DNA of 63,760 nt, the filler included, from Asterionella formosa (taxonomy: Eukaryota): NCBI GenBank assembly GCA_002256025.1. It is 14 parts of 14 records of this genome, joined end to end, with 100 filler letters (N's around TTAATTAATTAA, not from the genome) between each part and the next. Parts side by side here need not be neighbours in the genome. Positions count along the whole stretch, not along the records: positions 1 to 16,971 come from NKIB01004642.1; 13 more parts are not named here. The stretch is one strand, 5' to 3'. Of the stretch, positions 1 to 63,760 are shown one piece after another. The notes under the pieces are model-generated. The model was not told the origin of the DNA, did not search any database, and saw nothing but the letters and a program-made list of their open reading frames with translations. The position numbers and the translations under genes are program-made. The first letter of the stretch is position 1; the number at the start of each line of letters is the position of its first letter.

Positions 1-388
1 GCTGTTGGGAAGAGAATGACAGTGCCACGTATGTCTGCAAATTAGAAGTGTCATGTAAGTAGCATCAAGGTATCATGCACCAAGTAGCACAGGATTTTTC
101 GGTTTATGATACATTTGCATGTACATGTATGTATGATCAAATCCTACCATAAGTATGATAATATTATCATACCAGTACTGGTACTTTAAATGATAATATT
201 ATGCATTGTATTGGTTGTCATAATTTGTCAGAAACAATTCCAATCTACAAATAAACATCTTAGATCTACAATGCCAATTATTGGAACAGCCACCATAAGA
301 ATACTACCGGTAGTCAAATATGATCACCCTAATTAATTATTTCGATGGCCCACTATGACAAATTGGGCTACATACATAAACAACTTAA

Positions 389-1642
389 GGTTGCTGCATT
401 TGAACCTCTAGCTAGAGGTAGGGTTTAAAAAATAATATTGAGTCGGACTAATCAAACAGGTACTTTTCACGTATAAAATAGTTATATTTAACGCTCAACG
501 GAGCTTTCACCAATACACACCCTTTCCAAATGCTTACATACAGTCTTCGGACAAAGTAGGGGTGTAGGTCCACTCTATATATCTTCAGTATGTAGGATCT
601 GGTCAGAAACTGCAGAAAGGAACTTCTGTTTTTTTACTATGCTAAAAAGACTCGAAAATTCGGGAGAAATCTGTTTATTTGGCATAGTAAAAAAACGAAG
701 TTCCCCTCTGCAGTTTCTTGCCAGAAGTTATATACTGATGCTATTTGAAAGTTACCTATGTATCTAAATCGCCGTCAGACCCAGCCAACGTTTAGCTATC
801 ATCGTCCAAAAACTCGCATCGTCCCAAAACTCGACAAAATCGGCCTTTTCTACAGTCGCCAAAATATCGGAATCACAATTATTAAGTGCCGAAACGTCAT
901 CATCGGAATGGTAGCCGTGTGCCGGAATTTTTATTCCTAAAATCTCCTGTCCAAAAAATCCATTGTAAGTGCCCGCTTCCACATGTATAATATAATTGTT
1001 GAATGTGAATTACATTCCTCTGTTTGATTGGCCTGGTTTGCGAGGTCTTGCAAACCCATACCGGCCACATTGGAAAAAATGTAACATTTTCTTGGGCGTA
1101 CTTACAGTCCGGTTCTATATTCACGACAGGTACCAGTTGATGATCATCATTGAACATAAGCATACCGCTCCTTGAGTGCACTTTCAAATATTTGCTGAGC
1201 CGCCGGGTCGTATACGTGACACATAGTCGTCGATTGGAGTATAGATTGTAGTACTGGTGTATGCACATGAAGCGATGTAGAATCTAAATAGATATAAATA
1301 TGTATATATATATGTGCATTAAATGATTTGAATATGTCGAACTGATTCAATGGATAGCATATAAATCGCTAATTGGAGTATAGAGTGTCCATGCGCACAC
1401 ATGTTGATTGTATTTTTAGCGTATACCGGTATATACATACAGGAGCAACTAAGAGTGTCTAAATATATATCTAGCGATTTCGACAAGGAATCTATGTACA
1501 TATTCGCAAATTTCCACTGATTAAAATATTTCAAATGGAATCACGTCATTCAAAAATAGCTAACTAAATTCTTAATTCCAGGGAATTGTGGAAACCCTGA
1601 GCAATAATATAATTTTTGCCTAGGTTTTCAAATGCAGCAACC
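389..1642. mobile_element. Non-autonomous Kolobok-like DNA transposon (complete copy, 1254 bp)
   Basis: Perfect 16-bp TIR GGTTGCTGCATTTGAA at 389 and its reverse complement ending at 1642. TTAA flanks both sides (385-388, 1643-1646). Colinear homologue at about 20483-21490. A TTAA target with purine-purine (GG) termini fits Kolobok rather than piggyBac (CC). Confidence 0.85.
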
Positions 1643-1909
1643 TTAAGGGTATGACATCAAATATAAAATGTCATCCATCATAGAATAAAAATGATAGGAG
1701 TGAACTAAGATAGTTTCAACAACTTCCATAAACTTTTATAAACCCACATAAATTTTGGGGCAAACTAACAATATGTTGTGTGCCTGATCATTTAATTTCT
1801 GTATCAACAGCCACAATTATTGTTCGCAGCAATCAACTGTAATTTCTATGAAGAGCAAAGTAAAATGGCAATGCTATAGCAATATTAATGTTGTTGTCAT
1901 ATCCATTCA

Positions 1910-2020
1910 GGGGAATTTCTTCATGGTTAGCACACCTGTTGCGGGGGCAGGTTCGATTCCTGCCTTTTTCATGTAATCCCTAGGGTTCCGGTGGGTCCGG
2001 CTTACGAAAAGACAGGTCCC
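1910..2020 (+). repeat. tRNA-derived SINE-like short repeat, copy A (partly deleted)
   Basis: B box GGTTCGATTCC followed by CCTGCCTTTTTC...TGTAATCCC...GAAAAGACAGG. Aligns with copies at 12282-12413 (+) and 12055-12177 (-). Confidence 0.7.
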
Positions 2021-2302
2021 GTTGTACTGTATGGACGAATAAAACCAGTACTAATAGTGTTCATTTATTCTTTCGTGGACACGAGTGCGATAATTGGATA
2101 GCTTTAATAATGGAATATAAGATTTGATTGACAATTTTTTGTCATATCTATTCAAACTATTCATATTTACATTATTTGCTGAACAGTATGCTTATTTACA
2201 ACATTATTTTATTTCAAGTAAAACTTTCTATATAAATAACATGCATGTGAATAAATTTTATGTATACATGCATCCACAATCTCGTTGTTGTCATGCTGGA
2301 AA

Positions 2303-2818
2303 ATGGTGGTAACGAAAAGTGCCATTCTCCTGTTGTTCTTTTCAACCTCGGCATGTTCGGCATGGCTGTCCATACCGACAAAGCAAAAGGCGACTGTGTC
2401 CTTCATAAGATCAGAACCAAGTCGTTTGCAGCAGAACGGTAATCGAGCTCTTTTTAGTTCTATGGAATTTGAGTCTGGGGTGCAAGTAGTCTCGTTGGAA
2501 GTGCTCACGAACCATGAAGAAGAGGGATCATTGCTGGCAGTGTCGCTTATCAAATGGTTGGATGCCGAATGGATGCCTCAGGACATTCATGTGACCATGG
2601 GAGAAAGTGCGAAGAAGAGCTACATAGAAGCACGCGAAAATGGCGAATCGGACATCATGAGTGTAATGATACGAGTTGCTGACGATCTCCGCGCCAACTG
2701 GAAAGTATATGAAAAGGAGGCATTTGTCAACGAATGGGATGTCGCCAATTACTGTAGTGACTACTTCACGCAGCGGAGCGGAAATGAGGCATGTGATTGC
2801 TCCACAATGATTTTATAG
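2303..2818 (+). CDS. Conserved hypothetical plastid-targeted protein (cyanobacterial/plant-type family)
   Basis: First ATG at 2303. Hydrophobic signal peptide ending CSA-W followed by a Ser/Lys/Arg-rich transit-like stretch. Core motifs WLDAEWMPQDIH and EAFVNEWDVANYCSD recall a conserved photosynthetic-lineage hypothetical family. Confidence 0.75.
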   Translation: MVVTKSAILLLFFSTSACSAWLSIPTKQKATVSFIRSEPSRLQQNGNRALFSSMEFESGVQVVSLEVLTNHEEEGSLLAVSLIKWLDAEWMPQDIHVTMGESAKKSYIEARENGESDIMSVMIRVADDLRANWKVYEKEAFVNEWDVANYCSDYFTQRSGNEACDCSTMIL

Positions 2819-3440
2819 ATGAAACAGTCGCGAAACAATTACAGCTTGTTATCCTATTTATTCAATCTCAGCATTTACATTTTTCTCGTAGGCTTGTGCA
2901 AAGCTATGATTTGTTGTCTCAACTACCAATCGATTGAATTCAGACCGAAGAGGAAAGGAAAAGCCAAGTGAGCCTTGGTCCACGCTCTGGATCGCTGTCG
3001 CTGCCAGCTAAGATTCCAATTTTTAGCCTGTGCAGAATCAAGCAGCGAGAAATACTTGTCAGACCCTGAAATGTATACATTTAAAAATAATTACAAGTCT
3101 CGAGGTTGTTGATAAATTTCAGTAAAATTGACTTAGCTTTGCAAAATTTCCAGCACAAATAAACTCATGCAAACTTCAGATGCTTTCTTGATGGTCTTAT
3201 CTCATGTTCGATGACCAGCTAGATTATTCATGTACTTTGGGCATTGAGTGGAACATGGAAAGGTACAAATTATGAAGAGACAAACTTTAAGAAATGTTTG
3301 ATTGACAGAAGTCAGCGTATTGATTTAAAGCACAAATTCACATTCGTGCCGTCACACACAAAGGTTAATAATCTACCGCTTTACCTGATGTGCAAAAAAT
3401 GTTCCAACTGCAATCCGTCAGATTCACGTTTAAACAATCG

Positions 3441-5381
3441 CTAGACCATTTCAAACTCTGGATCTATATCATCTGCAGGTTGCTGATCTTCCCCTTCTTC
3501 GTTTGCAAAGCCTCCTTCGTCGTCAAATATTGCTGACATGGCATCGTAGTTTATCTTCCTAGAAATCTTCCGTGCACTGACAGCTGCGAATAAGGCCTCC
3601 TCCGTTGTTTGTTGCAACTCCTCTTGCAGTGTACTTGATTTTCGCTTGCGGCCTCGCTTGTTTAGGTACCGAGCGTGGCCTTCTGCTTGTGCCATTTCAT
3701 CTTGTTCTTTATGTGTCAATGCTGCTTCTTGTTGTTGGCGTTCTGCTTCCTTTCGCTCTTGTTGTTCGAGGTATTCTTTGTTGAGTGAGTTGAAAATAGC
3801 TTCTTTTTGAGCCATCTCCACGTCAGATCTAAACAACGACTCAATACCTTCCACGTGAGCCTCGGGCATGTCAGACTTCCAATGTTGAAGATTCAATTTG
3901 TCTTCATTTAACTGTGTCGATACTTGCAGTTCTTCTTCTGTCGCCTGGTTGGGTAGAACAATGACACGACCGTACTTGGACTTTGGATACATTGATGCCA
4001 GCAGAGGGTTTGGAGCCGTGAGTGCTCCGTCAGCCCGAAGTACAACCTGTTGGTCCTCGGACCGGCCTTCTTCGTCGTCTTGCTGCTCATGCACTTTCTC
4101 TAAGGCCTCGGTTTGTTCCGAATATTTTTCCACGTCAATGTGAGCTTCGTTTTTCGGTCCATTGCCGGCATGTAGTGTTTCCTGTCCTTCATCTCCAGCA
4201 GGCTCATCACTCATTCCTTCGTTTGTGCTTTGTACGGTGCCGTACGTGAGATCTTTCGCTAATTCCATGTATAATGCAGTATGCTCTTCTCGGTTTTTGG
4301 GCTTTCTTCCCCCTTTGCGCCACATTGTAGAATGCTTGCCTTCAGATGGATCGTCCAATGCACCAGATGACAATAGTTGAACGTTACCTTCCTGGATGGC
4401 CCGAGCTCTGGCCTCGCGAATGCGGTTTCTAGTGAAAACTGGAGGATCTGCCTCTGCTTCCAATTCTACAGTATTGAATTGTTCCAATGTCAATGTTGCG
4501 CTCGGTGTCTGTTCAAACTCCTTAACTCGATTCGTCACAGTCAGTCCACACACCCTCAAAATGCGACTCACATCTTGATGATGGCGCGAAAATCCGTGTG
4601 CGCGAGCAGCAATCAACAGAGCGGCAGCGCAAATACCAGCAGGTCGGCGACCTGCGACAATCCAATCTCGCTTCATCCGTCCAACCAGGCGCAGAGCGGT
4701 CAGGGCCACTGCATTGGCTTTGTGGTCCAGATCCAGATGTGCAGCAAATCTGTATACATACAGTGCAGGATCAATAATTTCCAACTTGAGACCGAGCAGT
4801 CGTCTAAATTTCAAGAAACAAGTTCCCAAGGTATACACATTCACTTGCAAGGCATCCGAAAAATCAATCAACATATGCTGACTCTTTTCTTGTCGACATG
4901 CAATATACAAACACGCCGCGACAACATGAGTCGTTCGTCGTCCTTGCACAAAGTTCTTTTCCACGGCAATCGTAAATAAGCGATGTGCAGCATCGACATA
5001 GTGTGATCCCAATCTTAGCCGCGAAGCCACATCTTGAATCCTTCTTCGGCCATTGGCCAGCGTTGTTTCTCTCGAATCTCTGGAGAAGCCGTATCGTCCT
5101 CCTCTCCCCCCTCCAGTGTATGCTTTGCTGCTAGTGGCACTGACAAACTGTCCCACCATGCTGCTTGCCCCACCAGCTCCCTCGACGAATTCTACTGACG
5201 AGACAATGGCATTTTCTTCCACCACGACGCCGCAGTCGGTGCAAATGGAAGCTCCCGAAGCGTCATGCTGTTCTATTTCCTTGGAACCGCAATTGGGGCA
5301 CAACAGTCGGGAGGACTTTGTCGGAGGTGGTGCCACAGCTTCTTCGGCTGTATTTGCAGCGAAGGAGACTGTGCGAGACAT
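3441..5381 (-). CDS. BRF1: TFIIIB subunit BRF1
   Basis: Zn ribbon CPNC...CTDCG, two TFIIB cyclin repeats (FVQGRRT, GRRPAGICAAALL) and C-terminal SRKINYD motif. First in-frame ATG at 5381; the ORF-track start at 5450 is TTG. Confidence 0.95.
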   Translation of the reverse strand: MSRTVSFAANTAEEAVAPPPTKSSRLLCPNCGSKEIEQHDASGASICTDCGVVVEENAIVSSVEFVEGAGGASSMVGQFVSATSSKAYTGGGRGGRYGFSRDSRETTLANGRRRIQDVASRLRLGSHYVDAAHRLFTIAVEKNFVQGRRTTHVVAACLYIACRQEKSQHMLIDFSDALQVNVYTLGTCFLKFRRLLGLKLEIIDPALYVYRFAAHLDLDHKANAVALTALRLVGRMKRDWIVAGRRPAGICAAALLIAARAHGFSRHHQDVSRILRVCGLTVTNRVKEFEQTPSATLTLEQFNTVELEAEADPPVFTRNRIREARARAIQEGNVQLLSSGALDDPSEGKHSTMWRKGGRKPKNREEHTALYMELAKDLTYGTVQSTNEGMSDEPAGDEGQETLHAGNGPKNEAHIDVEKYSEQTEALEKVHEQQDDEEGRSEDQQVVLRADGALTAPNPLLASMYPKSKYGRVIVLPNQATEEELQVSTQLNEDKLNLQHWKSDMPEAHVEGIESLFRSDVEMAQKEAIFNSLNKEYLEQQERKEAERQQQEAALTHKEQDEMAQAEGHARYLNKRGRKRKSSTLQEELQQTTEEALFAAVSARKISRKINYDAMSAIFDDEGGFANEEGEDQQPADDIDPEFEMV

Positions 5382-5636
5382 GCGTTTTGGAATGCTTGTA
5401 TTCGCACCGGTAGTCTTGGTGATGAGGAACGAGGTGAGGGATGTTGCCAACTAGGACTGTGCAACGCACAAGCGAACATATGATACCTTATGGTACGAGT
5501 ACTTATCACCGGTACCTGGTACCGGTACCGGTACTGTAATACATTCTTTCTGATGTGTGGAATAGAATTTACCGGTACTCACCTGCTCCAGATTTACTGG
5601 AGTATCACGGTCTTGAAAAATTACTCCAGCCATACT

Positions 5637-5760
5637 TGGGGTCGTTCTTATCATTTTCGATTTGGTATCATATTTTTTGAAAAAGTATCATGCAACGGCT
5701 ACTCGATTTAAATCGAAAAAATCCATTCTCCACAAAAATAAAAATAAAATTGTATCATCA
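5637..5760. mobile_element. Isolated PIF/Harbinger-type terminus
   Basis: GGGTCGTTCTTATCATTTT...GAAAAAGTATCATGCAACGGCTACTCGATTTAAA matches the reverse complement of the element end at about 32150-32266. Confidence 0.65.
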
Positions 5761-6217
5761 AAAAGTATCACGAAAATTCAACGGTTACGGGCTGGCTACA
5801 AACATGTGCTTTTCCTTCCAGACTACCTGTACATAATGGTACCAAACCAGTCCTCAAACCATGCAAGAAATCTACGCGAATTATGTATATGGATTACTAT
5901 AATCAATGGTATTTGCACAGGTATTTGTTGTAGTCACGTGATCATTTTCGTATTCTATTATCATTTTCGTATTCTATTGCCTAGTACTTTGTCATGAATT
6001 CCCGAATATCAGTACCAGGTACTGGTACCTGTAATTAGATACCGGGTATGTCTCTATGCACATGACTCAATCTGTTCAATTCTCGACTTTGTGGTTGTCG
6101 TTCTTTGGTGTTGTGACTGAACATTGCAACACACGGCCGCTAGAATGATTGTATGGTCCTTCTTTGATGCACACCATAACATGTATATTTTATGTAGATG
6201 TAAGGAAAAGTACTGCC

Positions 6218-6426
6218 CTGCAGGCGTATTTTCGGTTATTTTATTAGTGACAACGGAAATGATACCCGCGTGAAAACGTCAGTATCACTGATACCGTTTT
6301 TGGAGGGGGCAAAAAAAGGTATCAATTTTGTATCAATGATACAAAATTGATACCATCAAGTTACCGTTGCTGATACCGTGTTTTGATACCTACCGTCACT
6401 TTTGGCCCGCAACCCGGAAATGATAC
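6218..6426. repeat. About 200-bp GATAC/GTATC-rich dispersed repeat (probable transposon end)
   Basis: Inverted homologue at about 29545-29726; both copies end at CTGCAGGCGTATTTTCGGTT. Confidence 0.7.
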
Positions 6427-6589
6427 AGCAAATTCGGAATGATAAGAACAACCCTTGAACCACACGTATTTGATTCGTCATTTGTAAAATCAGTACCAAT
6501 GTTACCAGTAGTTTCATGTACAAGTTCAACACAAGGAGCTCCATGCATTTTGCTCTTGCTTGTTGTATGGACATACTGGTACCAGTAGT

Positions 6590-7090
6590 GCACTTTGTCC
6601 TTCTCAAATGATCAGAATGTCTGCAATGTTTCCATTTCTTGGCAGCGGAAGGTTCAAGACTTCCTTGAGCATCCATGGTGACTGCTATACCGGATTCGTA
6701 AGTTCTTCCTCTTTTCTTGTTTAATGGTTTCAAATTGTGCACTATGCTGGATTGCTTTGCTTCGTTGCAATGATTTGTTCGCTTTTTTGTTGTTAACTCC
6801 AAAAGGTTTGTTGTTGGGTTGACATTGTCATCCCCAGCATTTCATATACATCTGACATGTATTTATCAGCGCCTTGTGTCCTCTGCTGCTGTCCTGCAAC
6901 TGATGCTACTCAATAGAGCAGGCTTTGGGAGCCAGCGAAAATTTTGTTTTTTGGACAACCCCTTCCAACAGCATTGTTCATCACTTCATTCATTTGTGTA
7001 TCAATTGGGTGATGTAATGCTTTGAGTTTCTCACCTTCCATCCTTTTGCCAACATTTTCAATTAACCAATCGAACATTTCCTTGTTGTTA
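6590..7090 (-). pseudogene. C-terminal remnant of the Kolobok-like DDE transposase
   Basis: Hand translation FDWLIENVGKRMEGEKLKALHHPIDTQMNEVMNNAVGRGCPKNKIFAGSQSLLY*VASVAGQQ aligns almost residue for residue with FYDWLMFNVAAKVEGEKLLSLYHPFDTQINEAMNNAVSRRCPNNKVFAGSGSLQYRVASVAGQQ in the 36-kb ORF. Contains a stop and frameshifts. Confidence 0.85.
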
Positions 7091-7105
7091 ATAGATGACC
7101 AACAT

Positions 7106-7557
7106 TCATTTGCTACTATGTTTAATCATTTTAGACACTGGTTGGAAACCAGTGTACCCTTCTTTGTGATCCGTATTCTTGAGAAGCGAACAAACCCCCT
7201 TCAGGCAACAATCTGGAAGTTCCATGCGGATGCCTTTCCCCAAGGAGCCACAGAATGTCTTGACAAGAAACTTGTAGTATACAAGGTTTCTTCCTTGACA
7301 AAGCATGACTACATTTTCTTCAAGTCGAAGCTGAACCAAATCCGTCTCCATGTATTGCTCAACTAATTCCTCCAGCTCGTCCCATTGACATTGTTGACAC
7401 TCTTAGCATGCAAAGTCACAAATTCACAGAAGATTCGGTTCCCGCAGCCTTCAACTTCTGACTCAGTAATGGCATGATCAATACAAGTAGGGCACGGAAC
7501 ATGGTTTTATGGAAGAGGATGAGAGCCATTCACTACAGGCAATGCAACAGAACTCAT
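7106..7557 (-). pseudogene. KolX/P2X7-ballast-like Cys-rich ORF (two stops, one frameshift)
   Basis: Hand translation ...CPTCIDHAITESEVEGCGNRIFCEF/CDFAC*ECQQCQWDELEELVEQYM...GRNLVYYKF...GSLGKGIRMELPDCC...YTGFQP. The N-terminal half is homologous to the ORF at 53092. Confidence 0.75.
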
Positions 7558-7640
7558 TGTTGATTGTTGCGTTGCTCGACATTATTTTGTTGCTCAAACA
7601 AGAACCAATATCATATACATAGATTCTCGAGGTATTTATA

Positions 7641-8045
7641 TGTCAAGAATATAAGCCCAAGTCACAAGGATTGTGGACTCAATTGTAATTGAATGAGTCG
7701 AATATTGCATTGCCACATCAATCATCTGTCTAACTAGATCAAAGATTGAAGATTTATATGGAAATGTTAAGTGGAAACTCGAAGAGAGTCTTAGAACGAC
7801 TTTGCGGGAAGCGAAGATGCATGGAAAGGAAACCTTTAGTTTAGCTTATAATTTAATTTGAGTTAAGATTATCAACCAAGGAAACAGAGTGTTAATTGAC
7901 AGGAAGGTCAATTAGTCTATCTAGCAGGAAGGCTAGAAGCAGAGACAAGAGAGAAAGTAAGTGGCACTAGGTAGTACTACAAGCATGTACGAGTCTACAT
8001 GAAGAGAGACCCAGCCCACGGGAAGGAGTACAGACCATTTCAACA
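7641..8045. mobile_element. Solo LTR (405 bp) inserted in the Kolobok-like element
   Basis: Starts TGTC and ends AACA (TG...CA). Flanked by the direct repeat TTTATA at 7635-7640 and 8046-8051. Removing it restores the expected terminus-to-ATG spacing of the host element. Confidence 0.75.
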
Positions 8046-8051
8046 TTTATA

Positions 8052-8305
8052 CTAGCTCAAGTCTATACATGCATTCTGGCGGTGAGTAAAATTATAACTA
8101 CATTGAGCAATGTAGATATAACATAAACATCTTCATTCTTTTTGAAATGGAACTCTGTCAATGTGGAGCCATTTTCTACTCAGTTTAAATATTCAAACAG
8201 GTACTTGCATCATGGGAATACACACAAACAAATTCTGATTTCCACGTCAATTTTACAACCCTAGCGATTTCTTCTTCAAACCAGGGTTAAGCGGGGGCCG
8301 CAACT
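8052..8305. mobile_element. Degenerate terminal segment of a Kolobok-like element
   Basis: ACATTGAGCAATGTAGA and a final AACCCTAGC...GCAAC segment match the reverse complement of 52762-52965 and the right end of 389-1642. Confidence 0.55.
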
Positions 8306-9775
8306 TCAATCAATAACGGGAGTCGTGATCATAGAAAATAAAGTCGTTGAATTTCCTGCCGGATCTTCCCCTTCAGTTCGGCTTCGAGCAGGCCAACATA
8401 TTCAAATTGAATCTTCCATGATGTGAACGGCTAAATGTTTCACAATCTAGATGTTGCCAGCGTATTTACCGCCACATTCGGGAGGTACTGTACAATGTAC
8501 AGCAACATTAGAAATTAATTAGGGACTATGACATGCTTCGAAAGGGAGTGCATACTTTCCAAATCACTGTCGTATTTACCTGGTATCAGGTACTGGTACC
8601 AGGTACTCTGGATTCCTGTACGTGGCCTACAAGAGACTTACTGGTACGGCGACAACCATGAACAGTTTATCTGGTACCGGGGACAGTTCAGTAAAAACGT
8701 CCAAGTTGAATTAGGTTTCCCTAATAGGTATGTAATATTGGTGAAGCATTGATTACAGACACTGTCCTAATTTATATTTCTTGTCTGATGCTTGAAAAGA
8801 ACGAAAGCGACAATTACATGTACTATTTTGAAGACGGTCAAGAATGCCAAAGTTGTTGCAAAGCGAACCCTAAAATGACCGATTTTGTATCCTAACCGTT
8901 ACATTTAGCCACCACAGCAGCATGATGTATGGGTANNNNNNNNNNNNNNNNNNNNNNNNNNNNNNNNNNNNNNNNNNNNNNNNNNNNNNNNNNNNNNNNN
9001 NNNNNNNNNNNNNNNNNNNNNNNNNNNNNNNNNNNNNNNNNNNNNNNNNNNNNNNNNNNNNNNNNNNNNNNNNNNNNNNNNNNNNNNNNNNNNNNNNNNN
9101 NNNNNNNNNNNNNNNNNNNNNNNNNNNNNNNNNNNNNNNNNNNNNNNNNNNNNNNNNNNNNNNNNNNNNNNNNNNNNNNNNNNNNNNNNNNNNNNNNNNN
9201 NNNNNNNNNNNNNNNNNNNNNNNNNNNNNNNNNNNNNNNNNNNNNNNNNNNNNNNNNNNNNNNNNNNNNNNNNNNNNNNNNNNNNNNNNNNNNNNNNNNN
9301 NNNNNNNNNNNNNNNNNNNNNNNNNNNNNNNNNNNNNNNNCTAGTAAACTCTCGCACGATCAACTAACAAACACTGAACACTGTTTGTACTTTCATGTGC
9401 AATCCTATTCCTCCTTCGTGTGCAGGCATTCCTGCCCATGGTCATTCGTTTAAACAATTTCAACGTGACATCGACTTCACATGTATGTACGATGTTCATC
9501 GTCGTTCCAAATGCCTAATACCGGTACTCAAACCGAATTAGATTGGCCGAAATATCACATCGAATAGGATGACTCCTGCTGGCATTCGAGCCAGCGATTT
9601 CTATATCGAACGTCCGAACTTGTATGTGGCATTTGAATAATGCTCCGTAAAAGTGCCTGTAGTTGAGTGCCTCAGAACAATTCTCTATTATATACCGTTG
9701 TAGGTTATGTTAGCGCCATGAGCGAAGAAGACATTCACACGAGCAAGAACGTAGAATCCTACGGCAGAAATAGCT

Positions 9776-11281
9776 ATGGACGAAATTGGAAATGCTCAGC
9801 CATGTCACCAAACCACGTTCGTCTTTATAATTAAGGTGCATTTTCTCGTACACTTGCATGCTATTTTCGACAATGTTAACATCGGTACCTCGTCCGATTT
9901 TCAGCCTAGACATGATGAACTCTCCTCCTTTCTCCGATGGTGGCCCTGATCGCATCGATAATGACCGAATTGGCAGCCACCAAGCTTCTGATGTGCGCAT
10001 GGAAGGTGGTGGAAGGCCTTCTCCAGGATCAATACGCCCTAGCAAGGAAGCAGGCGCGGCTTCCGCCCTTACTAGCCTTGTCAAGAAGCCCACCGTCGAA
10101 GACGTCGGTGAAGACTTCGATCTGCCTCAACGATTCACGAAGAGCGGTCGAAAAAAGGCAATTCCCTTTCCTCTCAAGGTATGTGGTGACTGATCCGTTT
10201 TGCGCTGCATTCGTCGTATTTGACATTCAAATGTAGCTAACAAAGCTTACATCGTTCGTGTGAAAATGCAAACAAACATCTCACAGTTGATGAAGGTGCT
10301 CTCACAAAAAGAATACACTGACATCATTACGTGGCTTCCTGACGGAAAGTCCTTCACCATCATTCGCCCCAAATCCTTCGTCACTGAGATTTTGCCTGGC
10401 TTTTTCAAAAGCTCGAAATACTCTAGTTTCACAAGAAAACTCCATCGTTGGGGATTCCAGCGTCATTTGAGAGGCGAAGATGCGGGTGCATTCTTCCATA
10501 AACACTTTATACGTGGACGTCTTGATCTCGTGGATAAGATGACTTGCCACAAGGATGACGGTTCCTCAATGGACATGCAACGTGCTTGTGTTCCCTCTGT
10601 TAATCATCGGGAAACAGGCGGAGGGAGTAATTTTCCCCGAGACCCAATTGTCAGAGCAGTTGGCACTCCAGCAAACGTCATGTCGCATGACTCCCAGCTG
10701 CAACTTCAGCAGCAGCTCCAGCAACTTCAGCAGATGCAGCAGCAGTTGCAGAGCTTGCAGCAACAACAGCAGCAGAACATTGTAATGCACCAACAACAAG
10801 AGCAGCTCGAACTGATGCGAAGTCAGGTGCAACATCCCATGCAAGCTGGTCAGCGACTGGACAGCAGGGATGTGAATTCTGTCGACCGACTCAATGCCGC
10901 CATAGAACTTGAAGTCAGTCGACGTCTTACTGGGCGTATGCATGGGGGCAACGATCGATTCATTCCCCAATCAATGCCTGTGTTCAACAACTCAGATCGC
11001 CTTGCATTATCACGGCAAGCTCTCGCCATGAACCTTGTGATGCCGTCCCAAGCTCAGCAGTTCAATGTTGGACCTCAATTCAACACCCAATCATTTCAGG
11101 GACTTCAAAATCTGTTAGGTAAGAGACAAGGTTGTTAAATTGAAGTGGCGCTTTTTAATATCTCACATGATGAACGAATGTTCCTTTATGCTCAGGTGGC
11201 CAAGATACTATGAATATTAGACACGGAATTAGTAGGGGAGATGTAATGATGGACAGTGAGGGGCCACTACAGAGGTTCTAA
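9776..11281 (+). CDS. Heat shock factor (HSF) transcription factor with polyQ; predicted exons 9776-9816, 9905-10178, 10287-11118, 11196-11281
   Basis: HSF DNA-binding domain PFPLK|LMKVLS...IITWLPDGKSF...KYSSFTRKLHRWGF is joined by the in-frame GT-AG intron 10179-10286. The first and last exons are inferred from phase-compatible GT-AG sites and are less certain. Confidence 0.88.
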
Positions 11282-12054
11282 ATGAATGCATGTCTGATGA
11301 AGTTGAGAGAGGGGTGATTAACTTCAATTCAGATATATGAAATTGTCAATGTTAGTAATTGTTGTTGCTGACTTGAGGGAGTACTGGTAATCTCAAAAGG
11401 TATTTTGCCAGTAAGTATACATGCAATATACAAAGTTTAATTTGTACAGTACAAAAATTATGTGGTTTATTTTGGCAGTTATCATTAGTTACAAGTCTAA
11501 AATTCTTCTACTTATGTCTATTGACTAACAAATGGTCAACAGATAAGGGGGTCCAGAGCAAACATTCTCATTGGGGTGCAATTCTACAAAAAATGCGCCA
11601 AAAAAATAAAAACGAAGTCAGGTTCACCTAATTGTAGACCATTTAGAACATATTTTATGTACACCATTATGTTCGGAATAATTTTTATAAAGGAGGGGCT
11701 ACTAGATGGAGAATTATTGGAGGTTGCGCTTCATGTGAAGCAGTGACCTAAAGGTTGGGTGCAACTATACCGGAAGAGAGGGAGTACATAGGATATATGC
11801 TAAGGGTACCCGAGGTAGCCTTGTTTGTAGCAGCTAGTGTATAATTATTTAGCTTTTTAGGGCAGGTCTTAACATATGAAATAATTAGGTAAATTTTATA
11901 GTACGATATTGTTAAAGAACTCAACAATTGTGGAGGTTGTGAAGTCGCACTTTGCCCCTGGTACCAGCACCAGAAATGTATTTTCGAAACTATACTTCGA
12001 ACAAAGTGCTAGATATATCAATATTCATTTGGAAAGGCAAAGCCAGAGGGCCTT

Positions 12055-12177
12055 AGACCTGCTTGTTGTCTGCCTCACCACCTGGAACCCAAGGGACTAC
12101 AAAACAAAGCAGGTGGAGAATGCGGGAATCAAACCCCTCACCTCGGAAGGTGAGCTAACCCAACTAAGCAGTTCCCC
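12055..12177 (-). repeat. tRNA-derived SINE-like short repeat, copy C
   Basis: Minus strand reads GGGGAACTGCTTAGTTGGGTTAGC...GGTTTGATTCCC...CCTGCTTTGTTTTGTAGTCCCTTGGGTTCC...AACAAGCAGG. Confidence 0.7.
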
Positions 12178-12281
12178 AAGAAAGTGTATATTTTTTCTCC
12201 TTTTTCCACCTATTATTAGCCTGCTGGACCATATGTTCTACCATGAGAAAATACCTTCCTTGCACAAAAGTGTTTCTAAAT

Positions 12282-12413
12282 GGGGGGAATGGCGTAGTGG
12301 TTAGCACACCCTTCTGCGGTAGCGGGTTCGATTCCTGCGTTCTCCCCCTGTCTTTTTCATGTAGTCCCTAGTAGCAGGGTTCTGGGGGGTTCCGCTGACG
12401 AAAGGACAGGTCC
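12282..12413 (+). repeat. tRNA-derived SINE-like short repeat, copy B (best preserved)
   Basis: A box TGGCGTAGTGG, B box GGTTCGATTCC, acceptor-like stem GGGGGGA/TCTCCCC, shortened anticodon arm, then a 3' stem-loop. Confidence 0.75.
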
Positions 12414-12428
12414 TACAATATCTGTTCA

Positions 12429-12523
<95 letters not shown>

Positions 12524-13329
12524 CGGGGGCATCCGCCCACCATGACCTTCTCCTGCCTTAAGTATTGAACTCTCTGATAAGTGCCACACACCTGAGCGAT
12601 TTCACCATGATCAATTTCTTATGGATGTATTTGCCGAGGTTGGGGTGAGTGACTTCAAAATATTCCACATCAACTGGCTGTTCTAGAATATTCCTGCAGG
12701 TCCACGCACACTATAGCGTATATTGCTAATGCGGCTGATGTCAAATGCATTTGTCCGGAAATATTATCATTTCAATGACTCAAAGATAGTAATTCGCGCC
12801 GCCTCCAGTTGCCTAATCAGTCTGAACAAACTTGGCAACAAAAATCAGATTGGAAAAGGGCGTTGATGTCATATGCACGTCTTGCACTCTCCTCTTCGAC
12901 AGAAACATTGTCTCTCCTCCGTCAAAGACTAGGAAGACGGACAACACCACCAGTCCAAGTAAGGAAAATATATTTTGTTCTTCACACAAAGCAACTGTGG
13001 CGAAGAGTTTGGAACACATGATGGTTTCTTCACAACTCAATCTCAACCTCCCGACTGTCCACCATAGTCGAATCAAGGGGAGTGGCCACCACCCATCGCC
13101 TTCCTAAGTCAGCGCTCCCATGTGATGTTACAAAAGATTGGCAGGTAGTAACATACAGGGTAATAGAATGCTCCTTCCAGTCCGCACCAGGCACAGGAGT
13201 CGGCAACAACATACATGGAGCACATAGCTTGCCTACTAGCCTCTTATCAAGGGGCGTCTAATGTATGACCTAAAACTGATTTCATCGTCGGCTCCTTCCT
13301 CAAGACTGCAAAGACAACTTCTACTAGGT

Positions 13330-14130
13330 CTTCCCTGTTATGTGGGCACGGAGGGATCATATAAAAATGGAAAGGCATCGCACGACGCCTGGTCCTTGCG
13401 TCTGCGAATGACCAAATCCAACGTTCCTTGGGAAACAGTCTCCTGTGCTGGACCTGTCAATGGCGAGCCGGAAGGGAACAGCTCTACCAGCCAGAGCGGA
13501 ATTGTTTGCAATTGTCTCAGCCCTTAAATTCTTTCAAGAGTTTCTTAGATATCATTGCATAAACTCCTCCAGTCAGCAGGTATACATCTGGAGCGACAGT
13601 GAGTCTTTTATACACCGGATTCAGAAGCTCCAAACACAACTATGCATGGTGGGTAGGCTTCCACCAAATGCAAATATTGTGTCATAAATATCTCAAATTA
13701 TCAATACAGTCTCCATCACCACCAAATTACTAGCATGGGTTCAATCCCACCAAGATGCACCAAAAGGCACCAAACAGTCGCAACTTATCTCCGAGTGCCA
13801 AACTAATTATAAGAGCAGATTGCCTGGCAGAAATGTATCTAGCATCACATCTGTGCGGCAAGACAGGTCATCCAATCCCGAATTCATGCCATTTTCCGTC
13901 CAGCAAAGCCATTTTACTTATCAGAAAGACTAGAATTGACAGTGACTCGTCCCACCGCGCGCATGCAGCTCTCGTCTCATATCTTAGATATTTTACAGAA
14001 AAACACAAGATTACCTTTGGATATAATGAGAAAAATTGGAAAACCTTTTCATGTGAGTTCAAGAAGAAATCAAACTCAGAACAAACGATGGTTGCAAAGT
14101 TTATTCATGGATGGCTTCGTCTGCAAATAA
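13330..14130 (+). pseudogene. Degenerate non-LTR retrotransposon RNase H region
   Basis: Frameshifted motifs YVGTEGS...GPVNGEP, RAELFAIVSAL, IWSDSES, WVQSHQD, IRADCLA and KFIHGWL are typical of RNase H domains in LINE-type elements. Confidence 0.7.
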
Positions 14131-16639
14131 AAAGCCATCATATTCCTATGATGCATCATAGGATTATGATCATATGATCGTGATTTTTCGTTATATCATC
14201 TAATAATTTTGATAAATGCCCTTGTAATTTAAATAGTAACCCTTTTGACTATGGAAATTTAATTATTAAATGTATTGTTTCTTTTAGGTTCCTTTATTAA
14301 AATTTCTTGGTAGGATAATGTACCAGTTAAAGTAATGTGGTTTGGCTCATCATCCTCTCCAGTCCTCACTCTGATTCTTGCCACAACAACAAAGCAGTCA
14401 TGTCGAGAGGAACAAGTATTTGTGCTAAAATCTTCATTTGTCTTTCAAGTCATAATATGTCTTCGATGAATCATCATCTGCATTGTACAGTATGTTTGTA
14501 TGCAATCCGTTAAGAGCTTGAAAAGAAATCCAATGAAAACGAAATGGCTCAGCCATCACACAAGACGAATATTTCCGGCCGGTCTGTCACCAGAGCATCA
14601 ATCAGTGTTACAACCTCAATCACAGCTAAATAGCATCCATTATAGAACAGCACAATCTACTTCTCAGTAACATTGTCTCTCTAACAAGAACGTAATACAT
14701 CTAGAATTGAAACACAGTATAGCAGGCAATATTCACAAAGAAATAGTAACACAGTGATTCTGGTTTCGAAATTTTCATGTCTCATCAGAGCTCTTTTTTC
14801 ATCGTACTAGTTCCTTACCTTTGACGACAGGAGCGTATTCTTTGATGTATCTGGAATGTTTCAATGGATGGCACCAGTTGGATTTAGACACAAACCTCGA
14901 CAAAAGCACTACTTTGTAGATGTTCATAAAAAGCCAGACACTTTGGCCTATCGACCACCACTCAGTCTATACTGCAAAAATGCAAGAAGCACAAGTTGAA
15001 TGCCCATTTATGGATTCAAGTTTCAGTAGTGCAACAATGTAAAATATTAGAAAACGGAAGTCACATTTCATCTAATTACGGTTTTCAGTAGCTGTACTAG
15101 TATTGATTGAGAGGAAGCAATGGTAGAATGCCAAACGGGCGGGGGCAAACACAGAGAATCCTACTAATTTTTCTCCCCAATGATCCCAGACCCTTCTTGA
15201 ATGTCACTTGCTACAGAAAATGGAGAACAGCCGCCATGATCTGTTGATTGTTGCTTGCTGTATGTTGCCACTGACCAAAACCTCCAGAAAGCTCAATGAA
15301 TTGCTTGTTTCTTGACTTGAATGCAAAAGGGATCGAAACCAGTGAAAAATTCAAAAAGGAACTAAAAATGCTCTGCAAACACAGGACAATTGTGAAAGGT
15401 AAATGAAGGTTCTTGGGGGGAGAAGTAAAGGGATAATTGCTTCTGCTGGTCTTGCGGGAACAAGAATAGATTGACCCAAACAACAATGTTGACAAATAGG
15501 TACCTATGGGAAAAGGAAGCAATGCTTTCGGCATCATCAATCTATACACAAGCCTGCGCCACCTAACATCAATATAGCTACCTCGACTTCATCAATGAAG
15601 AAGTCAATGGGTGGAGCATGTGAGGAAAATCGGGGTTGAGGTATTCTTGACGCCAACGTGGGCTTGCTTGGCTGAACTTGCAGATGAAGGCATTGAGTAA
15701 CCTGGGCCTGTGAAGCCAAAGGAGAAAGAAAAATCTATGAAAAGGGTGTTTAGGAGGGGGGAGCAAAAGTTATAATAGCTGAACGCATTCGAAACTCGTA
15801 CAGATAATAAATGGTGGCATGCCATGGCTGCTCTTGGCTGACAGTTGCCAAGTCAAGTACAAACACAACAAGCAAGGGTGCACAAAAGACAGTCCAATTT
15901 TAATCGACTGGCTGATACATAGTTTTGAGACTCACCATTCTGCAATGGGGTGGACTTTGATTGTTCGAAGCACATTCAATTCGAATGCTGTCCAGTGAAA
16001 CAACAGCCAATGAAAACAATTGTGGTGGCGAAAAAGCGCAGAACAGATCAAGAGATTTCATAGGAATTAAAATAACAGGGCATAGATGATGCACTGCTCC
16101 TTGTGTAGACTAGCTATATTTGATCATTTCCTTATTTCATACTATACAGGTGCAGCATGGATGACTCCTCCCGCCCTTTCATTAGATATGCAGCCATGTT
16201 GCAATAATTCTACAGGACCTATAGGATTGGTAGTCTGGCTGGTGGTCATCATTTCCGCATTGTATATACCAGTAGGAGTCATGTAGTTTGCATGCATGCT
16301 GCGATAATTCTTACAAGACATAAAAAAAATTTGGTTGCTTGGGGTTATCACTTCTGTACTGTATGCAGGGGGAGAGGGAAGGAGTTGCATGCACGAGCAA
16401 CTTCTCCGGTATAACAAACTATGATCTTTAATTAATAAATTTTGATTTGTTTATCATATACCTTTGATCATAACATATTGATCATTTGATAAACGGTATC
16501 GTTGATGAGAAAATGAAAGATCAAAATTTTATTTTCAGGAATCAGGATAAATTGATCTTTAAAAATATGATCAAATGATCCTAAACAAATGAGCATATTC
16601 AGTTTTCCGCCGCACTATTGTGGCATTTTCATGATAGAA

Positions 16640-16970
16640 ATAATTCCCAGCAAGTATACAGTACTACCGGTAGGCCAAATGAATTTTGGTCAATATGTCT
16701 ATATACATAAATGTATGATTTCGACCATTTGAAAAATTGGTGATGACTCCCGACTATTAAGGGGCTTAATTAAATCAGCCACTGACTTGTAGGTAAAAGA
16801 ATTGACACAAAACAAATTGAAAAAATTCAATAGGGCATGGAAAACTATGAACTCATCATGCATTGTACTTTATATTTGAATTATGTATAATCAAAATTGA
16901 TATTAGTATACACACCAGGATATGCCATATAGTAATGAGCTTGTTGAAAACTATGCAAATGTTCAACTTT
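16640..16970. repeat. Dispersed repeat with an inverted homologue at about 50200-50480
   Basis: AGGGGCTTAATTA...CACTGACTTGTAGG matches the reverse complement of CCTACAAGTCAGTG...TAATTAAGCCCCT. Confidence 0.55.
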
Positions 16971-18259
16971 ANNNNNNNNNNNNNNNNNNNNNNNNNNNNN
17001 NNNNNNNNNNNNNNNTTAATTAATTAANNNNNNNNNNNNNNNNNNNNNNNNNNNNNNNNNNNNNNNNNNNNTGTTGAAAGAGAGGAATGAATGTAAGTTT
17101 GGTTGACAAAACTGATGTTTTCAATTATATGAGCTTAATTCTAGTTGGCAAAATGAGGAAGGTGAGGAAGTGCCAGAAGCAACTAATGAAGTGCTGGCAT
17201 CATGGAATGAGTACTGAATCTACAGAATCCTAAGGGAAAGGTAGAGAAGTGCCAGTAGCAAGATCAGAGGTGCTGACAGTAAGCTGTGTATGAATGTACA
17301 GCCTGGTACCATAGACCTGCCTACTTGGTACCAGCAGCATTGTGCTGGTGCTGTTATACCAGTACTACTATGCATAAAACCTGGTAGCATGACTAAATTC
17401 CCGCCGGAAGTATCATCATGGTACCTGGTGCCTGGTACTAGGTATCACAGAACCATTTTCTGGTGTCCGGTACTAGGTACTACCGGGTACCAGGTACAAA
17501 ACCTGGTACTGCTAAGCATCACTAAATTCCTGCCAGCAGCCGGTGTGCAAACCAGTAGTACCTGGTAGTAAAGTGCTGCTCCAGCAGTATGGTGCTGCCG
17601 TCATTGACAGGGCAGAACCGATTTAGCGCTACTGTTGGTAATATACCAGCATTGCTCCTAGTAGCTACTACTAGTATACAAATGACCAGTATACTGACTC
17701 TAGGACGATAGTACTGGGTACAACCGTCACTTTATGTAGTTTTCATTCCTTTTCCTTCCAGCAATCATTTTTACAAATATTGCCACCAGTACGTTAGTAA
17801 GGAATTTTCTAGGACATGATCAACCCCCTCCAATGTTGATCAGTGGTGAACCTCCCATGATGGTTCCACTTAAATAAAGTTCTTATATTTATAAGGTACC
17901 TTCACTTGCTAGAGCACTAACCCAGCTGACTCCTTCTGTCAGTCATGGCAGTGACACCCTGCTGATGTCACCCTGAACCCGAAAACGCGGACATTACCTG
18001 ACCTTGCAGTACTAGATGACAATGTTGGTACCAACATATCATTTTATTATTGATACATTTGCCAGTCCTTGCCACCATTTCCTTCCCGATCAAGCTTCTT
18101 CCAAGACTAGAAATACAGAAAATATCGCACAAAACTTACGTAGACAGTCGTTCTCAATACCCCAGTGGTTATATAATTTGTTAATTCAACAATTTGTGGG
18201 GGATGCCCGACAGGCATCTCAAGGTCCAAAAACATGGATTATGGTCGGAAGGCGCCGAT

Positions 18260-18850
18260 TTAGTTGGGAATGAGGGATACTCCAAGCTTCTCGTGGACCA
18301 TGAGAGCGAGGATTCCCATTTGGGCGGCACGTCCTTGGTTAAGCTCAATGGCACGCTTGGAAAGTTGAGTCTCAGCGTCGAATGAATCCCAGCCAAAATC
18401 AAGAGCTCCGTTACGGAAGTCACCAACGAATTCTCCTCCGGTAATGTCCTTCATGACAGCGAGCTCAAGGAATCCAATGAAGGCAACAATCTGGGCAATA
18501 CCGGCTCCAGAGATGGCATCAAGGGCACCGAAGCCATTGGGGATGGACGCGAAGGTGGTGCCAGAGTAGTCGATGTCACCAGGGAGACGGATACCGTTCT
18601 CGGCAACCAAGTATCCAACAACAGCAAGCATTGAAATACGTCCGTGCTTGATCTCGACGTATCGGAGACGGTCGAACTTGTCCTGGTCGCCGTCGGCAAC
18701 CAAGCCAAGAGGATCCCAGAATCCGAGAGGCGCTTGGGCACCAAGCTCATCCTCGAAGGCCATGTTCATAGCCGTGGTCTTGAGAGTCTGCTTGGCAGGG
18801 GCAAAGGCGGCAGCAGAGGCGAGAAGGGATGCGACGATGACAGACTTCAT
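18260..18850 (-). CDS. Lhcf: Fucoxanthin-chlorophyll a/c binding protein (Lhcf family)
   Basis: Signal peptide with AAA-FAP; motifs ELGAQAPLGFWDPLG, RLRYVEIKHGRISML and RAIELNQGRAAQMG. Intronless with strong codon bias. Confidence 0.97.
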   Translation of the reverse strand: MKSVIVASLLASAAAFAPAKQTLKTTAMNMAFEDELGAQAPLGFWDPLGLVADGDQDKFDRLRYVEIKHGRISMLAVVGYLVAENGIRLPGDIDYSGTTFASIPNGFGALDAISGAGIAQIVAFIGFLELAVMKDITGGEFVGDFRNGALDFGWDSFDAETQLSKRAIELNQGRAAQMGILALMVHEKLGVSLIPN

Positions 18851-19265
18851 TTTGTTGTGTATTTGTTGTTGTTGACTAAACTGGGAATTGTGAGAATTAA
18901 GAGTTTTATTTTATTGATCCCAGTCTATTTTCGTATCCATTTCCTTTTGCTCATGATGATAGCTCCATAATACATAATCCATAAAGCCCTGTACCATTGA
19001 ACTCTATTTCCACATGATGTAGAATTCATCGTGAAAACATTGAGTATTAGCTGGTAGATCAGAGTAAAGAACCCTGCTTTTCAAAGGTACAGTCAAGTAC
19101 GGTTGACGTCTAGACAAGGATCTAAATCCATGCGAACAACTCTGCCACTTAAACGAGATTGTCAGTTGGTGCATGATTTGCTTGTCGTCTTGACGCAGCC
19201 GCTGTTCAACTATGTACCGGTAGGTTCCATTGTGGTGTACCAGGTATGCGATATAGTACCAGGTA

Positions 19266-20371
19266 CCTGCAAGTTGCGGTAATTTTGCTGAACTAAGGAT
19301 TTAGGTGTCTTTATCCCATATCAAAATTTTTTTTTAAGCAAAATGACCGCATCTGGTTGCTGTACCTGCAAGCTACGGTCATTTTCCTGAAATGGACAAC
19401 GTGTTACCGGACAGCGACATATTTTATCATAAATAGTACTAAAGGACATCTTCAATTCATAGCACGATTCAGCGAAATAAATAGTGGAATTCTTCTAATT
19501 GCAAAAACGAGAATACAAAGCACATGACTATGACTTTCAGGAAAACATTATGACTTTCAGGAAATTCCTATGAATTTCAGGAAATGACTATGACTTTCAG
19601 GAAACTTAAGGAAATGTCAGGAAACTTCAGGAAACGTAAGGAAACTTAAGGAGATGGCAGGAAACGTAAGGAAACTTCAGGAATTTCCTGGAATTTCCTA
19701 AAGTCTCCAAAATTAGTTTTTTCTGGCCAAAGTGAAAAACCCCACATCCTTCGTTCTGGATTTACAGTACCGTACAAGATTCCTTATCGGTTATAGTTAG
19801 GAGCATTTGAAAGACCGGTAGTGGTGTTACTAACTATTACATAGGTATGACGGTATACCCGTACCGGGGTAGGTATGTAATCTTGACTTTTTCCAGCAAT
19901 AAGAAGGCCCATGCGAAGGAACTCACGCCGGGTGTAAGCATTATTTTGAGGATCACAAAATAGAATTGTACTGGACCACTGTATCAGGGTTTCAAATTTT
20001 GATTCCTGAAAGTCATAATGTTTTCCTGAAAGTCATAGTCATATGCTTTGTATTCTCGTTTTTGCAATTAGAAGAATTCCACTATTTATTTCGCTGAATC
20101 GTGCTATGAATTGAAGATGTCCTTTAGTACTATTTATGACAAAATATGTCGCTGTCCGGTAACACGTTATCCGTTTCAGGAAAATGACCGCAGCTTGCAG
20201 GTACAGCAACCAGATGCGGTCATTGTGCTTAAATAAACAGTTTCAGGAAAATGATCGCAGCTCGCAGGTAGCTACAGCAACCAGATGCGGTCATTGTGCT
20301 TAAATAAACAATTTGACATGGGATAAAGACAGCTAAATCCTTAGTTCAGCAAAATTACCGCAACTTGCCGG
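19266..20371. mobile_element. Foldback/MITE-like element with about 300-bp TIRs and internal minisatellite
   Basis: 19266-19563 is the reverse complement of 20003-20371; the right arm carries an extra duplication of about 60 bp. Tandem TGACTTTCAGGAAA and AGGAAACTTA units at about 19525-19700. The terminus CCTGCAAGTTGCGGTAATTTTGCT recurs at about 27244 and 38190-38222. Confidence 0.9.
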
Positions 20372-20482
20372 TGCCAGTAGGTCAATGGATGGTTTGTCAA
20401 TCATGAGGTGCAGCGACGACATGACGTCAGCAAGGAGTTATTTTGAAATGTTATTGTTCGCATCGTCAAAAATTAATAGAAC

Positions 20483-21490
20483 AGGCAGTATTTGAACCCG
20501 TAGCTGGAGGTAGGGTTCAGACTTCTCAAACACGTACTTTTCACGTCTAAAATAAATATGTATATCGCTACTCGGTGCTTTCACAATTGGACACCCTTTC
20601 TAAATGCTTAGATAAAGTCTTTGGTCAAAGTAGGGGGTATAGGTCAACTATATCTAAGATCGTCAAGATATAGAATATGGCAAGAAACTGCAGAAAGGAA
20701 CTTCAGTCTTTTAACTATGCCAATAATAGTGGATTTTACCTGGCCAAACGGTTTATTTCTTGCTTGGCATAGTTTAAAAAAAAACCAAGTTCCTTCTTTC
20801 TGCAGCAGTTTCTTGACAAAAGTTATCTTCTGCAGCTATATGAAGATTACCTAGCTATGTATTTAATTTTTCTTCAAACCCAGCCAACATTGAGCAATCA
20901 TCGTCCCAAAATTTGACAAAATCGGCCTTGTCAATGGACTCCAAAATATCAAAATTAGAATCACTAACCGCCGAAATGTCGTAATCAGAAAAGCAGTCTT
21001 GTGCTAAAATTTTTAGCCGTAAAATCTCCTGTTCAAAAAATTCGAGTGTGAGTGCGTGCTGCATTATTTATATTCTGATTTGCTATTGAGAATTACTTTC
21101 CTTTTTTATTGGCCCGGTTTGTGCGGTCTTGCAAACCCACACTGGCCACACAGGACACACTGGATGCAAATGTAACATTTTTTGGGAGTTTAGAGGTACT
21201 GTATCCACACCACTGGTTGCTGATCATCATTGATTGTACGCGTACCAGTACAAGAATGCATCGTAGTAAAGGGTATATATACATTGAGTGATGTAGAATG
21301 TTTAAATATAAATTTAGCAAATTCGAAAAGGAATCTATGTATGTATGCGCCAATTTCCGCCGATTTAAATATTTCAAACGGAATCATTGATATTCATAAT
21401 TTGTACATTAATTTTCCCAGTTACAGGGAATTTCGGAAAATCTAGTAAGCAATATCTTAATTTGTGCCTAGGGTTTCAAATGCAGCAACC
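20483..21490. mobile_element. Second non-autonomous Kolobok-like copy (left end degenerate)
   Basis: Colinear with 389-1642. Right end TTCAAATGCAGCAACC followed by TTAA at 21491-21494. Confidence 0.8.
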
Positions 21491-21517
21491 TTAAAATACT
21501 TTCAATAATATGGTAAT

Positions 21518-21621
21518 AGGAAAATGATATTTTGTCCCCCAAACCCTAACACTTATCTTCAGATGCTACCATGGAAGAGTCTGGGGTTACTAGGGTTAGG
21601 GGGACAAAATATCTTTTTCCT
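21518..21621. mobile_element. About 100-bp MITE-like inverted repeat
   Basis: AGGAAAATGATATTTTGTCCCCC...GGGGACAAAATATCTTTTTCCT, flanked by AAT/AAT (or TA/TA if the termini are GG/CC). Confidence 0.7.
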
Positions 21622-24600
21622 AATAATATTATACATATTTTATAACAAAAGGATCATTCTAGGGGAATGACTTGTTAGTAGCTAAGTTGGGCACGTTGCA
21701 TTTGATCTGAGGTTGCTTGTGTGGTTCGATTCCCGCAAAAAATTTGAGAAGTAATTGTTGGGTTCAACTCCCACACTCCTCACCATACTGCACGGTCTTG
21801 CCTGGTGTACAAGGAAAAGTGGGTTGCCTCCCCACAAGCAGCTTGTGCCGCCTTCCTAGGCAGTCAGAGCTTCCCCTAATGCTGCGGCTAAGATGATGAC
21901 CTTTCGCGAAAGATGGTTGGGGACTCACCTACTACGCTAACAAAACTAGGGAAGCACAGGTCTTGTCAGCAGGCCGTGCTATGAAAAACCCATGTGTAGC
22001 AAACCACAAGGTCTTACAAAGCGCGTTATAAGTGATTACCCTTTTAGATGGAGCATTCGATTTAGGCTACTATATTGGCAAAAATCTGAGCGTGATCCCA
22101 GCAAGCAAATATCATACTGGTATTTCTTCTGTAGCACGGATTTGAGATACTAGTCTGGTAGTGGTGCAATGCATTGGTGGTGCAAATGCCAATGGGCAAT
22201 TGAATTTACTAATAGTTTTCTCTGTTTCACCCATTTTGGGAAAAGTCCCAGTAGTCTAGTAGCTGGGGTGCTGGAGGTACCTGGTAGTCTACCAGGGGGT
22301 ACCTCGTCCTTGTATCTTTGATAATGAGTCAAAAGTGTGAATCAACCGCACTTGGTTTTCTTCAAATAACATTATTATGTATGTATATATGGAATATCGA
22401 ATCAATGTAGGCATTATTGAAACTACAGTATTTGCATCCCCAACTGTGTTAGTAAGACAACAGGATCAGGAGAATGGTCATACAGAGCGAGTGTTTTGCT
22501 TTATCAGTTGTAAACCAGATAATTAAGTACAGTGAGAATCATTTGATGTAACAATCGAGCAATTAATGTGTTCTGTAGTGACTTTGAACTTTCCATTGCC
22601 TACATGGCGCTTTTTCTCAATATGCTTGTGGTAGACCATATTTCAGCTGTCATCACACGCAACGAATTCAATCAAAACGGAATCTGATTCATCATCCCCA
22701 TCCATCAGAAAATCTGGGCAAATAAATGGATGATTGTTGACATTTACTGATGTAGAAACCATGGAATCAAAAAGTCGAAGATGTACTACCGTCAAATAAC
22801 CTATCGTGAATTATCATCAAAGATCGACTGGCCTTTTTGAGATTAGGCAAACGATCCATTTGATGGGCCTGTTCTTTTTCATTGGAATAGAAAAGATTCA
22901 ATTGATTTGGTTTCAATTTCGAAGATTTCTGATAAATTTATTTGGGTAATTAATGAGTTGACTTATGAACTCTTTTTTTCGGAGAATTATAAACCTTATC
23001 GAAATCATCAGATTTGGAATTAAACACAAATGAGCTCTTAACCAATTCAACGAGTCGTTTCAAATTCTTCCTAGATTTTAGAAAGTCTTCAATAGTAAAC
23101 CCAAATAGACCCCAATCGGGACCATTGATGCCTTGAACAGAACACAATCATTCGGCCTCACAATTGACCCACAGCAGGCATGCTGCTCACAGCTTCTTCC
23201 ATTTGTGGTTCCTCTGAGGCCAAGGATTTCGCCATCACGAATGTAGTCCGCAGTTCTAATGTTGCTTATAGCTGACGATTTTTTACAGGTGACGATACTT
23301 TACAGGGAACAATACGGTACGACCGGTACTAATATAAGAAAATACATATCAATAAATAGAATACGTTTATGTTGTGTTATTTTTCTGTACACACGAAATA
23401 TTTGTGTGTGTTGCGCCAGATATACAAAGGGGGTACAGGTATCTGGGGGGATACAAGACACCAGGTTTTACGGTATCTTCATTTTCAGAACGATTGTTGT
23501 TGCTAGGTTCCATTCGAACCTATTTCTGTGTTGAAATGAGGATGTGGTATGAAAAATTGCAACAAAAAGGATTTCAATTACTACCGTTATCCGTGATGGT
23601 AAGGCTACAGCAGCATCAGCAGCTGCATACATTACTACCTGTTATTTGCTTGAAGTACACTGGTATATCATGCATGTCTATTGTATGTTGGTACTGACCT
23701 CCATGTAGTAGTATCACCGACATCTATTATTATATAACGATGATGACGATGATTATGATCATGTATATTGTAGTATGTATTTGTTATAAGTATATATTAT
23801 GATCTTATTCTCGTAAGGCTTTTCTATAATAAACGTTTAAAGTAATAGCTAGCAAGCATCGAATCAAATGCTACTTTGATCATATAAATTTGATACAAAA
23901 TGAGCGCTATTACGGAACAGGATGTGTAGAACATGTATCATACTTGTATTTAAGGGAGCTAAATTTGTTTATATCCTAAATATTTATTCGGGTGCTTTCT
24001 GTTGATATTTATTTGTTGTATGATGATGTCACGAAACCTAGCCCTAATCCCTAAATTTTGACGGATTAGGGTTAAGTTTCACAAAAACTCCATGACCGTT
24101 TCTATTACGCACCGCTACCAGGTACTGTACATCACTAAGCGTGCTCTACAAAACCACCGAGAAGCACGTGGAAATATTAAGAGGTTTAGTACGGTATGGT
24201 ACCGTGTATTGATATACAAATGTTGTGGTCGCTGTCAGGTTGATGTTGGGTACTAGAACCTGGTACCACTACAAGTAACAGGTACCAGGGGTACCAGGCA
24301 CTATCTCGCAAATTCTCATGCCGTGTCGCGCACTGTCTCGTTACAGCAAACATACCGGTATATCCATAAACATATACCTGTAATAAGTTTCTTTGCAATC
24401 GCTCCTTGTTCTCTGGACAAAGAATGTTCATACGGATTCCTCGGATTCGGTCGAACACATCAAACATAGTGTCCACCTACACCCAATTCACAAACCTTTC
24501 GCAATAAAATTTAAAAACGATTGGCTTCCGATTTGTTCATGTGTTCGCATCCCATGAAATGAAAAGCCATCACAAAAACAAGAACGAAAACGAAGACACG

Positions 24601-24709
24601 GCGCTGATGGGCAAAGCAGCAACCGCTCCCAGCGCTGACACAAATCCATCATATCGAAATATAATATAACAGTTCACATTCTACAAACCCAGTTCCACAA
24701 AACCAGGAA

Positions 24710-25951
24710 ATGAAACAAGTTTGTATCTTTCACTACTCCAAAGTTAGCGGCCTATTTTCGTTGCGTGTGGATCATGATGATGACGACAGTAGCAAGACAG
24801 TATTTCCCTCTCAAGAATGGTTGCATGACTACAATCAATGGTTTACCTCGTTTAGTATGGACAACTTTACATTGGACGAGCTACAAGGATTTAATCAACA
24901 AGGCATCCATTTGACTCAACGTTTGTCTAAGGAACTCGAACATCAGCAAGACATTCAAGTAGTCTCCTTTCTACCAGTCTTTTCGAATCTCACCCTAGAA
25001 GGAGGAGAATGCAAAGACGGCAATTACGGATTTCCTGTGCATGTGGATACACTACCCATCAGCAATCAACTCAAGTTGGATTTTCTCGAGTGGAAGAACA
25101 GAATCACGGCCGGTGAGGAGCTCACTGACAAAGAGAGAGCTGATATGGATGGAATAGATATGGAGCGGCGACTGAAAGAGGAGTTGACGGTAGCAATTAA
25201 AGTGGCTAGCGACGGAGACAATACTTCCACAACTATTGATATCTTGTTTTATGATGAATCAATTCACAGACTATTGGAACATCCAGTCATGAATAGAAAG
25301 GATGCATACGTCGGGTCTCCGTCAAATATTTGGATGGAACAATACAAGCAATGGAATCAAAAAGTTCAGCATTTTATTCTGAATGGCTGTGCCAGTGTGC
25401 TTGACTTGGTAAGATTCAATCAGGAAGGAATCATCTTGCGGGATACTCTTCAAGAAGAACTAGGCGATGATATCCACATTACTTTCACCCCCGTACTGGG
25501 GTCCATACAAGTTGGCTGTACGTGGTGGCACATCCGTGATGGACACTATCGTATTCCTCTCAATATTCAAAAACTTCCTGTCAGTAATTCACTCAAGAGT
25601 GATTTTCAGATTTGGAACCGCCAAACCTCCAACAATCCATGTTGGTTGCATGATGGATATGCTGCTCGAATTTATGAACAACGCCGGTGGTTTGAAGAAC
25701 GATTGTCAAATGAATTGCACTATCGCTGCATGCTCTTTTCTGTTCTGAATGGAAGCAAGACAGAAAATATCTCGCAGGGTTCCGAACACCCAGAAGTATA
25801 TAATATTGATAGATCCTCCCATGGTCCTCAAGATAATTACCGCAAACTTCTTCTGGAAGAGGGCAACGCCGATGCTCTGGTGCAACTCTTGAAACATCAC
25901 AGTGATCATGGAACCCAGTCGGCACATCATCGTCGCTATTCTACTTGGTAG
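24710..25951 (+). CDS. Hypothetical protein with four internal repeats (ABAB)
   Basis: 413-codon intronless ORF with an ACAAAAC-rich leader and a repeated S..L/W.....W...(F)..G..L..RL.EEL motif. Confidence 0.75.
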   Translation: MKQVCIFHYSKVSGLFSLRVDHDDDDSSKTVFPSQEWLHDYNQWFTSFSMDNFTLDELQGFNQQGIHLTQRLSKELEHQQDIQVVSFLPVFSNLTLEGGECKDGNYGFPVHVDTLPISNQLKLDFLEWKNRITAGEELTDKERADMDGIDMERRLKEELTVAIKVASDGDNTSTTIDILFYDESIHRLLEHPVMNRKDAYVGSPSNIWMEQYKQWNQKVQHFILNGCASVLDLVRFNQEGIILRDTLQEELGDDIHITFTPVLGSIQVGCTWWHIRDGHYRIPLNIQKLPVSNSLKSDFQIWNRQTSNNPCWLHDGYAARIYEQRRWFEERLSNELHYRCMLFSVLNGSKTENISQGSEHPEVYNIDRSSHGPQDNYRKLLLEEGNADALVQLLKHHSDHGTQSAHHRRYSTW

Positions 25952-27404
25952 GCGAATGTTAAGATATCTCAACTCGTTGTCAAAATGATGGAGCGCAAGG
26001 GATGAATACGACCCGAGTCAACCCAGCATACCGGCCCTTCATTTTTTGGCCGCCAAGGTGCCAATACTTCAGGAAGAAGCAGGGGATTCTCATATGTTTT
26101 CTTCACAGATCTATTCAATCATCCTTATAGTTAGAGCATGGATATACCCAATTGTTAATAATCGAACATATCACAGTTTGCATTGACTATTGGAAGGCTA
26201 CTTGTACATGATTCTCCCATGGTGTGTAATGCTCGCAACAACTCATTTGCTTCGATGTCCCCCCAAAAAATCCTCTATTTCCAAATCAATACTTAGCAGT
26301 GCTTTGGGGTGCAGGGCTCACAAAGACCTCTGTCTTTGCTGTGTTTTGTGCGAGTTTCTAACCTACACATGCATCCTTTTGTGCTTCAAACATTGGTTGA
26401 AAAAATGGGCAATTAAAAGTCATTGTAAAAAGAATCCTAATCAGTCTTGTGCTTTCTTAGCTAAATAAATATTGTTTTCATGATGCCGATCAACTGAAGC
26501 AAAATGAGGGGCTGCATTTGAATTTTCAACTTCTTCATCTCTAGGCAAATCTTGGCAGTATTCCAGACTTAAGCTTTCTCAATCGCAAAACTTGTCAATT
26601 TCATCGTACATTCTCATCTAGAAACCTTCGTAGACTTAGTCCTCCCTCTGAGAACAACATGGTAAAGCTAGTTACCAGTATTACTATATATGCACAGGGA
26701 ACAATGCAAGATCACGCACCATAAATATTCCATCATCACTCATCACCTGAATCATTGTCGTTGTTGTCCTTGTCAAGTGTGGTCATCTGGTTTGTATTTT
26801 TTGATCTCAAAACATCAGACCGGGTTATTGTTGGGTTTAGGTAGCAGCTTGGCTGGGGGTGAGGGAAAATCTATTCATATCTACAAATTCTAGTCATTGT
26901 CAGCAAATTCTAGTCGTTGTCAGCAAGTTCTAGTCATACTACCACATATACATGGTAGTCAGCAAGTTCTGAATGTAGAAAGAGATGATTCCGATTTGTT
27001 TTCTGAAGCTAGAAAACAGTTTGCTGAACAGGTTCATAAGTCAGCGAATTCGAGTCATGTTCAGAGACTGATTCTGCAAATCGTCATTGGTCGATAAGAG
27101 TAACGTTTGCCTAAATTACTGAAGGATTAATATTTCCATCAAAAGCTGGCCTATCTTTTCTGGCAGGCATGAAACAAATCATTGGGAGTGGGTCGAAACT
27201 GGAAAGGTGCGCATAAAATCTGCACTACCGGATCATTCAGTTACCTGCAAGTTGCGGTAATTTTGCTATAATCTAGTTTCACATTTGTACTGGCAATACT
27301 TATTCCCATTGCATTCCAAATTGAAACAAAAGTCTCTCATTCATATCCATTTCATAAACCGACCCAGCGGCTCGTTGTTCTAATATATATATTTTTAGCC
27401 TTAA

Positions 27405-27450
27405 GGTTCCTTCATTTGAATTTTCTAGGGAAAAATTAAAACATTGCTTA
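27405..27450. mobile_element. Kolobok-like terminus split by a Harbinger insertion (continues at 32267-32350)
   Basis: TTAA-GGTTCCTTCATTTGAA...ATTGCTTA matches the 52762 terminus. The expected continuation GGGTT...GGAATTAAGAATTTTTATGAG reappears after 32266. Confidence 0.7.
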
Positions 27451-29903
27451 GCGACGTTCTTATCATTCAGCAATTCCCGCTCCAGCTATCGTCTTGCCAT
27501 TTGGGTACACAATTTTAGGCTCTAAGTAATTTCTTAAGTAATTTTTATTTAGGGGCAATATGGGGCACATCGAATTTTTCGGCATTAAAATTGCCAATTT
27601 TTAGCATGACAATCAGAATAGCGCGCGGTAATATGCATGGAGATGGTACAACAAGCGTAAAACACACGAGAATGATTGTAGCAACATGCAACATCAATGA
27701 AAATTGAACATGATGTTTGGAGCAACCAAAGTATGAAATGCGATGTAATAAGTTGCATCAAATAAGAAATAGAAAAAATTGTTTTGGGTTAGAAATGAAG
27801 TAAAAAATAGGAGTTTCAATGGAGTCATATGCATTGTGAATCATTTTAGTAGTACTTACACAGGCAACATTGCTTGACTTTCGAGCCATCACCACATAAT
27901 CGAAGACCAAAAGAAGAAGAAAAAACCTGAACCCAATTTAGACCTGCATCGTTATGTAGCGTAAATGGTCTGGTTGCTGCTGCAACCACGCGCATCGCTG
28001 TAGTAGCCTGACACCAGTAGCAGCATTTCCGCCACAGTCATCATTCCTCCGCCCACCAAACAAGAAACCCTGATCATTCCATTCTGAGCAAGCATGATTG
28101 CCACCCTGTACCAGCACTATTGACTTTCTCTAGGTGAGTGTTTATGTAGCTTGTGATACGAACTCGTAGTAGAGATGTAGCAAAGTGCGTTAGTACAAGA
28201 AAAGCATTGCTTGGCGACAATATTGACATCATGGTAAACAATTATACATGTCAACAAAAACGATCAACAACAATATGTCGTCAAAGAGTAGTCATCGATA
28301 AATACATTGGTTCTTATGAAGATAGATACAATCGAAACAAAACGACAGCACGGAACGACAAACGACGATGGAAGCGATCAAAATGGACCATGGAAGCAAT
28401 CAAATCGGAACTTTGACAATCGTATCTACGATCACATTCAGTGTTTGACAAATGTACTCACCGATCCACTCTAACAAGCATAACACACAGCAGATGATGG
28501 GCTCATAAGAAAGTCAAAAGTTCCTGTTGCAAGCCCGAATTGAGTAACGGCAGGCAGGATAGAGTGAGAATTTTAGACTAATTGTGAGGACGAAATCGGG
28601 CATACGGTACATAAAATCAATCAATATCTGAACGACCTAATTTAACATTCTGGTCTCGTAAAAATAATACTGAGTCTACAGAGATAATATGATTATAACG
28701 TGTTCAAAGTAAGCGTTAAAGTTTAGCTTAAACCATGCATGGTTGTTTTTAGTACCACGTACGTATGTAGACTAGGTGACTACCGGTCGAGTATCCAGCA
28801 TGATCAGATGCATGACCGGAGCAAAACCTTGCCGCCAACATCAGATGTATCGATATCATCGTTCGTCCGACGAAATATGGACGATGCGACTACATGAATC
28901 CCTCGAGAAGACAAGCAATCAAACAACCAACCGCATCCGTTAGACAATGAATCACTAATGGCATCATCAGTGAACTGATTTTGCTTCAAACCGGTCATGA
29001 TGATGACAATCGTCGGCATGGTGAAAGGTGAATTGCCGGAGTCCACTTTTCAGGAGACGAAGAAAAATGTGGTGAATTCTAGATATAAATTATTCAAATC
29101 TGTAGAGTATATAAAATGGTTTCCTTAAGTAGACCCCTTGCCGATTTCGGCAATCCCAGGGCTGGATAACCGAGGGGCAATTGCTACAAATTGTAATGCC
29201 AAAATGCGAAATTTGGAAATATACAAAATATATTTTAATGATGGGCAATATCGGACCCATTGCAAATTTCGATGTGAAGATAGGAAATATACGAAATATA
29301 TTTTATATGATGGGCTATAGCGGGCTAAAATAAACATTTACACTCGATGAGTGGGCAGTAGGTAAGCAAATGGCGTTTGTGAACTGCCTCAGCAGCAATA
29401 CCCTTCTCGGTGGCTACATGCCTGCGAGTATACATGTGTTCGAGGCTGGGTGGCGCGAGTAGGTTGACCATACGATTGGCGCCCCCGGCGCTGCAAGAAG
29501 GTCCTTGGGCGTGTATTGCCTTCAGCATTTCTCGCACAATGTGTTATCATTTCCGGGTTTCGAGTAAAAATGACAGTTGGTATCAATTTTGGCTATCAGC
29601 AACGGCTACCCTAGTGGTGGTATCAATGCAGTATCATTGATACCAAACTGATACCTTTTTTTAGGCTAATTCAGAATAGTATCATTTCCGTTGTCACTGA
29701 TAAAACAACCGAAAATACGCCTGCAGCATGGTACTAATTTTAATGAGTGATTTATGCATAAATAAAAAATTTCTTCCGGTGTGCCCATGAAAGCAACAAA
29801 TATCCAGCTTCATTCTTATTGACAACCTGCCACTGCCTTTCATCGGCCTTCATTTATCTTCAACGAGGTCCTGTTGTAATATATCAACAAGCACAGCAGG
29901 TAT

Positions 29904-31185
29904 ATGGAAAAAATACAAGCAAGGCAAATGGAACCAATCACAGACACATCAACTATTGATGCTGTGACCACCAGCCATCTCGAGAAACCCACCTCTCCCA
30001 AAAAACGAAAAAAATTCCGCTTGTAACAGATGCTGAAGTCGATCGATTTGTTGACTAACTCATAATTCCTAATGACTTTGAGCTTGATATTGATAGGACA
30101 CCCAAGATTTCTATCAAGGGCATTGCGATACAGCAGATCTCTGTTAAGATTTTGCGGAAAATTTGCAACAGATATAAAGTTTCTGGACACAAAAATGCAA
30201 AGAAATCTTTCACCATCGGTTTGATTGTTCGACTTTTGAGGAGAGACAGCTTGTCACAGAAACTGTACCCAAAGACTTTCAATGTCAATGAAACTGATAA
30301 CTACCATGATTGTGATCATGACATCAAAAGCAATGCTTCCCTAAAGTGAAGACAATAATGAAAAAGAACAAATACAACAGCAGCAGGGGAACAACCGTTG
30401 GTCATTGGATGCAATGATGATGATGATGAAGACAACGACAAAGACAAAGAAGTGGTGTCGTGCCCTCCGGTAAAAAACAAAAACGAAAGAAGACACAAGC
30501 TAAGTCAGCATCCTCAGAAGCTGTGACTTGTACCAACACATAATTTTGTGTTATCAACGTTTAAATGGTGTGCAAGAAACATCGCAGTGATGTTTCTAAG
30601 CTAGGTCAGCCACCCACCATGGCTGAACTTGATGCAAGGAGATTTCGACACAAATATGTTTTCGACAGAGAGACTTGTAGTTACATATCTTGATCATGAT
30701 GATGATGATGACTGCACCCTCCTAGCATTTTTTTAAAATGAATACAAGGAGCGACCAAGTTGTAATTGATGCTGATTATGCAAAGACACATGATGTCTTG
30801 TCATCCAAAGTTTTCGATTTTCATGGTGTACATCAACCATCATTATCAAGTGGCTTATCGAAACAACAAGAAATCAGGAAGCCATGATGATTTTGTCAAC
30901 TTTGTTGGGTCCGGTGGCCCTTTCATATATTACTACCATCTTTGGTTGTGTCAGGTTCCTCACTTGCTAAACTTTGCTGTTCCATTGTTGCCTTCATATG
31001 CCTTTCATGAGAGCACTGAAACTGATTTCCGTGAGAGTATTGATACTGCCCCAACATCAGCGTCAAAATCTTCAAGCAACTTCAGTGTTAGAATGATGGG
31101 AAGGCATGCAATGTTGACACCAAATCGTGCATCCCCTGTTGACAAAATTGCGAATCCATTGGATTCATTTGAAAACACCTGCTAA
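29904..31185 (+). pseudogene. Degenerate accessory ORF of the Harbinger element
   Basis: Frameshifted fragments (ILRKICNRYKVSGHKN; KKSGSHDDFVNFVG...YYYHLWL) convergent with the transposase, the usual two-ORF Harbinger layout. Confidence 0.55.
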
Positions 31186-31202
31186 ACTACAACTCTTACA
31201 GT

Positions 31203-31938
31203 CTACATGTGCAACATGACGTAAAAATTCTTGTCTCGATGTTCTAGAAAAGTATAAGGTGTGTAATGGTCTGAATAAAAAGACCCAGGATTGTTTCCAC
31301 AGTCACATAGCATGGTGCGACTTATTTTGGCTTGAAAACCATCAATGGCACTGACACACCCTCTGAGCAACCCTGCTTTATTTTTTTCTTCAAAGGCTGT
31401 AGACAATTTGATCAAATCCCCCCTTGTTTCTGCGAAAACAATCTTGAGATCCGCACAGTTAAGCACAGAGTCAAGGAATAGATCTTGGCATCTATGTACT
31501 GAGGCAATGCTGTATCTATAAGCATGTCGTACATCGATGCAGCTGCCTCCAGCCAACCATCGTATGCCAATGGTACTGGCCAACACAATTTATGAATAGA
31601 TTGGCTCAGTTGAGCCACACTTGGAATTATTCCCTGTTACCTCGCTCACTCTCTAGTAGTAAGGAAATCAATTGATTGAAAGCTCGAAGGGGCATTCTAT
31701 ATGTCTTCTCAAAAGCATCCTTATAATTGAGCTTCTCAACATGACAGTACCATGAGATTCTGTTATGTTCCCATTTGGTCTTCTTCCTTTTTGTCTCTTC
31801 TTTTCCGTTTTCCAAAGATACATGGTAAAGGAGGAAGAAGTTGCTAATGCATTTGTCATCATTGTCATCATTGAAAATGAAATCATCATCTTCACTCAGA
31901 TAGTGATGGTCCTTGTCATTGTGGAGCAGTGACGACAT
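31203..31938 (-). pseudogene. PIF/Harbinger (DDE_Tnp_4-type) transposase remnant
   Basis: Motifs FEKTYRMPLRAFNQL, IRWLAGGSCIDV and LRGCVSAIDG. Frameshifted and truncated after the first catalytic Asp. Confidence 0.85.
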
Positions 31939-32777
31939 GATTGATTGATGTAAATTTATAAATAATTTGTGGTGCAGACCAAAGTACCGGTGCATAAACC
32001 TGCAGTCTACTATATATATTATATCAGGTACATTTATGCAAAGATTTCATACTAGTTTTCAGTACTAATTACCTATCAAAATAGTCTGGAGGGAAGAACA
32101 CATGTTAGTAGCCAGTCTGGAACAATTGAAATTTTGTCATACTTCTGGGTGACACAAATTGGTTTTTTCATGTGGAGAATGAATATTTTCAGTTTAAATC
32201 GAGTAGCCATTGCATGATACTTTTTCAAATATTATGATACCCTATCCAAAATGATAGGAGTGCCCCTTGGGGTTGCTGAAATTCCTTGGAATTAAGAATT
32301 TTTATGAGCTAATTCTGAATCACATGATTCCATGATTCCTTTTCGAATTCACAAAATAAATACTATATAGAACAATGGTTTGCACTATCAGGAAAAAGAA
32401 GCTAAATTGCTCAATACTTGAGGTCTGGTTAAAGTACCAGGTTCGGAGTAGGAGGGTAAGGTATATAGTACCGGTAGCTGGTACGAGGTATCTTGTAAAG
32501 AGGGGTTGTCAGGCAGCCCCCCCCCTATATATATATATACCTCTAAGAATCCGGAAAATGTGAAATTTAGCTTTGTTGATCTGATAGTCAGAACCGTCAT
32601 GTAATGCAACAACATACCAGAGAAAGGTCCGATACTTGAGAGTTTTAGCTTTATTTTGCCCATAGTCCTTCCACACTGGTACCACAAGAAGTTGTGTAGA
32701 AAGTAAGCATCTGTATCAAATGTGATGACGAAGGAACAAAAGCCAAATCACAGACCCTCATCGTTTTGTTGCTATCA

Positions 32778-33546
32778 ATGATGTCTGTTGCTGCTGCTCA
32801 TCGAATTGTTTTGGCAGCTGCCAGACCTTCCAAGAGCGCCCTTGGAGCGGTGCGAAACATTCAATATAGCAAACAAGCCAGCACCCCTGGAATCACCGAC
32901 GAGCAACGGGAAAACAACATCCTTCCTGTGAGTCGTTTAGTCGAATAAGTCAATGGACTTGTTGTTCCGTTCGGCCTTCTTTTTATGTAGGAGACATGGT
33001 AAGCCGTTTTTTCTTGATTCTAACCTTTCTCCCTTTGCTATTATGCAGACTTCCTGGACAGAAATTTTTGATCGATCTGCAAAGGTTTTCTTTCTAACCG
33101 AAATCGCTAGAGCCTTTTGGCTGGCTGGTGAGGTTGCGTTGAAGCCCAAGGTTACCATTAACTACCCCTACGAAAAAGGATATTTAAGTCCGCGTTTCCG
33201 TGGTGAACACGCATTGCGTCGCTATCCTTCTGGTGAGGAACGCTGCATCGCATGCAAGCTCTGCGAAGCTGTTTGTCCGGCCCAAGCAATTACTATTGAT
33301 GCCGAAGAACGTGAGGATGGTGCCCGTCGGACAACTCGATACGACATTGATATGACCAAATGCATCTACTGCGGATACTGTCAGGAAGCTTGTCCAGTCG
33401 ATGCCATTGTGGAAGGACCGAACTTCGAATTCGCCACCGAAACTCACGAAGAGCTCTTGTACGACAAGGAGAAGCTACTTTCCAATGGTGATAAGTGGGA
33501 GAAACAGATAGCAAAGAATCTGTTGAGTGAACACCTGTACCGTTAG
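32778..33546 (+). CDS. NDUFS8: Mitochondrial complex I 23-kDa Fe-S subunit (TYKY); exons 32778-32927 and 33049-33546
   Basis: Two 4Fe-4S motifs ([24 protein letters not shown]) and TINYPYEKG. Exon 1 encodes a mitochondrial presequence; phase-0 GT-AG intron 32928-33048. Confidence 0.97.
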
Positions 33547-34124
33547 TGGTCCCATTGCGTCACACACGGGAGCTCATTGTTAGAGAATAATTGCTCGTTT
33601 AACTTTCAATTAAGATTTATATCATAAAACGAGTTAGCCAGAAGCGTGAGTGTTCGCCGTTGAGACAAAAACACTATCAAATGTTTTGGCCATCACCAAT
33701 ATGAAGAATGACACAGTACCGGTTCTTGTGCGATAGTGTAGTCCTCCCCCAGATTTCACGTGCATTAAGCAACACGATTTGCATGCCAAAACTTTCTTTT
33801 TTGGCTCCTCACGATCTCATAAACTTTGTCTAGGTTCATGTAAATTAATGGTGTATTCTTTTCTTGAATCTTCAGAAGACGTTCTTGGTGTTCCACCAGA
33901 GTGTGCATCAGGCTGATTTTCCAAGGTCGAAAGGGGGTGCTCCAAAAATAGTAGTCCCTTGCCTGTCGTAACCATGAAAAAATTGGAAGCAACTCCCTTG
34001 TGTAACTCACTGTAGCTTGCCGATNNNNNNNNNNNNNNNNNNNNNNNNNNNNNNNNNNNNNNNNNNNNTTAATTAATTAANNNNNNNNNNNNNNNNNNNN
34101 NNNNNNNNNNNNNNNNNNNNNNNN

Positions 34125-35334
34125 AAGACAGACTGTCAATCTGATTTGTAATAGATTCCAGTTTTCCATCTAAAATATCAAGCTTGGTTTGGATGTTTGC
34201 AAACATTATATGTTCCAATGGGTATCTAGCTTGTTGTTGCAGAAGACCTTTCATCCGATCACGAGTGCATGCAGCAGATTGACTCAGACCAAACAATGCA
34301 TTTCCCACAATTGAATTGTTAATCAAATCTTCTGATAAAGCCAGTTTTGCTGCTTCTACTGATGCGTCCTCGACTTTCAGCTGGCCTCTGCTTCCAATGG
34401 AGCAATCAATAGACATATCAGAAGAACGACTGAAACTTCGTTCTTCTGCAACCAATTTTCTAGCTGATGCACGGCCTGCTGATTCTTTCTTGCCATTCTC
34501 AAAGACACAATCCTTTGTCAGCAAGAGAATAGACTTGAACTCATCTCTAGCAAATGGTCCAAACAATTTGAATCCAATCCAGCCATGAAATTAATAATCC
34601 ACAGGCATCCCAACATCATCATTCAATGCCACAGCAGCACCCAAGATTTCCTCCTCATCATCATCATCCTCATCATTAGCTGGATCGCTGTAGCTGATTC
34701 GACCCTTCAGATATCGAAACATATGGTTTAATACATGGTTGTCATAGTCTTCAACATTGTTCCCGGAAGGCAAAGTCCAATCAGGGAGTAAAAATTGCGA
34801 CCCAAATGCTAAGGCCTTCTTCCAATTCAGCAGGGCATGCTGAGCCATCTTCAATAGAGTTCTACCAGTAATTAAAGTGGACATATATTTCATTCCAGTG
34901 TCTGCAAGAGATCTTGTAGTGAATTGAGAGCCAACAACATATCTGTTTTGATAATCACGGGAATAGCAATCTTTTAAGACAAAATCAAAGGCAGAAACAC
35001 GATCTGCATTTCTTTCTGGGATGTTGGTATTCATCTCCTCGTCTCTACTCCAAAGGTCTTCGAACTGACCCCTTCCCCTCAGCAGAGACTCCAAATATCC
35101 AATACTTCCTTTCACGGATGGATCGCCATGATAAAGTAGATATGTTTTATTCTGAACATTTTTGATTGCCATTGTTGGCCCTCCTGATACCTTGTCCAGA
35201 ACAGCAACAGCAACAGTTCGTTGCAACTCCTTTTGCCATGCAGAGGGAGAAAGAGAGCTCTTGGCTGGAAGGGGTGCTGGCACCATGATCGAGGATGCTG
35301 ATTGTTGGCAATCGACAGATGTTGTTATGTTCAT
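34125..35334 (-). pseudogene. Hypothetical, probably TE-associated ORF with one in-frame stop
   Basis: The 35334-34591 and 34566-34125 ORFs are in the same frame (PVDY*FHGWIGFKLFGP). Runs into an assembly gap. Confidence 0.55.
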
Positions 35335-35704
35335 GTTCTTGTTGTTGTTGTTGTGTACCTGGTAATATGTACTTGGAGTATATATTTACGACTCTATATT
35401 ATATATGTACATACTGGTGTGTAGTTGGATGACAACAAGACAGCAGCATCGCTCAAATTGCGGGAAAAATTAACTAATTCCCAAATAGGAATCATAATAT
35501 TTCATTAGTCTGATAGTAATATTTTACTTTTTTTATAATGGTTTTGTCATCCTACGTCACAGTAGATGGGTGGTTGACAGCATTTAGGATTTCCCAAAAA
35601 CCGATAGCATCGTTTTTTCGTCAGTTGACCAAAACCAATCCAAAAAAAGTTTTTGGGTTTTGGTTTGGGTCAACGGTTAGCAACGGCCTATCCCTATTCC
35701 TACC

Positions 35705-35970
35705 ATGGGCATGATTCAAATTCAAATCAATCGTACACGTAGTACGTTTACATACAAATATCTGTGCAACATACCGGTATATAGGTGTCACTATGATGGA
35801 CATGATTTGAATTCAAATCAATCGTATGCATACTGGTACGTGAGTTTACATGCAAAAAGATTTGTGCTACATATACACCGGTAGGTATCCCGATGATGGG
35901 CATGATTAAAATTCAAATCAATCGTGTACTTACGTTTACATGCAAAAAAATCGGTGCAACATATTGGTAC
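35705..35970. repeat. Three diverged tandem copies of a roughly 90-bp unit
   Basis: ATGG(G/A)CATGATT...ATTCAAATCAATCGT...GTTTACAT...TGTGC(A/T)ACATA occurs at about 35705, 35797 and 35896. Confidence 0.75.
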
Positions 35971-36079
35971 TACCAGGGTACCAGGGTACCAGGTAGTACA
36001 ATAGATGATACAATAGACAGTAGCACCTTGTACCAGTACTCACACACAAGTAGACTCGAACATGCATATGCATAAGAAT

Positions 36080-37678
36080 ATGTATTGTTTTCGTTTCGTT
36101 TTCTCTTCCGTTTGAATTGCGCCTTGTAGACTGCATCGTCATTCCGTCGCTTTTCCTTTTGCCTCCAGAAGGATTCTTGCAGTTGTGACATTACCATTCC
36201 ACATCGTTTGTAGACATCGCTCATGTATTTTGTGACTCCTTGTGTTTGTTGTCCAGCAACCGAAGCCACTCTATATTGTAGGCTACCAGATCCTGCAAAC
36301 ACTTTGTTATTTGGACATCGTCTTGAAACTGCATTGTTCATTGCTTCGTTAATCTGTGTATCGAAGGGATGATACAATGATAGAAGCTTTTCGCCTTCGA
36401 CTTTTGCTGCAACATTGAACATTAACCAATCATAAAATGGTCTTTCTGTTTTCATATCGTGATATTTTCCATTGCTGACATTTTTTCCTGCTTTCACAGG
36501 ACACCATGTCTCAGAACAAAAGTCACGACGGCCAAACAAGTGGTTGATTGGTGCCTTTGATGATTCCGTAAAATCAATCAATGATAGGTTCGAGCTTCCA
36601 GTTACGTGATTCTTGGAACAAACATGATGCTTGATAGGTTTCTTGTACCGTATAGCCCTGTCACACACATTACAGACCTTTGATTTTACTCGATAGTTTA
36701 GTATCTTTCTTGTGTAGCCACCGATGCAGAATGCATGCCCACTTACAGAGTTGTACTTATTTCCACTTGATAGCTGCTGCCAGCCCATATCGTAACTAAC
36801 TGTCAGGCGTGGCATACTATTCTGCACAACTGTATGTTCAGTACCAGATAGTGACTTCCACCACTGCAAATCATGTCCTTTGTCTGCCCAATCAACTCGT
36901 TCATGCACATTGAGTGTCTGGTATACTTCTGCATCACATGCCTCTTGCATCGCAAGAGCTGTTGTTTCCAGTTGAGCTTTCCCAACAAGCTCCTCAACAG
37001 CACAGAAGTTTCCTTGCGCTGACCAGTACCCAAACAGATGATGTCTGCATCGCCAGGTCCCAATCCCGCCTCGTGACAACCCAAAATAAACTGTTGGTTG
37101 ATTGAAAAGTGTTTTGCTTCAATTTCCTTATTTGTTATCTCAACATTGCCTTTGGTGCTGTTGCTTCTTGGAGATTCAAGTTTAGCTATCACTAGCTATC
37201 TGACAGGTCAGACAGGTGATTTGTATGTCGCTTGCCAAGCCCAAGTTCTCAGAGGACACAACAATCAACGGTTGCGGGATGCATGGGATTTCCGTGGATA
37301 GAAACGCTTTTTCCAAATAGGATTCAGACTTCTGATTTATGCTAATGTGATAGGCACTATCACTTTGAAGGTAATTTACAAAGTCTTGTACTGCTTGTTT
37401 ACAACATTCTTTGACATATGCATTTACACAACTCTTGCAAATCACATTGTCATTCAACAATCTGGTGAATGAATCACAGTCAATTAAGTTGCTCCTATTC
37501 TGCTATTCAGATGGTAGTTGTTTCTGTTGTTGTATAGTCGCTTTAATTGTGGGGAGAGGAGGCGAGGATGTTGATGACAATGACCACCAATTCTGATTTT
37601 CATCGCTGATGACATTTCGACCTAATGTCCACCAGTTCCCATTTCGGAAATAAGACGGCCACCACTAGCACGTGGCAT
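36080..37678 (-). pseudogene. Kolobok/Mutator-like DDE transposase, internally deleted and frameshifted
   Basis: Motifs GLASDIQITCLTC, FSINQQFILG, SYDMGWQ...NSVSGH, KSKVCNVC...CSKNH.TGSS, HLFG...CSETWC and TQINEAMN. The middle catalytic-Asp region is missing. Confidence 0.85.
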
Positions 37679-38375
37679 GTTGATGTTGTTGTCTATATTG
37701 TTTGTTGTTACTATTGATGGGTTAAACTATTAAACTATAGAACAATGTTAAAAAAATTATATAGAGAAAGTCGAAGAATACATGCCACCTCACTTGCTTC
37801 TAAAGGATTTTGAACCGACATACGTAGGCGCATTGAAGTGATAAATATATTGAAATGAATGAATATTCCCGGACATGTGCACTCATTGGCGGGGTCGACT
37901 ATCATGTTCTTTGATCCCTCTCCTGTGCCCGCATCTGACCCTGACGGAATCTAGCACTCCGGTAAAACCCCCCAAGTTTTTTTGGAATGGGGGTTTTTCG
38001 ATTGGGGGAATGCGTTTGACCCTAAAATAGTTCCTGCCAAATCAAATTCTAGCATAATACCGGTAGTATTCAAAACGATCATGCCACGAATGAAAGATAA
38101 CCGTTTTCCGAGCTAGCCAGATTATCTGTCCAAATCGTCATTTCGGCAATTTTACTAACATTTTAATCTCGGATAAAGAAAGCTAAATCTTTAGTTTCAG
38201 TAAAATTACCACAACTTGCTGGTACCGTACCTGGGGGTATCATCTTATACCACCCCATGTCGTAACTCTGCTTTTTAAGTTGGAAATTGCAGGTAGCTAA
38301 AGCTATAGCTACCTGGTTAGTATACCATCAGCCATCAGTTATTATTCCTATATACAGTCATCATCTACGGTACCC

Positions 38376-40486
38376 CCACTTAAAAACTGTAAGCCACCGC
38401 TACGGCGACTTTTGAACTGTAGCCACCGCTAAACGAACTTAGTTTTCAAGATACGCTATTTACTGTCACGAACGAGTTGTTCAGATTTATCTAGCGAGTA
38501 AATACTTCCGTACTTGTATTGTTGCATTGTGTACATTGTTAATTAGGTATCATCGCCCAAAGGTTGCTGTCGACGTGAAATTGCGAAAATGGGATATTTT
38601 TACGTTTACTCGATTGAGCAAGCATCACCTTTTATATACGTATACACGTATGATAATATTCCTCCGCTAGAAAACTAATTTAGTATCCTCTAATATTTAT
38701 TTAATATGGCTACAACGTCATTGCGCTTTCGCTCGTGCGCCATAATTAAGAGATAAATTCACTAATGGAAAACGTCAAATAGGAATTCCTGGCGCCTAAT
38801 CACCCATCACCCATCACAATACCAACATCATGACCTCGAAAGCCCCTCGACTAGGCAATGCCTTGCCTCAAAAGAAATTGTCTCCTGAAGAGTTGGTCAG
38901 TGTTCAGATTTATCTTAACAATGTGATTAGGGAGCTAGAAGCTTAGAAGGCTAATATATCCCTTGGATATCTGTTAACCAAGTGAAGAATGAACTAAAAC
39001 GAAGTGGTAAACTAGAAGTTAAGTCTAGTACTACTTTGCATACTACTTCTGGTTTGTCCCTCTATCAACCATCAACTGAACCATTGTGTCTACATTGACA
39101 CCTGACCATTGTGGCCCTACTAAACCCCAATTCTTGAATGCTGATGGCATCTTTGCCTTGCTATTTCCCAGCAATCTCATTCATAATTCATATGAAATTT
39201 TCGAGGAGGAAGAAGATGACAACAATGAAGGAGGTGTGAGTGAGCATTATGATAGTCAGTTTACAATGGGCACTTTGGCATATGAAACTGGAAACAATGT
39301 TGTGCTTACCTGGGGAAGTTTGGAGGCAAATACAACAAACAAGGAGGACATGAGTAGTACAACGAGGATGGTATCCCCTAAACTATAATGTCTTGCTTCA
39401 CCCTGAGATTCAACTAACCCAACCACAACAGAACATCAATGCGCCCACAGAGACTGCCACTCTCCCTCCTGATGAGTTAAACCACCAAACTGGCTTTGCT
39501 GGAACAATTGTTGGAAGAATTAACGAGTTTTGTTAACGCAAGGATGTGCGAAATGGAATCGACCGGGAGGCCCAAGCTAGAAAGAGAAAGGAGACAGCGG
39601 ATTCACACATTGAGGGACACAAGAATCGGATAACAGCAGGACTACTGGCCTCTGCACAAACCTTTGCCCTTGGGCCAAATATTCTTACTGCTACACTGGA
39701 ACGGAAGCGAATTTCAAACATTGTCATTAGTGCAAAAGACACAAAAAAGGCAACAAGAATTCAACACACTTCGCGGAAAAGTACTTACATTGAAGGAACA
39801 GAACAAAACAAAAGAACAGATGTCTGTGCAAGAATTGAAATTAATGGTGCGTTGGTACAAACGATCAGGTGATTTGCCGGTTCCACAAACAAGGCAAGCT
39901 CTGATTACAAGATTCGACGACACCAATCACCGTGGTGACCAGCAGCCGCCATTCCCTCTCCATACACCTCCTATTGCTGTGGTTGTTGTTACTGCACCTC
40001 CTCCTGTTGCTATTCCCTCTCCTTCTACAACTGCTACTGCCGATCCACCATTCCATATTGAAGTTTGAGACTCCGCCAGCCAGTAATTGGATGCAAAGAA
40101 GCTCGCTCGAGATTTATGTAATTCATCAGAAGAATTCTCCGACAATGATGCTGCCCTGCAAAAGTGTAAAACGTAAAGTAATAAGAAAATAATTTTTGTA
40201 GTATTAACGGAGTAAAAATAAACACGGTTTGGGGGGAAAATATATACATGTACAGATAGAAAAATATGCACTGTAGGCCACCGCCATGAAATAATATTAG
40301 TGACTTTGGAAAAATTATTTCTTCATGGCTATATACACAGAATCAAAACTGATTCCTTAATAGTATAGCAGAGAGCATTGTCTAACATAAGCTTTGTACT
40401 TGCGTCAAGTTTTGATCGTTGAATTACATAAATATTTTTAGTCGAAAGATAGAGTAAAACAACGGTGGCTTACAGTTTTTAAGTGG
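38376..40486. mobile_element. Tc1/mariner-pogo-type DNA transposon (degenerate)
   Basis: Perfect 24-bp TIR CCACTTAAAAACTGTAAGCCACCG (38376-38399 and 40463-40486). TA follows the right end, and TA-CCC precedes the left end. Internal frameshifted remnant ITAGLLAS...ELKLMVRWYKRSGDLPVP. Confidence 0.8.
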
Positions 40487-40757
40487 TACGACTGATTTGA
40501 TTGACCGGGTATCTGCCTTTATTGTATTTTAAGCTATGTATACGGGTACTCGGACTATAGTATAGCTATTAGTGCACCAGCCGCATGTATATTCTTCGGG
40601 ATCGCAGCAAATGATGGCAATTATTAGAAATTTTGGTGATAAAACCAACCGACTAAAGCAGACTTCCGTTATGCCGTTGTAACAGCCATCCCTCTCCCAT
40701 CTTTGATAACACTGATGGATGATTGAACTTACCTAACTAGCAACGCAGTATACGAAC

Positions 40758-42386
40758 ATGTTAGCAACATCCACTTCACCGCAACAACGAGTTCGCCCAC
40801 GACCCGTGAGCTTCGGAAATCCAGCGCTCGGCACCTACAACGGGGTTGTCTTTTTGGGAAAGGAAGGAAATGAAAAACGCCTTGTCGCGATGGTGGATGT
40901 ACCTCCCGAACAAGTCCCGGAGGGAATATTAAATTTATGCAGAGCGCATCGGTCCTTTATTTACCACGTTCGGATTCTGATCTGCGAAACAGAGCGTGGG
41001 CCTTCAACGCCTCCGCCACACCAACTCCCGGTAATACCTTCTCCATCCTTTTTATCCACTCCGCAACCCCCCAAAAATCACTTCAATAGGCGATCTAAGT
41101 CAATCGACGCTACACAATTTGCACCTTCTCCTACAGTGTCGGCTATGGAATCGGCGGCGAGTATTTTGGCGAATGAGGACCCATTGACATCGCAGGACGT
41201 GATGACAGAACAAAGAGTCCGTCAGGAATATCTACAGGAAAACTCGAGAAAATACCTTATCTTGTTCGAGCTATGTTCAGAAAAAGCTGCCAACGAATTT
41301 GTCAGTGATCTAAACCATCAACCATACACCTCGCTGGAACCTGATCAACTTTGTTCTGTGCATCACGTTGTTGGCTGGGAAGGCAAGGATGGAGTATCCT
41401 TGATGAGTCCTTGTTTCGCATCTGATTTTGTAACGAAAACTAAATCTTCTCCAGGATCCACTGTGGAGGACTTTTACAATTGTCCGGTGTGTTTGGAAAC
41501 TATGGATTTGAAGAACACATGCCCTTCGACAGCAACTACCACTGTGCCGATATTGACCACAGTTTGCAACCATTCCTTTCATTTGGCATGTTTGATACAA
41601 TGGCAAGACAGCCCCTGTCCCGTCTGTCGGTATGATCACTCTGGATTAAATGAAGCACTCTCACAGTGTCATGTCTGCGGAACGACACAGCGCAATTATG
41701 TATGTTTGATTTGTGGACTGGTATGCTGTGGTGCCCCGCAGGGGCCACATGGACATGCCCAACAACATTACGATGAAACATTGCATGCATACGCTCTGGA
41801 CACGGAAACGCAACATGTATGGGACTTTTGTGGCCAGGGATATGTGCATCGATTGTTGCAAAACGACACGGACGGCAAGTTGGTGGAAGTTAATGATCCC
41901 AATGCAACATCCCATGCACGATCCTTGGAACCAGGATTATCAAATGCTCAAGAAGAAAACGTGGTGCACCGTAAATTGGAAGGATTTGCATCTCAATACT
42001 ACACTCTGCTCAAGTCACAATTAGAACAGCAGCGCATTTATTACGAAGGGCGGTTGGAAGAAATTCGGCGAGACTACAATCACAAGAGGGACTCCGCCGA
42101 CTTGATTTCAGCTCTTAAACAGGAACAAAGTCAATTATCACAACGATTTGATAAACTTCAACGACGATGTGGCACAGTGGAGGAGGATATTACGTTTTTG
42201 AAAAACATGAATGAATCCCTAACAGCTGATAAGGTGCCCATGAAACTGCAGATACAAGAAGCGCAGAGGACACGAGAGGAGCAACGACGCATGCTCCAAA
42301 CGACACTGCCACCATTAGAGCAAAGGGTAGCGATGCTCATGCTTCAATTAGAAGAGAGCTTGGAGGATGGTTATCAGAAAACATAG
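40758..42386 (+). CDS. BRAP: BRCA1-associated protein BRAP2/IMP-like E3 ligase (RING, ZnF-UBP, coiled coil)
   Basis: RING CPVCLE...CNHSFHLACL..W...CPVCRY; ZnF-UBP CLICG...HAQQHY.ETLHAYAL...VWDF..GYVHRL; LLKSQLEQQRIYYE coiled coil. Confidence 0.93.
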   Translation: MLATSTSPQQRVRPRPVSFGNPALGTYNGVVFLGKEGNEKRLVAMVDVPPEQVPEGILNLCRAHRSFIYHVRILICETERGPSTPPPHQLPVIPSPSFLSTPQPPKNHFNRRSKSIDATQFAPSPTVSAMESAASILANEDPLTSQDVMTEQRVRQEYLQENSRKYLILFELCSEKAANEFVSDLNHQPYTSLEPDQLCSVHHVVGWEGKDGVSLMSPCFASDFVTKTKSSPGSTVEDFYNCPVCLETMDLKNTCPSTATTTVPILTTVCNHSFHLACLIQWQDSPCPVCRYDHSGLNEALSQCHVCGTTQRNYVCLICGLVCCGAPQGPHGHAQQHYDETLHAYALDTETQHVWDFCGQGYVHRLLQNDTDGKLVEVNDPNATSHARSLEPGLSNAQEENVVHRKLEGFASQYYTLLKSQLEQQRIYYEGRLEEIRRDYNHKRDSADLISALKQEQSQLSQRFDKLQRRCGTVEEDITFLKNMNESLTADKVPMKLQIQEAQRTREEQRRMLQTTLPPLEQRVAMLMLQLEESLEDGYQKT

Positions 42387-42733
42387 CTGGAATTGATAGA
42401 TAAGAACGACAGAGTTATTCTAAGTATGTCGCTCCACAGCCTGAAGACATTTCATTAGCCCTTCTTGTAAGAAGGCTAAAAATAGCCAACATTGTAACAC
42501 GCTAATTTTAGCGTCCTTGGGGATGGAAAATAAATCTTTGACTTCAGCATGCCTGGGAATCGTCAAGAAATCTTGGCCTCGCAAGGCGCCCAAAACAGAG
42601 ATTCACGGACTTGAAACACACAAAATTCGCTTTCTACTTTAATTGTGAACCAAGAAAGGATCGAGCATGATGCCCAAGAAATACATGCATTGTTTTAGAT
42701 GCTTCAAAATAGGAGTATTGTTGATCGCTTAGG

Positions 42734-43753
42734 TCAATCTTCACGAAATTCCTGCCTAAGTTCGACCGCAAGTCCACCAAACGATAATTTCCAGTAATCC
42801 TTCCCTTCTACCCACAAATATCGAGAAACAATGGTGTTCAGCGACGAGGAATTGGGCTCTCGAAATAAAATGGTCGTCTTCCTGGCTCGTTGTTTCGTCA
42901 ACAAGTCATGAAGCATGGCTGGTGGGTCGCCATGGGGTCCCATAATCTCATTCAACACATAGCAAAATACAATGACCAATGGCCTCTTGTCCAAGGATGT
43001 TGCAATGGAACAAACATCTCGGTTCACCTCGGACCGAAGCGGTTGAGAAATATCACATGTGTGAAAGTCAATACAATATCCACTTAATTCAGCCACACCT
43101 TGAACTATAGGTTGCCACCCGGAACAAAAATCGAATACATGAAGTTTATTCTGTGTTCGTCCATCCACCATTCCGCTACAACAGTACTTTTGAAAAAGTA
43201 AAAATCCAAATAGATCGTTGCCTGGCCCACCTCCAATGGAACAAATAAATGAATCCTCATTATGATTCAACAAGACCTTTCTCTCCTTTGCTGAACGGAA
43301 AAGTTCAAACGCAGTAATGGCTCTCGAGAAGAATTTCCGCCTTGTATACCCCCACAATGCTACAGGATCATGAAAATCTTGAATGGACTGGAAGCCTTTT
43401 CGCATCTGCTTTTGAAGCAACGTAGTCTTTTGTACGGCTTCTTCTGACATTGGAGGCGATAGTTCGACTAGGCCTTGGATCACAAACACAAGGTCCGCTT
43501 TGATTCGTTCTGCGAACGTTGGTGAAAGTCGACAAATGACATGGGAATTTTCATCCTTGAATTCGGTAATGCCGTTGATCTCCTTGTCGACTTCTTCTTG
43601 TTTGACTCGGGCAGATTCACAACCTTCAATGAAACATATCTCTCTGTACGCTCGATTGACAATTCCACATTGTAAACATGTCCATCGTTGCGGCGGACGT
43701 TGTGATCTCATGTATCGCACAGTCCTTTCGATGCTCGTAAAATGCATTCGCAT
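42734..43753 (-). CDS. RanBP2-type zinc finger fused to a class I SAM-methyltransferase-like domain
   Basis: WTCLQCGIVN...ICFIEGC; motif I ICSIGGGPGNDL, acidic motif VFD, CDI and CYVLNE. First in-frame ATG at 43753. Confidence 0.75.
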   Translation of the reverse strand: MRMHFTSIERTVRYMRSQRPPQRWTCLQCGIVNRAYREICFIEGCESARVKQEEVDKEINGITEFKDENSHVICRLSPTFAERIKADLVFVIQGLVELSPPMSEEAVQKTTLLQKQMRKGFQSIQDFHDPVALWGYTRRKFFSRAITAFELFRSAKERKVLLNHNEDSFICSIGGGPGNDLFGFLLFQKYCCSGMVDGRTQNKLHVFDFCSGWQPIVQGVAELSGYCIDFHTCDISQPLRSEVNRDVCSIATSLDKRPLVIVFCYVLNEIMGPHGDPPAMLHDLLTKQRARKTTILFREPNSSSLNTIVSRYLWVEGKDYWKLSFGGLAVELRQEFRED

Positions 43754-44513
43754 TTGCACTGGTAAACTGACCTCCGAGTAGCCCGGAGCATATAACTGGT
43801 AGTTCCTGACACTGGTACCTGGTAGTAGGACTGGCAAACTATTTTGATCCGGTATGGTACCAGCTACCTGGTACCTGGTACCAGGTACTACTGGTAATTA
43901 CTTAGTTTTTGATGGTCTCCTACATATGTAAAAATAATAATGTATGTACCGGGAGACTACATAGTATATGAATGATGCAGCCATTGCTCCAAACTACAAA
44001 TAGCGATATAAGGTTAGGGTGAATGCATTATTCATTTCTACGCTGTGTATTATTATTCAGCATTTTCATGTTCTTTTTTACACCACTTCCGCATCATGTG
44101 ACCTAAAATGGTGCAGAAATGGCGCGACAACGAGTTCCTTTTTATATCATAGACAGAGAAACATCATGGTGTTGAAAACAATGGAAAGTAATTTATAATG
44201 CTGATATCATGGTCTAGTAATATAAAATCATAATAAATTTCAGCCGACACTTGCACCATACAGACATTTGGTGTACCTTTTTGAAAGTGGAAGCAGGTGG
44301 CTCGAATATCCGTTGATCCACCAAGAGAAGATTATTATGTGTATATTCTCATAGAACCCAAAGTAAAATTTCTCCGAATGCGACAAACCCATACAAAGTA
44401 AAACCGGTATGGCGAACATTTGTACTTCTTGGCGCCTCAATATGATCCCACCTGATAGCGGGGAAAAGCTGATTCTATGGCTGGCAGTGGTGCACTCTGA
44501 CTGTAGCTAACCC

Positions 44514-45236
44514 TTAATCGTTGCGCGTAGCGAGGTCATATTCCGTAATCCCGTCTTTTGTAATGAGATAGATGATCGCCCCATATCCACTCAAACAGTC
44601 TCGTTCCAATGCACTCAAAAATGCCTTGCCACAAATTTCAGCCAGCTCTTGGCTCGATAGATTAGGTCTCCATAGGGCCTCTGCAGTTCCGTACATGGAC
44701 TTGCTGGCAACGCCAGCACATACAAAGGCGTCAGATTTGCTCTTTGCGCCAAGACAGTCTTGGGCACAAAGGAAAGGTTGCAACTCTCCATTTGTCCTCC
44801 GCTCTAACCCCACGACCAATGGCTCCACAAAGTACGGAGACCCCCTTCTCTGGTACAACACATGACTTGTCAAACTAGCCATTGCCTTTGGTGAAATATA
44901 TCGTTCAGGTGCCACTTGACTCCACGTTGTAGGACGATGCTTGGCGTGCACTTGAATGCGCAATTCTTGCGACAACGACTGAACGTCTCCTTCCAAACCA
45001 GTAAAGGCCACCATGAGGTGCGCATGTGGTGCCAGTATGTGCCGAGGTGCAATGCTAACCATTTGAGACCCACTACCAAAGCGTTTGTCCACCGCAAGTG
45101 CCACGCAGCCATTCCCAGCCATGGCCAAGATGGATCCACCGTTCATACTCATTGGGTCTTGCTGTGCGTGTGATGATATTATCTCTGCCGCTAGGCATAC
45201 TACTACTATCAGAAGGGGAGCAGTCGAAATGTACAT
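44514..45236 (-). CDS. PSMB3: 20S proteasome beta3 subunit with an N-terminal signal-peptide-like extension
   Basis: Motifs NGGSILAMAG..CVALAVDKRFG, PYFVEPLVVGL and ERDCLSGYG. A hydrophobic leader MYISTAPLLIVVVCLAAEIISSHA precedes the core. Confidence 0.9.
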   Translation of the reverse strand: MYISTAPLLIVVVCLAAEIISSHAQQDPMSMNGGSILAMAGNGCVALAVDKRFGSGSQMVSIAPRHILAPHAHLMVAFTGLEGDVQSLSQELRIQVHAKHRPTTWSQVAPERYISPKAMASLTSHVLYQRRGSPYFVEPLVVGLERRTNGELQPFLCAQDCLGAKSKSDAFVCAGVASKSMYGTAEALWRPNLSSQELAEICGKAFLSALERDCLSGYGAIIYLITKDGITEYDLATRND

Positions 45237-46530
45237 GATGAAGATAATAAATACTAAACCAATAGCGAGCGGGTGGTTTGATCTTTGGGAATGGTAGCGC
45301 AAGTGGCTCGGCTGACTGTGATTGCTTGGGACTTTAGTCGTTGAAACACAATCACCGCGCCCGAAAAAAAACCAGCCAAGGTATGGACATTTTAGTTGTA
45401 GATAGCTATGCTACAGGTATATATTACCTCGTACCACTACCGGTATGTAGGGGTGCTTCGAATTTACGAGGTCGTAGGGGTTGGGAGGCATCTAGGAACT
45501 GCGAGTATTTATACAAAAGCAACCTTGCAGAAGAATTAACTTATCAAAAAACCAGCAACAGTAAACCATAAATGAGTAGTAAAGATTGACTCCTGTACAT
45601 CACTAGACTAAAAGATTGGTTCATGTTTGTGACAAGTCAAATCTCAAGTATTAAATGATGTTTGTGACTAATCTCAAAGAATCATGCATTTAAAGCTGAT
45701 TTTGGAGATACAATATTTCATTCAACTTCTCTGTTTCAACTACCTAGGTTTAGTAAACATACCAGGATCTACAATACTGGCAAAAATTAAAAAACTAGTA
45801 ATATTTTTTAATCTCAGTTCAGATGAGTGAATAATGAACATACAGATATCATTATTGTTATTTGTGCTGGCGGCTGATCCCTTAAGACCAACAGAAAAAT
45901 TGTCGAATAATAGTTGCAAAAGTTAATGATACATACATTAATAATTATTGTCATACTCCCTCTGTTCATCTATAGTTGCACCCAAGGCAATTGAATCTGA
46001 ATAGTACTATTCTTGCAACATGATAATGTGACAACTCATTTTGGTCTGAACTTTCGAGCATCCATTGAAGGTGGAAATATTATAGGATGAAATATCACAC
46101 ATAAGCAGCCAAATTCTCCTAATCTGAGTATGGATTCTTGGTGCAATTCAATTGAGGACTAGGGATGATGTAGATTTACTAATTGAAGCTGCCACATTGG
46201 TGAATTCGGCATTTTTAAGATTGCAGAGCTGTTTTAAAAAAATTACTGGATTCCACTGAGTCAATGCAGCAACAGGGGTTGTTGACCATTCAAGCAGACG
46301 CAATGGAGCTGGATATAGAATTTTCGTTTTATCCAGGGCAATGGATTACCCTCTTCAAAGCACAACTGATTACTCTCAGTAAAGCACAACTGTAGCAGCT
46401 ACACCAAGTCCCATCTGAAACATCGACATTTTACCACAATTATTGTAATTGTCATAGTGTCCTTTAACAATTTTACTACTTTTAATACAAAGGACATGAA
46501 AGTTCCAAACTATAAAAATTAATTTCCAAA

Positions 46531-47099
46531 TTACTGAAGTTCGTTGATGAGAGCAGTAAGTTTGGCCTGGTCAGCACCTTTCATTTCTTGAATCTTCTTT
46601 CCATTGCGAAAGAACTGAAACGTCGGCATGGCCTGGATTCCGCATTTTCCAGCGACTTCCTCCGCTTCGTCAACGTCGACTTTGACAAAAACGATTTCAG
46701 TGTACTCCTCAGCAAGTTTCTCAAAAATTGGGCCCATGAACTTGCATGGGCCACACCTATAGTAGAATAACGGAATACAGAGGCGAGAGTTGGTTTTTGT
46801 GAGTCCAGTCCCAATTAATAACGAACGGATTGATTTGTCAAACAGAACGACTCCAGCATGCGATCCATGGCGGACCATTGGTATGTGAAGTTCCATCCAC
46901 GTCTTTTATCACCGCCAAAGTCTGCTGTCTCATCGACACACAGTGAGAATCACTCCGGAATCTCTCACCATCTCAGCAGTACGAATTGCGAACATGATAC
47001 TCACCATGTAGCGGTGAAATCAACAACAACTAGCTTGGTCTTGGAAGTTTCCATCAGTTCCTCGAACTGAGCCATGTCTTCAATATGTGCGACGGGCAT
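46531..47099 (-). CDS. Thioredoxin; exons 47099-47005 and 46756-46531
   Basis: VVVDFTAT-W|CGPCK active site reconstituted across the GT-AG intron 47004-46757; MPTFQFF motif. Confidence 0.95.
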
Positions 47100-47699
47100 C
47101 TTGGCGTGCGTTCTTAGGAGTTGCGTTTACTGAAATAATGAAAAAAGTTATGGTATCTGTGGCCGCCATGTCCCACAGATACATGGGATCTTCGTCCATT
47201 CGTATAGCATCATGTAGTTTTACAGTAGCTGCCTCGTAGAAAATTCCTGAAGTTGCTCATGGAGTAATTCTACTAATCAAATGTAGCAGTTGAGATACAC
47301 AAATAGAATATTCCCCTGGTATGTAGGTAACGGAAACGTGTAGTAGGAGTGAATACTTACAGGAAATTGTTGTTCGAATCATGGTCCAGCTTCAGTCAGC
47401 ATTACATATCGGTATTACTCACTGCGTGAATTTGATCAGACATGGGTAGTATGGTAACTTTTAGTACCAGGTACCATCTTACTACGTCAAAAAATTTGGC
47501 AATTACCGGTACTGGTAGTGTATCTACCGGTAATAAGTAACGAAGTGTGACTAAAAACTATTTGTGTTCCAAGTATCCCAGATTTGGAATGACTCGGAGG
47601 ACTCAAGTATAGTAGTTTGCACTGCTTCTGACTGGGTGGGTGGATCGTGAAAAATTGGCCTAGGTGGCTAGAAGGACTTCCTATGGTCCAATTCTGTGA

Positions 47700-49130
47700 A
47701 ATCCGCAAAACAAGGAAACAACTATATCCAAGCCTGCTGGTCCACATATGTAAACACCTTCCTGCCACTTGGCTAATCTGTCAACTGTCTCAACCGCTTC
47801 CTTGCAGGACTTTGATGTGACCCACAGCTGATTGTTAGTGTTTACTTCGGAGCATGCTCATCCGCACCACATATGTCCTTATTTGCTTTAGCCTTATGTC
47901 TCACCAATGAATCTTTTCCTATACCAGTCTGTAGTAGTCTAAACGACTGATTAATAATTTCATTAGATGTCATGTGTTGCAGGGTATTTTGACAGTCCCC
48001 CCCCTTCGCAGGTGACACAGGCAGAGAAAAGCAATTAATATGATTAGACGAGGCCATTACCAATCAGATACAGATTTTTCATTCTCAGTAAATGAAAAGA
48101 GATGGCTGCTTTTTAGTGGACTCATTTTGTAGAATGGGCAAAACGCCAGTCCCAGCTCATTTGCAGGTAAGCCCTCATCATTCAGCTTCTTCACAAACAT
48201 GAAGATGTCTTTCATAACTGCATGGTAATCCTGTTTACTGTCTTGCAGGAAAAGAATCTTCATGGAGAAACACAACACTTTGGATTGGTATTTGTTTTGT
48301 AGAAAGAGTGTTCATTTGTTTGCCGATCTCGTGCTCATGCTTCCACAAGCTTGACCCTTGTCAGTAGTTGGCTCAAATACTTTGTCAATGCTGTGCCACC
48401 TAATGTGAGTGACATTAAGACTTTTCGCGTTATTATTTCCTGGCAGGAAATGTTTAATCAATGCACATTTTACCATGAGGCAACAGATGAACAACTCAAA
48501 GGCGGATTGACAAGTTGGTCCATAATCAAGGTGTAGTCTTGTGTGTCCATGGAATTATTGACATCATTGCATGCTCTGCTAAATCCTTTGCCATTGCTTT
48601 GTTGAGGTGGATCCAGTTATGCAACAGGTCAGGCTTGTATGCTTCTCCAGAAAGCGCAATTCGTTGATTGCAGTGTGCACGACAGTCCGCCAACAGTGGC
48701 AAGGTTAATCATTCTCTGCAAAAGGTGAGTTTTGAAAGCCGTTTGCCTGATCCACTTTCCGCTTAATTCTAACAACTTTCTTTGTATAGATAAATTCGAA
48801 AGAAAAGTCCATCAAAAACAAAACAGCAATCAACCAATAGCTGTGCAAGTGTTGAGTACCATTTTTGTCCATGGAAGAGACTCAGGAAGGCCTTGATTGC
48901 ATTTCCGACCATGATTGTGTTTATTTATCATTCGCTTTTATCGCTTGCCTCGCAACGAAAATGAGCTCAGGTGCAAAATTTTCAAGCTCATGATCCATAA
49001 ACTTTGTCTTCTTTTTTGGCTGAACTCTCAACCAGGAACGAATTACAATTCTTCTTAAATGTTTCGCCGCGTGATACATACTTGGTGATTTGCATGATAA
49101 ATGCATACAATAACTAAGTATGATCATGTT
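47700..49130 (-). pseudogene. Highly degenerate ORF remnants, probably TE-derived
   Basis: Fragments such as LCFSMKILFLQDSKQDY...GLPANELGLAFCPF broken by many stops. Family not assignable by eye. Confidence 0.3.
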
Positions 49131-51173
49131 AAGCATACTTATAATCAACGATACACCATGTAATTATCAAAACATTATCCTATAATGTAAATAATTTCAT
49201 CATATCTATCTTAAGATCGTGGTAATACTATTCGAAATCACTGTTGAAAATCGGTTGAAATGGGTTGATTATTTTTTTACTGCTAGTATGTCTAGAAATG
49301 ATTTTTATGTTTCTATTTTCCTCTGTGCGGTTTAACAGCCAATGTTCCCCTTTCCATTTTCTCAATGCTCTTGATGCATCATGCATCCCGCCTCTCTTCA
49401 ATGATCTTGAGGATGCATACCTATAGCCTCTCTTCTATACTCTTGATGCATGCTTCACGCCTCACTTTCACTCTGCTTCTGAAACTCATCTGGCGTCTTG
49501 CTGCAACTCCGCATTCCTTTTGATCCGATTCTGAATTTCTATGCTTTATTCTGTTTTTTTTATCCGCTTTTATTTCCTAATCACACTAACAATGAGAAAG
49601 AATTACCCGCTCTCCATGTTTTGTACAACCCTCAACACTGTAGTCCCATTTCATCATGGTTCACTTCCAAGAAATCGATGAACTTTTCGCATAAATCTGT
49701 AAAAAAATGTGTCAGTCGAACATAATTACACATCAATACATATTTTCACCAATGTCAATTGTAATGTACAACAAATACTGTTTCATTAAAAATATCCTGA
49801 AAGATTAAAAACATGCATTGTCAGTGATGTTCTAACAGTTGTGCATTGATCCAACAAGAGTATCTACCAATTTAGTTTCGTCGACATTGCCTGGTGGTGG
49901 TTTCAAACCAAAAAATGAGATATTGAATCGCTAAAGAAGGAAGCAATCATTTATTCTTTGTGAACCCAACGATCAATCATCCTGGCATGATTTGCCCTTG
50001 CTTGACATACCATAGCTAGATTCCATTCACTTTTCCATTTTCAATCCTTCTAAGCCACAAGGTTTATCATTGTGTTGTAGCGTCACTTCAATTTTCCTTG
50101 TCATGTGGGTGATGTGATCGTTCATTTCAGGATGTGTTACCGGTATGCATGACGAAAAGGAACCTTTGAACATGATTTAAAATGTATAAGCCGTGTAAAC
50201 ATTTATAAAATTTGTAAATACTTATTTACAGTTCAACACTTTCATAGTTCAAAGACAGTCTTTATATCGCACATCATGTGTTTACCATCATCAATTAAGC
50301 TTTTCCATAATTCAAATAGATACAATGCATGAGGATATCGGTTTTTTTAAGACATGATTTTCTGCTTTTGAATTTTTACCATATCGATTCTTAAGCCTAC
50401 AAGTCAGTGATATAATTAAGCCCCTCAATGAGTTAGCGGGAATCATACAACACTGTTCATATGGTACAAATCATATAATAATCAGATGATTAATTTTCTC
50501 ATATCATTGACATCGTTATCATTTGATAAATATACTTTGATAAAATGTGTACGATAATACTTTCTAATTAAAAATAATTGCCAAAACATTTTTTCTCGTA
50601 TCACCAATGACATCCATCATATGATCAATATGTATTTATCACACAAATAAGAAATAAACATCAGACTTACAGAAAATTCTTTCTGGTCCTAGCAAATGAT
50701 GGATGATTATCAGTAAATATAGGTACTACCCAGACAGATTTCCAACAGAGAATATTGTAAGTATAAATATAAATATACATGCATTTATGTAATAGAGAGA
50801 CAAGTTCTTTCGTTGGAAAAATTGGTACCGTATCATCATTCGCTCGTTCGAACCACTGTCCGTTGCCTCAAACCTGATTAGCGTTTGAGTACCGGTACCC
50901 GGTATGTGCACTGTCGACTTTAGTACATTACAGGCGGAGTCACTTCGCTACTAAATTGCGTGATATAATAATATAGCCTGTAGCACGACGCAGAATACAG
51001 TTGCTTCCCAATCATCTCATCATGATTGATAAGATGATACTGTGATATCATGATAAGGTTACATCGATGCATANNNNNNNNNNNNNNNNNNNNNNNNNNN
51101 NNNNNNNNNNNNNNNNNTTAATTAATTAANNNNNNNNNNNNNNNNNNNNNNNNNNNNNNNNNNNNNNNNNNNN

Positions 51174-52227
51174 CAGAGAACTGTTGGATTTATTTCTGTA
51201 AAATAGTAGCACTCATAGAAAGATGTTAACTTGCTTTGAGGTCAATACTAGGACTGAGGAAAGGAAAAGCGGAGCAAAACAGCCCAGCCAGTTAGCAGCA
51301 CAGTTATTATTGCTTGAATCAGGCTCATCATGGCGACAATCCTTTGTATACATTTGTAGCTTCATCATAATGAAACTACTGTTCTTACTCAAAAACATAC
51401 CATCTGAAAGTCCGAAAAAATTTATTGTTGCTACTTCACCATTTTCAATTTTGTCATCTCTCAGTCAATCCTGGTGGTCACATTTCAGACTTAAGCTCAC
51501 TGTATATATTAGCCTTAGTTTGAATTGTAACAAGGATTCTTGGAGGGAAATGAAGGATATCGATTTTCATTCAACCCCTCATTTCCTTTCTCTTGATCCC
51601 AGAGACAACAAGAAGATTGCAGTTTTTGCTGTCAACATTGAAAATTATGCAACCAGTCAAAAATGGCTTTGAGCCACTTCGAATGGCTTTGAGTCACTTA
51701 TCAATTTAATATTCACTGTATATACATAAATTTTTTCTAATTTTCCAGTTATGACTTTTTTAGTACGACAATGTTGTTCCTGACGTTGCGCCAAATACAA
51801 CATATTTTGTTGTCGATTAGGTCTTGTGTTTTAGATAATCAGATAAATATGTCGGAAACCAGCAATCGGCCCGAAAGTGGCTAAAACAATATTATATTAT
51901 ACCATTGAGCCGCCGGCATCACCCGGAAAAACACATACATTTATGTAAAACATTTAATGTCTTATATATATATAGTTGCGTTTAACCGCCATGGACAATG
52001 TACTATAGCAATAAATGAATCGATTAGTCACTCTTAGTAAATGAATGCAATATTTCTTTTAGGCCCAAAAAATATGTCTGAGACCATAATTCACATCAGA
52101 AATTGCTTCCGAGCTACCACAACATGAAGCAAATCGCAGTCATCTCCTTAACAACAATGAAGCTTACAACAAGAAAACAGCCTCAACCATCCAAAAAGTA
52201 CAAGGTGATACCTAATACTTTGGATAA
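51174..52227 (+). repeat. Near-identical duplicated contig (second copy at 53482-54535)
   Basis: Both copies start CAGAGAACTG and end TTTGGATAA at gap linkers; they differ by scattered substitutions and small indels. Confidence 0.9.
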
Positions 52228-52761
52228 NNNNNNNNNNNNNNNNNNNNNNNNNNNNNNNNNNNNNNNNNNNNTTAATTAATTAANNNNNNNNNNNNNNNNN
52301 NNNNNNNNNNNNNNNNNNNNNNNNNNNATGCATGTTAACATGCAAACCATGGAATTACTGCCTAGTAGATAAAATATTTAATAACAATTTAGGTAGTAAA
52401 CAAATCTTTGTCAGGGTCAAGGCTGAGGCAACATTATGCAATTTTTGCTCTCTGGCCGTTCAGAAAGACTACACTGTAGTGTTTTAAATAGAGAAAAAGC
52501 ATAATCTAAGCTAAATAATTACATTCTAATGCCTATGTGGGCTACCTTGGGTACCCTGTACATGAATCCATTAAAAGGTGTATGATATATTGCATGTTTC
52601 ATGGGCAATACATTGCTTACTTCACCTTATGTTTACCGGTATGTCGTTGTATCATTAACCACAGTGTTATGTAGCTAGGTATGTGGATGTGATGGCATTT
52701 GGGTTGAAATGATGACATCACACATTAAGGAAAATTGAAACTTGAAGCAAGCGTACTTTAA

Positions 52762-53381
52762 GGTCCCTGCATTTCAACCCTAAGGCAAAAATTAAAATAT
52801 TGCTTAGGGTTTTGGAACCAAGAATTTTTATGAGTTATTCTTGAATGACATGAATCCATTTGAAATATTCAAATCAGTGGAAATTTGCGCGTAGGTACAT
52901 AAATTCGTTTTCGAATTCGCTAAATATATATATATATATAAACATTCTACATTGCTCAATGTATACCATATAGTAACCTATACCGGTACTAATACGATCA
53001 ACATATATGTAGCACACAAGCTGGCAGTATCATGGCAAATATTGTTGATGACTACCGGTAAGAAACAAACAAACACAACAATCCGCCCACCATGAGCGAA
53101 ATTACACATCACAACGATGACAACGGCAATGACGAATTTAACTACAGTCATGACAGTTGCTGTCCTACCTGTCAAGACCGGTTGATTGTAGAGTCGACTG
53201 TGGAGGGATGTGACGGTCGCATCTTCTGCGAATACTGCGATTTTGGTTGTCCAAAATGTCAGTGCCGATGGGATGAAGTAAAAGAGTTGGTGGAAAAGTT
53301 CTTGGAAGGTGAATTCATTCTCAGCAGAGTGAAGGATGAAGACATTACGGCATCAAGAGGATCCCGCAAGCTTCTATACAA
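52762..53381 (+). mobile_element. Kolobok-like element 5' end carrying the KolX-like ORF
   Basis: TTAA (52758-52761) followed by GGTCCCTGCATTTCAA; about 200 bp homologous to the reverse complement of the 389-1642 right end. Confidence 0.8.
53092..53381 (+). CDS. Cys-rich KolX-like protein, uninterrupted up to the gap (partial)
   Basis: CCPTC...EGCDGRIFCEYCDFGCPKCQCRWDE...SRKLLY; homologous to the pseudogene at 7106-7557. Confidence 0.7.
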
Positions 53382-54635
53382 NNNNNNNNNNNNNNNNNNN
53401 NNNNNNNNNNNNNNNNNNNNNNNNNTTAATTAATTAANNNNNNNNNNNNNNNNNNNNNNNNNNNNNNNNNNNNNNNNNNNNCAGAGAACTGTTGGATTTA
53501 TTTCTGTAAAATAGTAGCACTCATAGAAAGATGTTAACTTGCTTTGAGGTCAATACTAGGACTGAGGAAAGGAGAAGCGGAGCAAAACAGCCCAGCCAGT
53601 TAGCAGCAAAGTAAATATTGCTTGAATCAGGCTCATCATGGCGACAATCCTTTGTATACATTTGTAGCTTCATCATAATGAAACTACTGTTCTTACTCAA
53701 AAACATACCACCATCTGAAAGTCCGAAAAAATGTATTGTTGTTACTCCACCATTTTCAATTTTGTCATCTCTCAGTCAATCCTGGTGGTCACATTTCAGA
53801 CTTAAGCTCACTGTATATATTAGCCTAAGTTTGAATTGTAACAAGGATTCTTGGAGGGAAATGAAAGATATCGATTTTCATTCAACCCCTCATTTCCTTT
53901 CTCTTGATCCTAGAGACAAGAAGATTGTAGTTTTTGCTGTCAACATTGAAAATTATGCAACCAGTCAAAAATGGCTTTGAGCCACTTTGAATGGCTTTGA
54001 GTCACTTAACGATTTAATATTCACTGTATAGATTTTTTCTAATTTTCCAGTTATAACTTTTTTAAGTACGACAATGTTGTTCCTGACATTGCGCCAAATA
54101 CAACATATTTTGTTGTCGATTAGGTCTTGTGTTTTAGATAATCAGATAAATATGTCGGAAACTAGGAATCGGCCCGAAAGTGGCTAAAACAATATTATAT
54201 TATACCATCGAGCCGCCGGCATCACCCGGAAAAACACATACATTTATGTAAAACATTTAATGTCTAATGTATTGTATATATAGTTGCGTTTAACCGCCAT
54301 GGACAATGTACTATAGCAATAAATGAATCGATGAGTCACTCTTAGTAAATGAATGCAATATTTCTTTTAGGCCCAAAAAATATGTCTGAGACCATAATTC
54401 ACATCAGGAATTGCTTCCGAGCTACCACAACATGAAGCAAATCGCAGTCATCTCCTTAACAACAATGAAACTTACAACAAGAAAACAGCCTCAACCATCC
54501 AAAAAGTACAAGGTGATACCTAATACTTTGGATAANNNNNNNNNNNNNNNNNNNNNNNNNNNNNNNNNNNNNNNNNNNNTTAATTAATTAANNNNNNNNN
54601 NNNNNNNNNNNNNNNNNNNNNNNNNNNNNNNNNNN

Positions 54636-55689
54636 GGTCCGCTGATGTCCACAAACAGTCTCTCTCCAGGTACCGTCGATTTTTCTTGCGTTGTTTTTGG
54701 GACGGCTCGTGCTTTCGCTTTCGCTGCCGCACAGCCTGCGCACACTGTCATGATGCCGCTCAACTTCCATCCAAATAATTTTGCCGTATCGTGCAAACAT
54801 TTCTCGCCCACATGACCAAGCATCGCATGCGCTTCATTGATATCGACAATCACATAATTATTTTCAAACTCACCATTTTGATTATTCCATTTGTTCTTTC
54901 CTTTGTTCGTTTTCTTTGCTTCAACTTTCGTCCAATCGTTTTCGTTGTAGTCGTCGATCGATTGTTGTGTCGCGTTCTCTTGTAGTTGATCGACTTCCAT
55001 CACCGTTTGCTTGATGATCGGATTACCTTCGACATGATACATTGCTCCGAGCTTTCGAGTTTTATCTCTTTTGCAGGTTAGAAAACCGCTCTTGTTTCTT
55101 ATCGTCATCCTATCATCCTCGAAGATCACTTGATTACCCTTGTCGATCATTCTAGAGACACTGATGATGTTCTGCTTGAACTCCGGTGCATAAAGCACAT
55201 CGGTGAGTTTCAAGCATTTTCCTTCGTCCGTAGTCGTCAGAGTTACAGTACCAGAGACAGTTGATACTATCTCAGTTCCATTCCCTACCACGACCGTTTC
55301 ACTCACTTGTTTCTTGTCTTCCATCATGCGCACGTCCGTGCAGATGTGAACAGTAGCACCGCTGTCTAACAACCAGCGATTTCTGACGTCACGAGCGAGG
55401 TTGACTTCCTCGTTGTAACTAATTTCGATGCACGTGTCGACGAACATTCCTTGCTGGGTAGATGTAGTCGTGTTGTTCTCTTCGTTTCTATTATTCTTAG
55501 ATGCACTGTTACTGGTGCACTCACTTGCGTAGTGTCCCATGCGTTGGCACTTGAAACACTTAATCGTTTTCCACCTTTCTTTCTGCTCATGAGTGAGCTC
55601 CTTCTTGTCGGCACTATTGCCCTTGCTGCGACATTCAGCCGCCTTGTGGCCATACTTGCCACACTTACGACAGTCACCTTTGAACTTCC
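54636..55689 (-). mobile_element. Ty1/copia gag-pol fragment, open frame across the whole contig
   Basis: Two CCHC knuckles (CRKCGKYGHKAAEC, CFKCQRMGHYASEC), protease WLLDSGATVHI, integrase HHCC (HAMLGH...CAGC) and RLFVDISG, in copia domain order. Confidence 0.93.
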
Positions 55690-55789
55690 NNNNNNNNNNN
55701 NNNNNNNNNNNNNNNNNNNNNNNNNNNNNNNNNTTAATTAATTAANNNNNNNNNNNNNNNNNNNNNNNNNNNNNNNNNNNNNNNNNNNN

Positions 55790-56843
55790 ACAATCAACCG
55801 CATCCGTTAGGCAAAGAATCGCTACTGGCATCATCGTGGAACTGATTTCGCTTCAAACCGGTCATGATGGACGACGATTGGCATGGTGAAAGGTGAATTG
55901 CCGGAGTCCACTTTTCAGGAGACGAACAAAAACGAGGTGAATTCTAGATATAAATTATTAAAATCTGAATAGTATATAAAATGGTTTCCTTAAGTAGACC
56001 CCTTGCCGATTTCGGCAATCCCAGGGCTGGAAAACCGAGGGGCAATTGGTGTTTGTTGTCTTGCCAAGATGCGAACATATGAAATATACAAAATATATTT
56101 TAATGATGGGCAATATCGGACCTTTGGCAATTTTCGAGGTGAAGATAGGAAATATACAAAATATATTTTATATGATGGGCAATAGTAGGCTAAAATTGAC
56201 ATTTATGCTAAATTTGTGGGCAGTAGGTAAGCGAATGACGCGACGATAGCTAGAGCGGGAATTGCCTCAACAATACCCTTCTCGGCGGCTACTTGCCTTC
56301 TCGTATACATGTGTACTCGACTGGGATGGCACTCGTAGGGTCTACTTAAGGAAACCATTTTATATACTATTCAGATTCTAGTAATTTTTATGACCTCGTT
56401 TTTGTTCGTCTCCTGAAAAGTGGACTCCGGCAATTCACCTTTCACCATGCCGATCACGCTTGCTAAGAATGGAATGATCAGGGTTGCTTGTTTGGTGGGC
56501 AGCGGAGAGGAATGACTGTGGCGGAAATACTGCTACTGGTGTCAGGCTACTACAGCGATGCGCATGGTTGCAGAAACCAGACCATTTACGCTACATAACG
56601 ATGTAGGTCAAGATTGGGTTCAGCTTTTCCCTTCTTATTTTGGTCTTCGATTGTGTGATGATGGAAAGTGAATGTTGCCTGGTGTGTAAGTACTACAATG
56701 ATTCACAATGCATACATCTCCATTGGAACTCTTATTTTTTATTTCATTTCTAACCCAAAACAATTTTTTCTATTTCTCATTTGATGCTACTTATTACATC
56801 GCATTTCATACTTTGGTTGCTCCAAACATCATGTTCAATTTTC
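55790..56843. repeat. Rearranged copies of the 27.5-29.5 kb repeat
   Basis: 55790-56340 matches 28922-29462 directly. 56338-56453 is an inverted copy of about 55878-56000. 56455-56843 matches the reverse complement of about 27700-28095. Confidence 0.85.
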
Positions 56844-59800
56844 NNNNNNNNNNNNNNNNNNNNNNNNNNNNNNNNNNNNNNNNNNNNTTAATTAATTAAN
56901 NNNNNNNNNNNNNNNNNNNNNNNNNNNNNNNNNNNNNNNNNNNAACAATTGGTTTTAACTAGACCTCTGTATTCAAGTCAGTGGTTGGCGGTGCTAGATT
57001 CTAAAGCTGCTGATCTGGCAGACGCACCATTGCCGCCACGACACTTGTTTTCAGGTTGTCGAACAGAACGTCTATTGGTATATCGGTTGTGTTGACCAGG
57101 TACCGGTAAGTGAATCTACGATACATTGTACGATATGATTTTCCGGCATACCGGTATTACCAGCACCAAAACACACCAATACATGAACGCACAGCCAGTA
57201 TTAAAAAATACACGAATCCTACTCCATGCGTATGTAAAAATGACCACGACCGATATTCTTGCTGCGAAGATGATGTGCGTTATGATGGGCTGGCTGTCTG
57301 ATGCCTGAGGCGTGCCATGCTGACGATGGACTCGCCGACAAGCAACGCATCAACCAAGGGCGAGCCGAATTCCTTCTTCGTCGTGTGGTTTGGGCATCTG
57401 CAGGGTGATGACTCTCATACCAGTGGACACGAAACAAGTTACCTACATACAGCAACTGTACCAGCATGAGTACTCCGGAGGGCAGTACGTAGTACCTTGT
57501 ACCATGTATTCCGTTCGAGGTACCTGTGGTACTACTTGCAAGGCAGTTCATGCGGTCCTCATTTTGCTGAAATTGATAACGTGACGCAGGACAGGCGTCC
57601 ACTTACATAGAAAAAGTAATCAATTCACTCTTTACGTCAGTATGATCACAAACTAGCGACGTGGGTTTAAAGCTTACCTACCGATATTTGAATCTTCCAA
57701 ATAACGAAACGTCAAAATGTTGGCAAAGGGCTTAAAACTAGCAAATGACTATGACCGGGGCAATAGAGTGGCAGCCCGAAACATAGTCCTTGTACAACTA
57801 CTGTGAAAGTGTGTCAAATCTGTTCATAACATCGTCGTTTTCAATTGTGAATCTATAAATTGCATTAATAATGCGCCATCAGCTATTTCAATTTCGGCTG
57901 TCAATATCAGTGTTATTACAATAATTCTTTAATGATTTGATTTAATTCTCTATATTGTTCTTAAATTGATCACATTTGGCTGATTGCTGACTATTTNNNN
58001 NNNNNNNNNNNNNNNNNNNNNNNNNNNNNNNNNNNNNNNNTTAATTAATTAANNNNNNNNNNNNNNNNNNNNNNNNNNNNNNNNNNNNNNNNNNNNGCAA
58101 ACGCATGTCGTCAGTGGATTCCCGCTGTAACGAATAGTACTTGTGTGCAGGCAGCACAGTTACGCCAATGCCGTCGTTGAGTGATCAGTTCAACTCCGGC
58201 CACAATCGCTATTGCTCGCTGGTTGTCTGCGGATACCCGTCGGTACAGCTCGAGTGCACACGGTCACCGACGCCTGCGAATGATCGTCATCATCCAAATT
58301 CGGTACGCACACGTGACACTACATACTGAATATGAAAAATTCGTTACGAACACGTAATGCCAGACGCCTTGTCTCGATGGTTCGAATTCGACGCTCCTGA
58401 TCGCTCGCACTGTAGGCTCTTCTCCGATTCAAAGATAACTCAAGTGGTAATCGATAGAGCGGTGGGTCTGATAAACCGAATAAATACGCTAGTGTTGTCG
58501 GCAGAACAACTTACATGGTGCACAAGGAAAGAAAGATAAAGGTTGAAAAGATAGACTTAAAGATATATAAACCTATGCCATTCTAGCGCATTCGCTGCTC
58601 CAAGCTTGCACGCTGTACTATCGCTAAAACACTCTAACGACTAGTTAGTCCCCTGTACCGTATGACATGGTACGTTCATCCACACGCCCATACTGCACTG
58701 CAATATTCGTTCAAGGTTTCGGCCGTCTGATGCATAGTAATCCATTCTGCCATGGTAGAGCAAGAAGTTAAGATAGAATTTTCTTGGAACATCATGACCT
58801 CACCATTTCATCCACAGGTTGCCAAATTCATCCTACATACGAAACGAACCGGGAAAAACATGTCGAAGAAAACGCCCACAGATGCCACCAACCAGGAGCC
58901 AGAATACAGCAGCAGGACGAAAATTACCAACGAAACACGAATTAGCTATTTAATTTCAATGTCATGTAACAACTGTAGTCATTCTATTAATGCATGTACC
59001 GGTAGTATCAGCTAGGGTACCAGGTACCTGGTAGCTTGAATCATGGATTAGCGAGCTAGTTTCCAATATTTTCAACAAGTGCATTGTACTTCCACATCTT
59101 TGAGCGATCGTCATTTTGGTATTGAAGTGCACCCCAGCTTCCGTACTTGNNNNNNNNNNNNNNNNNNNNNNNNNNNNNNNNNNNNNNNNNNNNTTAATTA
59201 ATTAANNNNNNNNNNNNNNNNNNNNNNNNNNNNNNNNNNNNNNNNNNNNGTACATTCGATGGTATAAGCCCTATTTAACGTTAACCTTATAGGCTCTTCT
59301 ACATAAACTATATACTTGTTCTTACTAACTATAGAGACTTACAATATATAGTAGCTTGTAATATACATATTGCATTAGTTTTTTCCCCCAGACTTTATGA
59401 TTATGTCATAACTTTTCATTTCTTTTGCAAAAGAGATTCCCCAAGCAGAGCTTTTGATTCATTTGTCTAGGCATAAGTGGAATGCTTTTGGTGGGTAGTC
59501 ACTTTTCACATGAAATTCAAAAAGTTATAGCAATATCAGTTATGGCTGTCATCAGGTTCCCTGCCATTTATGGTGTTTGGTTGTTGCCAGTTGATCAATT
59601 CAGGGAATATCTTAATGAAAAGTACTTTTAATTATTAAATGCCAAAATATCCAAGCTAAGGCCTTTGTATCCTACTATATTGATCTTCAGGTTGCAATCA
59701 GCAGCCATATATATCTATATATCATGAGTACTTGTAGACATATTTACAAACAAAGGCACCAAATCATCATTCTGCCATGACACAAAATGAAGCAAATCAA

Positions 59801-60402
59801 GGATGATTGCAAGTTAAATCTCAGCACATTTTGAAATTTTTATTTATACATGCATTGGCATTTGTTCACACTTTCAAAATATGAGCACTATGCATTTTGT
59901 CACTTTAGTACCACATTAATCCATATGATATGTGCCACAAGCTACAAGCAAACAAGATTGACACAAATACTGCAAGCTAGACTACAGTACTGGAGAGGGA
60001 GAACAATTTTTGAGTTTGGAGAGAATATAGCAAAGCTTGCAAAACTTTTTTACTTTGCTTAGCTACCAGTCATTTTCATTTGTCATTTTTGACCTTTTTA
60101 TTTGTGTGATGATGTTTCTGCATACATATGCATGTAAAAAATGTTCATGTATGTGTTTCATTGGATATCCATACCTGATTCCGGTAAAACAAATATATCA
60201 TGTGACAGAGCCTGTGTATACTACATACTACCAGTACTGGGAGACTCGTCAACATGTTGTCAGCAATACATTGATCATGTTGATAATTGGCCATTTCTCC
60301 ATNNNNNNNNNNNNNNNNNNNNNNNNNNNNNNNNNNNNNNNNNNNNTTAATTAATTAANNNNNNNNNNNNNNNNNNNNNNNNNNNNNNNNNNNNNNNNNN
60401 NN

Positions 60403-60752
60403 CAAAACAATTTTTTCTATTTCTCATTTGATGCTACTTATTACATCGCATTTCATACTTTGGTTGCTCCAAACATCATGTTCAATTTTCATTGATGTTG
60501 CATGTTACAATCATTCTCGTGTGTTTTACACTTGTTGTACCATCTCCATGCATATTACCGTTATTTTGGTTGTCATGCTAAAATCGGCAATTTTATTCCC
60601 GAAAAATTCGATGTGCCCCATATTGCCCTTAAATAAAAATTACTTAAGAAATTACTTAGAGACTAAAAATTACTTAGAAGTACCCGAATGGCAAGACGAT
60701 AGCTGGAGCGGGAATTTGTTAAGGAATAGTGTGTTTCAGTAAGAATGCTGCC
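60403..60752. mobile_element. Harbinger-family terminus (inverted copy of about 27451-27790)
   Basis: High-identity reverse complement ending TAAGAATGCTGCC-TGA, comparable to TAAGAACGTCGC-TAA at the 27451 end. Confidence 0.7.
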
Positions 60753-60754
60753 TG

Positions 60755-61430
60755 AAACGTCCAAGAATTTTTGGATAGATAACTTCCTGAGGTACCTAAA
60801 ATACATGTGTGTGCTCTTCACCACCCCATTACGACTGAAGGTGTTGAGCCATTTATGTCAGATGTTGATCTAGAGGTGTTAGTTCAAAATCGAAGCGCAG
60901 GTGTCCTGTTCTTGGGACAACAATATCGAAGACTAGCTACCATACATCAATTGAAAACGAGTAGGAAGAAGCTTTGGCTCCCAGGGTACAAGTTAAATAC
61001 CACTGAATTCGATATTCTTAAAGGGAAGGTTGAGAAAGAGCTTGGTATCGCTAAATGTGAATCTGATCCCTTAGTTGAAGTTATATATTCCCATTCATTT
61101 TCAGATTATGCCAGACTCCTTAAGCAGAACATCAAAATTGTTGATTTATGGGCTGCTACTGCCAACAATGCCATCCTTGAAGAAGCCATTGGCCTTCAGA
61201 TTCCCATGCTAATTCGGCGAATCGACAGTACTGAAGAATACCTTGGCAATTCCTACCCCCTTTTTTTTGACACAACAGAAGAACTGGCATTACTCCTTGT
61301 TGATTCATCAGAGTTAGGCAAGAAGCTTCGACTAGCAAACATTTACATGAAGGACATGGATTTAAGTGGGCTCACATTGGAAAAATTCAGGAAGGATTTA
61401 ATAGGATGTGCAGACAAAAATTTGAGTTAA
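60755..61430 (+). pseudogene. 5'-truncated glycosyltransferase-like domain
   Basis: LHHP...VLFLGQQYRRL...YARLLKQNIKIVDLWAATANNAILEE...EYLGNSYPLFF. No ATG, an upstream in-frame stop, and the frame begins at a transposon end. Confidence 0.55.
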
Positions 61431-61712
61431 ATTATATTTGGTTGTAGCTACTCTTNNNNNNNNNNNNNNNNNNNNNNNNNNNNNNNNNNNNNNNNNNNNT
61501 TAATTAATTAANNNNNNNNNNNNNNNNNNNNNNNNNNNNNNNNNNNNNNNNNNNNTCTACTCTACATACAGTAATAAAAATTGTTTTGCCTATTCTGTTA
61601 CAAAAAAATCACACGTGGTTCTTTCATATGCTGTTTATAAATCAATTTCTCTCTGCTCATAAGTTTGAAACAGTCTCTAAAGGAAAAGAACATCTGAGAA
61701 AACAAAACTCAA

Positions 61713-62608
61713 ATGAATATTAGAAACATAATTATTTGTGTGGCATTGGCCCTACTCTTGGTGCAAGCTACCGAAGGACAAAAAATGGTTAGTTCATTAT
61801 TATACTTTTTTTCTTTTTACCATCAGTTTGCGAAAACAAGAATTAACATTCTTTGCGGTTTTCTTTTTCTAGCTGATGAGAAAGCCAACTTTCAAGCCAA
61901 CTAGGTTTCCCACTTTCCGGCCCACAAGCCAACCAACCACCAAACCAACCAAGTTTCCTACTATCAAGCCAACGAAAAAGCCATCTAGGTTTTCTACCAT
62001 CAAGCCAACTAGGTTTCCTACCATCAAGCCAACGAAAAAGCCAACTAGGTTTCCTACCATCAAGCCAACAAAAAAGCCAACTAGGTTTCCTACCATCAAG
62101 CCTGAGAGCAAGCCAACTAAGCCTACCAGTCAACCAACAAGATTACCTACCACCAAGCCTACAAGCAACCCTACTAGTCAGCCCATGAGTAACCCTACCA
62201 ATGTGCGTTGCACAAACTCTATTTCTGTGTGTGGAAAACCATATACTTGTGACACTACTGAGATAAATCTTTTTTTTGAGCTTTGCGAAACCACCTTGCC
62301 TACAGAGATTGGACTCTTGACAAGTCTCAATTATCTAGTTTTGCCTGACAATACTTTCACTGGCACACTTCCCACAGAGATTGGACTCTTGACAAGTCTC
62401 ACTGATCTCAATTTGTCTGACAATTCTTTCACTGGCACACTTCCCACAGAGATTGGACTATTGACAAGTCTCAATTATCTAGATTTGTATGACAATTCTT
62501 TCACTGGCACACTTCCCACAGAGATTGGACTCTTGACAAGTCTCAATTATCTAGATTTGTCTTTCAATACTTTCACTGGCACACTTCCCACAGAGATTGG
62601 ACTATTGA
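61713..62608 (+). CDS. Secreted protein with Pro/Thr/Lys repeats and 24-aa LRRs; exons 61713-61787 and 61873 to the gap (partial)
   Basis: Signal peptide in exon 1, phase-0 intron 61788-61872, PT(R/K)FPTIK repeats, then FTGTLPTEIGLLTSL..L.L..N 72-bp tandem units. Confidence 0.88.
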
Positions 62609-63760
62609 NNNNNNNNNNNNNNNNNNNNNNNNNNNNNNNNNNNNNNNNNNNNTTAATTAATTAANNNNNNNNNNNNNNNNNNNNNNNNNNNNNNNNNNNN
62701 NNNNNNNNAGAAGAGCAAGAGCTCATTAATTGGCAGCCAAGCATTTTAAGCTGGGCTAACTCAGACTCTAACATGGCTTCTACGCATATAGCATCGGCCT
62801 TGTATGGTGACACTAAGAAATCTTTGACGCAGGGGGCAACAAGCAGCCGGCAAATCAAAATGATCGGGAGGGAGGATACCAGCTACACACCACAGCTCAT
62901 GCAACCTAGTACTCGACAGAAAAAAGACTATCCAAGTGCAGCCTAGATAGAAGCAGCTGGGAAAGTTTCTACATATACCTTGTTCTACAGTAACCAAGAA
63001 TATAGAAGTTAAACACAGAAAATCTAATTGTGAGTGTGCGTCGTCAAGTCCCACACAGCCCTAGACAACCACTAGTTCATGATTTTCGCATTTTTAGAGT
63101 TTGTTCAACATTTTTAGGCACTAAGCCTATAAGAACAATGGCCAGGCAAGGATAGCGCCCAAGGCAAATGTGGCGAGGAAAACATTTGGCATACAACCAT
63201 TCACCAGTAGATGGTCTCTATTTGAAAGTGAAATGATCAGGATAGTGCTCCAATCAAGTGAATATGGCAACTATTATGATACAGTCCTTGAAAGTACTCC
63301 CACCAGATAAGACAGGATAATTTGTAAATCATATCCTATATTATGGGTGCTTCTTGAAGTGCAAGCAATAATGATAATCCTTTCACATGTGTCAGCTAAA
63401 GGATGACATTGAACATTCTGTGGTGTTAGTGTTTGCCTGTAGGTCACCCATAGTAATGGACCTAGGTAGTATTTCTTGGATACAACTGCTATACCTTCTT
63501 TGGTATCATTGAAAAAAGTTCATTTCTTAAAGAAATATTCGATCTGGTTCACGTGCAACACAATTGAAAGTTTAGCTACTCTACTATTGTCTAAACCTTT
63601 CGCTTCTTGTAGCGGACACGGCAGTCCCCTTTTGGTCCAACAACCATGGCAGCGTAATTAATCTCGGGCATTTCTGGGGCGATTCGCTCAATCTGGTACT
63701 CACGGAACAAAATACTCAAAATAGTCTTTACCTGCATAAAGGCAAAGTTTTGGCCCATAC

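Follow-up and report, generated by a model that had tools for sequence, protein, structure and literature searches.

Structure of the locus at 6590-8309

A degenerate transposon terminus, a cysteine-rich open reading frame (ORF) and the C-terminal part of a DDE transposase lie together between positions 6590 and 8309 of the Asterionella formosa DNA analysed here (63,760 nucleotides with filler, hereafter the window). All three are on the minus strand of a single N-free stretch (1-8935), and the physical linkage that the initial annotation had proposed for 6590-8305 is therefore real (Table 1). The window itself does not represent a single molecule but a series of separate scaffolds chained by N44-TTAATTAATTAA-N44 linkers, and the features of the family are consequently spread over at least four scaffolds.

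The terminus was placed at 8305 by collinearity, TTGA followed by AGTTGCGGC standing where good copies have TTAA followed by GGTTGCTGC; it is very degenerate and was identified through its position, not by sequence alone. Inward of it, the non-coding DNA aligns with L001, a metagenome contig that bears an intact relative, in that relative's 5' subterminal region. This region is followed by a secondary insertion with the appearance of a solo LTR, bordered by TTTATA at 7635-7640 and 8046-8051, and excising the insertion restores collinearity with L001. When it and one copy of the repeat are removed, 312 bp separate the terminus from the ATG of the cysteine-rich ORF, compared with 313 bp in L001 and 330 bp in the copy at 52762. 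The initial annotation gave the same 330 bp for the latter copy, and its 337 bp for the present copy came near but was not exact. In metagenome run X1 the bin that holds the 405-bp insertion exceeds unique bins about 1000-fold in summed contig depth. No match to the insertion was found among phage records, a collection ill-suited to this question.

The cysteine-rich ORF runs through three reading frames and must have suffered at least two frameshifts. It shares 81% identity with P0008 across 98 aa, resembles the ORF at 53092-53379 in tblastx (matching part 53161-53379; 68% identity in a stretch of 25 aa and 32.5% in one of 40 aa), and has its blastn match at 1446-1583 of a second metagenome contig, L002. 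The transposase segment at 6751-7083(-) matches 36117-36443(-) of the window, with 65% identity over 66 aa and 56% over 34 aa in tblastx and 69% over 278 nt in blastn, and the two loci carry the peptides TQMNEVMNNAV and TQINEAMNNAV, as annotated. By eye, the resemblance to the 791-aa transposase of the intact relatives (P0001) extends to 6590. The transposase tail directly follows the small ORF because the equivalent of L002 ~1590-3465 (~1.9 kb) has been deleted. Downstream, alignment of L002 4188-4800 to window 5000-6650(-) scored 21, compared with a shuffle maximum of 27, so that no 3' untranslated region, hairpin or terminal inverted repeat (TIR) can be recognised. The locus is a dead copy, rearranged and with an internal deletion, of a cut-and-paste transposon with two genes, and it can neither move nor make protein.

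Table 1. Coordinates of the copy at 6590-8309 and of the other family-derived loci in the window
Feature	Position	Strand	Basis or content
Degenerate 5' terminus AGTTGCGGC (from GGTTGCTGC), adjoining TTGA (from TTAA)	8297..8309	-	Collinear with L001 244-260
5' subterminal non-coding region	8093..8263	-	Local alignment to L001 291-458, score 42
Secondary insertion, 405 bp, solo-LTR-like, TGT...ACA ends	7641..8045		6-bp flanking repeat TTTATA
Small Cys-rich ORF, pseudogene, 'MSS...HVPCPTC' subfamily	7106..7582	-	ATG 7582, stop 7106
C-terminal third of DDE transposase, in-frame stops and frameshifts	6590..7125	-	blastn/tblastx
Complete non-autonomous derivative	385..1646	-	TTAA, TIR, 5' part, filler, 3' part with hairpin, TIR, TTAA
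Second non-autonomous derivative	20490..21494	-	5'-type end intact with TTAA; other end degenerate
TTAA and ~47 bp of 5' terminus, then unrelated repeat	27401..27451	+	Terminus search, blastn
5' subterminal fragment abutting another repeat	32266..32363	+	L002 895-1034, 88-90% identity
Transposase pseudogene, both ends truncated	36080..37866	-	404-bp internal deletion, frameshifts
TTAA, 5' terminus, 330-bp leader, small ORF codons 1-96	52758..53381	+	Terminus search, blastn

The intact parent element and its derivatives

The parent element is about 3.9 kb long and was found on L001 and L002. In L002 the small ORF (1167-1625; 152 aa) and the transposase gene (1812-4187; at least 791 aa) lie 186 bp apart on the same strand, and some 313 bp precede the small ORF at the 5' end. 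A 72-bp GT-AG intron is proposed at L002 4176-4247. P0001, whose gene is present on both contigs, is 80% identical to the transposase ORF of the window. The roughly 600 bp of non-coding DNA at the 3' end include a hairpin (L002 4454-4577) with a 34-bp stem and a folding energy of -68.5 kcal/mol. L001 244-270 reads TTAA followed by GGTTCCTGCATTTGAACCCCTAG, and the identical 23 bases follow TTAA in the reverse complement of L002 4767-4793; the TIRs are thus 23 bp long and perfect, start with GG and abut TTAA. The 5' end of L002 itself reads GACA/GAAT and not TTAA/GGTT. Both full-length loci that were recovered bear out the annotated order of TIR, cysteine-rich ORF, transposase, hairpin and TIR with the genes in tandem, L002 throughout and L001 in its 5' part. 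A third contig, L003, was left out of all counts (2.1 kb, coverage 0.88, a transposase fragment amid unrelated sequence, chimeric in appearance).

These relatives bear on whether the junction of the two genes at 7084-7139 could have arisen when two unrelated transposons met by chance, through nesting or deletion. Only one such junction occurs in the window, and the region is crowded with nested repeats. Yet in L002 the order and strand of the two genes and the termini that enclose them are the same, L001 carries the two genes behind the same 5' terminus although it ends short of the 3' end, and the non-autonomous copies link the same 5' and 3' ends. A fortuitous junction is therefore extremely improbable.

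Seven loci in the 64-kb window derive from the family, and blastn with L002 maps every copy. The 20-nt terminus TTAAGGTTGCTGCATTTGAA, which the initial annotation had seen to be common to several copies, occurs five times with at most three mismatches (385, 1646, 21494, 27401 and 52758; shuffle expectation 0.01). The elements at 384-1647 and 20490-21494 match L002 only at 859-1086 and 4032-4794 and are therefore deletion derivatives; at 1.0-1.26 kb they correspond to the non-autonomous elements of about 1.2 kb that had been predicted. The first of them, the sole element in the window with both ends intact, consists of ~240 bp from the 5' end and ~780 bp from the 3' end, with 234 bp of unmatched filler in between. 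In all four runs examined, which are labelled as algae, freshwater or lake-water metagenomes, the short derivative has a summed contig depth that exceeds that of unique sequence by a factor of tens to hundreds, and this depth is not to be read as copy number. The pseudogene at 36080-37866 has neither the small ORF nor termini, and the copy at 52758 stops at the end of a 1054-bp contig and not at a biological boundary. In the Atlas, a BRAP2-like host ORF is placed no more finely than Eukaryota.

The TTAA target site

Both flanks of the complete derivative at 385-1646 are TTAA, with no longer duplication (the flanks continue as ...caac and gggt...). TTAA adjoins seven of the ten termini that were examined, and the other three are degenerate. 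The ends read GGTT...AACC in L001, L002 and the window copies, and so have the form 5'-RR...YY-3'. An empty site with a single TTAA, which the initial annotation had proposed to look for, is represented by one contig of run X1 (depth 1021), in which 379 is connected to 1651 through 13 letters that contain one TTAA followed by the start of the right flank. This contig is imperfect, with T in place of the window's ACAAC to the left of TTAA and four extra letters after GGGT. It comes from one of the four runs, run X1 may be the window's own source, and the right flank is repetitive.

The transposase and the superfamily of the element

The only Pfam family matched by the transposase, in seven of seven relatives at E<=0.1, is PF20700 ('Mutator-like transposase'); at the same threshold these seven proteins gave no match to the MULE, hAT, P or piggyBac families. 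A THAP domain, usual in Xenopus Kolobok transposases (PMC6004289, in excerpt), was matched neither in the seven proteins at E<=0.1 nor in five proteins at E<=0.001. A profile search of the PDB returned only a ribosomal protein (E 0.32), which was rejected. Across 11 aligned relatives there is no variation at D308, C347, C350, H363, C365, D403, D405, D455, H458, H517, H522, C530 and E582, and at least 90% have C525, the catalytic residues being assigned through invariance and not by alignment to a reference transposase. Among these, D455-x2-H458 forms a DxxH motif, H517/H522/C525/C530 a zinc-finger motif between DxxH and E, and C347, C350, H363 and C365 a CCHC finger that follows the first D. 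Kolobok elements are described as having TTAA duplications and 5'-RR...YY-3' ends; almost all encode a zinc finger between C/DxxH and E which MuDR, P and hAT elements lack, and some lineages other than Kol0 are characterised by a CCHC finger that follows the first D (PMC9587614, in excerpt).

The Pfam name raises the alternative that the element is Mutator-like (MULE or Phantom), its TTAA flanks being merely a target preference. MuDR also shares the C/DxxH signature with Kolobok, according to the excerpted text of PMC9587614. The complete element, however, has 4 bp of TTAA on each side and no longer duplication, whereas the initial annotation gave 8-11 bp as typical of Mutator elements; its TIRs measure just 23 bp; no other Pfam transposase family, MULE included, was matched at E<=0.1; the extra zinc finger between DxxH and E is one that the same excerpt reports as absent from MuDR; and relatives of the transposase show the architecture of KolobokD. 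We regard a Mutator origin as very improbable. PF20700 thus probably covers Kolobok transposases in spite of its name, which matters to any classification of transposons by Pfam.

The relatives in question are P0099, P0100 and P0102, three of 11 profile hits, in which PF20700 is fused to Exu-like/RNase_T DEDDh exonuclease domains. From this domain architecture they appear to be KolobokD, as that group is named in the excerpt of PMC9587614. P0001 aligns with P0099 over 572 aa (E 4e-41) and shares all its motifs, catalytic, zinc-finger and CCHC. The present element differs from KolobokD in that the exonuclease is absent and the accessory gene lies upstream and is unrelated.

Like piggyBac, the element duplicates TTAA, but none of the seven proteins matched a piggyBac Pfam family and its ends are GG...CC. 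The ends of piggyBac are CCC...GGG.

It is highly probable, on these grounds, that the element is a ~3.9-kb Kolobok-superfamily cut-and-paste transposon of a eukaryotic alga, with the locus at 6590-8309 as its dead copy, an assignment that follows published motif descriptions and architecture, not a tree. The Kolobok affinity suggested in the initial annotation from the TTAA and RR...YY ends and the transposase thus agrees with the position of most termini and with the motifs as set out in the excerpt of PMC9587614. The superfamily has already been reported in diatoms, through a Repbase entry for Fragilariopsis cylindrus cited in the same excerpt and a Kolobok RepeatModeler class in Cyclotella cryptica (PMC7466962), and the element is a further member of this known group; the comparison with these two diatoms is by report of occurrence.

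The small cysteine-rich protein

Between L002 and the copy at 53 kb, 94 codons of the small ORF show 15.0 synonymous and 14.0 non-synonymous changes (dN/dS 0.18), and the cysteines hardly vary between its two subfamilies, which share 55-58% identity. The small ORF is a real gene under purifying selection.

The initial annotation likened its product to the P2X7 ballast domain and to KolX. KolX is a separate small gene in Kolobok elements, and the excerpt of PMC9587614 equates it with P2X7 ballast, calling the similarity 'clear'. The ballast or ZCD proteins (nanor, PTHR36981) have as their third motif (L/I/V)PSC(C/S)x3IRx2(F/Y)Px5Y(S/T)G, were not found outside Metazoa and have been called an animal invention (PMC7016195). 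The small protein could then be a true but very divergent homologue of KolX, and the element a Kol0-like Kolobok outside animals. Such homology would fit the place of the small ORF as a separate small gene within a Kolobok-type element, as KolX is described in PMC9587614 (excerpt). It would also fit the end of the family consensus, LPDCCLKGVxSLLKNKDxxExYTGF, in which L, P, CC, R and the final Y/F-T-G agree with ZCD motif 3 and V stands for I, and the upstream clusters CPTC and FCECCDFxCPECQC, which follow the order of ZCD motifs 1 and 2. Cluster 3 therefore fits the ZCD consensus in part, and clusters 1 and 2 in order only.

The sequence searches, however, do not bear out this likeness. Among 68 proteins (67 family members and one doubtful match) none matched PF20478 at E<=10, and neither phmmer nor a profile search of the PDB found a P2X7 chain at E<=10. 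With phmmer, 1.84 billion proteins yielded only 24 matches, all of them close relatives, and none of the 77 matches that a profile search drew from 5.8 billion proteins carried any Pfam domain. In the ESM Atlas the best score for the small protein was 0.86, to no named family. AlphaFold models built from 19 and 48 sequences had pLDDT values of 47.2 and 48.6, too poor for a test of the fold; Foldseek returned nothing at E<=0.001 and a single PDB row, a T6SS TssA domain at E 9.3, which is meaningless at such model confidence. A scan of viral contigs with the transposase profile, for a relative beside KolX, gave 99 pattern matches, none of which was confirmed. The fit to motif 3 requires S to D, F/Y to L and P to K changes and a two-residue insertion, and the family has about 12 conserved cysteines, differently spaced, as against 7-8 in ZCD. 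Whereas the similarity of KolX to P2X7 is 'clear' in the excerpt of PMC9587614, that of the small ORF is not, and the CCHC finger of its companion transposase is listed there for lineages other than Kol0. Homology with KolX is for these reasons somewhat more doubtful than credible, and what stands of the annotated resemblance is a partial one, to the motifs.

Kol0 (type Kolobok-1_XT; PMC9587614, in excerpt) offers a further comparison. Kol0 and the element share the TTAA duplication, 5'-RR...YY-3' ends (here GG...CC), a transposase whose catalytic E is preceded by DxxH and a zinc finger, and a small cysteine-rich accessory protein. Unlike Kol0, however, the element encodes a small protein with no detectable match to P2X7 ballast and a transposase that has the CCHC finger after the first D and no THAP domain, and its host is an alga, while Kol0 is reported in that excerpt from animals.

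Proposed mechanism and significance

We propose that the predicted transposase would bind the terminal repeats, excise the element and integrate it at TTAA, which is duplicated in the process. The short derivatives, reduced to ~230 bp at the 5' end and ~760 bp at the 3' end, would be moved in trans. The small protein may act as an accessory factor and is probably zinc-binding. The copy at 6590-8309 has lost its 3' end and the ~1.9 kb that reached from the close of the small gene to the final third of the transposase, and has gained the LTR-like insertion of 405 bp, frameshifts and stops. Intact copies with perfect 23-bp repeats and two open genes suggest that the family may still transpose in nature.

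For annotation of the genome, a high-copy repeat family receives a name. If the small protein is indeed KolX, a P2X7-tail domain would be present in a transposon of a photosynthetic protist, outside Metazoa and Kol0, and KolX would be an old accessory protein either common to TTAA-targeting transposons or moved between them. If it is not, the small protein would add a hitherto undescribed kind to the accessory proteins of Kolobok, one under purifying selection. The 152-aa protein of L002 makes it testable whether the P2X7 ballast domain predates animals. The 'Mutator-like' label of PF20700, and the printed equation of KolX with P2X7 and the diatom Kolobok record, both in the excerpt of PMC9587614, lay beyond the reach of the initial annotation.

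Intact relatives of the element

The 382-aa transposase ORF at window positions 35970-37118 was used as a query and retrieved P0001, a protein of 791 aa that is 80% identical to the window ORF and represents a cluster of 159 sequences. Two metagenome contigs, L001 and L002, carry the P0001 gene; a third locus, L003, was left out of the set as it looks chimeric. L003 is a metagenome contig with a low coverage of 0.88, holds a transposase fragment of 900 bp that contains a stop codon amid unrelated AT-rich coding-like sequence, and is probably an assembly chimera. In L002 a 152-aa small Cys-rich ORF (1167-1625) is followed 186 bp on, on the same strand, by the transposase (1812-4187). The L001 5' end (244-270) reads TTAA followed by GGTTCCTGCATTTGAACCCCTAG, and the reverse complement of the L002 3' end (4767-4793) has the same 23 bases after TTAA; the 5' end of L002 itself is mutated (GACA followed by GAAT). 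The element measures ~3.9 kb, and downstream of the transposase, ahead of the 3' end, is a hairpin with a stem of ~34 bp and a folding energy of -68.5 kcal/mol. On L001 (5' end) and L002 (both genes, 3' end) the architecture that the initial annotation had inferred is thus directly observed.

The L002 transposase ORF ends just past GTAAGT; ~72 bp on (4176-4247) there is a pyrimidine run and then CAG, after which 58 further in-frame codons follow (4248-4421), with D, E and S abundant among them. P0004, a relative, has a similar acidic tail within one ORF. A short intron, and with it a C-terminus longer than the called 791 aa, is probable for the transposase. The candidate region is kept in non-autonomous copies (window 817-959 and 20899-21041).

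Copies in the window

Copies were mapped by blastn of L002 against the window (see table), and seven loci of one family were found in ~60 kb. Five matches to the 20-nt terminus lie in the window at no more than 3 mismatches, against 0.01 expected. The short non-autonomous derivatives proposed initially are borne out by two copies that retain just the 5' and 3' ends of L002 and are internal-deletion derivatives. A second, GATAC/GTATC-rich repeat family includes a 37-bp palindrome (6318-6354), and one of its copies adjoins and truncates a Kolobok fragment at 32266.

Features of the window, by position
Position	Strand or orientation	Feature
1-16971, 17072-34024, 34125-51073		window pieces, followed by contigs of ~1054 bp from 51174 on
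16972-17071, 34025-34124, then every ~1154 bp from 51074 to 62708		linkers
8936-9340		405-N gap inside piece 1-16971
384-1647	opposite to L002	only L002 859-1086 (5' end) and 4032-4794 (3' end)
20490-21494	opposite to L002	only L002 859-1086 (5' end) and 4032-4794 (3' end)
27408-27451		fragment
32266-32363		fragment
36080-37866		transposase copy without its two ends and 404 internal bp
52766-53381		5' end and small ORF, up to contig end
7641-8045		405-bp foreign insert
7582-7106	minus	Cys-rich ORF, ATG to stop, readable only with two frame changes
7125-6590	minus	last third of transposase, directly after Cys-rich ORF, with in-frame stops and frameshifts
5630-5745, 6209-6425, 29545-29735, 32163-32266		GATAC/GTATC-rich repeats
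19262-20375		large inverted repeat
10224-11138, 40737-42386	plus	host-like ORFs
54636-55689	minus	1054-bp contig, retrotransposon-like
61873-62664		repeat-built ORF

The window strings together separate scaffolds and ~1054-bp contigs and does not represent a single molecule. Its pieces are separated by a six-frame stop linker (TTAATTAATTAA) flanked by paired 44-N runs, from which the 405-N gap is distinct, and physical linkage is valid only inside one piece. Apparent "tandem" repeats with a spacing of 2308 are accounted for by two short, almost identical contigs together with linkers. Contigs 51174-52227 and 53482-54535 share 97-99% identity and represent either alleles or copies of a repeat rather than a tandem duplication.

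The decayed copy

Since the segment 6590-8305 lies within the uninterrupted stretch 1-8935, its internal linkage is real. Five features follow one another along the minus strand from 8309 to 6590, namely a terminus, an insert, the Cys-rich ORF, a transposase tail and the lack of a 3' end. By local alignment, window 8263-8093 matches the subterminal region at the 5' end of an intact relative (L001 291-458), and collinearity with L001 places the element end at 8305, where TTGA is followed by AGTTGCGGC, as compared with TTAA followed by GGTTGCTGC in good copies. The insert has ends TGT...ACA and a 6-bp flanking repeat, TTTATA (chance expectation for such candidates in the interval roughly 0.08, by our own estimate), and collinearity is restored once it is taken out. 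It resembles a solo LTR, or a repeat of similar kind, of very high abundance; its summed contig depth is ~1000x that of unique bins in sequencing run X1 and several hundred x in X7 and X8, and the window holds no second copy.

The Cys-rich ORF is homologous to an ORF at 53092-53379 and belongs to the 'MSS...HVPCPTC' subfamily (81% identity to P0008, a relative), and the transposase tail is 65% identical to the 36-kb copy over 66 aa. Below 6690, no 3' non-coding region, hairpin or terminus is recognisable in this copy. In the blastn comparison 6779-7276 joins L002 1446-1583 to 3470-3755, and it is this deletion that brought the two genes together. The initial observation of a degenerate shared terminus, a Cys-rich ORF and a transposase C-terminus on one strand is confirmed as a whole. 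Once the insert and a single copy of its flanking repeat are subtracted, the terminus-to-ATG distance of the decayed copy is 312 bp, as compared with 313 bp in L001 and 330 bp in the 52762 copy, which is close to the distances first given (337 and 330 bp).

Target site and empty site

Only one element, 385-1646, is complete; it is flanked by TTAA at either end, with no longer repeat outside. Seven of the ten termini tabulated adjoin TTAA, the other three being degenerate. Contigs of four DNA runs were compared with window 1-8900. One X1 contig (depth 1021) joins 379 to 1651; the 13 letters in between hold one TTAA and, after it, the start of the right flank, so that the contig represents an empty site in which TTAA occurs once. 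Four points weaken this evidence: the contig is imperfect (T for the window's ACAAC left of TTAA, four extra letters right), it was found in one of four runs, X1 may be the window's own source, and the right flank is repetitive. Over 298-2079 the summed contig depth exceeds that of the unique bins 2377-5346 by a factor of tens to hundreds in all four runs, although depth of this kind does not give a copy number. Elsewhere, 404 bases with ends AT..AT (5604-6007) are absent from contigs of X1, X7 and X8, and another element is present or absent there among the sequenced populations.

Superfamily of the transposase

The window ORF matches PF20700, 'Mutator-like transposase' (Pfam, E 2e-21), the one Pfam family found in it and in 7/7 relatives, while MULE, hAT, P and piggyBac families gave no match in these proteins at E<=0.1. 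The family name points to MuDR, but the anatomy of the element does not. In PMC9587614, Kolobok is described by TTAA duplications and 5'-RR...YY-3' ends; C/DxxH is common to Kolobok, hAT, P, MuDR and Dada, whereas a zinc finger between C/DxxH and the catalytic E occurs in almost all Kolobok and not in MuDR, P or hAT. The same text reports a CCHC finger after the first D in some Kolobok lineages and, in KolobokD, a DEDDh exonuclease resembling exuperantia. Our alignment of 11 relatives has as invariant residues D308; C347, C350, H363, C365; D403, D405; D455, H458; H517, H522, C530; and E582, with C525 kept in at least 90%. No THAP domain is present in the transposase. All 11 profile hits carry PF20700 and 3 also carry Exu_RNase_H_like and RNase_T domains; one of these three proteins aligns with P0001 over 572 aa (E 4e-41) with every motif in common. 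The TTAA, the ends, the zinc-finger/CCHC motifs and the exonuclease-fused relatives support the original Kolobok assignment. Judged from motifs and architecture, the present family is likely to be Kolobok, and PF20700 is likely to cover the transposases of this superfamily.

Kolobok was already known from a diatom (Repbase entry, Fragilariopsis cylindrus), as noted in PMC9587614, and Cyclotella cryptica repeats are classed as Kolobok in PMC7466962. No mention of 'PF20700' or 'IPR049012' was found in the literature searched.

The small Cys-rich protein

The small ORF is a real gene: the 94 codons compared between L002 and the 53-kb copy hold 15.0 synonymous and 14.0 non-synonymous changes (dN/dS 0.18), and two subfamilies, 55-58% identical, retain nearly all cysteines. 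A phmmer search of 1.84 billion representatives gave 24 matches, all close relatives, and a profile search gave 77 proteins, none (0/77) with a Pfam domain. The C-terminal consensus LPDCCLKGVxSLLKNKDxxExYTGF fits in part the third motif of the P2X7 ballast domain ZCD (PMC7016195), and the order of cysteine clusters matches; yet 0 of 68 scanned proteins match PF20478 at E<=10, PDB searches by sequence or profile returned no P2X7 chain, and the two structure predictions were both too poor for comparison. The P2X7-ballast/KolX identity first proposed is thus unsupported, and true homology to KolX/P2X7 ballast seems to us somewhat doubtful. PMC9587614, the only paper on transposons among the listed matches for 'KolX', calls the KolX-P2X7 similarity clear, already links KolX with the ballast and Kolobok lineages with accessory proteins, and reports Kol0 from animals; ZCD was not found outside Metazoa (PMC7016195).

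Other features of the window

The inverted repeat at 19262-20375 has 241-nt arms, 96% complementary, and outer 106-nt arms, encloses arrays of a 10-bp unit (AGGAAACTTA), and looks like a foldback-type element. Contig 54636-55689, with gag zinc knuckles, the aspartic protease motif LLDSGATVH and an integrase start, looks like a Ty1/copia-type retrotransposon fragment. Of the two host-like ORFs, one carries, by eye, a DNA-binding motif of the heat-shock-factor type together with a long Q-rich tail, and the second is similar to BRAP2 (zf-UBP, RING; Atlas score 0.97). The ORF at 61873-62664 is built from 12- and 72-nt repeats, which code for units rich in proline, threonine and lysine.

Follow-up and report, generated by a model that had tools for sequence, protein, structure and literature searches.

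On the minus strand of the window (the whole 63,760-nucleotide stretch of Asterionella formosa DNA that was analyzed), positions 7557 to 7106 hold a pseudogene of a small Cys-rich protein, ORF1, which we interpret as a KolX- or ballast-like accessory protein. Read from its ATG (7557 to 7555) to its natural stop (7108 to 7106), this copy, hereafter copy 1, carries the strings that a first-pass annotation had quoted, RNLVYYKF...YTGFQP preceded by a Cys cluster: the stop-to-stop minus-strand frame from 7402 to 7106 reads ...GRNLVYYKFLVKTFCGSLGKGIRMELPDCCLKGVCSLLKNTDHKEGYTGFQPVSKMIKHSSK, and that from 7506 to 7363, which corresponds to the upstream Cys cluster, reads NHVPCPTCIDHAITESEVEGCGNRIFCEF... 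A 98-aa piece of copy 1 matched three longer database proteins at E values of 2e-21 to 7e-28, which places the ORF far beyond chance. The same annotation had proposed that the frame be repaired, and with intact relatives as the guide, reading from the ATG at 7557, three breaks were located: an in-frame stop at 7509 to 7507; a 1-nt loss at 7422 to 7421 inside the Cys cluster, where two bases stand in place of the Cys codon of the relatives and shift the frame; and an in-frame TAA at 7405 to 7403. In tblastn alignments, residues 1 to 44 of the intact relative P0017 map to 7557 to 7423 and residues 46 to 148 to 7420 to 7109, the latter at 81% amino acid identity. Because of its two stops and one frameshift, ORF1 of copy 1 is a pseudogene.

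A metagenome scan for ORF1 returned eight loci (L001 to L008), of which L004 to L008 represent the copy 1 subfamily at 84 to 89% nucleotide identity. Adjoining ORF1 of copy 1, at 6779 to 7088 on the same strand, lies a C-terminal remnant of a Kolobok PF20700-type transposase that is similar to L001 3470 to 3755 and to L006 and L008 (blastn); residues 226 to 323 of a longer transposase ORF elsewhere in the window (37118 to 35970) map to 7083 to 6784 at 61% (tblastn). ORF1 abuts these last ∼100 transposase codons (7088 to 6779) because of an internal deletion with its junction at 7088, and copy 1 is thus an internal-deletion derivative. The transposase of L006 and L008 is itself already internally deleted, with the catalytic core gone, and copy 1 carries a further deletion. 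The 5′ noncoding part of copy 1 occupies 7558 to 8261 (minus strand), its 5′ end being approximate and its terminus degenerate; similarity to L004 and L005 extends to about 8235, and ∼440 bp upstream of ORF1 (7611 to 8048) are missing from both of those loci. No terminal inverted repeat (TIR) match and no convincing inverted repeat were found in the region from ∼5500 to 8935, and both ends of copy 1 are approximate. Copy 1 is nonfunctional: its ORF1 has two stops and a frameshift, and it has lost the greater part of the transposase gene.

Four further features of the window belong to the same kind of element. Copy 2, the 5′ part of an element at 52758 to 53381 on the plus strand, begins with TTAA (52758 to 52761) followed by the 5′ TIR from 52762; its ORF1 starts with an ATG at 53092 and stays open for 96 codons before it is cut by the end of its contig at 53381 (contig 52328 to 53381, 1054 bp). 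This ORF1 represents a sister subfamily, with 82% amino acid identity to P0008 (tblastn) versus the 81% of copy 1 to P0017. As the two ORFs lie on different contigs and belong to different subfamilies, they cannot be merged as one gene, as had been suggested. A nonautonomous deletion derivative at 385 to 1646 (minus strand) keeps both termini, with exact TIR matches at 385 to 404 (plus) and 1627 to 1646 (minus) and a TTAA on each side, and is similar to L001 859 to 1086 and 4035 to 4794 (blastn); it has neither ORF1 nor transposase. The second such derivative, at 20490 to 21494 (minus strand), has an intact 5′ terminus with TTAA, a degenerate 3′ terminus, and no ORF. Finally, a transposase gene remnant of the same superfamily occupies 36080 to 37679 (minus strand); it is internally deleted relative to L001, and its 382-codon open frame from 37118 to 35970 matches PF20700 at an E value of 2.1e-21. 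No ORF1 was found beside it by tblastn.

The window is made up of three contigs of ∼17 kb (1 to 16971, 17072 to 34024, and 34125 to 51073) and a series of ∼1054-bp contigs, with joints that appear as paired 44-N runs around a 12-nt linker. Host genes on the long contigs encode a chlorophyll a/b-binding (LHC/FCP-type) protein, an HSF-type factor, BRF1, and a BRAP2-like protein, a set consistent with a photosynthetic eukaryote and read here as that of a putative stramenopile or diatom.

Relation of ORF1 to the P2X7 ballast domain

With P0002 as the query, 35 relatives were found (P0001 to P0035). No precomputed Pfam domain is attached to any of them, and none is informatively named. The core family protein has ∼150 aa, and intact relatives occur in metagenomes. 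Its parts follow the order M-S-E/S..., CPTC, 12 residues, C, 5 residues, CxCCDFxCPECQCRW, an acidic helical stretch, and a tail of the form RNLLYKFLIRVFxGPLGKGVRMxLPDCCLKGVRSLLKNKDxxExYTGFKP; 11 Cys positions are invariant or nearly so among the 11 intact members aligned. The 90%-identity cluster of P0008 comprises 46 member sequences, and its members P0180 and P0187 are found on 58 and 22 contigs, respectively, as a repeat would be expected to behave; none of the clusters looked up bears a taxon or an informative name. Purifying selection acts on ORF1, a small conserved Cys-rich protein: between subfamilies (L001 versus L003, 149 codons), dN/dS is 0.24 at a dS of 0.47. The comparison of L001 with L005 is saturated at synonymous sites, and the L001-L002 pair has zero synonymous differences.

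The first-pass annotation had likened the ORF to the ballast domain of P2X7 and had named beforehand, as the test of this idea, similarity in profile or structure to the P2X7 ballast domain or KolX. Such similarity was found by sensitive methods only, and the interpretation given in that annotation is in essence supported. At E values of ≤10, none of the 11 intact family members matched the corresponding Pfam family, PF20478 (ZCD; 192 model positions, gathering score 23.5 bits), and it gave no match with pieces of the window, P0001 to P0003, or ORF1 of L001. ESM-Atlas look-ups with the ORF1 family gave matches scoring 0.85 or less and no family. A profile built from the family only found no P2X7 chain among PDB sequences at an E value of ≤10; its best match there was the NEMO zinc finger (E = 0.12), which aligned with CDFxCPECQC. 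These results would fit a generic small Cys-rich zinc-finger protein whose likeness to the ballast domain is convergent or compositional, a short C-terminal motif without the fold.

Intermediate sequences argue against such an explanation. The family profile detected 88 proteins at E values of ≤1e-3 among 1.84 billion representatives. Pfam scans covered 38 of the 49 weakest of these matches (most of the 11 left out were shorter than 90 aa) together with 3 closer ones. PF20478 was found in 27 of the 38 distant proteins at E values of ≤0.01, in 15 of them above the gathering score; the other 11 distant proteins and all three closer ones had no Pfam match. The best bridge is P0067, which fits the family profile at an E value of 1.6e-6 and nearly the whole PF20478 model (positions 20 to 191 of 192) at 29.2 bits, and it and similar bridging proteins share a CExCDxxCxxCxCRW cluster with the ORF1 family. 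When the family was aligned with the 15 proteins that pass the PF20478 threshold, hhalign returned a probability of 99.4% (E = 1.2e-21) over 95 columns, in contrast to 0.2% for a control alignment of Cys/His-rich transposases. A widened profile of 56 sequences, the family plus distant proteins, matched P2X7 chains of human, mouse, and rat over residues 537 to 593 at E values of 3.3e-6 to 4.6e-4 (9e3m, 3.3e-6; 6u9v, 1.8e-4). Since 44 of its 56 rows are distant proteins, this last step shows that those proteins are kin of P2X7, and the link of the diatom family to them rests on the 88-protein profile search and the hhalign alignment. With the family and its long-form relatives only, P2X7 was still the top PDB match (E = 0.13), with residues 537 to 592 aligned. 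The sequence link to P2X7 is limited to the last 57 residues of ORF1.

Structure prediction points in the same direction. An earlier AlphaFold model from a shallow alignment of 11 close sequences was unusable (pLDDT 40), and a 56-row alignment gave an AlphaFold2 model of P0017 with a pLDDT of 75.7 and a pTM of 0.67. The AlphaFold2 training set predates the 2019 P2X7 structure. Foldseek found no match to this model at an E value of ≤0.001; its top rows were P2X7, at weak scores (E = 1.4 to 4.6; TM = 0.35 to 0.44). In VIA-align, all 14 P2X7 entries superposed with Z scores of 5.7 to 7.0 and rmsd values of 2.9 to 5.3 Å over 84 to 102 residues, model residues 33 to 140 lying on residues 395 to 595 of the P2X7 chain; the next unrelated row scored 4.4. 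A search independent of Foldseek, covering 48,161 representative chains, ranked rat P2X7 (6u9v_A) first, with a Z score of 6.3 and an rmsd of 3.5 Å over 96 residues, and this was the sole chain with a Z score of ≥5, rank 2 having 4.8. Z scores of 6 to 7 are middling by the standard of the tool, and because the Foldseek E value is 1.4, the structural result counts only together with the sequence evidence, so that by itself it would not decide against a generic zinc finger. Taken with the bridging proteins and the hhalign contrast, P2X7 as the unique top structural match among so many chains makes that explanation quite improbable.

The cysteine motifs described for the ZCD allow a finer comparison. 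Motif 3, given as (L/I/V)PSC(C/S)x3IRx2(F/Y)Px5Y(S/T)G in the description available from PMC7016195, has a family counterpart, LPDCCx3VRx2LKx7Y(T)GF, in which LP, CC, [IV]R, and YxGF are kept. The differences are a change of S to D and of FP to LK and two extra residues before YxGF, and in copy 1 a change of R to C. Motifs 1 and 2, described there as PxWCxCx2C and LCCRx3GxC about 15 residues apart, are absent from the family as written; in their place stands CPTC, 12 residues, C, 5 residues, and a contiguous CxCCx3Cx2CxC cluster continuing into R-W. In number, the 11 conserved Cys residues would suffice for two zinc sites, a prediction from count rather than from a Cys-to-ligand map, the alignment covering residues 537 to 592 only. 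The first-pass annotation had also described an extra N-terminal CPTC...C...CxxC module. This module is present; it is not peculiar to the family, as the N-terminal CxxC pair occurs in four of seven non-diatom relatives aligned and is therefore no private addition of ORF1. The pair lies outside the structurally aligned range.

Among residues of the rat P2X7 GDP site, the equivalent of R546 is invariant in the family, and that of Y550 is invariant or nearly so. At the position of R578, only the P0008-type subfamily has R, and the copy 1 subfamily has C, H, or W; H547, R574, and K583 are not conserved in the family. Invertebrate ZCDs are described as keeping only R546 and R578 of the GDP-site residues (Rump et al. 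2020, PMC7016195).

The carrier element

The ORF had been called transposon borne, and this description can be sharpened: the carrier is an element with TTAA duplications and GG...CC termini. In L001 and L002, 186 bp separate ORF1 (152 aa) from a downstream 794-codon frame of the same strand, which encodes 791 aa from its ATG. This protein matches PF20700, "Mutator-like transposase," at an E value of 3.8e-43 and no other Pfam family at an E value of ≤0.1. PF20700 is carried by all 27 of its database homologues, one of which also has a DEDDh exonuclease domain (PF00929), as is reported for KolobokD (PMC9587614). The intact element is ∼3.9 kb long (about 858 to 4794 of L001) and consists of ORF1 (∼150 aa), the 186-bp spacer, and the 791-aa DDE transposase, bounded by 23-bp TIRs (GGTTCC...GGAACC). 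Comparison of L001 with L002, L003, and the window gave ends of 5′-GGTTCCTGCATTTGAACCCCTAG... and ...CTAGGGGTTCAAATGCAGGAACC-3′. TTAA directly precedes GGT at five of six 5′ ends, and ...CC|TTAA is seen at two of the three 3′ ends shown; L001 itself lacks the opening bases at its 5′ end, and degeneration is seen at one 3′ end. In the window, the terminus pattern was observed 5 times against 0.09 expected.

The placement of ORF1 within these termini bears on whether it could be a fragment of a host gene that was captured by, or happens to adjoin, a transposon. Such an origin would accommodate the transposase copy at 37679 to 36080, which has no neighboring ORF1, and the two nonautonomous copies that are without it. 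Against it, L001, L002, L003, and copy 2 of the window all have ORF1 within the TTAA-flanked termini, with position and orientation unchanged, the order of ORF1 followed by transposase is kept in a diverged subfamily (L004 to L008 and copy 1; about 55 to 60% amino acid identity), and family members are found on tens of contigs. We regard a host origin of this sort as very unlikely.

In the transposase alignment, the invariant positions are D308, C347/C350/H363/C365 (CCHC), D403-405, D455xxH458, H517/H522/C525/C530, and E582. Section 10 of PMC9587614 describes this succession (D, CCHC, D, DxxH, a zinc finger, and E) for Kolobok lineages, and in our reading these invariant columns are putative catalytic residues, by comparison with the text of that article rather than with Repbase sequences. 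As defined in the same source, Kolobok is distinguished from piggyBac by TTAA duplications together with 5′-RR...YY-3′ termini. The TTAA, the RR...YY termini, and the motif order mean that the element is best called Kolobok, despite the Pfam name of PF20700. The carrier is Kolobok-type by termini, TTAA, and motif layout. A text search of the supplements of PMC9587614 found no mention of "FCy," "Fragilariopsis," or "diatom."

The carrier could alternatively be a piggyBac-type element, with ORF1 among the short KolX-like proteins of a few piggyBac families, given that the target site duplication is TTAA and that distant relatives resemble piggyBac-2_GrCh_2p (Data S6 in PMC9587614); this is hardly credible, because the GG...CC termini follow the Kolobok rule of that article and are not piggyBac-like, the transposase matches PF20700 only and no piggyBac family and shows the DxxH and zinc-finger features reported for Kolobok, and ORF1 keeps 11 Cys residues, most of which the piggyBac KolX-like proteins are said to be without. 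The piggyBac-type transposase family is PF13843 (DDE_Tnp_1_7).

Contigs from RNA libraries cover 30, 24, 29, and 18 of 30 bins of the L001 element in four libraries from four studies. Some span ORF1 free of differences, and others are colinear across the spacer between ORF1 and the transposase. DNA may be present in RNA libraries, and neither strand nor level can be read from contigs; the coverage is compatible with transcription and is not proof of it.

ORF1 and the transposase are in the same frame in L001, and a spliced fusion of the two was considered. It was rejected on the basis that the RNA contigs are colinear over the spacer and show no joint there; a rare spliced form could escape contigs. 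A GT..AG joint was noted at L001 4174 to 4247, along with CT..AC joints that are antisense in appearance.

Interpretation and comparison with known systems

We conclude, with a probability of roughly 85%, that copy 1 is the decayed ORF1 of a two-gene Kolobok-superfamily transposon of a photosynthetic, stramenopile-like (diatom-type) genome and that this ORF1 belongs, as a very divergent member, to the KolX/P2X7 ballast family (PF20478, ZCD). The intact element comprises TTAA duplications, 23-bp TIRs, ORF1, the 186-bp spacer, and the PF20700 transposase. In the ORF1 protein, the ballast signature R...Y...G.LGKG.R..LP.CC...VR......Y.GF, aligned to P2X7 537 to 593, occupies the C-terminal 57 residues, behind a front consisting of a compact cluster of 11 conserved Cys residues and a middle that is probably a helical hairpin. 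By analogy with P2X7, whose zinc and GDP binding is described here after PMC7016195 and PMC9587614, the Cys cluster may hold two, possibly three, zinc ions, and a guanine-nucleotide site may be built from the counterparts of R546 and Y550, joined in one subfamily only by that of R578. The protein probably assists or regulates transposition in trans, the part that KolX is assumed to play.

A bolder version of this proposal would see the ballast/KolX module as no animal invention but as an accessory protein of great age, shared by TTAA-specific transposons throughout the eukaryotes; the diatom form would be a compact variant with three zincs that provides the Kolobok transposase, in trans, with guanine-nucleotide binding. 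The related P-element transposase requires GTP, which offers a functional analogy for such a supply. We consider this extension speculative and on the whole unlikely.

The identification of ORF1 as a divergent KolX relative carries several implications. If a photosynthetic stramenopile carries a KolX-like gene on its Kolobok element, the range of the ballast domain would extend beyond animals. At ∼150 aa, ORF1 would be a small free-standing version of the fold for probing how zinc and GDP are bound and what KolX does in transposition, and genome annotation gains a model of a two-gene element with exact termini. A literature search that did not extend to Repbase found no paper describing KolX in diatoms. 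Judged against the published accounts, the new points are modest: a KolX-like gene in a Kolobok family of algal (diatom-type) origin, a divergent 11-Cys form unseen by Pfam, many unnamed aquatic relatives, and a transposase with a CCHC finger.

In P2X7 itself (6u9v and 9e3m), the ballast domain has R546, Y550, G559, L569-P570, C572-C573, and Y588-x-G-F, the equivalents of which ORF1 shares (residues 537 to 593). It is the tail of an ion channel, whereas ORF1 is a free-standing 150-aa protein. In this respect ORF1 resembles Nanor and the nanor-like ZCD proteins, which are stand-alone ballast-domain proteins of similar size (as described in PMC7016195 and PMC9587614). Unlike ORF1, those proteins are domesticated metazoan host genes in which the three canonical Cys motifs are present. 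PMC7016195 gives no transposon context for them ("transpos" has zero occurrences), and the ZCD survey reported there was confined to Metazoa.

The origin of the P2X7 ballast domain has since been traced to KolX of animal Kolobok transposons, and KolX is described as the ballast-fold protein of Kolobok elements (Kol0, in animals), with short relatives on a few piggyBac families (Kojima & Bao 2022, PMC9587614). The piggyBac KolX-like proteins, as presented there, share with ORF1 the tail R..AY...G.LGKG.R...P.C....IR...P....Y.GF, preceded by C..C...PC.W. This combination is the pattern of most of the distant proteins found by the family profile. The piggyBac proteins have only about 4 Cys residues and reside on piggyBac, in contrast to the 11 conserved Cys residues of the ORF1 family and its Kolobok-type element.

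The closest parallel is KolX of Kol0. Going by its description in PMC9587614, KolX is, like ORF1, a second small Cys-rich protein beside a DDE transposase, on an element that is TTAA specific and has RR...YY termini, and like ORF1 it is kin to the C-terminal part of P2X7. The two differ in distribution, Kol0 being reported from animals and the ORF1 family found in an alga-like genome and aquatic metagenomes. Compared with KolX as described, ORF1 is too divergent for PF20478, and its Cys residues form one cluster plus an N-terminal CxxC. The transposases differ as well: that of the ORF1 family has a CCHC finger after the first D, for which PMC9587614 lists KolobokP, KolobokE, KolobokD, and Kolobok5 along with a handful of solitary families and not Kol0, so the lineage of the ORF1 element may differ from Kol0. 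On the published description, ORF1 belongs to a kind of protein already known, KolX, as a divergent representative from an alga.

Reading frames and RNA-library joints of the intact element

In the metagenome contig that carries an intact Kolobok-type element (L001), ORF1, the small Cys-rich KolX-like frame (1131-1625), shares its reading frame with the transposase ORF (1803-4187); the AT-rich spacer of 186 bp between them contains stops. No spliced fusion of ORF1 to the transposase was seen in contigs. In one RNA-library contig (X5; shorter side, 88 letters), position 4174 is directly followed by 4247, and the 72 nt left out have GT..AG ends. Taken as real, this joint would drop the transposase stop codon (4185-4187), and the protein could thereby be extended into an acidic ORF at 4194-4421. 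Several other joints in RNA-library contigs (2023-2133, 2045-2133, 2323-2490, and 3401-3881) have CT..AC ends, equivalent to GT..AG on the opposite strand, and a polyA library yielded one of the CT..AC joints (X10; side, 194). Spliced transcripts of the antisense strand could account for such joints, as could deleted copies belonging to other organisms.

Composition of the window and its other repeats and open frames

The window concatenates separate contigs, three of ∼17 kb and then many of 1053-1054 bp, with linkers of N44, 12 nt, and N44. Gaps or joints fall at 8936-9340, 16972-17071, and 34025-34124 and, from 51074 on, every ∼1154 bp. There is no physical linkage between features on different pieces. 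A Ty1/copia-like gag-pol fragment with zinc knuckles, a Pol beta-barrel, and gag_pre-integrase spans one entire short contig (54636-55689, minus strand). An ORF-bearing sequence (51202-51672 and 53615-53980, plus strand; also 52082-52227 and 54390-54535) recurs as near-identical copies across different short contigs and forms an unclassified repeat family. Long open frames of 428 codons (24665-25951, plus strand), 387 codons (42734-43897, minus strand), and 264 codons (34591-35385, minus strand) gave no Pfam matches at the thresholds used. In the ORF at 61873-62664 (plus strand), leucine-rich repeats ("GTLPTEIGLLTSLNYLDLS") come after a long proline-threonine repeat of the KPT/PTxxPT type, a layout typical of surface LRR proteins.

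Possible further element ends and a form lacking the transposase core

Two terminal inverted repeat-type matches in the window, a TTAA-plus-repeat-like match with 1 mismatch (27401-27420, plus strand) and a core match (26512-26522), are without a recognized partner; they may mark either a solo end or one more deletion derivative. Within the subfamily of the broken window copy, two metagenome loci (L006 and L008, the latter at 736-1659) keep ORF1 together with a transposase ORF devoid of the catalytic core. This form may be a propagated nonautonomous element that still codes for the KolX-like protein.

A transposase homolog resembling KolobokD

P0142, a 782-aa database homolog of the L001 transposase, matches PF20700, a DEDDh exonuclease (PF00929), and DNA polymerase B exonuclease-like domains. 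The combination resembles that of the published KolobokD lineage (PMC9587614) and supports the view that PF20700 is the Kolobok transposase family.
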